A stretch of DNA of 64,000 nt, taken from NCBI GenBank assembly GCA_017499595.2, contig CM039005.1, positions 2,356,001 through 2,420,000 on the forward strand. Direction: 5' to 3'. Position numbers and translations under genes: made by a program. This DNA comes from Psilocybe cubensis (lineage: Eukaryota). A model generated the notes under the pieces. That model searched no databases. It was not told the origin of the DNA and saw only the letters and a list, made by a program, of their open reading frames with translations. Positions 1 to 64,000 of the stretch are shown here, piece after piece; the first letter of the stretch is position 1, and each line of letters begins with the position of its first letter.

Positions 1-629
1 GTTTCCCGTACTTCAACCAGTGGGTTACAGCATACTTCGACCATGACGATCTCTCCAAGAAAGATCTCAATACCCTGGAATACGTTCTTCCCTCGTCTTC
101 ACGTCCTGGCTCCATCTTTAGCATGTCGAAGGCCGAGCAACAAGGAATGATTGGATCCAATGAGGAGTCTGCCGGAGATGCACCGTATATCATGGGCTTC
201 ACTCCCCAATTGAACGCAGTCTTCCGTAAAGTTTTGTTTGACCCGTCCACCAAGGCACTATTCCCAAAAATGAAGATATCTTTCCTTGCTGGCGAGAAAT
301 CGGCGGCTTTTGGCATTGCGGGTGTATGGGCGGCGCAGGAAGAAGCCACGAAAGAAGGGATCGTAAATTCCATTAATTTCAACATTGCTCCTGGTCTTAA
401 CCATTTCGTAAGTGATTTATTGAACCACCAGGCCTGCGAACTTATTGCTCGAGTATATTTATAGGCCCACTGGGATGCTCCCGAAGCCACGGTAGATTTA
501 TACCTCCAGCTAACAGATACTGCCCTTCTTAGACCAATCTATGCAAGACCTGCGAAGACCCAGCGCCGTTTTACACGGCAATTATCCAAGTTCTTTATGC
601 TGAGAAGTACTGTGACTGCGCAAAACTGA
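1..629 (+). CDS. Alpha/beta-hydrolase-fold protein, 3' portion (5' end lies outside the window)
   Basis: ORF 123-407, GT-AG intron 408-464, last exon to TGA at 627-629. The spliced C-terminus reads PGLNHF|AHWDAPE, a typical catalytic-His region of alpha/beta hydrolases. Confidence 0.6.
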
Positions 630-1004
630 ACATGAAACATACAGATCCCTGCGGATTAACAGTAGCTTTGTTTTTGCTGGTTACTTCTAGAATACGATAT
701 GGTACTTACAATAATAATGTGGCGTTGAATCAATCGAAATAGTGCATGCTGGAAATTAGATACTCCAATTTAATCACTATGCTTTAGGGTCGCTATTAAG
801 TCGTTGTGCTGACCTACGGGTTACGCCCAGATTATACATGGATTGAGTACTTAAATGTTACTATGTCAGTCGGTTAGATAAGATGAATGTCGACTATTTC
901 TATTCTCTTTGAACTTTGCTTGATCCAATCAATCTCCGCTTCATTGTCACTGCTTTACTCGCGCTGAGTGACTATATCACTGTCTAACTTCTTCCCCGAC
1001 TTCC

Positions 1005-2245
1005 ATGGCGAGAGTGCCACCAGAGCTCTTGTCACTCATATTTCAGATCCTCGAGAACGAGAAGGAGTGGAATACTTTAAAAGCATGTTCTCTTCTATCC
1101 CATGACAATCACTCTCGTGTTCTTCCACTGCTCTTCAGAACGATAACTCTCCGTTTGAGGAGCCAGCCTAGCCCCATTGTCATTCGCGATGTAGTCCGGC
1201 GCGTTGACGGACTATGCAACCTGTTCCAAAAGAGACCACATACTAGAGGATTTGTTAAAACCTTTGAACTACTTGATTCTTATCCGGTATACAATTCTCA
1301 GTGGATAACCCAACAAAAGTCTCTACCCCGACTCTTGGATATGCTTCACAGTGTTCGACAGCTCACTTTTGGATGCGAAGTGGGGTTTCTTCATTGGAAT
1401 CAATTTTCGCCAGAACTACGATGCTCTTTGCTGTTCTTATTCCTTTCACCATCTCTCAAGATGCTCAGCCTTGCCAACCTAGGATCGCTTCCTGTGTCGG
1501 CACTCAACACCTGCACTCATTATCTCTCCCTTAATAACGTACTTACATTACGTCCTGAGTCTTATCTTCCTTCTGGACACTGGATAGAAGACCCACCCGC
1601 GCATCCGAAGGCTGAGCTCAGATACCTCAGCGTTCGTACCGAGTCCACTGCCAACACCAATGCCACATGGAGTGTCATGCTAACACATGCGGATAAAATC
1701 AAGGTTATAAAATGGCGTTGCTGGGAAGGTATGTCATATTTTTATCCTGGTTGTTTTCCGTTTCATCGACATCAAAACATCTGACGGGTCTTGTAGACAC
1801 TCAAATTGTCAATGGCATGAGTTTTCCAGGAAACATTGACCTGGGCAGGCTTAATGCGTTGAAGAAGTTTTCCGTTCGCATGTCTTTTGGGAAAGTGGGA
1901 CGAGACCTGCTAGGCTTTGTGCAAGCACTCGAATCAATTACACGGCCAAGTAATATGGTTTGCCTCAACATCTCAATCCTCTTTCCGCTGCATCACAATG
2001 CACATACAGCACGCGATATTCAGACGCACGTTTTCTGGACACGCCTCGCCAATGCATTGAACCAACTCGAGTATCGTTCACTCAAAAGGTTGGACATGGA
2101 GCTTACCGTTCATGAGAGAATCCTTTTATTACAGGGAACAAGGATAAACTCAGTGACGGAATTCAGGAACCAGATGAGGAACACTCTATTTCCTTTGCTA
2201 AACTTGTCTTCATTGCATTTCAAGTTTAAAGTCAAGGCCTTTTGA
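1005..2245 (+). CDS. F-box-like / leucine-rich-repeat-like protein
   Basis: N-terminal 'VPPELLSLIFQIL...TLKACSLLS...LLFRTITL' is the agaricomycete F-box-like signature. Two ORFs are joined by intron 1729-1796. Confidence 0.7.
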
Positions 2246-2904
2246 ACCTACAACATTCTTTATCAAGAGTGGGTCTTCATCTAGTCTTCGTTATTAAACC
2301 TCTCAGTCTTCTCGACATCATATGTATGTACATACCTCATATACTCCATCACAACCACAATGTATTTTTTCTTACTGACGATAGAATGATGTAGACAATG
2401 TCCTTATAATCTGTGCAGCGGTAGGTCTATTTTAAGACGTCCCCAAGGCATAGTAGCGCTAATAGTTCAGCGTCTGCAGTGGCACATTATGCCAAACGCA
2501 ATGTGCCACACTGAGAATATTCAAGTGATGCTTGCCGTTACAAAGTGTCTTATTTGCGTATTGAGGTCGTAACTGTGGTCTGAGACGCTATCGCCAACGT
2601 CGTCGTGATAATCTGGCTTGTTATTTTTGAGTTCCGATCACTGTTGGAGCGGAGGCAAAATTTATTCCAAAACCAGGATACCCCATATCCACAGTTCGGC
2701 GCTCAATTGCCTCACCTGTGACGCAGATCCTCTTTCTCCTCACTTGTCTGGCCCGTGTGTTTTACTTCACTCCAAAGTTTTCAACGTCATCACCCACACC
2801 ACTGCCACTGCTACCCTATATAAACTGTACGGGTCATTGATTCAGGCAGCCATTCACCTTCCATCTTTGATTCGCACAACATCCAACAACTTTAACTATC
2901 AATA

Positions 2905-3212
2905 ATGGCCACCGACTGCACCTGCCAGAGAGGATGCTCGTACGTTTCACCCCTATTCCTCACCGTATCATTGCTTAAATTATCTAATTCACCAGCGCTT
3001 GCGGACCCCAAGGCACAGGCTGTGCTTGCCCAAAGGGCAAATGCGATTGCCCACAGTGTCCTAACAAAACACACACTGATAAGGTGAGTAAACTGAATTC
3101 ATTGATGATGGCGTTATTTGACGTGTCAATTACTATGCTATAGTGTTCGTGCAAAGGCAGTTCGGACTCATGCGGTTGCACCACCAGCGACAAACCGTGC
3201 ACATGTTCTTAA
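2905..3212 (+). CDS. Metallothionein-like Cys-rich peptide (63 aa, 15 Cys)
   Basis: Exons 2905-2939, 2996-3083 and 3144-3212 (GT-AG introns) give MATDCTCQRGCSACGPQGTGCACPKGKCDCPQCPNKTHTDKCSCKGSSDSCGCTTSDKPCTCS. It has CxC motifs, no aromatic residues and a TATA-like element near 2817. The ORF track does not show it. Confidence 0.85.
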
Positions 3213-3244
3213 TTGACCTATAAATTCCAACATCCTGCGGCCAC

Positions 3245-3466
3245 GCCTTAGCGCCAGGCTGCCTCTCTGTTAATTTTGTGTATTTGTATTTAGCATAGTA
3301 AACCAAGCCTTAGCGCCAGGTTGCTTCTGCCTTCACTTGTCAATCTGTATTTGTTAATTTGATTATTCTGCATAGTAAACCAAGCCTTAGCGCCAGGTTG
3401 CTTCTGCCTTCACTTTTAATCTGTATTTGTTAATTTGACAGTGACCATGCCTTTGCGCTAGGTTGC
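3245..3466 (+). repeat. Four imperfect tandem repeats (62-77 nt spacing) with core GCCTTAGCGCCAGG downstream of the metallothionein stop
   Basis: Cores start at 3245, 3307, 3384 and 3449 (last one is GCCTTTGCGCTAGG). Flanks are shared between copies 2 and 3. Confidence 0.85.
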
Positions 3467-3673
3467 TTGTGAAAACAATTTTAAACATGATTGATTGATA
3501 TTTATGTCTGAATGATTCCACAACACAGATATTCCGACTATACTGTATCGGACTTGTTTGAGTGTCTTGTATTCGCGTGTCATTGATAATTTTCTGTTGT
3601 ATTCTTAAGTTGCCATACAGCGAGAGGTTTTTTGAGCTTACTGTTGTCTTTTATATAGAATCCAATTTTCGGC

Positions 3674-4800
3674 CTACCACGCACAGTGACCACCGTCAAC
3701 GGTGAGGCTAATGTGCGAGTTCACGATTAATTAATTTGCCTTGGCGTTGACAAGCCCAGCTCAAGAGTTGAGAAACTTACTTTGAGCCAGTGCAAAACGT
3801 AGATGCATCGCTTGCCAGGAAGAGCGCGGCTCCTCGCAGTTCATCTGTCCTGCCAAGGCGACCAAGTGGGTTTTGGGAACTCCATTCCTGCGTTAAACCT
3901 GGGGTACTATCAAGAGGGTTCTTGGTCATGCTGGTATGAATTAAGGACTTCAGTGATGTGTTATTCTTCAAAAAAAAAAAAAAACGGAACCTACGCAGTG
4001 AAAATATATCCAGGACTGATAGTATTGACGCGGATATTATTTTCCCCAAGTTCACACGCCATGGATCTCCCCATCTGAAGCACCGAAGCCTTACTGATGT
4101 TATAGGCAACGGTTTTAACCCTCTGTTTTCATTCCAGGTAAATGCCCAAGAACCCAACAGAAGAATCTGTATACTTACTGGAAGAGCAACACTTCCACAT
4201 ATACTACTCGTCAATATGATGCTACCAGCTATTTGACGTTTTACCATTTCCCGAGCAGCAGCCTGAGCAGTGTAGAAGGCGCCATTGACATTGACATCGA
4301 GTACCTGTCCTTGGAAAATTGACCTGGCGAGAAACAACCTCTAAATTAAATCAAACCTTCTGGAAATCTTCCTCTGGGTACTCCAATATTCCGGTGAACC
4401 CCGCAATTCCAGCATTTGCGAAACAAATGTCTAACCTTCCCTCCTGTGAAGCAATTTTGTCTACCAGAGTCCACATCTCCTTCTGGTTTGTAACATCGCA
4501 TGGCATATATTCAAGCCTCCCTTTCTTGATTTTGCCTTCCGAGACTAGATCACCCAGCTCAGAGGCGAATTTCTGGACTTTGAGCCACTCTTCGTTGGGC
4601 TCGTTGGACAAGTCGAGGCAGTACACGATGGCCCCAACTTCTACAAGGGCAAGTGCTATTTCGAGTCCAATACCACGGTGCCCACCAGTGACAATGGCAA
4701 CTTTTCCGAGCAGAGAGAACAGATTCAGAGCAGTACGAACTGGTGGGGCCTCAGTGGCGAGAGCAGCAGCGACGCCTAAAGGGTGGGAAGAGTCTGACAT
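3674..4800 (-). CDS. Short-chain dehydrogenase/reductase (sorbose reductase / D-arabinitol dehydrogenase-like), copy 1
   Basis: VAIVTGGHRGIG cofactor motif, NAG motif, NPLGRLG...LRGAALFLASDASTFCTGS and a final VDGGHCAW* exon. Multi-exon. Confidence 0.85.
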
Positions 4801-5796
4801 CTTCCCTTATGTGCAAGTGGATAAAGCGTGAACGCATGGCTGAGACGAACTGATTATATAGGTTGGTTCGATTGGTGTGAATGTTCGCAGGGGCACAGGA
4901 TTGACGTTGTGTTTTTGTTTTCGATGATTTGGAAGTACAGACCAGAATAGAAATCGTGGAGACTGTAGGTATTTTCGCATCGTTATGTCGTTAATGCTTA
5001 TAATTGGGCCAAGGACTCGGGCACCGTACTATGCTAGAAGAGAACAGAAGTTTAATAATATGATAAGTAGTCTGCTGTAGTGGTATCGCCTTTTCACAAG
5101 TTGGGAAGACATGGAAGTTTCGATATAATGTCATGCAGCCGAGTCAGCCCCACACTGAGGCAAAATGGATAGCATTTCGGGCGCTTTTCGATAACTGGAG
5201 AGCTTCAGAATAGAGAATTACACAGGATGGTGTCATGAGGAATATGGGCAACCTATTGAGAGTGTGAAAGACGCGCTCCCATCTGAGCTGCAGCTCATAT
5301 CCAAAAAACTTCACCGATCATCATCGGCACATCCGGCAAGATGTTGAAAGATCCCACGGCTCACGGGGAGCCAATCAGCATCAAGGTGTCACGTAAGCAG
5401 TGACACGACGATCAAAACCAATTGCTGACCAATTCATTCTGAGTCAGAGACATCAGTCAGGCTCAGAACTCAATCAAGTACTCGGGCTTCAGTTTGCACA
5501 ATCGAAGGCCTGCGGCCTCAGAGGTTGACAAAAAGCATTATTTCTAGTTAGATAAGAGACATCTTTAAAGCGGAAGCCCAAAGTGCCAACAAAGTGCTTG
5601 ACACTCCAAATCGTAGAGCAGTCGCCGTGAAGGTTTTCGAAAGTTGTGGTCAGTTGGGATAAATGAAAATGTCCACTCGTGGTAATAGTCTTACTTCTGT
5701 GCAAACCGTCAGATATAAAGCGCTGTCGTTGAAGAAAATTGTCCATTTAAGTGTCTATTCTACGGAATTCTCGACATTATCTGGCGGACTTGTCTA

Positions 5797-6931
5797 CTAC
5801 CATGCGCAGTGCCCACCATCGATAATCAGGCTGACAATTCATCAGTACTTCTGAAGGAAAGCAGATATACTTAAAAGCACTCACTCTGACCCGGTACAGA
5901 AGGTTGAAGCATCGCTGGCTAGGAAAAGAGCCACTCCTCGAAGTTCATCAGGTGAACCGAGACGACCGAGAGGGTTATGAGAGCTCCACTCTTTCAAAAG
6001 TTGAGGCTTATCATCAAGGAAGGCCTTCGTCATGCTATAATGTGCCGTGTTGGCATATAGTACTACAGAGAAGAAGAGGAGGAGGAGCAAACGCACTCGG
6101 TGTATATATAACCTGGACTGATGGTGTTGACGCGAATTTTCTTCGACCCCAGTTCACAAGCCAATGAACGCGCCATCTGGACAACTGCTGCCTTGCTAGT
6201 ATTATAAGCTGTCCAGTGCATTCCCTGCGTCACCAATTATAAGTAAATGAAACTTAAAAATGGAAACAACAACTCTTAATCATCAATACCATACCTTGTT
6301 CGCAACGCTTGCGCTGATACTACCAGTCAAGATAATACTCCCAGCCATGTCTCGTTTCACCATCTGCCGACCAGCAGCTTGTGCGGTGTACAAGACGCCA
6401 TTGATGTTGACATCCAGAATCTGCCCACAGTTTAGTAATGTGGATCTTCACCAAGTGATGAGCAAACTGAAAACATACCTTCTGGAAATCTGCAGCAGGA
6501 TAATCTAGAGCCTCTGCACCCGACAGCATACCAGCGTTAGCGAAGCAGATATCTATCCTACCCTCCTTATCCGCAATCATTTCAACCAAATCCCACGTCT
6601 CCTTTTGTTTCGTCACGTCGCAGGACATATATTCGAGCCTGCCCTTCTGAACTTCACCTTGGGCTACGAGGTTGGGAAGCCCAGCAGCAAAGTTCTTGAC
6701 TTTGAGCCAGTCCTGGTCGGGCTGGGGTGCCAGGTCGAGGCAGTAGACAACGGCTCCGGCTTCTGTGAGAGCGAGTGCAATTTCGAGACCGATACCTCGG
6801 TGACCTCCTGTGACTATCGCGACGCGTCCAAGAAGGTTGAAGATGGACATCGCTGAGCGGACAGGAGAACCGTTGGCAAGGGCAAAGGCAACACCAGAAG
6901 GTGCAGCTGATGCAGAAGATGTGTTGGCCAT
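5797..6931 (-). CDS. Short-chain dehydrogenase/reductase, tandem paralog (copy 2)
   Basis: Same motifs (TGGHRGIG, NAG, YNTSK catalytic YxxxK, IDGGHCAW*) and a similar intron layout to copy 1. Confidence 0.85.
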
Positions 6932-7494
6932 TATTATGTTACTAGAAAGGATTTGGAAGCGGTCTAATGATCCACAGGCGTCAGAGAACTTCACCTCTTT
7001 ATAGAATTTTGTTAGGCTGAAACGAAGTAAGAGGTCTCAGGCTTCGGAACTTGAGGTTCGAGTGAAAACACTTTCAAAACGAGCCTGAGGAAACATGAAC
7101 TGAGACTTGATCAGCATGTGCCAAAAGCAGCGACCGCTATCCCTCGATATTGATACAAACTTCGCGTAAGTCCTGCACCAGAGCTATTCTTCGGCATAGT
7201 GGAAAAAATTGACTTTGAAAGAAGCTTTCTTTAGAAGGTCAAAGAGGGATGTGAACAGACCATCGCGCCAAGATCCAGGTTTGTAAAACCGTGCATTATA
7301 TCATGTTGTCTCGGAGAATATATCAGCGTCAGAGCTGGCGAGCAAGTGTACTGTACATGTAAGAGAGAGCGTTGGTATTCTCAAATCAACCTCGAATTAA
7401 TAAATCCTTCCCATCCGAAAGCTCTCGGTAGTATCCTGAACTAGAATAGTGAGGAAACAGTCTCAATAATAGGTTCTTGTTACTCACAGAGGAA

Positions 7495-8182
7495 TCACCA
7501 TGGCTTCTCAGGCACAACTTCCTCCAACTCTCTCAAACCTCTGGTCTTGAACCTGGCACCCGGTTGTCGGTCCGTTGCTGACACAAGGGCATTCACCTCT
7601 TCTATAGTAGGGGGGGTTTCGGGCATCATTTCCAGCTTTCTCTGGGCCTTCATCCATAGTGGTTGGGTTTTGAGGGGTTGAATAGGTGCTGAAGGATTCA
7701 TCTCTGCATACGTGTGTTCTCTAGCAACGCGCAAGAAATGCCGGGGCGATAGACCCCCAGTGGTCCGGAATTTGCTGAAGATAGCCATCTCCTGATTTTC
7801 GTTGAGCCTTGTTCCGAGAGCAACATACGGTTTTAGCTACCGAAATGAAGAGGTTTTTTGAGCAGTTGTTGGATCGTTACTGGAAAGCAATGAACGTACA
7901 ACGCTGTTCTCTATCTCCTCCAGAGGAGGTGCGACGTAGACCCTGACTTTCTCGTCCACGAGGCGGTATTTCGCCTTTCCACCAATAACATGTTTACCAG
8001 GCGCACCGGTTCTTCGTCCACCGGGAAGAAACGCTTGCCTGGTTCCTGTGTCAAGACGGTCAAAATAAATAACCTAGCAGATAGAATTGTAAGTACACAC
8101 CCTTGTAAAAGTCTTTGTTTCCCCTCTTTGGTGTCAGAGGCGCCCTAGAGGCCTTGGACAGCCTGGCCACCGTCGCGAACAT
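7495..8182 (-). CDS. MRPL27: Mitochondrial large-subunit ribosomal protein mL41 (L27)
   Basis: Spliced N-terminus MFATVARLSKASRAPLTPKRGNKDFYKG-TRQAFLPGGRRTGAPGKH...YRLVDEKVRVYVAP...LKPYV matches the mL41 family. The 3' end is less certain. Confidence 0.8.
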
Positions 8183-8389
8183 GTTGGTCGAATGAGTTTG
8201 TGCGCCGACCACGAAATGATGGCAAAATTACTGAACCGTTCATTATATTCCCACGATTCCTTTCCCTTTGAATCTAATCGCTTTCAAACCATGGTTGTTG
8301 TGTCTCTTTGTTTTATCCTCACAAAGACTCTGCTGGACGGTCTATAAAGACAGGTTCGATATCTAGAAGGGGATACTACACCGCAAGAA

Positions 8390-9715
8390 ATGGGCAAAAA
8401 GAATTCATCTAGTGGGCCTGTGGCAGGCTCCTCAAATCGCGGTCACAGACATCCCAGGGGCTCTGGCCGTCCTGCAGGAAGAGGATTTACTGGGCACAAA
8501 GGACGCGGACGGGACTATGCAGGTGCAGGCTCAGTGGATATACCTGGAGTCTCAGATCGCCCTGAGAGTGCAGTTGACGACGTTGAAGACGGCTCCGAAG
8601 AAGAATCGGGCGATGGTGTGTAATTGTGCACTTTCGATTAGAAAGAATTCCCTGACATGGTATTTACGGATTAGACGAAGAGGAATTGGATGTTAAAATT
8701 GAAGTTCCCGTCGCCATGTGGGTAAGTACCTCTGCAGTTTTATCTTCCACATCTAACTGTCACTGCACAACAGGATTTTGACCATTGTGATCCTCGTCGT
8801 TGCTCCGGCAAGAAATTGTCGCGACTTGGGCTCATTAAAGAATTGCGAGTAGGTTCTCGGTTCAGGGGTATTGTAGTGTCGTGAGTATTGCTGTAGCTTC
8901 ATCAACCACATCACATCTCTTACTGTCAGTCTGCAGACCAAAGGGTCAGCAAATCATAAATCCTTCTGATCGCGAGATTGTTCTCTCGGGAGGTTTGGCT
9001 GTTGTGGAATGCTCTTGGGCACGCCTCGACGACGTTCCCTTCAACAAAATTGCTAGTCCTCACGAACGCCTGCGTATGTCATTGCTCCTCCTTTTTCCTC
9101 TTTCAACTGCTAAGCAAACCAAAACGATCTAGTTCCATATCTCATTGCGACAAACCCTACCAATTACGGCAAACCTTGGAGGTTGAACTGCGTTGAAGCA
9201 CTTGCAGCCGCCTTTTACATCACAGGCTTTGATACATATGCTGAGAAACTGCTCAGTTCATTTGGTTGGGGGGGATCATTTTACGATGTGAATCGGTAAG
9301 GCATGAGACCGTATGCTTCAACACAAATATCCTTATCTCTCGCTTTCCTTTTCAATATTTAGATCCTTTTTCGAAAAATACAGAAAATGCACATCATCAG
9401 ATGACATCCAAACGACGCAGGACAAGATAATTGAAGAGCTTGAGAAAAGCTGGAACGAATCGCGAAAAAATAAAGGTTTGCATCAATCGTTTCATTACTG
9501 TCTCGGGATGTCTACGGGCTTCTTTGTTTACGTCTCTTTGTTGTATTTGTACAGAAGGCGCACGCGGGCTGGAATCAGAAGATCTCCTCGTGGCCAACCC
9601 TAATCATGGCATCGTACTGAGTGATGATTCTGGTGGAGAAGAGGAAACAGTCGAAGATTTTAATGATCGAATCGGTCACTCCCCACCCACAGGACAAGAT
9701 AATCGAAGAGCTTGA
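8390..9715 (+). CDS. TSR3: 18S rRNA aminocarboxypropyltransferase Tsr3
   Basis: Spliced motifs [57 protein letters not shown] and FGWG. Confidence 0.92.
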
Positions 9716-9955
9716 GAAAAGCTGGAACGAATCACGAAAAAAAAAGGTTTGTGTCCATCGTCTTCTCAATATTTGGGAATGTCTATTGGAGCTTCTTTGT
9801 CCATATCTTCTTTGATATGCAGAAGGCGTACGCGGGCTGGAGTCAGACGATCTCGTTGCCAACCCTAATCATGGTATCGTATTGACTGGTGAATCTGGCG
9901 GAGAATAGGAGGAAGCCGAACATTTTGCTGATGATCTGATGGGTCACCCACTTCT
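9418..9955 (+). repeat. Direct tandem duplication (~272-bp period) of the TSR3 3' end including its last intron
   Basis: CAGGACAAGATAAT(T/C)GAAGAGCTTGAGAAAAGCTGGAACGAATC starts at both 9418 and 9690. The downstream intron and exon are also repeated with divergence. Confidence 0.9.
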
Positions 9956-11082
9956 TCCTGAATCCAATTTAGAACCAGAATCGGAGGTAGCAGGGAAGGT
10001 AAACAAAGTTGGGCATCTCGAAGAGCTAACTACATGTAACATTATCGAAAATTCAGGGAAATGAACATTTTTGTTCATTGTTCATCTGGACCAATGATAT
10101 AGAACTGGTTCTCTCCTTTACAGCTTTTCCATAACCAGTACTGAACTTGAAAAATTCCACTTCCATCGTTATCAAGTTATGACTCACTTACCATGTCCTC
10201 TTCCCTCATGCCAAGCTATCGCTATCTAGGCTTCAATAATAGAAATACTACGGTTTACCCGTTATGCCCGTGCTCTTCCTCATACCTTGATCTAATCCGA
10301 AGTTGGTGGGTGGCAAGTATTTGATTCGGGAGTGTGGTTTACGGTAACCAATCACTCAAGGTCTCTATTTGTGGATTATTGATTTTTAGGCTCAAACGAT
10401 GTTACAGTTCCACATTAGATCCTAATGATAAACAAATTGTTGGACATGACAATTTCCTCTGAATCAGACGCGCACCGTATGTCTAAATGGTAAGTATCCT
10501 CTATGAATTTGTGTTTCAGCTCGAAAGGCTTATCTCGTAGTTCTCAAATCATATACATGAATCGCTCGTAAAATTTCAATAAATCAATGATGTATATCCT
10601 TAGCCATATTTGTTTTCTTGTGATTCTATAGCAGCGTTGTTGGATATTTTGCGCAACTGCCACCATGGATCCATGTTGGGTATAATTGGTGTAGGTGTCT
10701 ATCTGCTGTCATGAATTTGTCATACCCGTATAGAAAATCTATCATATAGCTTGACATGCAATTTCATCTCGCAGCATTGGCAGAATGATGCGCCGTGATC
10801 TCAACACAATTAATCCACCATTCAACACAACGGAAGTGTGGGATTCGTGGCTCTGACGACCTGTTCCCAACAATGTACCCTTCGACGCCCAACTCATCAT
10901 GTGGAAAGTACCAGTTCATCTTGGCGTGTGGCTTTTGCGTTGACCTTCTTCAAGAAGTCAGACCTCCCGTATACCTGGAACCCTAATTCCTTATTATAAT
11001 ACTATTGATATGGTGATAAAAGCCCGGCGCTGGCTTGAATTCCATCAGGCCCCAGTGGTGTTCTCGAATCCGTGCCAACATC

Positions 11083-12545
11083 ATGTCTTTACCAGCTCCT
11101 CAGGCAGAACTGCTTGGAACTATCCTAGCCTCTTTGATTTACGGTGAGATAAGATACCAATCAAGGATATATTATCGTGCCAATTTTTCTTCGTTGACTT
11201 CTCTTTCACCAGGAGCTTATATGACATTTTTTGTCGAACACATGAGGATTATTTACAGCAGAAGATCCTGGTCTGCCTCATTTATCTATCTCTATGGGAC
11301 GAGCATTCTGCTCTTCATTTTGGTCACAGCGGTATGAGTGCATACATTGACAAGTAGTACTCCCGGCACGATTCAAATTTCTTTCAGACTATGGTTACCT
11401 CAATAATATTGACAATGCGAGGGTCATTCGCGGGCAACGTATCTCCAGGCTCAATCGTGTTCTTTGAGACGCACACTGCTTTTGTCAGTACTACGATATA
11501 TACTGCCGTAACGCTAGTCTGTGATCTGTTTTTGGTAAGTGCTTGGCTCAATGAGGAAGTATCTCCAGGTACGGCTAAGCTCTCGAAGCTTTACAGGTGT
11601 TTTGTTGTATGGGAGCATAGATATGTTGTTGTTCTACTTCCTTTTATTTTATTCCTCGGGAACATAGGTCAGTCATTTTTCTATACCCTTGAAAACCTAT
11701 AATTCTGAATCGCTTCGAAATGCCTTTTTCGTTACTAGTCTTATTTTGTGCGAATGCGATAGCTCCAAAACTGCACCTGGCAGGGCCATTCATCCTCTTG
11801 ACGCTGGCCGAAAACTTCATCTGCACGAGTGAGTCTCGTACATTTTTTGGTTTTCATTATTTCTCAACGCCTACTATTTGAAAGGCTGTATTATCTACAG
11901 GATCGTATCCATTCAGATAGGCTTCCCCGCACGCGCTAATCAGCAGCGCATGTTTACTCGAGTTGTGGTGATTCTTATTGAATCAGGTAAGGGTTGTCCG
12001 CTTCTTGGTATAGTAAAATTTCCATCTGAAAACCTATTGCTATAAAGCTGCAGTATACTGCGTAGGCGAGATAACAATAGCAACTTGCATTTATCGTCAT
12101 TCAACCCTTACACAATTATTTTCCAATATTGTTGAGTCACTTTTTGCTGTAGCAGTCACTGATACTTCATGCCTTTTTGTTGATCAGATGTCACCCGTCT
12201 TGGTTAGTCTTGAAATCCTTCAAATAATCGGAGAGCCTTCCACTAATTGTTCTACAAATACAGGGTCTCAATGTGAGTTGTTGCTGAACGTCGTTCGGAA
12301 TGGAGAATAATCAATGCTGACGTTGTGTCTAGTTCTCTGCGATAATTGTAAGGACCGGAGAGTTAAGCAAGACATCAAACCCTTCAGTATGTACAAGCTA
12401 CGAATTCGACCTTCGCAAAGAAAATGCATCAAACACGGCCGTACAAAGTGCGCGTATCAAATCCTGCGATCACACCCAACTAGATTCCATTTCGACACAT
12501 CCCAAGTATGCGAGGGCAGGGGAATTGAACAACTTGGAAGTATAA
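11083..12545 (+). CDS. Multi-pass (7TM-like) membrane protein of a family expanded in Agaricomycetes
   Basis: Many short exons with hydrophobic segments and the motifs 'CDLFL-LYRCFVVW', 'NFICT...IIYRI' and 'VILIES-AAVY'. 3' exon boundaries are uncertain. Confidence 0.6.
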
Positions 12546-13519
12546 GGCTATAAGGTAATTAATGTTACCTCAGAAGAGCATCAATTTCGAATCATTTCAA
12601 TTATTGGTGGTACGAATATTGACTGATATTCTTTCTCCTACATAATGGTCTAAATGAACGCATACCTACGCACTTGTGAACCCAAGACCAGTGGTAAAAT
12701 CCCCTGGGATGATGACACAATAATGAAAGTTATGTTTGAAGTTACCCTCTTGTATAATAACGCGGTTATTTCAGTTGAGCATGCCAACAGGTATTTTTTG
12801 GAATGATATATATATATTCCAGCGCCAAATTTATGCCCATCGATGTAATGCATGTAGTTGGCCTTTTCCATTCGTCTCATGTAATATGATAATATACTGA
12901 CATCATGATGCTATTTTGTAGATTATGTTTGAGAGCAAGAAAATTTGAAGATACCATAACACAAACAGGTAGGGACCGACCTACAATTTTGAACTTAATT
13001 TATTACCAGTAATAACCACAATCATATGCTGGACCTTCGCGACGTCAGATTGTGATGACCCATGTCAAAGCTAAGCTGCACCCACTTTTTTCAAAGGACA
13101 GAGGACCGTCGGAGCATAGACGGACCCAAGGAGTAGTTTGTTTGGGGAGGCCTGAACTGAGCTTTCTGCTGCTCGTTTGGTTGAAACGATTAGATGGAAA
13201 TTCTTGTTAAAGATGCCTACTCGTCGGCGTTTCGCATCAGCCGCTACGGAATCTTGTAGCTGCGAGCGGCATTTCAACCTCTACAAAGGGCTATTGGCGC
13301 TGGCGTTAGGCGCAAATCTGGTTCCGTATGCTATCTGTTTTCAAGATACTAGTGATCGCGTCATACTCAGTACTGGAACATGGAGCACCAAAGAGTATCT
13401 ATCGTCCGAGAAGTCATGGATATATTTACAAATACACCTAGTCGTACATCAATGTCGTGACTATCTCAGAGATCCCTTCAGCCTGCACATAGCTCGTGTT
13501 AACGCTCAGGAAACGTCTC

Positions 13520-14238
13520 TCAGTCCAGATCGTCATAGTATTCCCTCTCAAGGAGATTAGCTTCGTCGAACTCACGGCGGTACTGTTGGTAGTGTTCGTA
13601 ACCTCTGTGTGCAGCCTTTCCAGCCCGGATACCATTTTTGACAAGTTTGCTACAGAAATGAGGCAGAATGTAAGCTTCAGAATAGAACGTATGAAAGATG
13701 AAACGCACGCAGCAAAACCAAGTCCGAAAGGAGCTCGCTCTTCGAGGTCGTCGAGGAGCTCACGGCTTGCTAGATCAAACTCTTCCTCGAACTGGCGTGC
13801 AGACAGCTCTTCATCCAAGGCACGCCTGTGGTGGCGGTTGTTCCTGTTGTTGTTCCTGTTGTTCTGAGCGTTTTGCACATGGTTGTGGGCTTTGTGGGCT
13901 TCCTTGCCCAATTTGACGCCGGTTTTGACTAGTTTACTATTTTTTTTTCATCAGTAAATACATCGAGGGAGTTTAGCCATAGAAAACGTACAAGATGGCG
14001 CCAAAACCGAATGGGTCACGCTCTTCAAGATCTGTAACGACATCACGGCCAAGGATGTCGATCAAGTCCTCGCGAGTGACGATGACGTCGTCAGAAACAT
14101 CGCGCCTATAGTAATTTATCAGAAACTAGGTTCAACATGACAAAGGGAGAATGGGACATACTCAAACTGCTGGGTCGCAGCAAGGGCGGGAACAACAAGA
14201 AGGGTAGCAGCAACAACGGTGGTAGCGAGTCTGACCAT
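13520..14238 (-). CDS. Secreted Kex2-type-processed repeat precursor (182 aa) carrying two cationic amphipathic peptides
   Basis: Exons 14238-14162, 14105-13992, 13936-13709 and 13649-13520 splice in frame. They encode signal peptide MVRLATTVVAATLLVVPALA, acidic spacers ending LEER, cores DPFGFGAIFKLVKTGVKLGKEAHKAHNH...HHRR and APFGLGFAAKLVKNGIRAGKAAHRGYEHYQQYRR, and an acidic tail. Confidence 0.85.
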
Positions 14239-16292
14239 TATGATTGAAGAGAGGAAAATGTAGAATTGAACGTAAATTGATTAGATTGGAGGAGTTGGAA
14301 AACGCGCCAGGCGATATCGATATGTGAGATGAAGGGGGATGAGACCAGCTGAAGAGCCATACCGGGAGTTCCTGAGGTTTTATATAATTATCCAGACCCT
14401 GAACGTTGCCAATTCGGGATCGTCATGGAACACCGGCACTGCATCATGCCATCAACTATTCAAATCAGATTGATATGAAAATTCTTGACATGCTCCACGA
14501 AACGATCAAGGCGCATTCTTATTAGAGCGGAATCGCAAATACGAGCCGACAGATCCTGGTAGAGCAAACCTGCTGGGGTTGAACGAATGAACCGATTGTT
14601 GGTTTTGAATGCGATTAATGCATGCAAATGCATGATTCTGTGGTTACAAGAGCGTTGTTTGCAGTCAAAATAAATCGCATTTTACGTCGGAGTTTTCTTT
14701 CTAGCTTTAAGAATCTCTGTCATTTACACTTTCACGTAAAAATACTTCGGAATGGCTTGCCATGGTCAACCGAGTTCCCTTAAGCAGCATGACCGTATAG
14801 GAACTCTTAATCCACTCAAAAGTTGAAGGTAGATGAAACTGACAATTGAGCTTTAAAATACCAACGAATAGCCTCTTACTCTTGGGCGTGTTATCTCGTC
14901 ATAGATAGCGACGATCCATCAAGCGCACTGCATAGCTGTAAATTTGTAGATCAGTGGTTATGGCTGCAGGTAGTTGGGTCACTTTAGGCTTGTAAAAGGC
15001 GTCGAAGTAAAATTAATTTGACACACACGGACACGTCGTTTCCATCATGACCCTCAAATTCTTTCTCACTTTCTTGTCGTGTGCATTGCCAGTGGTCAAC
15101 TTGAAACACAACAGGGATTGAAGGTTCACATATTATTAGCACAAACGATGCCGTCGATGATCCGGAGATAAAATGGGCAAACAGCCGAAAACGCGACCTT
15201 TGCGAGGCGGTGCACGGTGCAGCACCATGGGCGATGAATAGCCGAGGAAAGAGCCCATAGCATCTAGAACCAATAGCAGGAGAGTATTGTCCGCGTATAC
15301 CGCTGCAAGTGACTATGGTCTGTGAAATGCTTGTAACAGCGTCATTCCAGGGAACTATGAGAGCGCTCGCCGGCAAGGATGTATGTAATTGCAAGCGAGC
15401 ACGATACGGTCCTTTGATAGCCTAGGAGCTGAGGTAAGTGAATGCTAAGCTTATGCTCGCCGTTGGGCGGCTTTGGTATCGACCAAATATCAGCTGGCTA
15501 GTCGCGCGCTACAACAAGGCAACGAAATACCTCAGGTAAAGTTGTGATGGCGGCCATCGCAAAGTGGCAGCTTTCTGGCAGCTGAACAAACTAAAATATG
15601 TAAACCAGAAATAAGATTTTCACCGAGTTGCAATCACACAGGGTTTTGCAGTCGGCAAAGAATATTCTGCGAAATTGTCTAGGCACTGTCGCAGACTTGC
15701 GCCAAAGGTGTGTCGGAGGTCAGGCAGACATTGAAATAGTGAACATCATGATAATCCAACGTGCTCTATGGTTAAGAGCAGGTTAAGGTGTTTGAATCAC
15801 ATATAACCTTTTCGTTGAAAACATGCATCTTACAGACGGAGAAATTTCCGCTGAGGGGATTGACCGTTTTAAACTGCAAATAGACGCGGATTTGAGGATC
15901 AAACTTTGAAAGTGAAGAAACAAACGCTTACCTAATACCTTCGTCCTTCGGATAAATATCTGACTCTGGAATGCGTTAGATAGAAAATTCTCTCGTCTTA
16001 CAAGCCTGGCAAGACATACAAACTACAAGATCATGATTAGAAGAAAAAACAACAACAAATTAGCAGACGAAGTCAGTGCGCGGATCGCAGATGTCGTATC
16101 GCAAGAAGGGGAAGGACAACAGGCCGCTGTAACGCTCGGTGTCGCAAGGCTCCTCGGGGACCAACAATCCAACACCCGTGATCCACCCATCTCATTTTTA
16201 CATCCCCAGCTCGAATAAAACTCGTCCAAAAAGGCAGTCCAGTCCAACCGCCCTTTGATGGCAGGGAATGACGATCAGCTGGATTCAAGGGA

Positions 16293-16964
16293 TCAGAATC
16301 CTCGTCCTCGGCCGCGTCCACCTCTGCCACCACCACCACGTCCACGCCCACGATCTCCACCGCGGCCTCTTCCACGGCCTCTGATATCCTCCTTTTTTCG
16401 TCCCTTGGGTTTGGGAGCATCATCGACCAGCAGAGTATCAAGAGGCAGGGCATCAGGAAGGATGAAGTAGCGGATGTTGTTTCCACGAATGGATAGTGAG
16501 TCCAGAGAAACGGGATCGCGATTACGCGTCGTCATTTTCACCGTCTTGAGATACGTGTTCATCTGCATATCAACACCTGAATTGAAGGATACAAACTAGC
16601 CATCGGTACTTTGAAAAGGACGCGCCAATCGAAGTCATGCATACCAGTGATTGTTCCATGAACAACAGATCCATTTTTCAGTTCTATCGTCACTGTTTCA
16701 TTGTTCAGCTTCATCAAAAATCTAGGGAAAGCACGAATCAGTATGAATTGTTATAACATGCATCCATGCCGCGCGATCGAAGTCCAGGGAGACGTTCAGA
16801 GTATGCGATAATGAGTGGTTTTTGCAGTTAATTCCCCCACTTCGTATAGCCCATAATCCATCGTAGCGAGATTAAGATAAACGTCCGCAACGAAAACACC
16901 CTCTGCATCCAGAGTTCAAAGCGAAAATGAATGTGATTGCTAGCACTTACCTGACGAGCTTCAT
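16293..16964 (-). CDS. SMD1: Small nuclear ribonucleoprotein Sm D1
   Basis: [44 protein letters not shown]...[13 protein letters not shown]...LLVDD with a C-terminal RG-repeat tail. Confidence 0.95.
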
Positions 16965-17208
16965 GATGAGTACTAGAGGCTTTGGCCTTCTTTAATTGAG
17001 GAAAATGTTGATATGTGCACCAGGCTACCTATACAAAGCCTGTGGGGTCCGTTGAAGGGCAATAATGGCTGAGAGTCGGCGGTGATGTTGGGCACGAAAA
17101 GAACGTTGTCGTAACGCTTTGTCACATATGTCACGCGTTGTCTTTCCTGTTTCGGACAACAGAAACCTGCTCAACTTTCACATTCCAACTCGTTCAGTTT
17201 CGAACTCA

Positions 17209-19641
17209 ATGTCGTCGATTCAGGAGGAAAAAGACAGCATAAATCATTCTCCGATACATATTGAGGTAACTAAGATACAATTGCTTGTCAAATTCGTTCG
17301 AAGCTGCCTACTTCAAGCAGAAACAATCAAACACCAGGTCCAACTCCCTGCCAAATCTGCCAAGCAAGTTATGGGATATTAAAGATACATTCAAATACGC
17401 CCCGCCTAAACCCGAGGGAGATGCATGGGCTCTGCTGTTAGACCCATTGATTAAGAAGGACAGAGTTCAATGTGATGCTTGGAAAGACGAAGTACAGAAT
17501 TTGCTCATTTTCGTGAGTGTACATCTCTGAGTCGCAAAGGCGTGAATTAACCCCGTCTTCCTTATTAGGCTGGACTGTTTTCTGCAGTTGTTACCACTTT
17601 CATCGCTGAATCGTACAAAAACCTGCAGGCGGACCCCAATGATACCATTGTTGGCCTTCTTTCCCAGATAGCTTCGCAAACGGATCGCTCTCTCAATACA
17701 ACAACGGTCAAATGGGAGCCTGCAAACTCTTTTGTACCCACCTCATCCTCTATTCGGGTCAACGTTTTTTGGTTTATAAGTCTCGTTCTCAGCTTGGCCA
17801 CAGTTGTTATTGGCATTGTCTCTCTACAATGGCTGAGAGAGCATCAAGCATATGAATCCGACCTTTCTTCACGGGAGAAATATGCATTATACAATATGCG
17901 AGCTGATGGTATAAAAAAATGGCACGTTGACAAAATTTTCACCTCCTTGCCACTATTACTACAGTCTGCTCTGGTCCTCTTCTTGGGAGGAATCATCGAC
18001 TTTCTCCATGCTATTGGATACTGGGCCGTCACTATCCCTGTTGCTGTTGTAATTTCTTTCATCTTGCTGTTTCTTATCGCTACGACACTTCTCCCTTGTC
18101 TCCAAGTGCTGTCCCTCTACGTCTATTTTCCACGCAGGAATGGTACAGTCCCAAAGTTTGTTGCTCCACCGAGTCAGTGCCCATACAAATCACCACAATC
18201 CCATGCAGTGCGACGGATATTTATTTCAGTTGCACAACTATATGATAGGGTTGCAATGTTACATATCCCAAGGCTTCTTCACCAAGTTATGCATTACCTT
18301 AGGAAACCTTTCACCAGGTCTGCTCCCTTTCAGCCTGGTTACTACTCCTTTCACCCTTTTACAGTCTACCTTGGACACGCTGCCCGTTCGCATTGGTGGG
18401 GCTGCTTTGATCTAGCGTGGCTGAACATACGAGACGCCTATATGCGACGTTTATTTGGTCAACAACTCGATTTTGGAGGAATGTTGGGCCAGGAGGACTA
18501 CCAGATTTTTCCAACTTATGACATTGTGATGGGGTTGCTTTCTCAGAATGACGAAAAGTCAACTGCGATTCCGGCCTATCACTGTTTCGACGAAATATCA
18601 TTGATGCGCGATAATCAACGCTGGTACCGTCAATATGTGTATTTGTACCGCCTTGTGGCAAATGGCTTTGAACTCGAAGACGATACTTGCTTGGCGGATT
18701 TTTCTCTATGACTAGCGCCCTCTACCCCCATCAAACGGCCTACTCCAGCCTTCTTCGTCAACAAAATCTTTTCGCCTTTGTTGGAGGTTATAAAAGCTAC
18801 AGACGCATTGAACTATTTACAAAGCATTCATTTGAACTGAGTTTACAGTTAATGAAGTATTATCTTCGGGAAGAAAATGGGCTACGCAACGCCAAGCTTG
18901 GGGAACAAAAAATCCCTGAGTGTTTTAAAATCCAGGGAGGCTACTATTCGTTATCTCTAGAAAGTCCAGACGGTATGGTTTCCGAGCAATGAACACTTTT
19001 CTATTTCCCTAATTGATGATTATACAGCTCTAGAGTTCTCGTTGCAATTTGGAGAGGTTGCGCTGTTAATGTTGCGCCGGCTCGAGACGTACGGCAACAT
19101 AAAGGAAACCACTCTATCTGCTTCTTCTATCCAACAACACCAGTTAGCAGATTTTATGTCACTTATAGGAGTCCTCAGCAGTCAACGGAAATTTATTCTC
19201 GGTAGAATGCAAAAAGATTCTCGCCAACCCGCTACTGAGCCGGACATCTTTACATCAATCCTTTCTTTCTTGGAGGAGCATTTGACAAGCAAGGTGTTGG
19301 AAATGATGTCGGCCCCAGCATCGTCTGACCAGCACCATCACCCGAGTCTGCTTTTTTACTTGGCTGCGCTTTACTGTGAGAGTGTCATGATTGATGATCT
19401 GCGCCAGTGTAAATCGCTGCTCGCTGCGCTTTGCATATACAAGGAGCTCACCATAGACAAAGGTCTGTCTGACCCGGCCATCGAGGCGGCGTTGAGCGCG
19501 CGACGCGTTAGTTTTTGGCTTGACATCGGGGAGCCCTTTTCGGAAGGGTGGTGGGATCATTTCATGGGTCAAGTTCAAAAGGCGTCTGCTGAACTGGGGG
19601 TTGATGATCCGGAGTCGACTGGGCAGTATGGATTTGCTTAG
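17209..19641 (+). CDS. DUF6535-type N-terminal transmembrane protein (possible frameshift near 18700)
   Basis: 'CDAWKDEVQNLLIF-AGLFSAVVTTFIAESYKNLQ...IRVNVFWFISLVLSL...LQWLRE...LPLLLQSALVLF' matches this agaricomycete family from memory. Introns near 17266, 17513 and 18973. The reading frame changes at about 18690-18715. Confidence 0.7.
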
Positions 19642-20573
19642 AGCTCTTATGATAGCTGTTACTGGCACGAGAATTACATTGTTAGCAGGAGAATTGTAAG
19701 TTATTCAGAGAATTTGGCTGCCTCCTCCTTTGCAATTTGACGGCCTTTTTCCTTTGAAGAACGACCAATATGCTTACCAAGGAACGAGATTCGACTAGTC
19801 ATTAATAATCGTCAATTCTCGGTCTCGCTCAATTGGAGACACAGTCAAACTGGGCTTGACATTTGTTGGACAATATTTTTAGCCTTCCTGTCTGTGGGCA
19901 TGCGTCGAGGCTCGTAATGTCAACCGTCCAGAGTCATGGGGAATTTAAAATCGCAGTATAAGTACAGCTTTTGTTGCGCTCTCTGCATCGGTCTGTTACC
20001 TAGAAAGTGTACCGCTCCTAGACAGACTTCGATATGATGTGACACGTTTGGGGGAAGTGGCGTTCAATCGGCAGACACGGCATGGCATTTTTGACATCTC
20101 GCCTAATTTCACCCCTCTGGATTTTACACTGACCACGCTCTACGTACTCGTTAGAGGGTTATAGATTCCCGCTTCTCGAGGCTTCTACGGATTGATAACC
20201 AACCAGAAAGGTGTTAGACACAGAAATTCCCTTGTTTTTTTTCATCGCTTCTATCGAGGGCTATATCATAGTACTCCCAAGTACTTAAGTCTCACAACAG
20301 TTGGGTGCTACCGCGCCAGGCTGCTCTTCACACGCCGAAGTCAAGTTGTTTTTGGATTTTTGGGGCATGAATTATGAATAGACCCCAACATTTCGGCATG
20401 AAAAATTTATGGTAGCATAGGTTTCTGAGATATCGGACTCAGCAAAGAACATCTGCAGCTGGGTTACCGTAGATACGACGATCTTCTTCACCCCCAAAAA
20501 CATGTACGTGTTCAAACTCCTGTTGCGTTTTTAGAAAATTACGACTGATGGTTACAAATTCCACAATCAGATA

Positions 20574-23178
20574 ATGTCTGTAAATACAACCTCAACTGCA
20601 GATCCTTCAAAGGCTACAGACATTCGCACGTTAACCATTTCAGGTATTCAAAATGTCTCTGGGCTTCTACCGCTCTTGGGTACAGAGCAATGTGAAGAGC
20701 ATGTCACCAGCACCTTAGACCGTGGATTTCTTTATGCTGCTGGGGCACCTATGTCGATGTTTGGAAGCTTAGGCATCATCAAAGCCGGGTTTATTGCATT
20801 CTGGATTTCCATCGATAAGTCGCCACTACACGGTCCACGACTGTTAAAAAATGCAGGGTTTTCCTCAAAGGGGGTTTTGGGAAAGCTGGCGTATGCTATG
20901 GACACCAATGACAGCATCTGCGTCGCAGAAAATGACATACGTTCCATTCTCCAGTATTATCCAAGCATTGAAGTGCGCGTTAACATCCTGTGTTGGCGAT
21001 GGATCCGGTGGAATCTCCTCTTGTCGTTTTGCACAGTCCTGTTGGGATCTTTGGGCTTGTTATCCTTTGTGGACATCATTAAATCCGATATAGCTCGCCG
21101 CCCATTTTCTCAGAATTGGATGTATCCTGTGCTACGTGTCTACGGCTCTGTGGTTGTTTCAATTGTAATCCAGTTGGTTATTCAACTTCGGATACTGGTG
21201 GTTGTACACGACCGAATTCGATTCCATGCCATGAACATTTGGTTTCAAAGAAATGGGAGATTGCCTCCCCATACGTGGAATCCAGAGTCCAGAGCAGCAG
21301 AAAGCTTATCGGGGACCCGGCACGATATATTAGCTGGTATGTCCTTTTTTCTGCTAATTTCTCTCTGTTATGCTCATTAGATTACACAGGTAATCGAAGC
21401 AAAACAGCTAATCAACCTTCAGTCGGAGTCAGCAGTTCAGACAATGCTTCTTTGAACTCGAATACAGTACCAGACTCCGCTGCAAGTCTAGAAGAAGTAT
21501 ACTGGAAAGGACTTGAAGAAACCGTCGGTGCAACCTGGTCCTTTAGCTCATTTGACAAGGACCTCTTAGTGACCAGCAAACGTACTGTGCTCAGTAAGAT
21601 CATCAACAGGGTGTCTGTCCCCACACTGCTGCTTGGGGCATGCCGCATTCTTCTACTGGGTGGAATCTGTGCTGCCGGTATAGGCTATGTTGGTTGCTTT
21701 GGTCTTATCCAGTCTAAGGCCAGCAACTTGAATGATACCCGCGGTCCAGGGATTTGGCTTGCAGTAGAGGCGGCCTTGTGCGTCGTCCGTCTAGCCGTAT
21801 GGGCTTCCAATCCCCTCTTTGACGATCCTCCGCCTCCAATTGCCATTCAGAAGAAAGAAGACAGGGCAAAGGTTACCTATGAAATTGGGTGGACACTGGG
21901 GGATGTGACTGTTGATAGCATGCATGCTGTCATTATTGGAATTAATAAGACTGAGTTCGTCGGCGAGGTTAATGAGCTTTCTTTTGCGGAAAGCGACGCA
22001 GAATCGGTTGCAGACTTCCTCAAGAACAGCTTTGCGGTACCCAATCACCAGGTAAAACTGCTGCTACATGCAAGTTCCAGAGACATTGAGGACGCTCTTC
22101 AAGATCTAGCGACGGATCGGAACATAGGACTCGGCGCATCCATTGTTATCTATCTCGCGTGTCACACCAAGTTCTCGAAAGCGGGAGAGGGGGAAGAGGA
22201 CTCCCTGGTGTTTGTCACCACAGATTTCACCGCAAGCCGACCCGAGTCGGGACTTGATTACAAAAGACTGCTTCAATTAATCCAAAACATATCCGATAAT
22301 AAGGGAAATAATATAGTAAGTCATCAATCTGCGCAAATCCATTATCAAATTATTAGACGAATAACTATCTTGAAGACAGTTATTTTAGACACATGCCATG
22401 CTGGTCGATTTGGGAGACATTCCGAACATGATACTACTAGATCTCAAACCCCCCCTTTCCCGACTCGTAGGCCCAAGCCCACAGAACCAGTGAACGAAAA
22501 CGAGAACCAAACGCAACTGGCGGACACATCCAAAGAAATCAACCACACCAGTCGTAAGCTATCAAGAGCAATGCCAATAAGGAGAGAGATGGAAAAAACG
22601 ACTATTAGTACGTATTCATCCTTCGCAAAATCACCCACTACCAAAGCCCCCACTGCAGCATTTCTAACCCTGCGCTAAATCTTAATTGAACTCCAGAATA
22701 CCTCATCGGATACCCATCACATGTGCTCATGGCGGCCTCATCAGAAAGTCAGCCTGCGTTAGAAATGCACAGACATCCATCAGACCCAAAGTCACAACAC
22801 GAGGGTGGTCTGTTCACCGGCGCCCTGTTGCACCACCTTGGCAAAATGACGAGCGCGCAGGCCAAGCACACAACCTACCGCACCCTCATCGACGATATCC
22901 GCAGGGACCTTGAAAACAGAAATATGTAAGTTTGTTATTCCTCGACCTATGATTCGACGCAAAGTGAAGAAATGGTTTGTTGTGCTTTTGTTACTAGTCA
23001 GATGCAGACCCCAATTGTGTCGGGGATTTATCAGAATAGACTTCTTTTCAATGGGCTGCTTGCGAATAAGCGGACTTATGACGATGCTTCCCCGGAAGAG
23101 GGTAGTATTATATTTATCACGGCTGGTTCAGCCACGGCAGAAAATGACCCTGATTCTCCTGGAAAGGCCGAAGCCTGA
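20574..23178 (+). CDS. Multi-pass membrane protein fused to a C-terminal caspase-like (peptidase C14 / metacaspase-type) domain
   Basis: Several hydrophobic helices, then HAVIIGIN...L...ESDAESVADFL, IVIYLACH (His), TVILDTCHAG (Cys), HVLMAAS and GGLFTGALL...TY..LI...QTP, the p20/p10 layout of C14 peptidases. Confidence 0.75.
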
Positions 23179-23758
23179 GGAAGGGCGCCTTGATACACTT
23201 GCAGGAAAGCGAAACGGATGCGAGGAAAGTGGAATGGGAACAGTAACTCGAGCCGTAACAATAAACAAAACAGTTCCCTAGATTAGTTGGAAACATAGGA
23301 AGTAGTTTTGAGATTATTGCTTTACTAGCTGTTGTCGATCCCAATCGATTTTTGAAAGCTATCACGGGCGCTTAAGGTGTGCGAGCAGACCAGGAAATGA
23401 TCCCAACTAAATTTCTTAGCCACAGATGGCACCGGAGAATGTTGGGTTGAAACTTGAAAGCAACCGTAGTCTTCTTGCTAATTACAGCATGTAAAAACCG
23501 TTCAGCTCTAACGCTCGCGAAGGTTCGAACTCCGCCTACATATCGCTGTCGCGAGTTACTACACAACCAAGGAAATGGCGAAAACCAACAAAAGATGCCA
23601 AGAAAAAAGCAATATAAGCGAATTTTTTTTTCGCATTGTACTGTACTGTACTCAAACTCGTAATACATTCGTACAATCCCTATTCACCTCCACCTCTTTC
23701 ATATGAATCTACATACACAGACAACCGCAACCGCAACTGAGGGAATGCAAGAATGGAT

Positions 23759-25391
23759 CTACTCCTCGTCATCCTCATCACCCGACACCTCGGCGTTCTC
23801 CTGGCCAGCTTTGGCCATGAGCTGCGCGAGATCGTGTTCTTCCGTTTCGGAAACGGCTTTGGGCTGTCAAAAAGTGAGTTGGAAAGATGTCAGATGAATT
23901 TTACGGAGATATAAAATAAAATAAAAGTGCAGTGGGAAAAGTGATAGACGGAGGGGGATACGTGGAAATAATATGGGGAAGGAAGGGAACGTACCTTCAT
24001 CTTCACAATCAGGCTTCCGCCCTGCGCCTCGATTGAGCCTTGGATAGACTCGATAGCGCGTTCCAGCCGCTCCACCGCGGCATACTGTAATCAAATCAAA
24101 TCAAAAAAAAAGTCAGTAACCACATTAACATAATCGACGAATTGTGATATATAAATTCCAAAAAAACCGGACGAACCTTATCAGTTGCGTTCGTGCTGAG
24201 GACGTACAGCGGCGGCGCGACGAGTTTGGCTTTGATCGGCACGGCGTCTGTGCTCTGCTTCTCGCCCTTGCGCAGCGCACGCTTGATGGCGTCGATCCCT
24301 GCGGGCGTGTAGCATGTGAGCTCGATGTCGGCACGCAGTTTGATGGGCTGTGGTGTGAGGCGGCGCGCGATGGTGGCGAGCAGGATTTGAAGGGTTGATG
24401 GGGAGAGGGGCGGGGAGAGGTGTGCGAAGACTGTGTTGGGTTCGCTAGGGAGGGGAAGGAGTTAGTACAGTTTGGAGACAGTTATGGTTTGTGATCGTAT
24501 GATGTGGTGTATGAAACGATCTGGCAATAAGAGGGAGAAGACTCACGTCAGAGCCAGTTTGAACGCATCGTAGGGGTGGCCATAGATCTTGCCGAGCGGC
24601 CATGCGACCTGATCGTACAGCTGCTCGAGCTTCTCGTCCTCGTTGCCCCCTGGCCCACCAGCATCATGCTCCGCCGGCGCCACACCGCCGTCCTCTTCCT
24701 GCGCGGCCTGGCGCGCCTTGCGTGCGCTGCGCTTGCTCTCCTTCTCCTTTTCCGCGGAGGCCGGGGTGGGAGGCGGGGCGTCGGCGGTGGGGGAAGCAGC
24801 GTCGGAGGAGGAGCCGTAGAGAGATGGGATCTTGGATGCGACGTGGCGCAGGATGGAGGCGACGGTTTTGGATTTGAGGTAGCGCTCTTCGCACTTGACG
24901 ATGTCTTCTGCGTTGACACGGCGTTTGGAGAGATCAATGTATCCTGTGTGGGTTTTTTGTATGTTTCGTCGGGTTTGTATTTGGTTTTGTGATTGAATAT
25001 ATTTTGTTTAGGGTGGAAGCGAACAAAAGAAGAGGAAAAGATAGAGATCAGTGGGTGGTTTGGAGAAATGAAAGTGTAACGCACCCTTTTCTTTATCAAC
25101 ACGGAGAACGACGACGACTTCGTTTCTGCCTACACGGATGAGTTTCTGCACGGAACGGATGCGACGACGGGAAAGCTCAGAGAGGAGAATCATTCCCTCT
25201 GTGTTGTCGTATTCGAGCTGTTCATTTCACAATCAATACCATGGCTTCGATTTGCACCGTAATTTTTTTCACAGCAGCGGCCAAGGGACCAGACGCACCA
25301 GCTTGACGTAGGCGCCCATCTCCGCAATCTGGCGGACCTGGACCATGACGAGCTCGTCGACCTCGGGGTACCTTTGTTCGTAGTACCGCAT
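23759..25391 (-). CDS. SUI2: Eukaryotic translation initiation factor 2 subunit alpha
   Basis: [46 protein letters not shown] (Ser51 site), [18 protein letters not shown] and LVAPPLYV. Multi-exon, with a low-complexity insertion. Confidence 0.95.
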
Positions 25392-25917
25392 TGTGGATTG
25401 TGTTGGATGGGATGTAAGATGAGATGCTGGGCCAAAAGATTATCGCCCAGACCGAAATCTGCGCTGACCCTAACCCTAAGTTGACAAACACGGACTTGTC
25501 ATCATCGATGAAATCAACGCTATTTCAGGAGCGTCGCAGTCTATTCGTGCTCGCTCGCTCGGACATTTATGTATACGTGGAAAGCGGAATACGCAGAAAG
25601 AAAGGATATCCACATGTACAGCGACACTTGTGGGCAAGAAGCAGCCATTTCGGATCTACAGAGGGCGACTGCGCAGAGCGAAGACGAGGACAGACGCGTG
25701 CCCGGGGATAAGAATACAGAAGAGAGTACCTATGACCATATAATACATTTTTACAGGACATTTCCCGAGAAAAACAGAATAAAGCGAGGTCAGGAGGGGC
25801 GGCGGCGACATACTGGGGGACGCTTACGTGATTGGCACGTGCCCTTTTGTCAGTTTTGCAGTCTTTTCTTGGCGGGGCTAATACTACGACCACTGAACTC
25901 TGACCACAACGACCACG

Positions 25918-28900
25918 ATGCCTGCAGACCACGACGACAGGGACTACGACAGAGACCGCGACAGAGACAGAGACAGGGACAGGGATACAGACCGCACTGA
26001 CAGGGCCTCTAAGCAAAAGCCAGCAGCCGTCTCAAAAAGTATCTCTTTTCTTGTTGTCTCCCGAGTACCCAATATCTCACATCTGCGCTCTCTCCAGGCA
26101 AGGATCTATCGCATGTGCCCTGCAAATTTTTCAAGGTCGGTGGATGCACTGCTGGATCCTCGTGTCCCTTCTCCCATTCTGCGGTAGAGCCAGGGGGCCA
26201 GAAGGAGACCTGTACCTGGTTCGTCAAGGGCAACTGCAAGTTTGGCCACAAGTGCGCTCTTGCACACGTCCTCCCCGGGCAGAGCATGGCTATGGACAGG
26301 AAGAACAAGAAGGCCGCACAACATGCTGCTGCAGCGGCTGCAGCATCGGGCACCACCACCACCACAAGCGCAGGATCAGGATCTCATGGCAGCGATAAGG
26401 GCGCCAAGTCGGGCAGCGGCGGCGGGCGGGTCAAGCGCGATTCCTCGACGGCCAGTGGAGGCGGAAACCGTCTCAGCCTCCTCGCTGGAGGTGCGACTGC
26501 ACCCACCCGCGACGTTAACCCTGCCTCCGGATCATCTTCGTCTGGCCGCCCTCCAATGAGTATGGCACTCAAGGCATCCATCTCGCCCTCTGCACCCGCC
26601 CCGCCACTCAAGGACACCGACTTTTTTGCCCCGCTCGAGGAGATGGAGGGGATCTCGTCGAAAGCTCAGGAGAAGGAGGATAAGGATAAAAAGGCGTCGG
26701 GGGCCACGACGACTCCTGATGAAGACTCTGCCACCTCGGACGACCAAAAACAAGCTACTACAGCTGCTGGAGACACATCTGCCGCATCTGTACCACTCCC
26801 ACCTTCTGCCCCTCGGCCCTCTACCACCACCCAAGCCGCAGCTGTCGACTTTGGTCCGATAGGCTCGCCGCCAAACTACCGCGCCGGTCAACCCATCTCT
26901 CCCTCCCGCGCCTCTAACACTAACAACTTCTCCCCTGGCACCTCACCTCGTGCATATGGACAACATCTCAACGGGATCACCATCAGCTCTTCCCCATCCA
27001 CTAATGCCAACGCCAATACCAACAGTAATAATAACCTCGGTTTCCTTTCGTCATCACCTTTCTCTGCCCCTGGCACACAAAGTGTGTTCCTCACCACGGG
27101 ATCGTCTTCTTATGCCGGTGGCGGAATGGGTGGGATGGGTATTGCGGCTAGTCTCGGGAGTGGCCTCGCCATGATGGGCGGGGGTGCTGGACGGGGAAGG
27201 CGTTGGGCAGATGCGGACGGGATGGACATGGACGGCGTTGGCTCGCCTGGCGCAGCCCCCAAGTCGTGGGGAGACTTGCTGTCCAAGTCTGTTAATGCTC
27301 TGCGCACGCAACACGGGAATGGGTATGGCGCTAGAAGTGGGTACGATATTAGCGTTGAGTACGAGGGAGACGATGGGGCTGGGTTCGGCGGGCGTAGGAG
27401 AGGCAAGGTGAAGGATGATGAGGCCGTGGAGGACGAGGATCTGGAGGATTTCTTGCCGAGCTCGTTGAATGATTTGTTGACGCCGGAGGAGCGGAGTCGC
27501 CGAATGTCGAGAAGCAACTCGGGGCAGACGTCTGGCGGGGTGAGTTATTTGACAAGCGCGCTGGCGAACGCGACGAACCAGAGTATTGCGGAGAATGCGG
27601 GTGCGAACAGCGGGCAAGCGGGTGGTGTGAACATTGCTAACAACAGTGCGAGCAACGGGGGCGCGGCGCTGGGTCATCGGTACTCGCGCTCGGTGCCCGC
27701 GCCGTCACTGCTGGGTGATATTAAGTCCATTTGGGCGGATTCGTCGTCCGCGCTGCCCTCTTCTCCTCCTGCGACTAACAACAATCAAACGCATAGGGGC
27801 ACGCCCTCGATTTCGCGCTTTGATAGCTACCTCTCTGCATCGCTCGCCCAGTCTTCGCAGGCGTCTTCGTCTCAGCAGCACTATGGGATGGACGATGGCG
27901 GGCTGAGCATGAGCATCGGAAGCGCAGGCACCGCTTCCTCGCTGGGCATGATGAGTCCGAGCAATGCCAGTGCCGCGTTCCTCCCTGGCCTGCAGCAGAA
28001 CTATCTCAATGCCAAGGCCGCGAAGCTGCAGGCGCAGCAGCAAGCGCAGTTGGGGTATGGTCTGGGGGGTATTGGGAGGCAGTTGAGGGGTGCGAGCAAT
28101 CCGTTGTTCTCCTCGACCGGGAACGGAAGTGCGAGTGGTAACGGAGCAGGGAATGGGAATGGTGGGGCGAATAGCAATTCTCTGGCAAGCAATTATATGG
28201 GCCTTGGGCTGCCTGCATCCGCGTCCGCGGGCGGCGCGACGTTCCAGCACACGCATGGCGGTACGCAGACGACTTATAGGACGACGCCGTCGCCATTTGA
28301 TTTGACGCAGGGATTGCATGCACAAAATCAACAGCAGCAAACTTCACCGTATGGTCAGCAGCTCCCTCAGCAACGTCTCGGCGCGTCTACCGCTACCAAC
28401 AACTCATCCTCGACATCTTCTCCATTCTACCCTTCAAAGCAGTCCTCAACGTCCAATTCTACATCGACGCAGTACCCGACCTTCTCAGCCTTTGGCTCTG
28501 CGCTTGACGACCAGTCGCACCTCGGGCATTCGTCGCACTTGACTCAGCAGCAGCAACACCAGCAGCAGCTTATGCTCGGTGGTGGCGCCGCGCCACATCT
28601 GCTCTCGCCCAGCGCTCGCGCGTTGCAGCAGCATGCTCCCGGCCAGAGTCTGCCACAAGGTCTTGCAGCGGGATATTCGCGTATCCACGCTCTGCCTCCG
28701 CTGAAGAACGTTGTTGGGTCGCCTGAGAGCGGTGCGGGTGCTGGAGGGTATGGCGGCGATTGGGCGGCGGGAAGCGTCGGGGGGACGAATACGAATGCCA
28801 ACGCGGGAAGTACGGCTGCTACGGCCACGACACCAACGGGTACGGGCGCGGGGCTTGAGACGATGTTCTCCCGCCTCTCATACTCGGCTGCGACCCGCGG

Positions 28901-29123
28901 CAGTGGTACGGGTAGCCCTTCCGCCGGGAATGCTAATGCCAACCCGAGTGCTTCGACGACATCTGCCAACCCAAATGCACCTCCAGGGCTCTCGCGCAAC
29001 GTCAGCGGCGGGCGGTATCCCCCTGCCAGCGCTAGTGCTGTGCAGGGACAGGGACCACTTAGCCCTCTGGGCGGGCCTGTGATGAGCAGGGATGATGATG
29101 ATTTGTTCGACATGGATAAGTGA
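25918..29123 (+). CDS. Tandem CCCH zinc-finger protein (Lee1/Cps3-like) with a long low-complexity tail
   Basis: Two C-x7-C-x5-C-x3-H fingers (CKFFKVGGCTAGSSCPFSH; CTWFVKGNCKFGHKCALAH) and 'EDFLPSSLNDLLTPEERSRRMSR'. Probable first exon from ATG 25918 with RD repeats. Divergent from eIF2-alpha. Confidence 0.8.
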
Positions 29124-30241
29124 GCGCGAATTGAGATGGGGAGGTTATTTTTTCCTTTGTGTTTTTCATTTCGTTTCATTTTTTTTTTGCTTTCTTTTTT
29201 CGTTATTCCTTCTGCATGACCATACACTGCACAGACAGACAGACAGATGGACAGACAGACTAGCTGATTTCAACCATGACCATCATCTCCCATCAGTTCA
29301 CATTCCAGCTCATCTCATCCTTACCGACTCACCTCATATCTTCTCCGATTCCATTTATATTATCATTTCATCAATGCTGACATGTCCGCACGCACATCGG
29401 TACAAACATCCACACAGTTACTCGCTTTTCACTTCAATTTTTAAATCTCTCAGATGCTACTCGCTTCTTTTTGTTTTTCGTTCTTCCTTTGACTTTTTAT
29501 AATGACGCTTGCTTGCTTTTTCTCACTCGCTGACTGGGAGAAAACCCCCGTCACTATTCTTTTTGGTTATATACATTCAAGCATACGTATTACTACTTAC
29601 CTCCCTTTTCATGCCTTGTCTTGCCTCGCTCAATCCTCAACCATACGGCCTAAAAGTTTTTCTGTGCCCTTTTTCACTTTTTCCCCTAATCTTTCCATTT
29701 GCGTTCCGTATATCTTTCCTTCCATCTTCTATCTATCCTATCTGCTAATTCAACCCAACCCACCGAATCAATTCTAAAACCAAAATGTGTCCTTTTTCTG
29801 CTTCATCATCCCATCATCATGATCCTTCCTCATTTCTACCATGTACCTTCTCCTCCTTCTATCCCCCTACCCCCATCGAAAAAAGGCATTGTAGCTCTAT
29901 CGGTCCCAGATTGTCCCCTCCAAAAGAAAATGTTATCGATTCTCTCTCTCTTTTTCTGCTGCTTCAGTCAGTGTTCAGGACTTTTTCCAAGTTGGTACTG
30001 GTGCTTTGTACTTTAAATACACCACAACCCCACAGGTATCGGACTTAATCTATTTATTTATTTAAATGGCTAACGTTGCTTGCGCATCTGGACTGGACCT
30101 TTGTCTCGTATACTTGGATAGTTTTTACTAGTTCTCTTTCTTGCATGGATGCACAAGGCGCGAGTCTGTAACTATTTAAAGTACAGAAATAAACTGAACT
30201 GTCCGCTTCAGCTTCTCTGAGCTCGTCCTCTAAGCTACAAA

Positions 30242-31574
30242 CACGTCGGGATATTCAGAATATGAAGTTCCCACGAAGTGGGTAATCGAATGTTACAAAA
30301 TATTTGAAATATAATAAGGTTTTAAATGATGCAACATGCTTTAAATACAAAAGAAATACATATGTTAACTAAGATTGTAATTACATGGCAACATCCAAAT
30401 CTTTAAAGAATGTTGTGATAAATTTTATACATAAAGTACATTTCAAGAATGACTTGTATATTAAATCTGAATCATCCTCTTTGAGACCAAGATATTTTAT
30501 ATCAAAGTTGTCCTTGAAAGGAACTTTGTATTTCAAATCCATTGTAACTTTTGAATGCCTCGTGAATGTCAAAAAAAATTTAAAGTACAAAGGTCCTTTG
30601 TGGGCTTGCTTAGACATAGCATGTTTTGCACCATCTGTTGTTCATAGACATTTGAAATACAATACTCCCTTACATGCTGCCACATATATTGAGTTTGTTA
30701 CTACTTACAAAGGTCCTTTATATTTTAAATATACAGGAACCTAATATGAGTACTTTGTATGTTATAACATATCTCAAATATGTTGTTCCAATATATTCTG
30801 TGCCCGCTCATTGCCCATTGAGTGCCCAACAGTCGCCCACTATAACAGCCACTGTGTGCCCACCTAGATCTCTTTTGCGGGCATTGAACATGTTTATAGA
30901 ATTGATGCCTGCAAAATGGTGTTCAATGCCAGATGTAGGTGGGCACGCAGTGGCTGTTATAGTGGGCGACTGTTGGGCACTCAATGGGCAATGAGCGGGC
31001 ACAGAATATATTGGAACAACATATTTGAGATATGTTATAACATACAAAGTACTCATATTAGGTTCCTGTATATTTAAAATATAAAGGACCTTTGTAAGTA
31101 GTAACAAACTCAATATATGTGGCAGCATGTAAGGGAGTATTGTATTTCAAATGTCTATGAACAACAGATGGTGCAAAACATGCTATGTCTAAGCAAGCCC
31201 ACAAAGGACCTTTGTACTTTAAATTTTTTTTGACATTCACGAGGCATTCAAAAGTTACAATGGATTTGAAATACAAAGTTCCTTTCAAGGACAACTTTGA
31301 TATAAAATATCTTGGTCTCAAAGAGGATGATTCAGATTTAATATACAAGTCATTCTTGAAATGTACTTTATGTATAAAATTTATCACAACATTCTTTAAA
31401 GATTTGGATGTTGCCATGTAATTACAATCTTAGTTAACATATGTATTTCTTTTGTATTTAAAGCATGTTGCATCATTTAAAACCTTATTATATTTCAAAT
31501 ATTTTGTAACATTCGATTACCCACTTCGTGGGAACTTCATATTCTGAATATCCGAATATGAATATCCCGACGTG
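30242..31574. mobile_element. Non-autonomous foldback / long-TIR DNA element, CACTA(CMC-EnSpm)-like termini
   Basis: Near-perfect inverted arms of ~630 bp (30242-30871 and 30931-31574). Termini are CACG...CGTG with AAA on both flanks (candidate 3-bp TSD). AT-rich with no transposase. Confidence 0.8.
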
Positions 31575-31924
31575 AAAGCTTCCGTAGCACTTAGCGAAGA
31601 TGGCGCGACGCGTTTATCATATGACGGAATTGTGTTCTATTTTTACTTGTGTGCTTTTGTTTTCCTCGCGATTGGTGGAATGTGATCAAGTTGATCTTAT
31701 CTCACTTCCATTTCGACGTTCGGGTCTTTCTCGTCGTTGTATTACTGTTTTACCATCATTCTTGACATTGACGCGCCTTGGACGGGGTCCATCTTCGAAC
31801 ATTGAAATCACCACGTTGTCAGCTACTCAGTCTTCAAACTAGCAGCAGCATTGACAGTCTTTTAGCCTTTAATACTGGGGAAGAACCAACAAGATCCAGA
31901 AACCATTCAGAAGTGGCGAGCAAC

Positions 31925-33679
31925 ATGCAAACTGTGGCGGATGCAGGTTCAGGGTCAAGAGCTTTGGCAACCTGTACTGTGAGAGGGTCAATAAGTATGT
32001 GATTATTGCTGTTTTCAACAAAACTACATCATGACGCCTTTGGAATCTGATTTACGTTATTTTTTTTTTACCGAATTTCAGACCATGATGAATATTTCCA
32101 TGGTTCGTGAACTATTTTATGTCGCTAATGACTCCAAAAAGTTGAGGCTTGGACATTGCATTACAACATTTCTCGTTCCTCGTGCTTTTTGTTGTTCTTT
32201 GACGTGGTTGTATCCTGCGTACAACTCCAACCCCCTCTGCCGGTTATACCCCTATCATATAACCCTCATCGCGACAAACCGTTAAACAATCACATTGAAC
32301 CATGAATACCGTCATTCCCACCTCCAGTCGCCCACATTGTCCGACCGGGAGAGACTCTGTCTTCCACTTTTCACGAAAGTCGCGTTGGTGGGAAAGGTGC
32401 AAACCAGGCTGTCGCTGTTGCGTTGGCCGCGGGCGGGGGTGAGTCATCGGGAAGTAACCCGGCCAAGGTGAAGTTTTATGGGACAATTGGGCACGATGGA
32501 GCTTGGATTAGGGAGAGAATGCGAGAGGTCGGTGTTGGTGTTGAGGGTATCTTGGTCTCGGAGGTGAGTTATCACGTTGGATATCCACTAGGGGGTTGGA
32601 TATTCGGATGGACAAGATGAAAAGAGAGAACTGGTATAGTCGGGCTGTGCAAAACACGAATATCTCATATGCGCAATGTTTGTAGACCGAGCTTACGGGG
32701 AGGGCAATTATTCAGGTAGACGAGAGAGGAGAGAATAGTATCAGTGAGTCGCTCCCTTTTATTGAATCTTGGGGTATTACCGGTCAGAGCTAATCATATC
32801 TTGCTTTCATTTGAATATAGTACTCTTCCCTGGCGCGAATTATAGCACCCTCCACGAAGACGCGTTCCGTGCCCAGTCTTTAACCACAGCAGGCACAGGC
32901 GGGTACTTCCCGCACAGCACACATCTTCTCTTGCAGAATGAAATTCCTTTGGAAGCAACCTTATCCGCCATACATAGTGCTAAAGTCTCGTCGCAACCTC
33001 CCAGACAAAGTCAACTTGGAGGCCAAAGGGATACTATTGTGATCATCAATCCCTCTCCACTCCCGGCGCGGGACACGATCTCCGCGTTCCCATGGGAGAA
33101 GGTCGACTGGCTGATTGTGAATGAGGATGAGGCAAGGGAGTTGTTTGAAGCGTTTGGCGGCGGCGTCGGCCGTGGAGGTGGAGATGGAAAGGTAGAAGCT
33201 GCGCGTGAGCTCGTGCATGCGCTCGGTGGGATGGAGGCGTTTAGGAATACAAGTGTGGTGTGTACACTCGGCGCAAAAGGGGTCCTGGCGCGTCAATGCG
33301 GAGTCGAGAAAGGGATGGAAATTGTGTATGTCCCTGCAGCGAAGCTACGAGGAGGTGTTCCAAAAGACACAACGGGCGCTGGCGATTGTTTTGCAGGATA
33401 CTTTGTGTGTGAGCTCATGGGGATGGCTGATGCTCATGATGATTCTGCCGATAAGGAGGGTACAGACTTCAAGTTGACCCAGATGGAATTGGAGAAGTTA
33501 TTGAAGGTCGCAGTGCAGGTATGTGCATCAGCTTTGAGGGTAATTTTTACCTCCACCTGAGCTGATTTGTTTACCCTTTGCACCATTAGGCTGCGGGTAT
33601 GTGCTGTGAGAAGAGCGGGACGATTGATAGTTATCCTACGAGAAGGGAAGTAGAAGAACGCATGAAGGACGGTGTGTAA
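31925..33679 (+). CDS. RBK1: Ribokinase (PfkB family)
   Basis: TVRGSIN, HIVRPGETLSS...GGKGANQAVAVALA, TGRAIIQVDERGENSI, LLLQNEI, INPSP, WLIVNEDEA, TLGAKG and DTTGAGDCFAG. Start codon uncertain. Confidence 0.9.
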
Positions 33680-35351
33680 GTTCGAACGCAGCCGGCCTCC
33701 GCAAACTCCTCCCGTTTAATCAGCTGAAAATATCCCAATCTTCCTTGCTTTCCGTCAAATACAAGCCCTTCCCAACGCCGGAGACTGCTCGTAATTCACC
33801 CGAACCAAGATAAATCTCATCATTGTAAGTTTAAATCGAATCATGCGCTTTCAATTTCAACCTCTGTCTGTGAGTCATCGAGTGGCACATCTTCGCTGAA
33901 CATCTCGTCAATGTATACTTTAAGGGAAGCACTATTCCAGTACTCTGCCACCGAAAACATCGTGTAAAATGGCATCCAGAACGCAAACCGTTCCACCTCA
34001 TAATACCAAAAGAAAACCCGAGTCATCGGTAGACAAAGGTGCTATGACCTTTGCAGTCAGCCACATTTCTAACGAGGTATTCTAAACCCACCTGTGTGTA
34101 ACCGATCATCGACATCGAGGCCCTATCATTCCTCCCGTGAGTACCATCTAACCCCTTTTCACTTTAATCGATGAGAAAGACAAAGGGAATGACTGTTTCT
34201 GACTTCTTTATGATTGATTATCGATCCGTAGAAGCCTCGAGAATCCGCATCCCTCTTACAAGTGTCCTGAGCGTGGTCTTTGTAAAATCCACAAAAGGAA
34301 AATAATTGAAGGACGGGGTAGCGGCCATATGGCGAGATGTCAAAAATAAATTCTGTGCCGTGTCTGCCGATTGTGTGTACTGACAGAACTTGGGAAGGAC
34401 GCCACTGCCTTTTGGTCTGCACCTCCACCGTATAAAGATTGGCTTGGGTGTTCAGTCCCCTCCACAAGCTCCCCCATCTCGTCTGCGGTGAAGACTGCAT
34501 CGAGTCTCTGCGGCCCTATATGGGCTTGAGACGCGTCTTCAATATTCACCACAACGACAGCGATATGCCATCGGGTGGCTGACCACTCGGTGGCGACGTC
34601 GCCAAAGGTATGCCACATTCTAACGCATATATACTTTTACTGACAATCTGCACCACAGGTCTATACGGGGACTCTATCACCACTATCGTCTGCGCGCCTA
34701 CCAAACGGGCGGTACAGCGGACGATAAAGGCCTCTGTCGCGCCTGTGGCGACATTGAGGCGCTGTCATGGGGCGTGCACACGCTGCACGCCCATTGGCAA
34801 AGCTCGTTCGATGGCATAAGCCGTAGACGAGGTCCTTGACCGGCGAGGCATTCTACGATGCCCGCCGGTCAGCCCCAAAAAATGTAAGTGGCTTTGTCTT
34901 CAGTCAGTTCATTCAAGCGTTTACTAATCTCTCTTCAACGCGTATTCAGGCTGCAGTTCCTTGATAAATGAGCATCTGATAGTTAAAGGTTCGTTAATGC
35001 ATACATCTAAGTTCTTCCTCACCTAACGCGTCGTTTGTTCTCAGATTCTAGCTAACGAATCATACCACTTACCAACGCGATCCTCATTCTACGGCCAAAC
35101 GCCGTCAAGGGGGTCGTTTCATCAATGGCGGGCGGGGCCGATTGCCCCAGCCTGCCCATAATATTTTAGGTGGGTAATGCTCTTGTTAGTTATGGTCCAG
35201 GACACTAACTGGTAATGCATTCAGACCACTATGCCTCGACGATAAGACTTTATAATAAGGTATGTTCTTTTTCTCGCACGTACGCTTTCATTCGGTCTGA
35301 CTTGATATGATTCAGTGTTATGTTATGGATTGCGGTCACCCACCACACAAC

Positions 35352-35710
35352 GCTACCCACATCCCATTTCCCCTACCATCCCCCGGCGAGGACCTGCAAG
35401 GTAGCGCAGGTCTGAGCTGGCAAGGGAGCTCGGATGGTAACCGCCAGCCTTTCGAGGCAGGCACTGTCGCTCGCTCAATTGAGTGGCGACAAAGGAGTCT
35501 CTCGCGAGACTCAACCTATCGCTTCCTGTTCATCGGGAAGCGATAACGACCTCTTCAGATTTCGCTCGAATGAGAGCATGGTTTGAAGAGGAATTTTTTT
35601 TCCAAAGAGGGGGCGGTGCGACGATTTGTTCGCACCGTCCTTGTGCAGCCTTGTCGTGGCCTCTTTGGCTTAGGTTGTACCCACGGGTATAACTGACCAA
35701 TAGCACATTA
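35352..35710 (+). ncRNA. Structured ~355-nt RNA module, copy L1
   Basis: GCTACCC...AATAGCACATTA unit with multiple hairpins and a 5' pseudoknot. One of six copies. Confidence 0.65.
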
Positions 35711-35980
35711 AAAATCAACCGGTATTCCCCACATTTTGTGAGTTTTTTCTATCTCAAATACATTGATTGTATCCAATCGCCCCAGCCAGTCTATCATAAA
35801 CCAGTAAGTAACAATCTTCTCGGTTATTGCCCAAAATACTAACTTCTTTTAGGTTCAGATTACTATGCTTCAACAATGAAATGCTATGCCAAAGTATGTT
35901 CTTGTTCAATTTGTATGGTTTCATTCCCAGCTGACTCAATGTGCTTTAGTTATGTTATGAGTTTCTTTTGACTCCACACT

Positions 35981-36336
35981 GCTACCCATGTCCCCATCCT
36001 CACTACCATCCCCCGGCGAGGACCTGCAGGGTAGCGCAGGTCTGAACCGGCAAGGGAGCTCGGATGGTAAAGGCCAGCCTCTCGAGGCAGGCACTGTCGC
36101 TCGCTCAATCGAGTGGCGACAAAGGAATCTCGCTTGAGATTCAATCTATCGCTTCCTGTTAATTGGGAAGCGATAACAACCTCTTCAGATTTCGCTCGAG
36201 AGCATGGTTTGAAGAGGGATTTTTTTTTCCGAAGAGGGGGTGGCACGACACTCGTTTGCGCCATCCTTGTGCAGCCTTGTCGTGGCCTCTTTGGCTTAGG
36301 TTGTGCCCATAGGTACAACTGACCAATAGCACATTA
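35981..36336 (+). ncRNA. Structured ~355-nt RNA module, copy L2
   Basis: Same unit. GAATCTC/GAGATTC replaces GAGTCTC/GAGACTC (compensatory change). Confidence 0.65.
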
Positions 36337-36834
36337 AAAATCCGCCAGTATCCGCCACACCTTGTGAGTTTTCTACCTTGAATCCATTTGTTGTCTACAT
36401 TAGTTCTGACCAGCATTTTCCTGTTGAAGATCCCTGTATTATGTGTCCTTCAAGAAGGTATGTTTGGGTCAACTGTGGGATTTTGTAACTTTTGCTAACT
36501 TGCTGGTTTTTAGAACATTTTTTTGTGTGATTTTGGTCAATATGCTCGTTGGACGGTCCAACTCCGTTCAACATCACTAAAATCCCTTTGCTGGCGGAGC
36601 CTCACTCGAGGTTCTCCTGCCAGTCGATCAGAATTAAGGTGAGCGTAATGATCGAATAATATCGTTTACAATGCTGACTCGGGATATACTCAGAAAATAT
36701 GCATCATGCTTCGATGATAATGTTATATACCAATGTACGCCCACATTCATCTTCATTATATTTATTTCCGAAACTGACTCGTAACTGATAGCTATATGAT
36801 ATGCATAACCATTGCAATGCTCAATGATCGAGCT

Positions 36835-37190
36835 GCTACCCACATCCCCTTCCCTCTACCATTCCCCAGCAAGGACTTGCCACGGGTAGCGTGAGTCCAA
36901 ACTGGCAAGGGAGCTCGGATGGTAACGGCCAGCCTTTCAAGGCAGGCACTGTCGTTCGCTCAATCGAGTGAAGACAAAGGAATCTCGCTTGAGATTCACC
37001 CTATCGCTTCCTGTTAATCGGGAAGCGATAACGACCTCTTCAGATTTCGCTCGAGAGCATGGTTTGAAGAGGGATTTTTTTTCCAAAGAGGGGGTGGCAG
37101 GACACTTGTTCGCGCCATCCCTGTGCAGCCTTGCCGTGGCCTCTTTGGCTGAGGTTGTACTCTTCGGTATGACTGACCAATAGCACATTA
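36835..37190 (+). ncRNA. Structured ~355-nt RNA module, copy L3
   Basis: Same unit with CCAG/CTGG and GGACT/AGTCC stem variants. Loop GGGTAGC is retained. Confidence 0.65.
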
Positions 37191-37921
37191 ATAAATAAGA
37201 ACCTCCTGTTTGCTTCCTCTTCAATTCACCGCTTACCTGACCACACTCCTTGTATGTTTGATTGATAGCTTGTTGTATCTTCTATACTTCAAGATCTGTG
37301 GTTGGGTTGTTTGTTGCATTTAAGCTTGTATCTCCGGTCAAGTCTGGCTCAGTGTAATACATGCGAGCAATCTGCCCCTTAATCGCTTTGATTTGAATGC
37401 AAATGCTACTTCGTTGAATTCGCGTGTATAATTAGACGCCCTTTGATGAATAACAGCGAGGTATGAAAAGACAAGGATTCCGAGACCATGTGCAAACTAT
37501 AGAAATAGAGCGTCTAAGAAGATACGTCAGATTTATTGTATGGTGTACGTCGGGAGAAGAAGTGTCCGTAGTTTCAATGTCTTCAGAAACTTCACAACAC
37601 CTGTCAAAGCAGCTGATCTCCCCTGCATTATACAATGTAGTCCCTGCTTCAGTAATGTCGGCGTTTAAATCTGTCAGTCTGTGGTATGTTTGGAAAGAGG
37701 GAATGGCCTTCTTTTTAGAAGTTACTAATTCATTAGTTAAATTGTTTAATAACAGACAAACCCTTGATTTCACGGACTTGGAAATTCGCCTAGACTAACA
37801 CCGTTATTTATACACAACATTCTAAGATTTCCCGTATAAATAAATGCTTTAGCTGAGTGTATAAATTCATAACCACCATCGAACATTTTGTCAGAACCCA
37901 AAGATCAACCACCTTTCCAAG

Positions 37922-38484
37922 ATGAAGGCCCTCTCCAGTTTCTGCCCTCTGTTTTTCGCGGTCGCCTCGTCAGTAATTCTTTCTCAGAGCTGTGATCCTA
38001 TTGTATCTCGTGTACGTTGTTTTCCCAGAGCTCCAAGTCAAATATACTTTTGTTCATTGTATTTATTATCCAACTTGTCGATGGTATCGTTTTTGGTCAC
38101 TGACAGTCCCCGGCCGACGAGGTATCCGTTATATTCTACAACGCGCCCAACCTCACCGGTTCCACCTTTGCTCCTGACAATATCATCCCGGGAGACTGTA
38201 CCACGTTACCCTGTCGCTGGGTTGGTCGAGCAGAAAGTCTGGTCATTGGCCCGGGATACACATGCACCTTTTTTGTGTTAGTCTTCACCTCTATCCTCTA
38301 TACGAGATCCATTTTTGAAATATCGATATTTACCGTGCCCGTGTTCTAACCGTACAGTATCGCTGGATGTGCGGGCTACGGAACCCAGTATAACGGGACA
38401 GTGTATCAGCTTCCCGCGAACAGCAATCCACCGCTGAACGACAACATTGAATCGTTTTCGTGCAATAAAGAAGTTAATATGTGA
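37922..38484 (+). CDS. Small secreted Cys-containing protein, beta/gamma-crystallin-like
   Basis: Signal-like MKALSSFCPLFFAVASS. Exons 37922-38011, 38107-38276 and 38358-38484 give VIFYNAPNLTG...CTTLP...AESLVIGPGYTCTFFVIAGCAG...LNDNIESFSC. Confidence 0.65.
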
Positions 38485-40901
38485 AGTGTGTGGGATGTGG
38501 AGAATCCTTGGTGTTTTATCGTCGGAGTAGGGAGTCGCTGATAGACTATGCTGTATGTCAGGAATGGCGTCTCCTCTCTTGTTGACAGTTGTCGTTAGCA
38601 TATGGATTTGAATGTGAAAGATGTATTGAGACTCGGGAGAATCCACTGAAAATCGGGAGAAGATGATGATCGCCCATCGGTCGCTGATGTTCATAAAGTG
38701 GCGGCGTATCTGTGTGCTAAATATGTTACCCACCCCGTTGCATTCGGCTATGTACACCTGAAGATTGTGGCTTTCTTTGCATGAAACCCATTCATCGCCA
38801 TGTATATTCCAACATTGACGATAGATACCTCGCATTGATTCGTCTGTCTTCACTTTTAGTACTCCATTGGTACACCTGATGGGCTCATTGGCGCCGGTTG
38901 AACGTCCGTACCTGCTGACGTCGTTGAAAATGGCTCTGTCAATCATCTGAATCATGTTGGGACGCCAGAATGACCATGATTTTTTCACATTTACAACCCA
39001 AATGCAACCCCCACTTTCCGATAGAAAGCTTCTGAATTTATATGGGTTTTAGGGTGTAAGAAAAATTGAATGAAGTCACTGTCACCGCGAAGGCTTGAGT
39101 AGGATAGTCTTGACGGGGTTTTGACGCCTAGGAGGGCATAAATGAATCATTGAAGTCGTGAGTTTGATTCGTTTGTAAGGGGAACCAAGGCTGCCCGCCC
39201 ACGCAGGCACGTCACCACACCTTTGAATACCTGGTGCTATCCTCGTCCCTTTTCTCCTAGATGGAGCGATGGGGGGTATAGATGTATGAGAGCTTATATG
39301 GCTGATTCCATTCAAGAACATAGACTGCAGGGTGGTCGACCTTCGATGTGGGCTCAGGGTGTTCATGGGTAAAAACATTCGCGCAGTTGAGCAGAACGCC
39401 CTCCCCAAATTGAAGTTATTTTCTGGTGGCATGCAATAGGCAATTAAAGTCGGTTTAATTTGTCCTATTACTTGAAGCTGAATTCAATGGAATAATTAGT
39501 GCTTAAACATATAAGAATCGGGCGCCCACAGGTAGGGAAGTTTCTGTCACCAGCCAAGTTTGAAAGTCAAAAATCGTCACTGTGTTTGTTTCGAGTTCGA
39601 TCGTTCCGATTCATTGATACACTCAGTCGAAACATGGTATGCAAAGGTCTTATCTTGAAATTGCCTACTCATCCTGTACTCAGACATGTCGGATGTGAGG
39701 CCCGAGGAGGATGTGAATGTGATCAACAGTTACGCATGGTATCGAGTCGTGAGCTAAATTTCTCTAGCCATGGAGCTGCAAATGGATCCGTGAGGCATTC
39801 CAGAGGGAGAGTTGATACTGTTAGGTGCAACGAGAGCTTGTACACACCACAAATGCCTATGTCTAATACGCTTCATGTCCTGCGCAATGCCGATCTCGCT
39901 ATTATGTCAGTAATTATGCTGACCCGGAGGTTCGGCTCGATGATGGCTGACCATGAAACCTGAAAGTACTAAAGCACAGCGAAGGATATCTATAAACTTC
40001 GAAGTAAATAAAAAATTGGCGCACTGGTTCACAGATTGGAGATGCTGGGAAATAGGTGAAGTGCGGGAACTGCTGACTGGTCCGTCGTGGGTGATTATTA
40101 AAATATAAAGCCGTGAATAGATCAACGGAGCCGCAACAAGCGTTCATCTCATTTGATAGACAATTTCTGACCTTCGTGACGTATATTAATCATCGAGCCA
40201 CGACATCAGAAAAGATATTCGATATGTTCGGGCCGTAGGCGGTTGGGTCTTTGTGATCTGCAGAAACGAGGCGAGTGTTATATAGTACGCTGATGAGTCC
40301 GGATCATGGTTGACCCCGTATAACACAAACACAAGCTCTTCACGACCTACAAGGGCCGTAAGGGGCCGTACCATCTATTGTCATGCGCATCGCGGAACTT
40401 GTGATTTAGGAGATCAGTATCCCCGAAATGGACTGTGTGGTTGCCTATGGCTGCAACTCTGATTATCGATGAAAATGGGGCGATAGAAGGTCTGAATGTA
40501 GAAAGGCTACTCGACATCTTCACCGAGTGGTTGTAGGATTGGTTTAGTTTAGCGTAAAGAGACCTCAGAAGACAAGACGGGTTCAAGGTAAGCGCGGGCC
40601 AAGAGATACAGCGCGAATGCTCCCGCATGAAGAAGTTGGGGTAAATGCGGGGAAGCACATAATCCAGCTCTCCTCTAGGCGCTGCCCAGATGACTCACCA
40701 GCGCTCTCCATTAAACTCGCGGACACCCATAAGTAAACGGCCGGAATATGGTACAAAGTTATCGCAGCTCGAGTCGATGATTGGCCTGGGCGGAGTTCGG
40801 ACTTATCCGGGGGGCATGTGATAAGCGGATTGCAGCTTCGGCCTACCGGTATAAGTTGAGCTTGCAGCGGACGACGACGCCAACGTTGACCTCTTTCCAC
40901 A

Positions 40902-42532
40902 ATGTCTGCAGGATTCAGAATAACGCCTGCGATATGGGACAAGATACACCATTTTGCTTCGTTTCCACAGACGGGAGGTTCGTCTCAAGCTTGGTCTTTG
41001 TCTGATGCCGTCTGACAGTGCGCTAGTCTCTCTCCAGCAGATGGTCTTGTTCGGTCAGAATCCCAGCCAGGGCACCCTGCTCAAGGCTAGCCAGTTCCTA
41101 GCAGGTGCGTCGGGCTTCTGAATATCGACAGCACATCTCACACCGCTTCACGTAGAGGAGCTACCCGTGCGCCTAGCCCACCGCGTCAAAGAACTCGACG
41201 AGCTACCGCACAACCTCAGCGCGATGCCGTCCATCAAGAAAGTCAAAAACTGGTACGCCCAGTCGTTCGAGGCGAGTCACATACCTTGTGCGACCAACCC
41301 TGTTCTGACTCCACCTCCCGCAGGAACTCATCACTTTCCCCCCCATCGTGCTTCCGCCGAGCATCCGCCAGGCGTTGATGATAACCAGACCGGACGAAAT
41401 CCATCTCCCTGAATCCAAACCCAATCTCTTCAACGACCCTTATTCAAATCCGTACCAGTCCCATGTGAACGGGAACGGCAACGGGAATGGCTTTAACAAG
41501 CTCAAACTCCGGGTACCCATGGAACGAAGGTCCGCACGATTGCCCTTTTTCTCACATCGAATGTCAACCAACCCATTGCATTTCCAGATATTACGCGAAT
41601 ACTAACAACATTACCTGGCCGCCCGAGGTCCAGGATTACAACAAGCGGTTTACCAAGCTGCTCGAGCACATCAAGAGCCGCCACGATCCAACAGTCACCA
41701 CCGTCGCCCAGGGTGTTTTGGAGTGGAAGCGGAGTCAGAATGCGCGCCATATTGGGCTCGACATGCAGGCCTGGCTCGATCGCTTCTACCTCTCGCGTAT
41801 AGGCATCCGATTTCTCATTGGACAGCGTGCGTCACTATTTCTGTCTTTGCGTCATTATGCTCATTAGTGTTAAAGATGTGGCGTTGAATACACAGCAGGC
41901 ACATGCGGACTATGTTGGAATCATCTGTACAAAAGCTGTTCGTCCTCTTTCCCATTCTGCGGAAATACGCACGCTAAGCACTTCCATAGAACGTGCACGA
42001 TATCGTGCAAGAAGCCATCGAAAACGCGCGTTTCGTGTGCGAAGAACACTACGCCATGTTCAAAGGGCCGCCTGTGCAGCTCATCTGTCCCAAAGACCTC
42101 ACTTTCCCTTACGTTCCCGGCCATCTCTCACACATCTGCTTCGAGCTGCTTAAAAACTCACTGCGTGCGGTTGTCGAACGATATGGCGTCGACCAGGAAG
42201 ACAACTTTCCCCCGATCAAGGTCGTCGTCGTTGAGGGTAAGGAGGACATCACGATCAAAATTTCCGATGAGGGAGGAGGCATCCCACGCAGTGCCATTCC
42301 TCTCATCTGGACGTACATGTATACCACTATGGATAGCCAGGGAATTGACGGCGATTTCCAGACAAACGATTTTAAGGCTCCGATGGCTGGGTTTGGGTAT
42401 GGGCTACCACTGTCAAGACTGTACGCGCGTTACTTTGGGGGCGATCTACGCCTGATATCCATGGACGGTTTTGGAACGGACGTGTATATCCATCTGAACA
42501 GGCTGTCGAGTAGTCGCGAACCCCTGCCATAG
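40902..42532 (+). CDS. Mitochondrial pyruvate dehydrogenase kinase family (PDK/BCKDK) protein
   Basis: FASFPQTG-VSLQQM..FG, EELPVRLAHRVKEL, LDRFYLSRIGIRFLIGQH, FELLKNSLRA, ISDEGGGIP and AGFGYGLPLSRLYARYFGGDL. Confidence 0.93.
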
Positions 42533-43664
42533 TTGTTTGCGCTGTTGGCTCTCTGTTAGTCTGTCGGTCGTGCTAAACGGATCGGAATGGAATGGTAGAG
42601 GAAGCTTTTTCGTGTATGATACCTCATTTTTTTTTATTTTGTTTTGCATTGGAGGGCTGGGTTTCAGTGGCAGGCAGGCGGATGCGGATGCATCTCGCCA
42701 CATAATGCCTGAGCTTTCTGTTTCACGGCCTCCGCTTCATTCCCCTCCCCCTTTTGCAGCCTTGCCCCCTCGTCGCGCCTTTCCTTCGTTCCGTCGTTCT
42801 ATCGACACATGTATGTTGTGTAATGTGTATTATTATTAATGGCGAATACCGTTGTATTATATACAAGTATATCAAGTAGAATGAATGAACAATCGTACAT
42901 TCGTAGAACTGGAATTAAATACTATTAAATTAGAGCGACCTTGCCTGGTATAGATGTATCTCATTCGTTCAATTTTTGGTTTGTACGAACCCACGCGCTT
43001 TTGAGTTGTAATTAATTTGGGGTGGAGGTAACCCAAACACGAAGAGGTCGTTTGTCGCTCTCCATGAAGCAATTGGGTTGAGCTACTTTACCGTGACTAG
43101 TTCACTTGCCAGCTCAAACTACATTACACTGAACGTTTGTGCTCACTGCTAGGGATGGTCAGATAGAGGGAATGATAGTAGCACTGCACTCGGAGGTTGT
43201 GTGCTGTCCCATAACAAGTCAGTTTCAAAAGGAATAAATCATTAAGGGAAAGCGACGTACGTTAGTATAACGCCTCATTGTCAAAGCGTGATCGCAGAGT
43301 TTTCTGTCTATACCGAAAATCAGTACTGTAATTGTAGGCAAAAGTATGACATGTTGCTCACATGGATCATACTCGACCGACTGGAGCGAGAGAGCTCCAC
43401 CAGCCAAATGGATGTGGATCACAAACTTCATGGATGGCGTAAGTTATTCACACAAGGAATCTAATAACCAAAGAGGAGTCAGATGCAAACTCGAATGCAA
43501 CAAAATGGCCAAAGCACAAACCTTGAAGCAGACAAGTTACAATAAGCTATCCATCAAGTACGCAAGAAAAGGGGTCGGATAAGCTGAGGATAGCGAATAG
43601 AAAATGATCGCAGAAACTCACCAAATGGATCGAAGAGAAAGCAACCAGGAGGATTTTTCATTAT

Positions 43665-44015
43665 TAATGTGCTATTGGTCAGTCATACCCAAGAGTACAA
43701 CCTCAGCCAAAGAGGCCACGGCAAGGCTGCACAAGGATGGCGCGAACGAGTGTCGTGCCACCCCCTCTTTGGAAAAAAAATCCCTCTTCAAACCATGCTC
43801 TCGAGCGAAATCTGATGAGGTCGTTATCGCTTCCCAATTAACAGGAAGCGATAGGGTGAATCTCAAGCGACATTCCTTTGTCGTCACTCGATTGAGCGAA
43901 CGACAGTGCCTGCCTTGAAAGGCTGGCCATTACCATCCGAGCTCCCTTGCCAGCTTGAACCTACGCTACCCTGCAGGTTCTCGCTGGGGGATGGTAGGGA
44001 AAGAGGATGGGTAGC
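43665..44015 (-). ncRNA. Structured ~355-nt RNA module, copy R3
   Basis: Reverse complement of the unit. AACCTGC/GTAGGTT, CCAG/CTGG and TGTCGT/ACGACA are compensatory variants. Confidence 0.65.
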
Positions 44016-44508
44016 AACTCGATCATTGAGTGTTGCAATGGTCAAGCATAACATATAGCTATCAATTACTAGTTAGTTTCGGAAACCAATGGAATGAAGA
44101 GAAATATATGCATACATAGTATATAACCATATCATCGAAGCATGTTGCATATGTCTGATTGTATCCCGAATCAGTATTATAGACGATATTATTCGATCGT
44201 TACACTCACCTAAATTCTGATCGACTGGCAGAAGGACCTCGAGTGAGGCTCCGCCAGCCAAAGGGTTTTAGTGTTGTTGAACGGAGTTGCGTTCAACGAG
44301 CATATTGACAAAAATCACACAAAGAAATGATCTAAAACCAGCAAGTCAGCAAAAGTTACAAAATCCCACAGATGACCCAAACATGCCTCCTTGAAGCACA
44401 CAAAATATAGTAATCTACAACAGAGAAAATGCTGGTCAAAACTAATGGAGAAAAAAATTGGATTCAAGATAGTAAACTCACAAGGTGTGGTGAATACCGC
44501 AAGATTTT

Positions 44509-44863
44509 TAATGTGCTATTGGTCAGTTATACCTATGGGTACAACCTAAGCCAAAGAGGCCACGACAAGGCTGCACAAGGATGGCGCGGACAAGTGTCGT
44601 GCCATCCCCTCTTTGGAAAAAAAATCCCTCTTCAAACCATGCTCTCGAGCGAAATCTGAAGAGGTCGTTATCGCTTCCTGTTAATCGGGAAACGATAGGT
44701 TGAGTCTCGCGAGAGGCTCCTTTGTCGCCCCTCGATTGAGCGAGCGACAGTGCCTGCCACGAAAGGCTGGCCTTTACCATCCGAGCTCCCTTGCCGGTTC
44801 AGACCTGCGCTACCCTGCAGGTCCTTCCCGGGGGATGGTAGGGGAAAAGGGGATGTGGGTAGC
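44509..44863 (-). ncRNA. Structured ~355-nt RNA module, copy R2
   Basis: Reverse complement of the unit. Confidence 0.65.
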
Positions 44864-45133
44864 TGTGTGGAGAATGAACTAAACTCATAGCATATCTAAA
44901 TCATATCGAGTCAGCTTGGAATGAACACATACAAATGAAAAAGAGCATACTTTGGCATAAGATTTCATCGTCGAAACATAGTAACCTGAACCTAAGACAC
45001 ATTAGTATCTGGGACGATAACCAACAAGATTGTTGCTCACTGGTTTGTAATAGACTGACTGGGGCGATTGGATACAATCAATGGACTTGAGATAGAAAAA
45101 ACTCACAAAGTGTGGGGAATACCGGTGAATTTT

Positions 45134-45492
45134 TAATGTGCTATTGGTCGGTTATGCCCGTGGGCACAACCTAAGCCAAAGAGGCCACGACAAGGCTGCA
45201 CAAGGATGGCGCGAACGAGTGTCATGCCATCCCCTCTTTGGAAAAAAAATCCCTCTTCAAACCATGCTCTCGTTTGAGCGAAATCTGAAGAGGTTGTTAT
45301 CGCTTCCCGATTAACAGGAAGCGATAGATTGAGTCTCGTGAGAGACTCCTTTGTCGCCACTCGATTGAGCGAGCGACAGTGCCTGCCTCGAAAGGCTGGC
45401 CTTTACCACCCGAGCTCCCTTGCCGGTTCAGACCTGCACTACCCTGCAGGTCCTCGCCGGGGGATGGTAGGAATAACGGGGATGTGGGTAGC
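45134..45492 (-). ncRNA. Structured ~355-nt RNA module, copy R1
   Basis: Reverse complement of the unit. Terminal hairpin GTTGTGCCC/GGGCATAAC compared with GTTGTACCC/GGGTATAAC in L1. Confidence 0.65.
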
Positions 45493-47830
45493 GGCCCAAT
45501 TATTGAGCGTTGCAATAGTTATGCATAACATATAGCTAATAATCACCAGTCAGTGTCGGCAACAAATATAATGAAGATGAATGTGGGCATACAAGAGTAT
45601 ATAATCTTATCATCGAAGCATGTTGCATATTTCTGGTTGTATGGAAATGGGATGTGGGTAGCGTTGTGGTGGGTGACCGAAATTTATAACATAACTCTAA
45701 ATCATATCAGGTCAGACCGAATGAAAGCGTACGTGCGAGAAAAAGAACATACCTTATTTTAAAGTCTTATCGTCGAGGCATAGTGGTCTGAATGCATCAC
45801 CAGTTAGTGTCCTGGACGATAACTAACAAGAGCATTACTCACCTGAATTGTCATGCGCGGGCTGGGGTAATTGGGCCCGCCCGCCGTTGATGAAACGATC
45901 CCCTTGACGGCGTTTGGCCGTAGAATGAGGATCGCGTTGGTAAGTGATGTGATTCGTTAGCTAGAATTTGAGAAAAAACAACGCGTTAGACGAGAACGAA
46001 CGTACATGTATGCACTAACGAACCTTTAACTATCAGATGTGCATTTATCAAGGAACCGCAGCCTGAATACGCGTTGAAGAGAGATTAGTAAACGCTCGAA
46101 TGAACTGACTGACGACAAAGCCACTCACATTTTCGGGGGCTGACCGGCGGGCATCGTAGAACGCCTCGCCGGTCATGGACCTCGTCGACGGCTTATGCCA
46201 TCGAACGAGCTTTGCCAATGGGGGTGCAGCGTGTGCACGCCCCATGACAGCGCCTCAATGTCGCCACAGGCACGACAGAGGCCTTTATCGTCCGCTGTGC
46301 CGCCCGTTTAGCTGGCGCGCGGACGATAGTGGTGATGGAGTCCCCGTATAGACCTGTGGTGCAGATTGTCAGTAAAAGTATATATGCGTTAGAATGTGGC
46401 ATACCTTTGGCGACGTCGCCACCGAGTGGTCAGCCACCCAGTGGCATATCGCTGTCGTTGTGGTGAATATTGAAGACGCGTCTCAAGCCCATATAGGGCT
46501 GCAGAGACTCGATGCAGTCTTCACCGCAGACGAGATGGGGGAGCTTGTGGAGGGGAGTGCACACCCAAGCCAATCTTTATACGGTGGAGGTGCAGGTCAA
46601 AAGGCAGTGGCGTCCTTCCCAAGTTCTGTCAGTACACACAATCGGCAGACACGGCACAGAATTTATTTTTGACATCTCACCATATGGCCGCTACCCCGTC
46701 CTTCACTTATTTTCCTTTTCTGGATTTTCTACACTGACCAGCGACCACGTTCGAGGCACTCGTCAGAGGGCTGTGGATTCCCGAGGCTTCTGCGGATCGA
46801 TAATCAATCAGAAAGAAGTCAGAAACATCCATTCCCTTTGTCTTTCTCATCGATTAAAGTGAAAAGGGGTTAGATGGTGCTCACGGGAGGTTGATAGGGT
46901 CTCGATGTCGATGCTCGGCGGCACACAAAGGCGGATTTAGAATGCCTTTCCAAAAAAAAAAAATGATGATTTCTCTGAGGGTCTTAGCACCGTTGTGGAA
47001 GTAGTGCTTCCCTTTAAGTATACATTGACGAGGTGTTTGGATTTCTTGAAAAAGAGTGACCACTCCAAGGGTCGTAGCCCCTCCGTACCAACGACCTGGG
47101 TGCTCCATTGATTTTTTTACCCTGAACAATTTACAATCAAGACACGATTCCATACGACGTCCGGCGGTCGGCGACAGTGGGAACGGAATCAGGATGACGA
47201 CCTATAAACTTGTAGATCAACCAAAATCAAAATGACCAACAAAAAAGGTATTATAAAATATACAAAAAAGCAACAACAATGACCGCCAAAAGACAAGACA
47301 CATAAACGCAGATAGGTATTAAGATATTAACTAGTAGGAAAAAAGAAAATCAAACAAACAAACAAGGAGGCAGGGAAATGGGGAAGGAGGTTACGATGAT
47401 GATGGGAACAGGCAGAATGGCAGAAATTGGAACTAGAAGTGAGTTGGAGTCATGTGAAAAGAGAAAAAGAAAAGTACGTGGTATGCAAGCAAGCAAGCGT
47501 GAAAAGTCAGTGATTAGAATGAAGCAGGATATGGGATGGGAATGGGAGGGGAGAATACAGGAACGGGTGCACAAACAAGAATCAGTATGACAGAAGAAGG
47601 AAAAAAATTGAAAATGAAAACCACCAATGAAAAATTCAAAAAAAAGAGAAAACGCAACCCGAAAGGGTAGGTATTAATCGATACGCGGTATAATTCCTTT
47701 TCAACACCCCAGCACTTACGCCTTGCCTCACCTAGACGTCGGCCCCCTTTTACGAATCCGCCTTCTCCATTTGTGATTTGTTTTGCCCTTCTTCACCTTC
47801 AATGGGCTAACGCCACATACATACGCATCA

Positions 47831-50499
<2,669 letters not shown>

Positions 50500-50590
50500 G
50501 GATTAGCACTGGAGGAAAGATGGGAAATCGGCCCAATGAATGAACAATAATCAACTCGGCATCTCCCGAGCCCCTATCACTCCTACCACC

Positions 50591-51364
50591 ATGGCTCTCC
50601 TTTTTGTCATTGGCGAGACTGGTCCCAATGTCTCCGTCGACGAGTTCAACGGTGAGCAGGTTCTCTTTGGCTACGACTCAACTAACATAGGACAGACTGG
50701 TACGATAATGAGCACGCTCCCAAGCGTCTCACCGTCCCTGGCTTCGACACCGCGCGCCGCTACAAGGCCGTCGACGCACAGACTCCCACCTGGCTTGCCA
50801 TCTACGACCTCGCGTCGCCCTCGGTCCCCTTTGACGCGCCGTACAAGTCTTTAGTGCCTTCTGACAAGGACAAGTCCATCATCCCGCGCCTCGAGTTCTT
50901 CACTCGCAGCGTCTGGGAACTCATCTCCGAGCAGCCGTCATCTGCACTCACGGCCGCCCCAGCGCACCTTCTCATCGTCACCTGTCTCGCAACTGGCCAA
51001 AAGGAATCCGACGAGCTCAACAAGTGGTACGAGACAGAACATATACCCGACATTCTAGCAGTCGGCTGTACCCGCGCCCGCCGCTACAAGCTCGTCGAGA
51101 GCGTCGATCTTACTAAAAAGACCAACCCTTCGCCAGACGAGGTCCACAATTACCTCGCAGTGTACGATTTTCCGAACGGGGACTACATTAACAACCCCGC
51201 GTTCGGCGCGAGTGTTCGTACGCCTTGGGCACTCAAGGCTCTCGCACCCCCCGTGCAGATGGCTCTACGCCGCTTCGAGCTCCATAAAGACATCCAGAAC
51301 CCAGAAGGTGGGCATTTCGTTCTCACACGCGTGCAGCTCTTACCAATCGATTTTCTCAGCGTGA
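50591..51364 (+). CDS. EthD-like dimeric alpha-beta barrel protein (two domains)
   Basis: DEFN|DWYDNEHAPKRLTVPGFDTARRYKA...WLAIYDL and a second repeat ELNKWYETEHIPDILAVGCTRARRYKL...YLAVYDF. Starts about 90 bp from the divergent MAPK ATG. Confidence 0.75.
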
Positions 51365-52637
51365 AAAAAGACTGTGTTCCAATGTATTACCAATGTATGC
51401 TGGAAAATAAAGCCCGACTTGCTTCTCACGAAAGCCTTCTCATGTGCTCAAGAAAGATAAAGAATGGATTCAAGATCAAAGGTACCGACGGCCTATAAAA
51501 AGATCGTCAGACCGAAAGCTTGTATACCCGACGCGTACAACACCATCGATAAGACGACCCAAAATGCATTGTTAAGGCGCATATAACCGCTCAAACTCGC
51601 ACAGATAAGTATTTCCACTTCCCTTCCATCCTTCCCTCATCGACCCGCTCTCTTCTTCTCGTACGCCTGACGCACAACTGTTTTGATCTCTGCGTTTTCA
51701 CAAGCCCGCGACCCGCGAATGCAGGGAAGGATGGCAATGGCAAGGTGATGGGCGCATCGATGCACCAGTTCGCGTTTCGTGTGACGAGGACGAGATCAAG
51801 TACGGGGTCAACTATTGGTCCGCAGAGATTGTGGACCATGCTGGTACTGCAGCCTATGCAGAATGTTTAAAATGTACGTCGGTCTAGTGCTCTGGTTGTG
51901 GTATGGCTATGGCTAGCACCCGATCTCGCTTTCGGACTCGGACTTCAACTCGGATGGTCATGCTTTTGCTTTCTATACTGCCCTGCCCTGCCTCCTGCTC
52001 TGTACCGCCCTGTATCCCACTGCATTCTATTCGGATCTGTCCTCCTCTTGATTCTCCCGGCCACTGAGCTGGACGACGTACACTTCACGAGACCGGCAGT
52101 ACTTTGAACGGTTAAACTGCTGTTCGATCTCTCATGCTCGTGTCAATACGCGCTGATTAACTCTGTGTTTCTATTTTACCTACGTAAGGTGCGTCCGCCA
52201 TTTTTCGTACCTATCCATCCGCCCGCTGGCTTGGCTCGTTATGACAATTCTAGTGAACTAAACTAAGTTTGTAATACTTGCTGTTATGTACGTTCAGGAA
52301 TGCAAATTTGAGTGTGGATTTGTTTAACTCTTCGAGCAGGCAATCGAAATTGGGAATTAGTATTTAGTACGACTACATATGCGGCTCACTTGTCTTTCGT
52401 TTTGAGACGGCGTCGTGCCAGCGCCGCCGCGGCTTCTCCTAGAAATAAAAGTGAAAGGCCATATCAAACCATGTTCTAATTGTTATGCTTTCATAGATAA
52501 CAACATTCGCTAGATTCATCATTCATAAGTCCAAAAAGAAGACTGCGCAAAATAGAGACTAGACCTGGGACCAGATGGCACAACCGCGCTTATATGCTGC
52601 TAGACCTCTTAAATGCTAGATTTTTGCTTACAGCATC

Positions 52638-52720
52638 GGCGCTATAGTGTAGTGGTTATCACTCAAGATTCTGATTTGATTAGAGTTCTTGTAACCCCGG
52701 TTCGAATCCGGGTAGTGCCT
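52638..52720 (+). tRNA. tRNA-Gln (anticodon CTG) with an 11-nt intron
   Basis: Acceptor GGCGCTA/TAGTGCC, D-loop AGTGGTTA, anticodon stem CAAGA/TCTTG around TT-CTG-A plus intron, T-arm CCCGG-TTCGAAT-CCGGG, followed by a T-run Pol III terminator. Confidence 0.92.
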
Positions 52721-52939
52721 TTTTGTGATTAAATTTATTTCTTTAATTTTAATACTATTATTGACCAGATGTTTAGTTTAACCACTGATTCATTTTGATG
52801 GCTGATTATTAGTAATATTTTCAACTCCAAATGCACCACAATTTATTAATTGTATGTGAAATGCAATGTGCTAATATGCTATCTTTTCATTTGTTTTGAC
52901 AAGCTTTATGACCTATTACTACATGCCATAGAGTTTGTT

Positions 52940-55430
52940 TTGCTCACCCACGTTTTGCTTCACTGATGGCCAATAGCTTGTGGAGGCTATGCTCCTCAAC
53001 CTCCCTAGGGACTTTGCCCCTATACCCCATTAGCACTTTGTGCCTCTTTATTGATACACTATTTAAATGTATTTATTTTCAACTCCTTTGTATTTTCTAT
53101 CATATACAACCTGTTAGGTAGAGGAAAAAATTCAGAACTAAATAGACCTACTCACCACTAAAAGAGATTTTAATCACTTACTCAAATAATCTACTTATGG
53201 ATTTTATAGATATTTTTACCAAATCTATAAATCTATTACCCGTTGAAATAGTTGGAAATCATGTGTAGCATATTGGATAATCCATCAAGTTAAATCTTTC
53301 AGGAGGTATTCTGAGGCTTTTACGGACTTATATTTAATTATCATTCTTCTACTTGATTTGTGAGCTGTTGCAAAGTGCGGCAATACGAGGCTTTTACTCA
53401 CTAGGTAGTGTAATTGTTAATCTAGAATCTTCTGATTTGTATATTGCATAAATCATTCTAGTGTCTTTACATCTAGCTAGCCATCTTAAATTTGAATTGA
53501 TTGATATTATTCTTTCTTCTATGCATTTTGAACCAGTTGTAATGCCATTATGAAACCATACTCTGCCAGACCTATCAATGTATCGAGATATAAAATGATT
53601 TCCATTACCATATATAACTCCAGACAATGTAAGAACAGTTGTAATATTACCAATTTTAAACTTTAAATTTAGATCCAACTGAATATAAGGGTCTTCAATA
53701 CTAAAAATTAGCAATGGTAGTACTTTGCTTAATAATAATGTTTGATTTAACCTGGTTGATATATTATTTACATAACATTCTGGACATTTTTTTCTATATT
53801 GAGAATTTATTCTCAAATTTTGCAAATCAGATAATGTTACAGAGTGAGGATAATTTGCACTTGTTATTAATGAAGTAATTAGATTCAAATTTAATTCTGG
53901 ATTTCTTGCTTGATAATTACATATGTTACAACTTAAGTATATTTCACCAAATGATTCATTTCCTGTTAAAGAATCAATAATATTATTAATAAATGTATTA
54001 TTATTTCTAGTTGGGAAAGAGGATCTATCACTTATAGCAAGAAATTGTCTTACATTATTTCTAGCCTCTTCAATTGAAATAGTATATTCAACTACTTGTT
54101 TAAATTCAACACATAACAAGGGCATAGCATCACTGTATAAATTAAGTATTTCATGCCAATAGGTAATATTTTCATTCTAAATATTGAAAATAATTGTAAA
54201 AATAGAATCATAAGAACAACTCCAGTTTTCATCATCCCATATCAGACTTATAGGCTCTTTTTCTAGTATAGAATTATTATTTATAGCTTTTTGTTTTTTA
54301 ACAGTGTGTATTTCTTTAATATTACCATTATACGTTGAAATATTATCATCTTTAATATCTGCATATTTATTTTTTGTATGTTTGATTTTTTTTATTTATA
54401 TTTATAACTTTTGAAACTGAAGTAAATTTATTTAAATTACTATTCCACATTGCATTATCCAATGGTGTTTTACTTTTTTCTTCACCAGGTATCTATTTTA
54501 AAACAGGATGTCATTCAATTTTTTCACATTTATCACCTATCCACAGTTAATAAGATCTTATTAATATGTTTCTAAAATCACCAACAATACTTGAAGGTAG
54601 CTTGTTTTCAAATTTTAATCTAGTAATTGTATTTAATATCTCAAATTCTCTAAATTCTTGTCTTAAATAACCGCTAATGCCTCTAGTAATTTTATCTGTA
54701 TTAAAACCTTGTACTATAACTGTATTTTTAGCACTAGAACTTCTAGACAAGCATATATAATAAAAATAATATGTTTTGCAATGACTTAAATCTATAATAT
54801 TAATAAGACATGTTTTACCTTGACTGGTATAATCAGTCATAGCAAAATTAGGTAAAATAACAACCTGCTGCCTCTGAATTTTAATTTCACTATCATCTGG
54901 AAGTTTGCAAATAATTGTTGTTTTACTTCTTGGTATAGGCACAATATTAGTAGGTAAATATGGAATATTAACTTCTTTTGGTGGATTTGTTAATTTAACA
55001 AATAATGTATTTAAACATTGCTTGCTATCGGGACCAATATAGCTATCCCATCCACAAATAGTTTCTTCTTGTCCCTTAGTTATACATAATTCAGTAGCAT
55101 TATTATATCTTAGCATTACAGGCATACTGATATATAATGTTAGTTTTCCAGCTATGTATATGATTATTTGTACTAGGTACTGAATTCCATAGTGCTTTTT
55201 TTTCTATAATATGTAGTATATATGCTTTATTTTTCTTTTTAGGTTTTCTTCCATGTTCCTTTTTGCCTTCATTATCTTCTTCAGCATCTATAGTGTCTAT
55301 AGAATAGAAGTTTTGTAATTCTTGACCAGTATCTTTTGCAAATTGACTACATCCTAACTCATTAATTCAATCCTTTTGTACATTCCAAGCAGTAATTATT
55401 GAAATATATTTAAAATAATAGTTGCCTAAC
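52940..55430 (-). mobile_element. Degenerate Helitron-like element: Pif1 helicase C-terminus plus a downstream cysteine-protease-like region
   Basis: MPVMLRYNNATELCITKGQE...RQQVVILPNFAMTDYTSQGKT...YICLSRS are Pif1-type helicase motifs. Downstream is WDDENWSCSYDS...CxxC...CxxC...GVIYGNGNHFISRYID...WFHNG. Internal stops, very AT-rich, boundaries approximate. Confidence 0.7.
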
Positions 55431-55984
55431 CAACCCTAGCTGGGCCTGAATTTATCTGATCAAGAAGGCATTTATACAAGGGGTAGGGGGAGGGGTAGGG
55501 TGCACATTCTAGTTCAATAGGTTCTACTGCTCCAATTAAGCTGAAACTTGGCATGTACTCTGTCTAACATAAATAAAAAATAATAGCATAGTTAAAAGGG
55601 TGTATACCAACCCCTAGAGGGTGCTATTCAAGGTGCACTTTTTGACCAAAACATTATATGCTTAATTATACAATAATGGGTAAAAATATTGCAATTTTAA
55701 TTTCAGATTCGGATTGAGACACTTTAAAACTATAGGTCTACCAAAATAAACTAAGGGAAATGGTCCAAAAATGCACCCAAAAGCACCCAATCTATTGCCA
55801 GCAATACACAAAAGTAGCATAGGATGAGTGTTATTTATAGAGCCAGCAGTTAAGAGAAGGGGCAGGAACAGAGCCCTGATGTAATGGCTGTCAGCCCTAA
55901 TTCTAATATATTTAGTCCAAGTTCCTGGGCTAAAAATAGTGCTAGATTCTTGCCTAATCATAGATAAGATTAATTATACCAGTT

Positions 55985-56245
55985 AAATGAAATAAATTTA
56001 TAATGAAAGCGCACCACAATGAAATCAATTAATGTTAATAAAAGCACACCACAATGAAATCAATTTTTAACAAAAGTGCACAGAAATGAATTTAATTAAT
56101 ATTAATGAAAGCACCACAATGAAATCAATTTTTAATGAAAGCACACAGAAATGAATTCAATTAATACTAATAAAAGCATACGACAATAAAATGAATAAAT
56201 TCTAATGAAAGTGCACCACAATAAAATAAGTTAGTGATTTAATAA
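55985..56245. repeat. AT-rich degenerate tandem repeat (AATGAAAGCRCACCACAATGAAAT-like units), interrupted by the LTR element
   Basis: About 8 degenerate ~30-bp units. Similar AATGAAAT motifs continue after 62628. Confidence 0.65.
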
Positions 56246-56248
56246 AAT

Positions 56249-56700
56249 TGTCAGGGTTTCTCCAGTTTCCCCTCTTTATCTTCACAGAATTATCTTATCC
56301 TTTCATTATCTTATCAATTATCTGATTAGATAGTTTATTTCTTTCATCACAGCCTTTTTGCTCCACTTCTTTCTAGTAAATTCTATATGATTCCTAGTCT
56401 TACTCATCCTTTTTCTATATGATGTCACTTTTATTCTTTAACCTTCCTTTATGATGTAATGTAGGGAATATTCTAGAATAGCTGTAGAGTATAAATACTG
56501 GACTTGTAGGTAGCTGTAGCTTCAGCTTCAATCTCTTAGAATATCCACTATCATTGGTGTGATCTCTTAGAATCATTGAGTCTCTTTCACTCTCTTATTC
56601 TCTCTTTGCTCTCTTACTCTCCCTCTGCTCTCTCTCTCTCTCTCCCTTGCTTGATCTTTGTTGGTGGCCTTGTCACACTGATTATAGTGTTGCCCTGACA
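56249..56700 (+). repeat. 5' LTR
   Basis: TG...CA ends, 8-bp terminal inverted repeat, TATAAATA at 56490-56497. About 3 differences from the 3' LTR by eye. Confidence 0.95.
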
Positions 56701-57192
56701 AAAGATTGAAGCTCTCTCAAGACAACTCCACCATCTCTCTTTCAACACCAAACTCTTCAACCTCTTCAACCTCTTCAACATTATCACCTCAACCTTTTTC
56801 CCCCACTTCCAACCCACCAACCTCTTCATCAACCTCTTCACCAATCTTCTTACCAACCTCTACATCTCCACCAATCTTCAACATCCTCCTCAAGACCTTT
56901 CCTCAAGACCTTTGGCTCATCATCTTTCCTACTCTCTGTTGTGTGCTGTGTGTGAACTTAGTAGATAGGGATACCAACTGTTGGGGCAGACACAGTCCTA
57001 CTAGTGTTCTGTTTTTGGTGGTCTAGGAAATATCCAGTAACCATGTGATCCTAGGTTTAGAGCCCTGAGTGGTGTGACAACTGGGTATCCAGTAGATAGA
57101 TATTTTTTTTAGAATACTTAGTATAGTTTCAAGGGCACTTTTAGTAGATAGCTTCTCCCACACACACATCAGAGAGCCTACCTACCCCTACC

Positions 57193-58299
57193 CATGGACA
57201 TGGACCCCTCCCAATTGCCTCCCACCACTCCTTCTGTGGAAGAGCTCATGCATCAGGTCTAGCTCCTTACCCAAGAGTTGAATTTTCTTAGACAGCAGCA
57301 GCAGTCATCATCTACTCTACCACACCCTCAGCAACCAGTCAGTCAGTCACCATCATCACCACCACCACCACCTGCTGCTCTAGATATTCACTCTTTCCCT
57401 ACCCCCCTGTTGCCCCTTCCTGTTCACACTCTGTCATTAAAGTCTCACCTCCAGATCCATTTGATGGTTCTATGGAGAAGGCAGAAAACTTCCTTAGTCA
57501 GCTCAAATTATATTTCTATGGGAAAGGGATTACGGATGACTTTCAGAAAGTTATTTGTGCTCTATCTCATATGAAAGGAGGTACTGCTGGGAAGTGGGCA
57601 TATGAGAAGACTAAAGTAATAGACAATGCTCAGTCCCAAGAAGGTTTTTGGGCTGACTTTGTTTATGAATTTAGGGAAGTGTTTGCAGATCCAGACCCCT
57701 CCAACACAGCTAAGCATAAAATGCACATGCTCAAGCAAGGCAGACAGACTGCTGATGAGTATGTTGCTAGCTTTAGGGCTCTGATCTCAGATACTGGGTA
57801 TAATGATGCTGCTTTGGTAGACCAATTCAAGGCTGGGCTCAATGAAAATCTCAGGAATGCAGTCTACTATGTTCCTGACATGCCCAAAACCTTGGATGGA
57901 TAGATTAAATGGAGTACTAGGCTAGATAGGCAGTGGAGACAGAGTGAGGCCTTTACCAAGTCTCTTTCCTCCTCCTCATCTTCTCCCTTTCTTAAAGCCC
58001 CAACTCCCAAGGCTGTTCCTAAGCCTACTCCAAATCCTCCAGTCTTTTCCAACGGCAGCTCAAGGACCTTTGGTGCTCAGGCAAAGCAATCAGATGTAGT
58101 TCCCATGGAGGTTGACTCTGGATGGAAGTCAGTTAGGCCAATTGTTTGCTTCAAGTGCAGAAAGCCTGGTCATAAGGCTGTAAACTGCAGGTCATCAGTT
58201 AACATCAATGCTATGACCCATGAAGAACTGGCTGACTACTTTGGGAAATTAATCTTGGAAGGCAAGGAGCAGAAAGATGAGGAAAAGAAAATTTTTTAG
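57193..58299 (+). pseudogene. gag: Retrotransposon gag with premature stops
   Basis: PDPFDGS, Retrotrans_gag-like core (LKQGRQTADEY...F..GLN) and zinc knuckle CFKCRKPGHKAVNC. TAG stops near 57260 and at 57901. Confidence 0.85.
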
Positions 58300-58307
58300 A
58301 AGCACCA

Positions 58308-61300
58308 TTGGTGAAAGACATGTCCCAATGGAATAGATTTAATGTACTAGAAAATGAAATTGACAGACTTGATCCTCAGTCTTCAGATTCTGGTGCAGAA
58401 ATCATGTCTTCTTCTTCCTCTCTTTCTACCTTCCCTGAAAAAATCTACATCCTCAACCATAATCCTAAAACCTCTACCCATTTGTCTGTCATCTTAAAGA
58501 CAATGGACACAGAGAAAAGGTTATCTGTTGATGCTTTGCTTGATTCTGGAGCTACTGGCCTCTTTCTGCATTCTGATTTTGTGAAGTATCATAATCTCAA
58601 CACAAGGAAACTTCCTAGAGCCATTCCAGTCTATAATGTTGATGGTACTCTCAACAAGAGTGGCTCTATCCATGAGGAAGTAGACTTAATTTTGGTACAC
58701 AAGAACCATACAAAAAGGGCCACCTTTGCTGTTTGTGACTTGGGAGACAAATCTGCTATCATTGGACATACTTGGCTTTGGCACCATAATCCAGATGTTG
58801 ATTGGAAAACAGGGGATGTTCAGTTTATTAGATGTCCCTCTGACTGCCAAATGGAAGCCAAAAGAGCCAGAAGAAAGAGGCAGAGAATAGCTGCAGTCAA
58901 AAGGAGGAAACTCCCTCAATTTGATGAAGAAGAAGAAGATTCTATTGAAGATTCTTCTGATTCTGAGATTGAGCCTGAGGACAGAATTTTCATCTCATAC
59001 CTTCATCCTCAGAAGCAGTCTATTAATGCTACTTCTACTATGTCTCAAAGATTAGCAGAAGAGTCTCATCAGCAAGCTGATTCTCCTAAGAAAACCTTTG
59101 AAGAAACTGTCCCTAAGCACTATCACCAGTTTAAAGGTGTTTTTTCAAAGGAATCTTTTGATAGGCTACCAGACAGGAAGCCTTGGGATTATGCTATTGA
59201 GCTGAAACCTGGTTCTGAACCTTATAGATCCAAGATTTATCCTCTCTCTCCCAATGAACAAAAGGAACTTGATGCCTTTTTAAAGGAAAATCTGAAGTCT
59301 GGCAGGATTAGACCCTCCAAGTCACCTATGGCCTCCTCTGTATTCTTTGTCAAGAAGAAGGATGGATTTCTTAGGCTTGTCCAGGACTATAAAAAACTGA
59401 ATGAAATGACCATCAAGAACTCCTACCCCCTTCCATTGATTTCTGATATTATCACCAAACTCAGCAAAGCCAAATACTTCACCAAACTTGATGTTAGGTG
59501 GGGATTTAACAATGTCAGAATCAAAAAGGGAGATGAATGGAAAGCAGCCTTTAGAACCAATAGAGGGCTGTTTGAACCATTGGTCATGTTCTTTGGTTTA
59601 ACCAATAGTCCTGCTACCTTCCAAACTATGATGAATGATATCTTTATTGAGCTCATTGATGGAAATGTTGTCATTGTCTACATGGATGACATTTTAATTT
59701 TCACTGAGACTCTTGATCATCATAGAGAGGTAGTCAAGCAAGTTCTGCAAATCCTAGAACAAAACAAACTCTACCTTAAAGCAGAGAAATGTGAATTTGA
59801 AAAGGAAAAGATTGAATATCTTGGACTAATCATTTCACAAGGCAGGATTGAGATGGATCCTGTCAAGGTAGAGGGAGTTTCTAAATGGCCTGAACCTGAA
59901 AATGTCAAGGATGTCCAATCATTCTTGGGATTTGTTAATTTTTATAGAAGGTTCATAGAGGATTTTGCAGACATTGCTAAGCCCCTTCATGAATTGACAA
60001 AGAAAGGAACAGTCTGGAGATGGAGTCTTAGACAGCAGGAAGCCTTTGACCAGTTAAAGAAGAAAGTCACTTCTTCACCTGTCTTGATTTTCCCTGATGA
60101 TAACAAGCCATATAAAGTTGAAGCAGACAGTTCAGATTATGCTACTGGAGCTGTTTTATCTCAGGAAGGATCAGATGGGAAATGGCATCCTGTAACCTTT
60201 ATGTCTAAGAGTCTATCTGAAGTAGAAAGAAATTATGAGATCCATGACAAAGAGATGCTGGCTATTATCAGAGCACTAGATGAATGGAGACATTATCTTG
60301 AAGGAACCCAACATTCCTTTGAGATTTGGACAGACCACAAAAACTTAGAGTACTTTATGGTTGCCCAAAAGCTCAGCAGAAGGCAAGCCAGATGGTCACT
60401 CTTCCTGTCCAGATTTGATTTTACTCTTCATCATAGGCCTGGTAAAAGATCTCTTAAGCCAGATGCTTTGTCTAGGAGACCAGATCATAAAAAGGGAGAG
60501 AATGATAACCAAAATGTAGTTCTCCTCAAACCTTCCTACTTTAAAATCCAGGCTCTCAAGCAGGGTCATGCTACCATTACTGGTGCAGAAAATGATCTTC
60601 TTAAGAAGATTAGAGAAGCTAAGGAGATGGATGAAAAGGTGGTCAAGGCAGTTCAGGAGCTCAAGAAATCTTCTACCAAGAAGATTGAAGGACAGGAATG
60701 GTCAGAAGAACAAGGCCTTATTCTCTACAGGGGGAAGGTGTATGTTCCCAAGGACAAAGATCTTAGAAGAAAAATTGTGGAACTGCACCATAATGCCTTC
60801 ATTGCTGGACATCCAGGGAAATGGAAGACAATTGAGCTAGTCTCTAGGAATTATTGGTGGCTAGGAATGTCACATTTTATTGCAGCCTATACCAGAGGTT
60901 GTGATAGATGCAACAGAACCAAAACCTTTCCAGCCAAACCTCTTGGCCTTTTAATTCCTACTGAGATTCCCTCTGATGTCTGGCAATGCATCTCTGTGGA
61001 CTTTATTATGGGGTTACCAGAATGTCAAGGGTATAATGCCATTATGGTGGTTGTGGATAGACTTAGTAAAATGATCCACATTATCCCTACTACAGATGAA
61101 GTCACTTCTGAAGGGACAGCCAGACTATACAGAGATTATGTCTGGAAACACCATGGCTTACCCATTAAAATTCTGTGTGATAGAGGTCCACAGTTTGTCT
61201 CAAGGTTTATGAAAGAACTCAACTCAATACTTGGTATCCAGACAGCCTCATCTACAGCCTACCATCCCCAAACTGATGGTCAGACTGAAAGAGTTAACCA

Positions 61301-62176
61301 AGAAATTGAGCAGTATCTTAGACTCTTTATAAACCATAGACAAGATGATTGGGTTGAATGGTTAGCTCTAGCTGAATTCTCTTATAACAATAGAGTTCAG
61401 GCTTCAACCAGGCAGACACCATTCATGCTCAATAATGGCAGACATCCCAGAATGGGCACTGAACCCCTTAGAGATAGTAAAATGGACACTGTGGATACCT
61501 TTGTGAAAAATATGGAAGAAGCCAGGAAAGAAGCAGAGTCTGCACTTAGAAAAGCCGCTAATGATATGGCTAAATTCTATAATAGACACAGAGGTACTCC
61601 AACTCAGTACAAAGTTGGAGATTGGTATGGTTGGATGGCAAGGACCTTAAAACTGATAGGCCCTCCAAGAAATTGGATGATAAAAGATATGGGCCTTACA
61701 AAATTATCAAAGTTATTAGCCCTAATGCCTATGAGCTTAAACTGCCATCTACCATGAAAATCCATCCAGTGTTCAATGTGGTTAAACTTCTACCTTATCA
61801 CCCAGATATTGTAGAAAGAAAGCCTCCTTCTAGACCACCACCTGTCATTCAAGGAAAAAATCCTGAGTGGGAAGTTGAATTTATCAAGGACAGCAGACTT
61901 TTTAGAAACAAACTTCAATATTTGGTCAAGTGGAAGAACTATCCTAATGAAGAATGCACTTGGGAGCCTGCAGAGCATTTGAAAAATGCTTCTAAGGCTA
62001 TCAAGGACTTCCATGCCAAACATCCTTCAGCACCTAGAAGGATTTCTGCTGTGACCTTTGATAGACTTTCTTTCACTCCTATTATTAACTTTACTGAACC
62101 TCCTCCTCTTCTTAAACCCTCTAAACTAACCCATTCATGTGCACATTGTGGAAAATGTGCCTTAGAGAGGGGGTGA
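58308..62176 (+). CDS. pol: Retrotransposon pol (protease, RT, RNase H, integrase, chromodomain), frameshifted near 61620
   Basis: LLDSGAT, YMDDILI, ADSSDYATGAVL, GHPG...CDRC, SVDF...CDRGPQF...GQTERVN. GPY motif and chromodomain (WEVEFIKDSR...YLVKWKNY...TWEP) lie in a second frame. Confidence 0.92.
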
Positions 62177-62628
62177 TGTCAGGGTTTCTCCAGTTTCCCC
62201 TTTTTATCTTCACAGAATTATCTTATCCTTTCATTATCTTATCAATTATCTGATTAGATAGTTTATTTCTTTCATCACAGCCTTTTTGCTCCACTTCTTT
62301 CTAGTAAATTCTATATGATTCCTAGTCTTACTCATCCTTTTTCTATATGATGTCACTTTTATTCTTTAACCTTCCTTTATGATGTAATGTAGGGAATATT
62401 CTAGAATAGCTGTAGAGTATAAATACTGGACTTGTAGGTAGCTGTAGCTTCAGCTTCAATCTCTTAGGATATCCACTATCATTGGTGTGATCTCTTAGAA
62501 TCATTGAGTCTCTCTCACTCTCTTATTCTCTCTTTGCTCTCTTACTCTCCCTCTGCTCTCTCTCTCTCTCTCCCTTGCTTGATCTTTGTTGGTGGCCTTG
62601 TCACACTGATTATAGTGTTGCCCTGACA
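62177..62628 (+). repeat. 3' LTR
   Basis: Direct repeat of 56249-56700. Confidence 0.95.
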
Positions 62629-62939
62629 AAAATGAAATAAGCTCTACTAGCAATGAAACAGATGAGGCTAAGAAACCACCAGATGTATGTAATGAAATAA
62701 AATAGTACTACTGCAAGCACTCTATTGAAATAGTAAAGTAACTTAATGAAATGATTTCAAAAATGTAAGGTAAGATAACAAATTCCTGTGTAACTAGTTA
62801 CCTTAGATGTATGATATGGCTGAAAGCTACAAATCACAGCGGTAATGATAGGGAATTTCATTTTGATGAATTTGATGTTGAGGTGGAGAGTGGTATTCAA
62901 AATAATCATAGACAACGGTCCGCTATACGTTGCAGTGTT

Positions 62940-63600
62940 AGAGTGGTTATTAGAGTGGTACAACATCAGCCATATTTGAATTTTGGGCTACAATTCAAGG
63001 GCAAATGGCGTGGTTGAAACGGCACATATTACATCAATTTGTACGGGGTTAATTATATCAGGTGACGGGTCATTAAAGAAATGGGACAAGCGGGTAGCTT
63101 TCATATACTGGGCTGAGCAAATTACGGTGAAGAAAATGATTGGGTACTCACTATTCTATGTTACACACAGTATCAAACTATTACTTTTATTTGACCTCAC
63201 ATATGCGACATTCCTTCTTTCTGACATCAACCGATCACTTTCAACAGCAGAACTCCTTGGAATGCGCACACGACAGCTTCAACAATGAGATAATGACCTT
63301 GCGCTAGTTTACAAACGAGTTCTGAAGCACAGATACACATCTATTGCCAACTTCAAAGAGAAAAATAAGAATAAAATTATTGACTACAATTTCCAGCCCA
63401 GAGAGCTTGTACTTGTCCTGAACAAGAAACTCAAAGTGGATGTTGGCAGCAAAGGGAAGCCCAGGTATATGGGGCTAATGGTTGTTATTTGTCGTTCTGA
63501 AGAAGGCTTGTATTGACTTGCCAAACTCAATGGCGCCAAATCAAAGCTGAAGTATGCAGCATTTTAACTCATCCCCTATTACCCGAGAAACTGCCAGGTA
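62940..63600 (+). pseudogene. Degenerate integrase C-terminal remnant of a second Ty3/gypsy element
   Basis: YNSRANGVVE...W..QITVKKMIGYS.FY...LLFDLT.ATFL and later FQPRELVLVLN...KPRYMG, with several in-frame stops. Confidence 0.7.
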
Positions 63601-64000
63601 ATCAAAGTGATGGAGGTCTTGGACAGCAAGGAGTTTGATGGGGACAAAGTGTAGGCAGTGGTGGCACGCAGCGCAAAAGAAAGGGGGGTGGAGGAGTGCA
63701 AGGGAGGATGAGAAGTGCAGAGGGGGAGCAGGAGCAGGAGCAGAAAGTACAGAAAAACATCAAAATAGTGAGATTAAAGCAACAAAAGCAATAGTAAAAC
63801 AAAGGAAAACACTCAGAATATCATCCAAGTGATTCTAGAAAGGAGACACACTCAGAAAACCCTGAGTGAGTGCTGAGATAGGAAGGAGAGAGAAAACAAC
63901 AAAAGAAAAACAGTGAAGGATTGGAGTGGGGCAGAGCAAATTGGAGCAGGCACAGAGAGCGATAGAAGCAAAGGAGACTTGCCTTAAGAATCACCACGAT

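What the first reader, a model, noticed from the sequence alone, without database searches (positions are those of the whole stretch)
33904..47032. Two convergent, intron-rich, apparently non-coding host genes carry the structured modules as exons
Seen in sequence: 33904-37335 and 43478-47032 are diverged inverted paralogs. They share an upstream TATA-like block (GTCAATGTATACTT.AAGGGAAGCACTA at ~33905 and ~47000) and a chain of ~50-65-nt GT-AG introns with CTAAC/CTGAC branch sites. Micro-exons of ~20-40 nt separate the modules; for example intron 35260-35315 ends just before L1 and a GTGAGT donor follows ~28 nt after L1, L2, R1 and R2. Splicing the first exons by hand gave stops in all three frames. 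Inference: a Pol II spliced lncRNA built by tandem exon duplication and then duplicated as a whole. Conservation of splice sites without an ORF suggests function.
Basis: partly seen in the sequence, partly recalled or inferred. Interest (0 to 1): 0.72.

Follow-up and report, generated by a model that had tools for sequence, protein, structure and literature searches.

The report
Spliced noncoding RNA genes with folded repeats
Two mirror-image copies of a mushroom gene make a spliced RNA that encodes no protein and carries three copies each of a tightly folded 360-base module, a kind of RNA not described before and of unknown job.

Summary
33907-37335 (+) and 47029-43478 (-) are inverted paralogs, 94% alike over 1064 nt. 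They share a 28-nt block at their outer edge. Each carries three ~360-nt modules.

RNA contigs of one public run show eight GT-AG junctions inside the two genes, plus a ninth from a loose end. All sit on predicted 54-75-nt introns and confirm 25-47-nt micro-exons. The contigs also join module edges to neighbouring exons.

No coding signal was found. ORFs are short and not shared between copies, and there is no Pfam match or protein homologue. No Rfam family matches.

The modules fold far better than shuffles (z -6 to -9). Across the six copies, 98.6% of pair cells are kept, with 8 compensatory pairs and 77 G-U cells that work only on the spliced strand.

Best reading: a Psilocybe-lineage Pol II lncRNA gene pair acting as RNA, probably as a multivalent platform. 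Function is unproven.

Weak points:
- Introns and exons have diverged equally.
- The left copy is a 3'-truncated duplicate.
- No orthologue outside the species could be searched.
- Module cores are not covered by RNA contigs.

The parts
33907..33934 (+). Shared 28-nt TATA-like block at the outer edge of the left paralog. It is a candidate core promoter. The TSS is not mapped.
   Evidence: Two matches in the window against 0 expected. The sequence upstream of the block is unrelated between the copies.
33935..35315 (+). Left gene, 5' part. Predicted exons: ~33935-34136, 34232-34607, 34659-34883 (a very stable fold), 34950-34988, 35045-35169 and 35225-35259. Predicted introns: 34137-34231, 34608-34658, 34884-34949, 34989-35044 (doubtful), 35170-35224 and 35260-35315.
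   Evidence: Regex intron scan. 94% identity to 46728-45665. Exon 34659-34883 has z -9.7 in sense against -3.8 in antisense. No RNA contig is listed here.
35316..35737 (+). Exon carrying module L1. The core is about 35362-35720.
   Evidence: Alignment A1. Fold z -8.6. Consensus structure and covariation. The exon borders are predicted only.
35738..35949 (+). L1-L2 spacer. Predicted introns: 35738-35785 and 35804-35852 (or one intron 35738-35852), then 35894-35949. Micro-exons: 35786-35803 and 35853-35893.
   Evidence: There is no RNA junction here. The spacer is 66% similar to the stretch before L1 (35138-35273).
35950..36363 (+). Exon carrying module L2.
   Evidence: The RNA contig covers 36275-36363 and joins it to 36430.
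36364..36791 (+). L2-L3 spacer, fully verified. Introns: 36364-36429, 36458-36513, 36639-36693 and 36735-36791. Exons: 36430-36457, 36514-36638 (125 nt, z -5.4) and 36694-36734.
   Evidence: Four GT..AG joints on one 343-nt RNA contig with no mismatches. Fold z.
36792..37230 (+). Exon carrying module L3, probably the last exon. AATAAA follows the module at about 37192. The 3' end is not mapped.
   Evidence: The RNA contig covers 36792-36851. The donor present in the right copy is deleted here.
45697..47029 (-). Right gene, 5' part. It holds the shared block at 47002-47029. Predicted introns: 46790-46884, 46354-46404, 46063-46128, 45788-45842 and 45697-45752.
   Evidence: Intron 45788-45842 is supported by an 11-nt loose end at 45843 that matches 45780-45790.
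45107..45696 (-). Exon 45593-45696, which is chimeric: an L1-type start joined to L3-type spacer sequence. Then predicted intron 45536-45592 and the exon carrying module R1 (45107-45535).
   Evidence: Repeat families D6, D8, D9 and I15. BLAST. Intron scan.
44482..44895 (-). Exon carrying module R2, followed by a GTGAGT donor at 44481.
   Evidence: Alignment A1 and sequence. There is no RNA junction here.
43622..44058 (-). Exon carrying module R3.
   Evidence: The RNA contig covers 43622-43720 and joins it to 43546. The upstream border is set by homology to the verified left intron 36735-36791.
42935..43621 (-). 3' part found only in the right gene. Verified introns: 43547-43621, 43461-43521, 43308-43361 and 43204-43260. 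Exons: 43522-43546, 43362-43460, 43261-43307 and 43203 down to at least 42935. It holds a 53-aa ORF with no homologue.
   Evidence: Four joints on one 540-nt RNA contig. ORF. No homologue. Paralogy ends inside intron 43461-43521.

Best explanation
These are two paralogous Pol II genes for a spliced long non-coding RNA. The genome is Psilocybe cubensis by a 100% protein match.

SHOWN
- Both loci are transcribed and spliced at short GT-AG introns, with micro-exons between them.
- The edges of three of the six modules are continuous with neighbouring exons in RNA contigs.
- There is no shared ORF and no match to a protein or Rfam family.
- Each of the six ~360-nt modules folds into the same closed multi-helix domain of 13 helices. 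That fold has been kept by compensatory and wobble changes, and it works only on the transcribed strand.

INFERRED
- The mature RNA is about 2.5 kb (left) and 3.2 kb or more (right). It is a string of independently folded exon-sized domains.
- It works as RNA.

MOST LIKELY MECHANISM (about 0.3 of the total confidence)
The RNA is a multivalent platform or decoy. Every module displays the same invariant unpaired stretches to a protein partner, or to other modules:
- CAAGGGAGCUC, which contains the self-complementary GAGCUC.
- A-U8-CCAAAGAGG.
- The ACAUUAA tail.

In principle this resembles repeat-unit lncRNAs of animals.

ORIGIN
The right gene is probably the parent. The left gene is a 3'-truncated inverted duplicate that ends soon after L3.
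For: SPLICING. Eight joints with GT..AG or CT..AC ends lie inside the two genes, plus one loose-end junction. All sit on predicted introns. The same run shows spliced PDK contigs, so it is RNA.

NON-CODING
- No stop-to-stop ORF over 127 aa lies inside the paralogs.
- Spliced models give 12 ATG ORFs of at least 25 aa in each gene, the longest 73 and 85 aa.
- The module-frame ORF is full length in only 2 of 6 copies. In L2 it is cut by a TGA created by the same changes that keep a helix.
- The 98-aa antisense ORF differs at 7 nt, which alter 5 codons, all non-synonymous.
- Pfam gives 0 of 8 locus ORFs above cut-off.
- Word-indexed searches found nothing.
- The exhaustive HMMER search gave one hit, caused by a repeated 12-aa motif in a 1704-aa repeat protein.

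STRUCTURE
- Module z is -8.6, and -9.4, -6.1 and -7.8. Controls give -0.1, -1.4 and +1.2.
- Of 110 consensus pairs, 98.6% of 660 cells are paired.
- 8 pairs carry double changes, against 3.0+/-1.2 in shuffles (0 of 500 reach 8).
- Slid controls are 35-42% paired with 0-1 double changes.
- There are 77 G-U cells, so the antisense strand would be only 87.3% paired.
- Paired columns vary less than unpaired ones: 41/220 against 51/137.
- In a relocation test, L1>R1 breaks 2 pairs against a null of 10.3 (0 of 2000 simulations), and L2>R2 breaks 6 against 13.0 (P 0.003).

NO KNOWN FAMILY. 0 of 4227 Rfam families match at E<=5 in either gene.
Against: - Exons and introns diverged equally between the copies, 5.6% against 6.3%. 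There is no overall excess constraint on exons.
- The relocation test is not significant for L3>R3 (8 against 8.5, P 0.51). It is also not significant for the 5' exons (P 0.12-0.37) or the 125-nt exon (P 0.30 and 0.79). R3>L3 is marginal at P 0.04.
- The six modules are young paralogs (87-93% identical). Part of the apparent covariation could therefore reflect a few shared events or gene conversion.
- No orthologue could be examined.
- Module interiors, the TSS and the left 3' end have no listed RNA contig.
- No binding partner is known, so the platform mechanism is inference only.
Confidence: 0.55

Rival explanations
1. A precursor ('host') transcript. Each module is released from the spliced RNA as a stable ~360-nt RNP RNA, as in polycistronic small-RNA clusters. 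The flanking micro-exons are discarded.
For: Each module is closed by an invariant terminal stem (GCUA/UAGC, 6 of 6 copies) and repeats head to tail. A GUGAGU donor lies about 33 nt after modules 1 and 2 in both genes. Multi-copy layout is typical of high-demand small RNAs (established knowledge, recalled). The RNA contig entering L3 stops at 36851, whereas the DNA contigs run on to 36956. That is a weak hint from one study only.
Against: RNA contigs join module edges to spliced neighbours at three modules, so unprocessed spliced RNA accumulates. There are no snoRNA, snRNA or other Rfam signatures. No RNA ends were mapped: table 6 lists none, and contigs cannot show ends.
Confidence: 0.2
2. 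A young, transcribed and spliced duplication with no function of its own. The hairpin-rich modules are inherited from one ancestral sequence, and the copies are too recent to have decayed.
For: Intron and exon divergence are equal. The left copy is truncated and has decayed donors. Protein-translation and metagenome scans found no homologue, although fungal genomes could not be searched. The relocation test is not significant outside modules 1 and 2.
Against: Eight compensatory pairs against 3.0 expected, with 0 of 500 shuffles reaching that number. Far fewer pairs are broken than under random relocation in modules 1 and 2. The G-U bias is strand-specific. Fold z-scores are extreme and need an origin under selection.
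Confidence: 0.15
3. An mRNA. The modules are long structured UTR elements of a small-protein gene, for example the 53-aa ORF in the right gene's 3' exons.
For: The 53-aa ORF stays open across two verified introns and starts with a hydrophobic stretch.
Against: The ORF has no homologue. It lies behind more than 2.8 kb of leader in the model, which holds 11 other ATG ORFs of at least 25 aa. The left copy lacks it altogether. By my own arithmetic, an open frame of this length is not unusual by chance (about 0.08 per frame).
Confidence: 0.05
4. An inverted-repeat locus. Read-through transcription across the 6-kb spacer would make a long hairpin RNA that feeds RNAi.
For: The two 3.4-kb arms are 88-95% complementary and convergent.
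Against: The two spliced RNAs are alike, not complementary. Each is read from its own sense strand. The structure signal is intramolecular and strand-specific. No RNA contig is listed across 37136-40871, which is not evidence either way.
Confidence: 0.05

Closest known systems
Repeat-unit lncRNAs of animals (NORAD repeat units, Drosophila hsr-omega 280-nt repeats, FIRRE RRD exons, Xist A-repeats). These are recalled. Only search listings for hsr-omega and Xist A-repeat papers were seen.
   Same: An lncRNA with no ORF whose body is made of tandem copies of a unit a few hundred nucleotides long. In FIRRE the repeats lie in separate exons.
   Different: Fungal, and with no sequence relation to these RNAs. 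Each unit here is a large closed 13-helix domain with covariation support. The units are separated by very short introns and micro-exons. No partner protein is known.
Non-coding snoRNA host genes (UHG/GAS5 type, and fungal intron-encoded snoRNA clusters). Recalled.
   Same: Multi-exon, spliced, no ORF, and very short exons.
   Different: In those genes the functional RNAs lie in the introns. Here the introns are only 48-95 nt and the structured RNA lies in the exons. No C/D or H/ACA family matches.
Fungal telomerase RNA with 3' end formation by the spliceosome (S. pombe TER1, filamentous ascomycetes). Recalled.
   Same: A large structured Pol II RNA with a U-rich tract and a 5' splice site shortly downstream of a folded domain.
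   Different: No telomere-template sequence lies in either gene. Both splicing steps are completed (joints). There are six repeated domains and two genes.

Membership tests
Spliced long non-coding RNA (generic class) | Transcribed and spliced at canonical introns | tested here: met
   Eight GT-AG joints and one loose-end junction in RNA contigs of run X1.
Spliced long non-coding RNA (generic class) | No conserved or recognisable ORF | tested here: met
   Conservation across species could not be tested.
snoRNA host gene | Box C/D or H/ACA snoRNAs inside the introns | tested here: not met
   Introns are 48-95 nt. 0 Rfam matches at E<=5.
Known structured RNA families (RNase P/MRP, SRP, snRNAs, U3, ribozymes, ENE) | Match to the family covariance model | tested here: not met
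   0 of 4227 families match in 33800-37400 and 42800-47100 at E<=5. In the whole window, only a tRNA reaches gathering score.
Telomerase RNA | Template complementary to the telomere repeat | tested here: not met
   CTAACCCTAAC with up to 1 mismatch gives 3 matches, all outside the genes. The telomere repeat of the organism is assumed, not checked.
Repeat-unit scaffold/decoy lncRNA (NORAD / hsr-omega type) | Tandem repeat units present in the mature RNA | tested here: inconclusive
   Edges of L2, L3 and R3 lie in spliced RNA contigs. The cores are not covered, because contigs break at the repeats in DNA runs too.
Repeat-unit scaffold/decoy lncRNA (NORAD / hsr-omega type) | Each unit binds the same protein, so many copies sit on one RNA | not testable with these tools
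   Only invariant unpaired motifs can be shown.
Protein-coding gene with structured UTR | A translated ORF under purifying selection | tested here: not met
   The 53-aa ORF is unique to the right copy and has no homologue. Module ORFs are broken in 4 of 6 copies.

The most novel reading that the evidence does not exclude
The modules are a new class of exon-encoded RNP RNA. Each closed ~360-nt domain would be loaded with protein on its U8 tract and junction strands. The domains would either be released from the spliced precursor, with the nearby splice sites setting their ends, or link to each other through the invariant unpaired GAGCUC palindrome to nucleate an RNA-protein body. That would be a fungal counterpart of omega-speckle or NORAD-type assemblies that arose independently.
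Probability: 0.15. Interest if true: 0.8.

Novelty: new variant of a known kind. Interest (0 to 1): 0.6.

Why it matters
Few fungal lncRNAs have evidence for a selected RNA fold, and I know of none in mushrooms. Four literature searches found no such report.

This locus offers three things:
- a defined ~360-nt domain present in six copies;
- a clear, strand-specific structure signal;
- direct evidence of splicing.

It is therefore a tractable entry point for asking what structured, modular lncRNAs do in Agaricomycetes. It also shows how such genes can grow, by tandem duplication of exon-intron units followed by segmental duplication.

It warns annotators as well. Intron-rich loci without ORFs in basidiomycete genomes can be real genes.

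Tried and rejected
- OWN GENOME. None is held, so the copy number of the module elsewhere in the genome is unknown.
- RNA RUNS. No listed holder is on record as RNA. X1 was taken as RNA only because its contigs lack the introns of PDK and of these genes. Parts without RNA cover are not evidence of anything: the left 5' region, all module cores, 37136-40871 and the R2-R3 spacer. Contig depths are one figure per contig and were not used to rank expression.
- ORTHOLOGUES. Two exact-pattern scans of metagenome contigs found 0 loci. A search of 5.8 billion predicted proteins with the 127-aa antisense translation of L2, meant to catch spurious ORF calls on related modules, found nothing. Earlier findings of this scan gave nothing. 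No fungal genome collection was available.
- TELOMERASE RNA. Rejected, because neither gene holds a template.
- snoRNA, snRNA, SRP, RNase P/MRP and ribozyme readings. Rejected on Rfam. A CUGAUGAG word occurs on the antisense strand of R3 only, in one of six copies.
- RiPP or repeat-peptide precursor. Rejected, because the module frame is intact in only 2 of 6 copies.
- Relic of an antisense coding gene in exon 2. Rejected: 5 of 5 changed codons are non-synonymous and there is no Pfam match.
- Transposon. No further copies in the window and no terminal repeats were seen.
- A two-sequence consensus fold of exon 34659-34883 looked fully structure-preserving. The less biased single-sequence relocation test was not significant, so I make no claim of selection there.

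Full report
CONTEXT

The window is fungal. Genes carry 50-60-nt GT-AG introns. A 380-aa DUF6535 ORF at 17569-18711 is 100% identical to a UniRef protein of Psilocybe cubensis, and the next-best hits come from Psilocybe, Galerina, Gymnopilus and Pholiota.

The two arms enclose a small secreted-protein-like gene and a pyruvate dehydrogenase kinase gene at about 40.9-42.5 kb (+).

THE OBSERVATION

The repeat finder reports 25 inverted pairs that tile 34131-37201 against 43654-46890. The longest is 34284-35347 / 45665-46728, 1064 nt at 94%. There are also direct families with three copies per side.

BLAST of the repeat unit against the whole window finds exactly six modules:
- L1, about 35362-35720
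- L2, about 35992-36346
- L3, about 36835-37200
- R1, about 45493-45122
- R2, about 44863-44497
- R3, about 44017-43655

It is the first shared sequence, so the duplication starts there.

SPLICING

No genome and no run on record as RNA were available. However, run X1 consists of contigs that lack the introns of the PDK gene, so it is RNA.

In the left gene, one 343-nt contig with no mismatches joins 36275-36363 | 36430-36455/7 | 36512/4-36636/8 | 36692/4-36734 | 36792-36851. All four joints have GT..AG ends.

In the right gene, one 540-nt contig joins 43720-43622 | 43546-43522 | 43460-43362 | 43307-43261 | 43203-42935. All four joints have CT..AC ends, i.e. GT-AG on the minus strand.

An 11-letter loose end at 45843 equals 45780-45790. 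This fits the predicted intron 45788-45842.

All nine junctions coincide with introns from a simple donor/branch/acceptor scan. That scan also returns false candidates inside the modules. So 4 of the 13 introns in my left-gene model, and 4 of the 14 listed for the right gene (plus one by loose end), are verified. The rest are predicted.

The contigs enter the 3' ends of L2 and R3 and the 5' end of the L3 exon. These module edges are therefore exonic. The contigs end at or near places where the DNA assemblies of three other strains (X3-X5) also break, for example 43720 in both. This shows that the six-copy repeat breaks the assembly. Module cores thus remain unobserved in RNA.

Contig depth was not used to compare expression, as the tool warns.

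GENE STRUCTURE AND HISTORY

The repeat unit is a module exon of about 415-440 nt, followed by a GUGAGU intron, one or two micro-exons and a further intron. The stretch before L1 is a diverged copy of the same spacer (66%).

Module identities make L3/R3 clear counterparts at 93.2%. L1, L2, R1 and R2 are 89.6-93.0% alike in a mosaic. R1 is preceded by a chimeric exon (families D6, D8, D9 and I15). This indicates exchange after the duplication.

Paralogy ends at about 37335 / 43478. That point lies inside the right gene's verified intron 43461-43521. The left copy has a 39-nt deletion that removes the GTGAGT donor used in the right copy, and its next donor reads ATCTGT instead of GTTTGT.

I infer that the right gene is the parent and the left gene a 3'-truncated inverted duplicate. 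The left gene probably ends shortly after L3, where AATAAA follows the module.

CODING POTENTIAL

Stop-to-stop ORFs within the paralogs reach at most 127 aa, and that ORF is antisense. On spliced models, each gene has 12 ATG ORFs of at least 25 aa, the longest 73 aa (left) and 85 aa (right). My right-gene model omitted the R2-R3 spacer introns.

The only frame that runs through a module is full length in 2 of 6 copies. In L2 it stops at a TGA created by the GAGUCUC/GAGACUC to GAAUCUC/GAGAUUC switch that preserves a helix.

A 98-aa antisense ORF shared by both copies differs at 7 nt, which change 5 codons, all non-synonymous.

Database searches agree:
- Pfam: none of 8 locus ORFs reaches a cut-off. 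The best is TctA at 12.4 bits against a cut-off of 28.9.
- The word-indexed protein search found nothing for the 127-aa antisense ORF or for the 53-aa ORF of the right 3' exons.
- The exhaustive HMMER search of 1.84 billion representatives with the 81-aa sense ORF returned one protein. That match rests on a 12-residue motif repeated in a 1704-aa repeat protein.

RNA STRUCTURE

L1 folds with z -8.6 on the transcribed strand, against -6.2 on the opposite strand. With my own dinucleotide shuffles (60 each):

| Segment | z |
|---|---|
| L1 module | -9.4 |
| L2 module | -6.1 |
| L3 module | -7.8 |
| Exon 34659-34883 | -9.7 (antisense -3.8) |
| Verified 125-nt exon 36514-36638 | -5.4 |
| Exon 35045-35169 | -3.8 |
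| Exon 2 | -2.3 |
| Exon 1 | -0.5 |
| Right terminal exon | -0.8 |
| Three control segments | -0.1, -1.4, +1.2 |

RNAalifold on the six modules gives 110 pairs in 13 helices, closed by an invariant GCUA/UAGC stem. On that structure:
- 98.6% of 660 cells pair.
- 8 pairs carry double changes, against 3.0+/-1.2 in shuffles (0 of 500 reach 8).
- Sliding the partners by 1-3 columns drops pairing to 35-42% and double changes to 0-1.
- 77 cells are G-U, so the opposite strand would pair in only 87.3% of cells.
- Paired columns vary less than unpaired ones, 41/220 against 51/137.

The structure was derived from these same sequences, which inflates the 'cells paired' figure.

As a less biased test, I folded one copy alone and asked how many of its pairs the substitutions in its counterpart break, compared with the same substitutions moved to random sites:

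| Comparison | Pairs broken | Null mean | Result |
|---|---|---|---|
| L1>R1 | 2 | 10.3 | 0 of 2000 simulations |
| L2>R2 | 6 | 13.0 | P 0.003 |
| R3>L3 | 6 | 9.8 | P 0.04 |
| L3>R3 | 8 | 8.5 | P 0.51 |

The 5' exons and the 125-nt exon are not significant (P 0.12-0.79), and neither are the antisense controls.

Selection for the fold is therefore well supported for modules 1 and 2 and weak for module 3. It is not shown for the other exons, despite their extreme stability.

Overall divergence between the copies is the same in introns (18/284) and exons (44/780). The mere retention of splice sites therefore says little.

WHAT IT IS NOT

- No Rfam family matches either gene at E<=5. The whole window yields only a tRNA.
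- No telomere template lies in the genes.
- The introns are too short to host snoRNAs.
- The two RNAs are alike rather than complementary.

MECHANISM

Shown: a spliced RNA without an ORF, whose module edges are exonic and whose modules keep a strand-specific fold.

Inferred: the RNA acts as RNA.

The modules' loops vary. The invariant parts are unpaired junction strands: CAAGGGAGCUC with the palindrome GAGCUC, A-U8-CCAAAGAGG, and the ACAUUAA tail. I therefore favour a multivalent platform that presents three identical sites per transcript to a protein, or to other modules.

The main rival is a precursor from which the closed modules are released. A non-functional young duplication, a UTR of a small ORF and a hairpin-RNAi locus are less likely (see the rival explanations).

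NOVELTY AND LITERATURE

Four full-text searches found no report of such an RNA in Psilocybe or other mushrooms. Only the listings were seen, and no paper was opened.

Comparisons with NORAD, hsr-omega, FIRRE, Xist, snoRNA host genes and fungal telomerase RNA rest on recall.

Supplementary files were not consulted. Transcript tables of P. cubensis studies might list this locus.

Noticed in passing
window 25464-25480 (+): CTGACCCTAACCCTAAG holds two telomere-type repeats. It lies about 70 nt upstream of the start of a minus-strand gene whose N-terminus looks like eIF2-alpha; that name is recalled, not tested. It may be a telo-box-like promoter element. By my own arithmetic, the chance of the 12-mer in 64 kb is about 0.008.
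   Followed up: partly
window 43433 down to about 43150 (-), spliced over introns 43308-43361 and 43204-43260: A 53-aa ORF with a hydrophobic start lies in the 3' exons found only in the right gene. It has no homologue in the word-indexed search.
   Followed up: partly
window 37921-38480 (+): A small gene with a signal-peptide-like start and several cysteines sits just downstream of the left lncRNA gene. Its 81-aa exon has no Pfam match. No RNA contig is listed in X1.
   Followed up: no
window 33400-34243: DNA contigs of runs X3 and X4 show an 'opposite strands' joint 33400>34169 and a 255-nt loose end at 34243. X5 lacks cover of 33400-33866. The 5' end of the left gene therefore differs structurally between strains.
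   Followed up: no
window 44381-44386 (-): The right-copy counterpart of the verified left donor GTATGT (36458) reads GCATGT. It is either a GC-AG intron or a dead donor with GTGTGC at 44401 as a substitute. There is no RNA junction here.
   Followed up: no
window 53000-55300 and 57300-61760: An AT-rich block (25-29% GC) holds degenerate-looking ORFs. Beside it is a Ty3/Gypsy-type pol ORF of 1158 aa at 58281-61757. This is a transposon-rich flank. The naming is by eye and was not tested.
   Followed up: no
window 39328: Run X5 lacks 27 nt here relative to the window. This is a strain-level indel in the spacer between the two genes.
   Followed up: no
window 35302-35371 and module columns 302-310 / 360-368 of alignment A1: CCAAAGAGG and CCUCUUUGG can form a perfect 9-bp helix that competes with helices 5 and 6 of the consensus. 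The single change in L2 (A to G) keeps it as a G-U pair. This may be an alternative conformer or a pseudoknot.
   Followed up: no

Follow-up and report, generated by a model that had tools for sequence, protein, structure and literature searches.

A repeated, structured RNA domain in the exons of an inverted pair of spliced non-coding genes of Psilocybe cubensis

Six copies of one repeated, independently folding RNA domain of ~355 nt, without a known Rfam family, belong to exons of a spliced non-coding gene, ~3 kb long and with multiple introns, that is present as an inverted pair. Each gene copy holds three of these modules (3 + 3 in the inverted duplication), and the two genes are convergent paralogues on either side of ~6.4 kb of unrelated genes. 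Judged from its sequence, the host gene appears to be of Pol II type, TATA-preceded, multi-intron and non-coding. We favor, with a probability of about 0.4, a reading in which the module is a repeated domain, kept by selection on structure, of a lineage-restricted long non-coding RNA, probably acting as a multivalent binding platform. The features of the two genes, numbered along the window (the whole 64 kb stretch of DNA analyzed), are as follows.

34431..34436, + strand: putative TATA box TATAAA of the left gene, read in the sequence
34470..35315, + strand: head of the left gene, ~5 short GC-rich, hyper-structured exons with short introns
35352..35710, + strand: module L1, within predicted exon 35316-35737
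35981..36336, + strand: module L2, within exon 35950-36363
36364..36791, + strand: spacer L2-L3, four introns supported by RNA-like contigs and three small exons
36364-36429, 36456-36511, 36637-36691 and 36735-36791, + strand: introns of spacer L2-L3, GT..AG joints in runs X11 and X12
36430-36455, 36512-36636 and 36692-36734, + strand: small exons of spacer L2-L3
36835..37190, + strand: module L3, exon start 36792, AATAAA read at 37190-37195
43029..43182, - strand: decayed seventh module downstream of R3 (nhmmer E 5.7e-4)
43665..44015, - strand: module R3, from sequence and profile search
44509..44863, - strand: module R2, from sequence and profile search
45134..45492, - strand: module R1, from sequence and profile search
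45643..45662, - strand: truncated module start (first 20 nt) in the right unit, joined to L3-type spacer
45697..46581, - strand: head of the right gene, from sequence comparison; spliced head exons in an X11 contig with right-unit letters
46576-46581, - strand: twin TATAAA of the right gene, identical in sequence to that of the left unit

Profile searching of the window with the six copies (nhmmer) returned exactly six full-length matches (E 5.6e-131 to 3.9e-128), at 35352-35712, 35981-36338 and 36835-37191 on the + strand and at 43664-44015, 44507-44863 and 45132-45492 on the - strand. These agree to within 2 nt with the six ~355-nt copies located by an earlier, sequence-only reading of this DNA, and all module copies in the window fall within the two gene units. 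A transposable element or SINE would be expected to show many copies dispersed over its genome. That reading had also described the modules as better conserved than their surroundings, which is borne out by identities of 87–93% in 15 of 15 copy pairs, compared with 39–92% for the flanks (39–86% upstream, 41–92% downstream). The edges are sharp, with a start at exactly GCTACCC and an end at ACATTAA in all six copies. Within the tandem units 35138-35770 and 35773-36394, which are 78.6% identical over 636 nt, the module is 90% identical and its flanks 64–65%. The decayed seventh module matches L2 at 97 of 156 aligned bases (62%) and retains only 21 of 31 testable standard pairs. The junction between the truncated module and the L3-type spacer is also found in a contig of the DNA run X6 (joint 35371 to 36695).

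Evidence for splicing comes from contigs of two runs, X11 and X12, that were labelled RNA-like by guess. These contigs chain 36275-36363, 36430-36455, 36512-36636, 36692-36734 and 36792-36851/36866; the four GT..AG joints between them are all missing from X6, and at two of these joints the cut may equally lie 2 nt further right. In spliced RNA, module ends and spacer exons follow one another without a break: contigs starting at 36275 cross the end of L2 and reach the 5' splice site of its exon (36363), and one contig (depth 645.7 in X11, 31.8 in X12) unites the last 60 nt of R3 with R3-type downstream sequence. Both paralogues are represented among the RNA-like contigs, three records carrying right-unit letters. 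The contigs reach the module ends and not their interiors, and such coverage holes prove nothing. In the head, the joint of intron 34987-35049 was seen in an RNA-like contig, and the remaining introns are predicted from GT..YAG and a branch motif. Rather than standing alone between introns, the modules sit in exons of the spliced gene. Each internal module is its own exon: TATGnTATG follows the 3' splice site without variation, the 5' splice site of L1, L2, R1 and R2 comes exactly 27 nt past the module, and an ATTAAA or AATAAA overlaps the module end.

Since the modules lie in exons of an inverted gene pair, the six copies represent three module positions in two recently duplicated genes, and the copies have been further homogenized, given that identity is no higher between orthologous copies than between non-orthologous ones (87–93%). 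The heads of the two units are about 92–95% identical, introns included; at ~95% identity extending into introns, left-right conservation reflects recent duplication or conversion and not constraint.

The repeated, strongly folded element is real: the sense strand of L1 folds at -169.4 kcal/mol (z -8.75), a stability reached by 0 of 100 shuffles, and for all three left modules (L1, L2 and L3) the sense strand folds more stably than its complement. Structure extends along the transcript, as every tested exon is structured (z -3.9 to -9.1), including exon 1 (z -4.9), exon 2 (34660-34884; z -8.6 sense versus -4.1 antisense), exon 4 (z -3.9) and exon 36512-36636 (z -5.7), whereas spacers and a coding control lack such structure (z -0.9 to +0.5); the introns of the gene are AT-rich and unstructured. 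The consensus fold of the module is multi-branched with ~13 helices, seven of which are local hairpins; the connecting helices are uncertain, and two mutually exclusive sets of them fit the six copies equally well. The last hairpin has 9 bp and a 4-nt loop, interrupted only by a 4+2-nt internal loop. Pairing holds in 98.5% of 678 cells, and variation is less frequent in paired columns (41 of 220) than in unpaired ones (52 of 145; Fisher p 3.4e-4).

Changes on both sides of a pair occur in 8 of 113 base pairs, and a structure derived from one sequence alone yields the same eight. Sliding the partners by -3 to +3 columns gave 0, 0, 0, 1, 1 and 0 such pairs, and within-pair shuffles gave 2.8 ± 1.2, with 0 of 500 reaching eight. 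All eight sit in local hairpins, six in number; among the six copies, covariation is absent from the long-range and connecting helices. The compensatory changes listed by the sequence-only reading are all present: CCGG/CCGG to CCAG/CTGG (pair 35-70; GC in three copies, AU in two and the G-U intermediate in L1), GACCT/AGGTC to AACCT/AGGTT (pair 41-64, R3), GAGTCTC/GAGACTC to GAATCTC/GAGATTC (pair 149-162, three copies), TGTCGC/GCGACA to TGTCGT/ACGACA (pair 122-138, L3 and R3, with the adjoining pair broken in L3) and GTACCC/GGGTAT to GTGCCC/GGGCAT (pair 332-341, R1, with G-U in L2). Its claim that most wobbles read as G-U on the spliced strand likewise stands, with 78 G-U cells (25 pairs) against 3 A-C cells; the GT..AG joints of the left unit are on the + strand. 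Less came of the proposed pseudoknot between GCTACCC and GGGTAGC, which is compatible with the copies (five invariant pairs and one G-U) but has one pair broken in L1 and zero covariation. The hairpin covariation is real, but is drawn from six paralogues of one genome. In short local hairpins, gene conversion can spread a variant, and double changes can arise through template switching at quasi-palindromes, with no need for selection.

Known families were sought in Rfam 15, a match being defined as a covariance-model score that reaches the family's gathering score. Novelty with respect to Rfam was upheld, with no such match for module or head (best scores 13.5 and 22.9 bits, respectively); at gathering scores, the whole window yielded only an unrelated tRNA (52638-52720). 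At E<=10, positions 34000-47000 gave only mir-1208 (20.3 bits versus a gathering score of 90), outside both units, one module (a 471-nt slice) gave TtnuCD25 (13.5 versus 85) and Hrs13 (11.3 versus 52), and the head (genomic DNA with introns in place) gave mir-6302 (22.9 versus 90), veev_FSE (16.6 versus 55) and snoZ163 (14.1 versus 39). No open reading frame is present. A protein-coding repeat was rejected on 3–5 stops per sense frame in every copy; indels of 1 and 4 nt between copies shift the reading frames, and variable columns are spread 32/26/25 over codon positions. Pfam gave 0 matches, and the only two matches in two large protein libraries were, on reading, unrelated repeat proteins. 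No relatives were found outside the window in collections where fungal sequence was possible only in the searched metagenome contigs and protein libraries, and because no copy was found beyond this window, a 'fungal family' is not established.

Several classes were considered and rejected. An H/ACA snoRNA or scaRNA would follow a hairpin-hinge (H box ANANNA)-hairpin-tail plan with pseudouridylation pockets, which this multi-branched fold of ~13 helices does not; ACA then TTA closes the conserved block in all six copies, and contigs read through that end. A box C/D snoRNA, which would have box C (RUGAUGA) following a 5' terminal stem and box D (CUGA) ahead of the 3' stem, is contradicted by the lack of UGAUGA in the module and by a 3'-proximal CUGA in only five of six copies (CCGA in R1). 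An intronic snoRNA host gene does not fit module ends that are contiguous with spliced exons and structure that lies in exons, not introns. Cores of known self-cleaving ribozymes (hammerhead, twister, HDV-like, hairpin and others) were absent at E<=10 in Rfam.

In the reading we favor, the modules would stay in the mature spliced RNA, so that each transcript of the two genes would present three equivalent folded binding sites and could scaffold or sequester a putative protein or RNA partner. Likely recognition surfaces would be the invariant unpaired segments: GCUACCC on the 5' side and GACCAAUAGCACAUUAA on the 3' side, the apical loop GGGUAGC, the internal loop GCAAGGGAGCUC and the U8 run. 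The many introns might help such a strongly folded RNA to be expressed and exported. Counting against the platform, no protein-binding motif was recognized in either unit: the protein-binding patterns TGTA.ATA, ATACCC and TGCATG, among them the Pumilio-type pattern relevant to NORAD, occur 0 times each in both. Alternatively, the transcript may be a polycistronic precursor from which each module exon is freed as a discrete stable RNA of ~355-420 nt, whether as a linear molecule whose ends are fixed by a bound protein and a terminal GCUA/UAGC helix or as a circle made by back-splicing of the module exon, in which case the spliced RNA in the contigs would be only precursor or by-product. The sharp boundaries from GCTACCC to ACATTAA in six of six copies would suit such processing, as would the ability of the first four bases to pair with UAGC directly before the invariant ACA, the resemblance of ACA plus three conserved bases to an H/ACA 3' end, the packaging of internal modules as single exons with TATGnTATG and a constant 27 nt to the 5' splice site (L1, L2, R1, R2), and the ATTAAA/AATAAA at the module end. 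We nevertheless regard it as rather unlikely: a discrete ~350-nt species was not seen, contigs of two RNA-like runs bridge the end of L2 to the start of L3 by linear splicing, the fold is not hairpin-hinge-hairpin, box C is lacking with CUGA in only five of six copies, and the best C/D snoRNA match stays at 13.5 bits, below its gathering score of 85.

Unlikelier again is a young, transcribed but functionless duplication, in which tandem amplification of a hairpin-rich sequence was followed by its inverted segmental duplication, uniformity arising from gene conversion and the 'compensatory' changes from template switching in quasi-palindromes. The 15 module pairs are indeed equally alike (87–93%) whatever their position, a signature of concerted evolution; head introns are as conserved as head exons, the right unit is rearranged (truncated module, decayed copy), all eight covarying pairs are in local hairpins, and no relative appeared elsewhere in the collections searched. 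Yet the asymmetry of 78 G-U to 3 A-C is expected from selection at the RNA level and not from DNA palindromes, co-duplicated flanks fell to 64–65% while the module held 90%, and the decayed copy (62% identity, 21 of 31 pairs) illustrates the unconstrained outcome. Structure is, moreover, restricted to exons, and the RNA-like runs show expression and accurate splicing of both genes, one contig reaching a depth of 645.7. We see very little chance of a catalytic or self-processing RNA, whether a new ribozyme or a viroid-like or retrozyme-like repeat that has been domesticated: size (~355 nt), dense multi-helix fold, head-to-tail repetition and a possible tail-loop tertiary contact (-10.9 to -14.7 kcal/mol) are suggestive, but the 471-nt slice has no hammerhead, twister, HDV-like, hairpin, pistol, hatchet or group I/II match at E<=10, spliceosomal introns separate the copies, and contigs cross both module boundaries. 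There is also no sign of high copy in X6, where summed contig depth over the modules is ~7-43 versus 9 for the unique head (about 1–5x; depth is not copy number). Equally improbable is a cis-acting sensor, in which the folded exons would regulate how their own transcript is spliced or polyadenylated, for instance through ligand binding or through competition of the module-end ATTAAA with the 5' splice site that follows 27 nt later. The constant spacing and invariant hexamer, together with the two mutually exclusive connecting-helix sets of equal fit, could serve such a switch, but because there is no open reading frame there is nothing downstream to regulate, and no riboswitch family in Rfam matches.

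The polycistronic snoRNA precursors of fungi and plants, and non-coding snoRNA host genes, are intron-rich Pol II genes carrying several structured RNAs. The gene described here is similarly non-coding and intron-rich, with an ACA near the end of its conserved unit, but its 355-nt units are exonic and copies of the same RNA rather than different guides, and show no C/D boxes, hairpin-hinge-hairpin plan or Rfam snoRNA match. Retrozymes and viroid-like RNAs are self-cleaving, highly base-paired head-to-tail repeats of ~350 nt; head-to-tail copies of such a unit recur here, in contrast at low copy number, with introns between copies and no ribozyme motif. OLE, GOLLD and ROOL are large 'ornate' bacterial or phage non-coding RNAs, single-copy and unspliced. 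Like them, the module is a large many-helix RNA recognized by conservation of sequence and structure alone; unlike them, it is eukaryotic, exonic and triplicated, with no sequence or model similarity in Rfam. Its self-complementary tail and loop could link copies, although oligomerization is pure conjecture. Human NORAD and Drosophila hsr-omega are spliced or polyadenylated Pol II non-coding RNAs built of tandem units of a few hundred nt, whose multivalency is thought to be what matters; short linear protein motifs define the units of NORAD, and neither RNA is known to have much covariation-supported structure. The likeness to NORAD is one of kind, not homology, and lies in having several tandem units, three modules per gene, in the exons of a single non-coding transcript. 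The Pumilio-type pattern occurs 0 times here, and none of the protein-binding patterns searched for supplies a known-protein site per unit; the unit of this gene is instead a 13-helix fold with compensatory changes, its internal units forming separate exons.

The unit of about 355 nt that a sequence-only reading had described in six copies was borne out by repeat search, MAFFT alignment and an nhmmer profile, and when the 64 kb window was scanned with the six-copy profile, full-length matches numbered exactly six (E 5.6e-131 to 3.9e-128). The conserved block starts with GCTACCC and ends with ACATTAA in all six copies, three of which (L1–L3) lie in a left unit of ~3 kb (~34075-37330) and three (R1–R3) in its inverted repeat (~46947-43480).

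Modules and module remnants (nhmmer; the 20-nt start read from the right unit)
35352-35712, + strand: left module
35981-36338, + strand: left module
36835-37191, + strand: left module
43664-44015, - strand: right module
44507-44863, - strand: right module
45132-45492, - strand: right module
43029-43182, - strand: decayed seventh module, downstream of R3
45643-45662, - strand: truncated module start of 20 nt, fused to L3-type spacer

Module-to-module identity is 87-93% in all 15 pairs, and that of the 50-65 nt flanking the modules is 39-86% upstream and 41-92% downstream. Searching the left unit against the window with blastn, we found that the duplicated unit exceeds the module in extent: 35138-35770 and 35773-36394 are tandem copies (78.6% over 636 nt), within which the module stands at 90% and the flanks fall to 64-65%. 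In one and the same duplication event, then, the module was kept at 90% and the flanks diverged. The inverted arms (34284-35347 and 45665-46728) are 94% complementary over 1064 nt. The fusion of the truncated module to L3-type spacer recurs in a contig of the DNA sequencing run X6 (joint 35371 to 36695) and, together with the decayed seventh module, shows that the right unit formerly held more modules and underwent rearrangement. Nothing in the window pointed to a high-copy repeat, nor did the summed contig depth of X6, which is not a copy number.

Unrelated genes occupy the interval between the two units. A stretch just upstream of the left promoter (34166-34373, +) shares 74-84% identity with 20065-20250 (-), 14 kb away. 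Two telomere-type repeats, CCCTAACCCTAA, stand in unique sequence at 25468-25479 (+), ~530 nt upstream of an ORF for a 1036-aa CCCH zinc-finger protein (26013-29123); they may represent either a telomere repeat in interstitial position or a possible template of telomerase RNA.

Other features of the window
17569-18711, + strand: DUF6535 ORF, typical of Agaricomycetes
41100-42550, + strand: pyruvate dehydrogenase kinase gene, between the two RNA genes (180-aa exon with 100% identity to a Psilocybe cubensis protein)
52638-52720, + strand: tRNA-Arg(TCT)
58281-61757, + strand: Ty3/Gypsy-type pol ORF (RT, RNase H, integrase)

The modules fold far better than chance. For L1, the sense minimum free energy (MFE) is -169.4 kcal/mol (z -8.75, with 0 of 100 shuffles equally stable) and the antisense value -152.2 kcal/mol (z -7.19), and the sense fold also beats the antisense in L2 and L3. 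The RNAalifold consensus comprises 110 pairs; with the pseudoknot of the sequence-only reading, the set rises to 113 pairs and 678 cells (one base pair in one copy), 98.5% of which are standard. Among the six copies, eight pairs (12 cells) have changed on both sides, compared with 0, 0, 0, 1, 1 and 0 double-change pairs in slid controls and 2.8 +/- 1.2 in within-pair shuffles, 0 of 500 of which reach eight. Taking the minimum-energy fold of L1 by itself as the structure, which could not have been picked for covariation, returned the same eight pairs (slid controls 0, 2, 0, 1, 1, 0). They occupy eight distinct positions and at least five copy lineages, the double changes falling in R3 alone, in L3 alone, in L1 alone (two pairs), in R1, in L3 and R3 jointly (two pairs), and in L2, L3 and R3 jointly. 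Variable columns are fewer among paired positions (41 of 220) than among unpaired ones (52 of 145; p 3.4e-4), and G-U cells (78, in 25 pairs) outnumber A-C cells (3), an asymmetry that agrees with the direction of splicing, although predicting the structure on this strand in itself favours G-U. The decayed seventh module, at 62% identity, is a natural control for pairing: of 31 pairs that could be tested in it, no more than 21 remain standard. The covariation set consists of six paralogues of one genome; the differences that X6 holds inside modules are states already present in other paralogues, so that this run adds no independent covariation.

The earlier proposal that selection acts on the RNA structure is thus supported for the local hairpins, where all eight compensated pairs reside; its pseudoknot has no support from covariation. 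In that pseudoknot, GCTACCC/GGGTAGC, five pairs are invariant, one includes G-U, and one is broken in L1. The alternative terminal helix (5' GCUA with 3' UAGC) likewise shows no covariation in the six copies. The same applies to the connecting helices, for which a long-range set (GGCCA/UGGCC, CGAGGC/GCCUUG and GCAC/GUGC) and the set first proposed (a GCCU/AGGC hairpin with CCAAAGAGG/CCUCUUUGG) fit six of six copies equally.

The other exons of the gene also fold much better than shuffles, and the head exons upstream of the first module (34470-35315, +; 45697-46581, -) are as hyper-structured as the modules.

Foldability outside the modules (z)
Exon 1: -4.9
34660-34884, + strand: exon 2, -8.6 sense and -4.1 antisense
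Exon 4: -3.9
36512-36636, + strand: spacer exon, -5.7
Spacers: +0.4 and -0.9
Stretch downstream of L3: -0.7
Coding exon control: +0.5

The modules therefore belong to a spliced non-coding RNA that is larger (roughly 2 kb) and structured throughout, and the repeated domain first noticed is only a portion of it, since head exons and modules share one transcript. A kinship between head exon 2 and the module (common TATCG..CGATAA and CTGTCGC..GGCGACA) was dropped, as the motifs are not collinear and nhmmer gave no match.

Splicing was read from public sequencing runs. None was found with an RNA label on its record, and two small ones, X11 and X12, were taken as RNA by guess. Their contigs carry consecutive GT..AG joints on the + strand that are absent from the DNA run X6, and both runs therefore hold spliced RNA.

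Introns and module exons of the left unit
34987-35049, + strand: intron, X11/X12 contigs
36364-36429, + strand: intron, X11/X12 contigs
36456-36511, + strand: intron, X11/X12 contigs
36637-36691, + strand: intron, X11/X12 contigs
36735-36791, + strand: intron, X11/X12 contigs
35316-35737, + strand: internal exon with one module, bounded by pattern-scan introns
35950-36363, + strand: internal exon with one module, bounded by pattern-scan introns

In each run, one contig spans the last 62 nt of L2, its 27-nt tail and three small exons and then takes in the first 17-32 nt of L3, which places the modules in exons of the spliced transcript. Seven further short introns were predicted in the left unit by pattern scan. 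Contigs bearing right-unit letters attest to expression and splicing of the right gene too. Depth was 43.4 (X11) and 33.2 (X12) for the L2–L3 contig, and 645.7 (X11) and 31.8 (X12) for a contig with right-unit letters that matches 37135-37194 and covers the R3 end and downstream, a ~15-fold change in paralogue depth ratio between the runs that suggests differential paralogue regulation or build-up of 3' fragments. Module interiors are uncovered in X11 and X12; repeats break such assemblies, and the gaps prove nothing. The cover in run X10 (34422-34644 and 37147-37194 only, depth 2.5-3) supports no inference. TATAAA stands upstream of both units. Every module exon carries an invariant TATGnTATG just past its 3' splice site (35319-35327, 35951-35959 and 36795-36803, +, with right-unit counterparts), and TATG occurs 23 times in the left unit against 12.0 +/- 3.4 expected, in part because of GTATGT splice sites.

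No known identity was recovered. In agreement with the earlier reading, which did not recognise the RNA as any familiar class, the sole Rfam match at gathering score was a tRNA elsewhere in the window, and matches at E<=10 lay far below threshold. A tRNA-like RNA was rejected (ARAGORN, 0 genes in 33000-48000), as was telomerase RNA: CCCTAA is absent from 33500-47500 and the transcript holds no telomere template, the sole telomere-type 7-mer match, CTAACCC at 34148, being upstream of the TATA box. Protein coding was likewise dismissed, given 3-5 stops per sense frame, frame-shifting 1- and 4-nt indels, no codon periodicity and no Pfam match. A scan for bacterial-type promoters and terminators, irrelevant here, did not exceed shuffle expectation. 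Relatives were absent from metagenome, viral, prokaryote and protein collections, none of which is a fungal genome set, so that these searches carry little weight. A 21-nt motif met two metagenome loci that blastn reduced to chance matches of 23-28 nt, and a 20-nt motif met none in viral or prokaryote genome contigs. As baits for mis-called ORFs, the antisense 122-aa and sense 81-aa module translations had 0 matches, and a sense 91-aa translation had two among 1.84 billion representatives, both unrelated repeat proteins. The titles and abstract openings of literature found for Agaricomycetes, basidiomycete or Psilocybe non-coding RNA and for three motifs mention no such RNA.

Together, these data define a sharply bounded, repeated sense-strand fold, its hairpins kept by compensatory change, three instances of which sit in the exons of a spliced non-coding gene that is itself duplicated. 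We favour, at a probability of about 0.4, that the modules stay in the mature RNA as three equivalent folded sites that would bind a putative partner and concentrate or sequester it, the invariant single-stranded segments serving as putative contact surfaces. It is rather less probable that every module exon is freed to form a discrete RNA of its own, linear or circular; the internal exons hold one module each, and the L2–L3 contigs join the L2 end to the L3 start in one spliced product. We consider it somewhat less plausible again that the gene is a functionless young duplication made uniform by conversion. The equal likeness of all module pairs does point to probable gene conversion, and template switching in quasi-palindromes can, with no selection at work, give short hairpins double changes; the divergence of the flanks around a retained module and the poor pairing of the decayed copy bear on the other side.

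It is improbable that the element does in eukaryotes what the large 'ornate' RNAs represent in bacteria, its 355 nt and ~13 helices making up a defined three-dimensional fold. In that reading the invariant 5' GCUACCC and the invariant apical loop GGGUAGC would pair in trans instead of in cis and lead to head-to-loop assembly or a condensate of modules within and between transcripts, or the fold would be a new ribozyme. In its favour, the tail-loop duplex (-10.9 to -14.7 kcal/mol) gains more than freeing both partners costs (2.9-6.3 kcal/mol), a thermodynamic balance that is not evidence of formation, and retention of both 7-mers goes with covariation in the stem beneath the loop. A new ribozyme or viroid-like repeat, taken as a reading of its own and viewed beside the Rfam searches, which gave no ribozyme match, seems very unlikely. 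We give equally little credence to a cis-acting sensor for splicing or polyadenylation, even though the 5' splice site that comes next stands exactly 27 nt beyond the module end in L1, L2, R1 and R2, and the invariant module end overlaps ATTAAA (AATAAA in L3).

It is disputed whether long non-coding RNAs (lncRNAs) possess any folds under selection, and covariation-supported structure is rare in those of eukaryotes. The present RNA is an unusually clean case: a large, sharply bounded domain with six copies as internal replicates and a decayed control, a clear strand, foldability that clearly sets exons apart from introns, and signs of expression. It is directly testable, though paralogues of a single genome supply all the evidence. 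Relatives in other Agaricales would make it a new structured-RNA family and a tractable system for studying binding by folded lncRNA domains, and confinement to Psilocybe a young gene, specific to its lineage and of local interest. Among known systems, the element matches no described family and fits the kind of lncRNA built from repeat units, from which it differs in that its unit is, unusually, a large fold supported by covariation.
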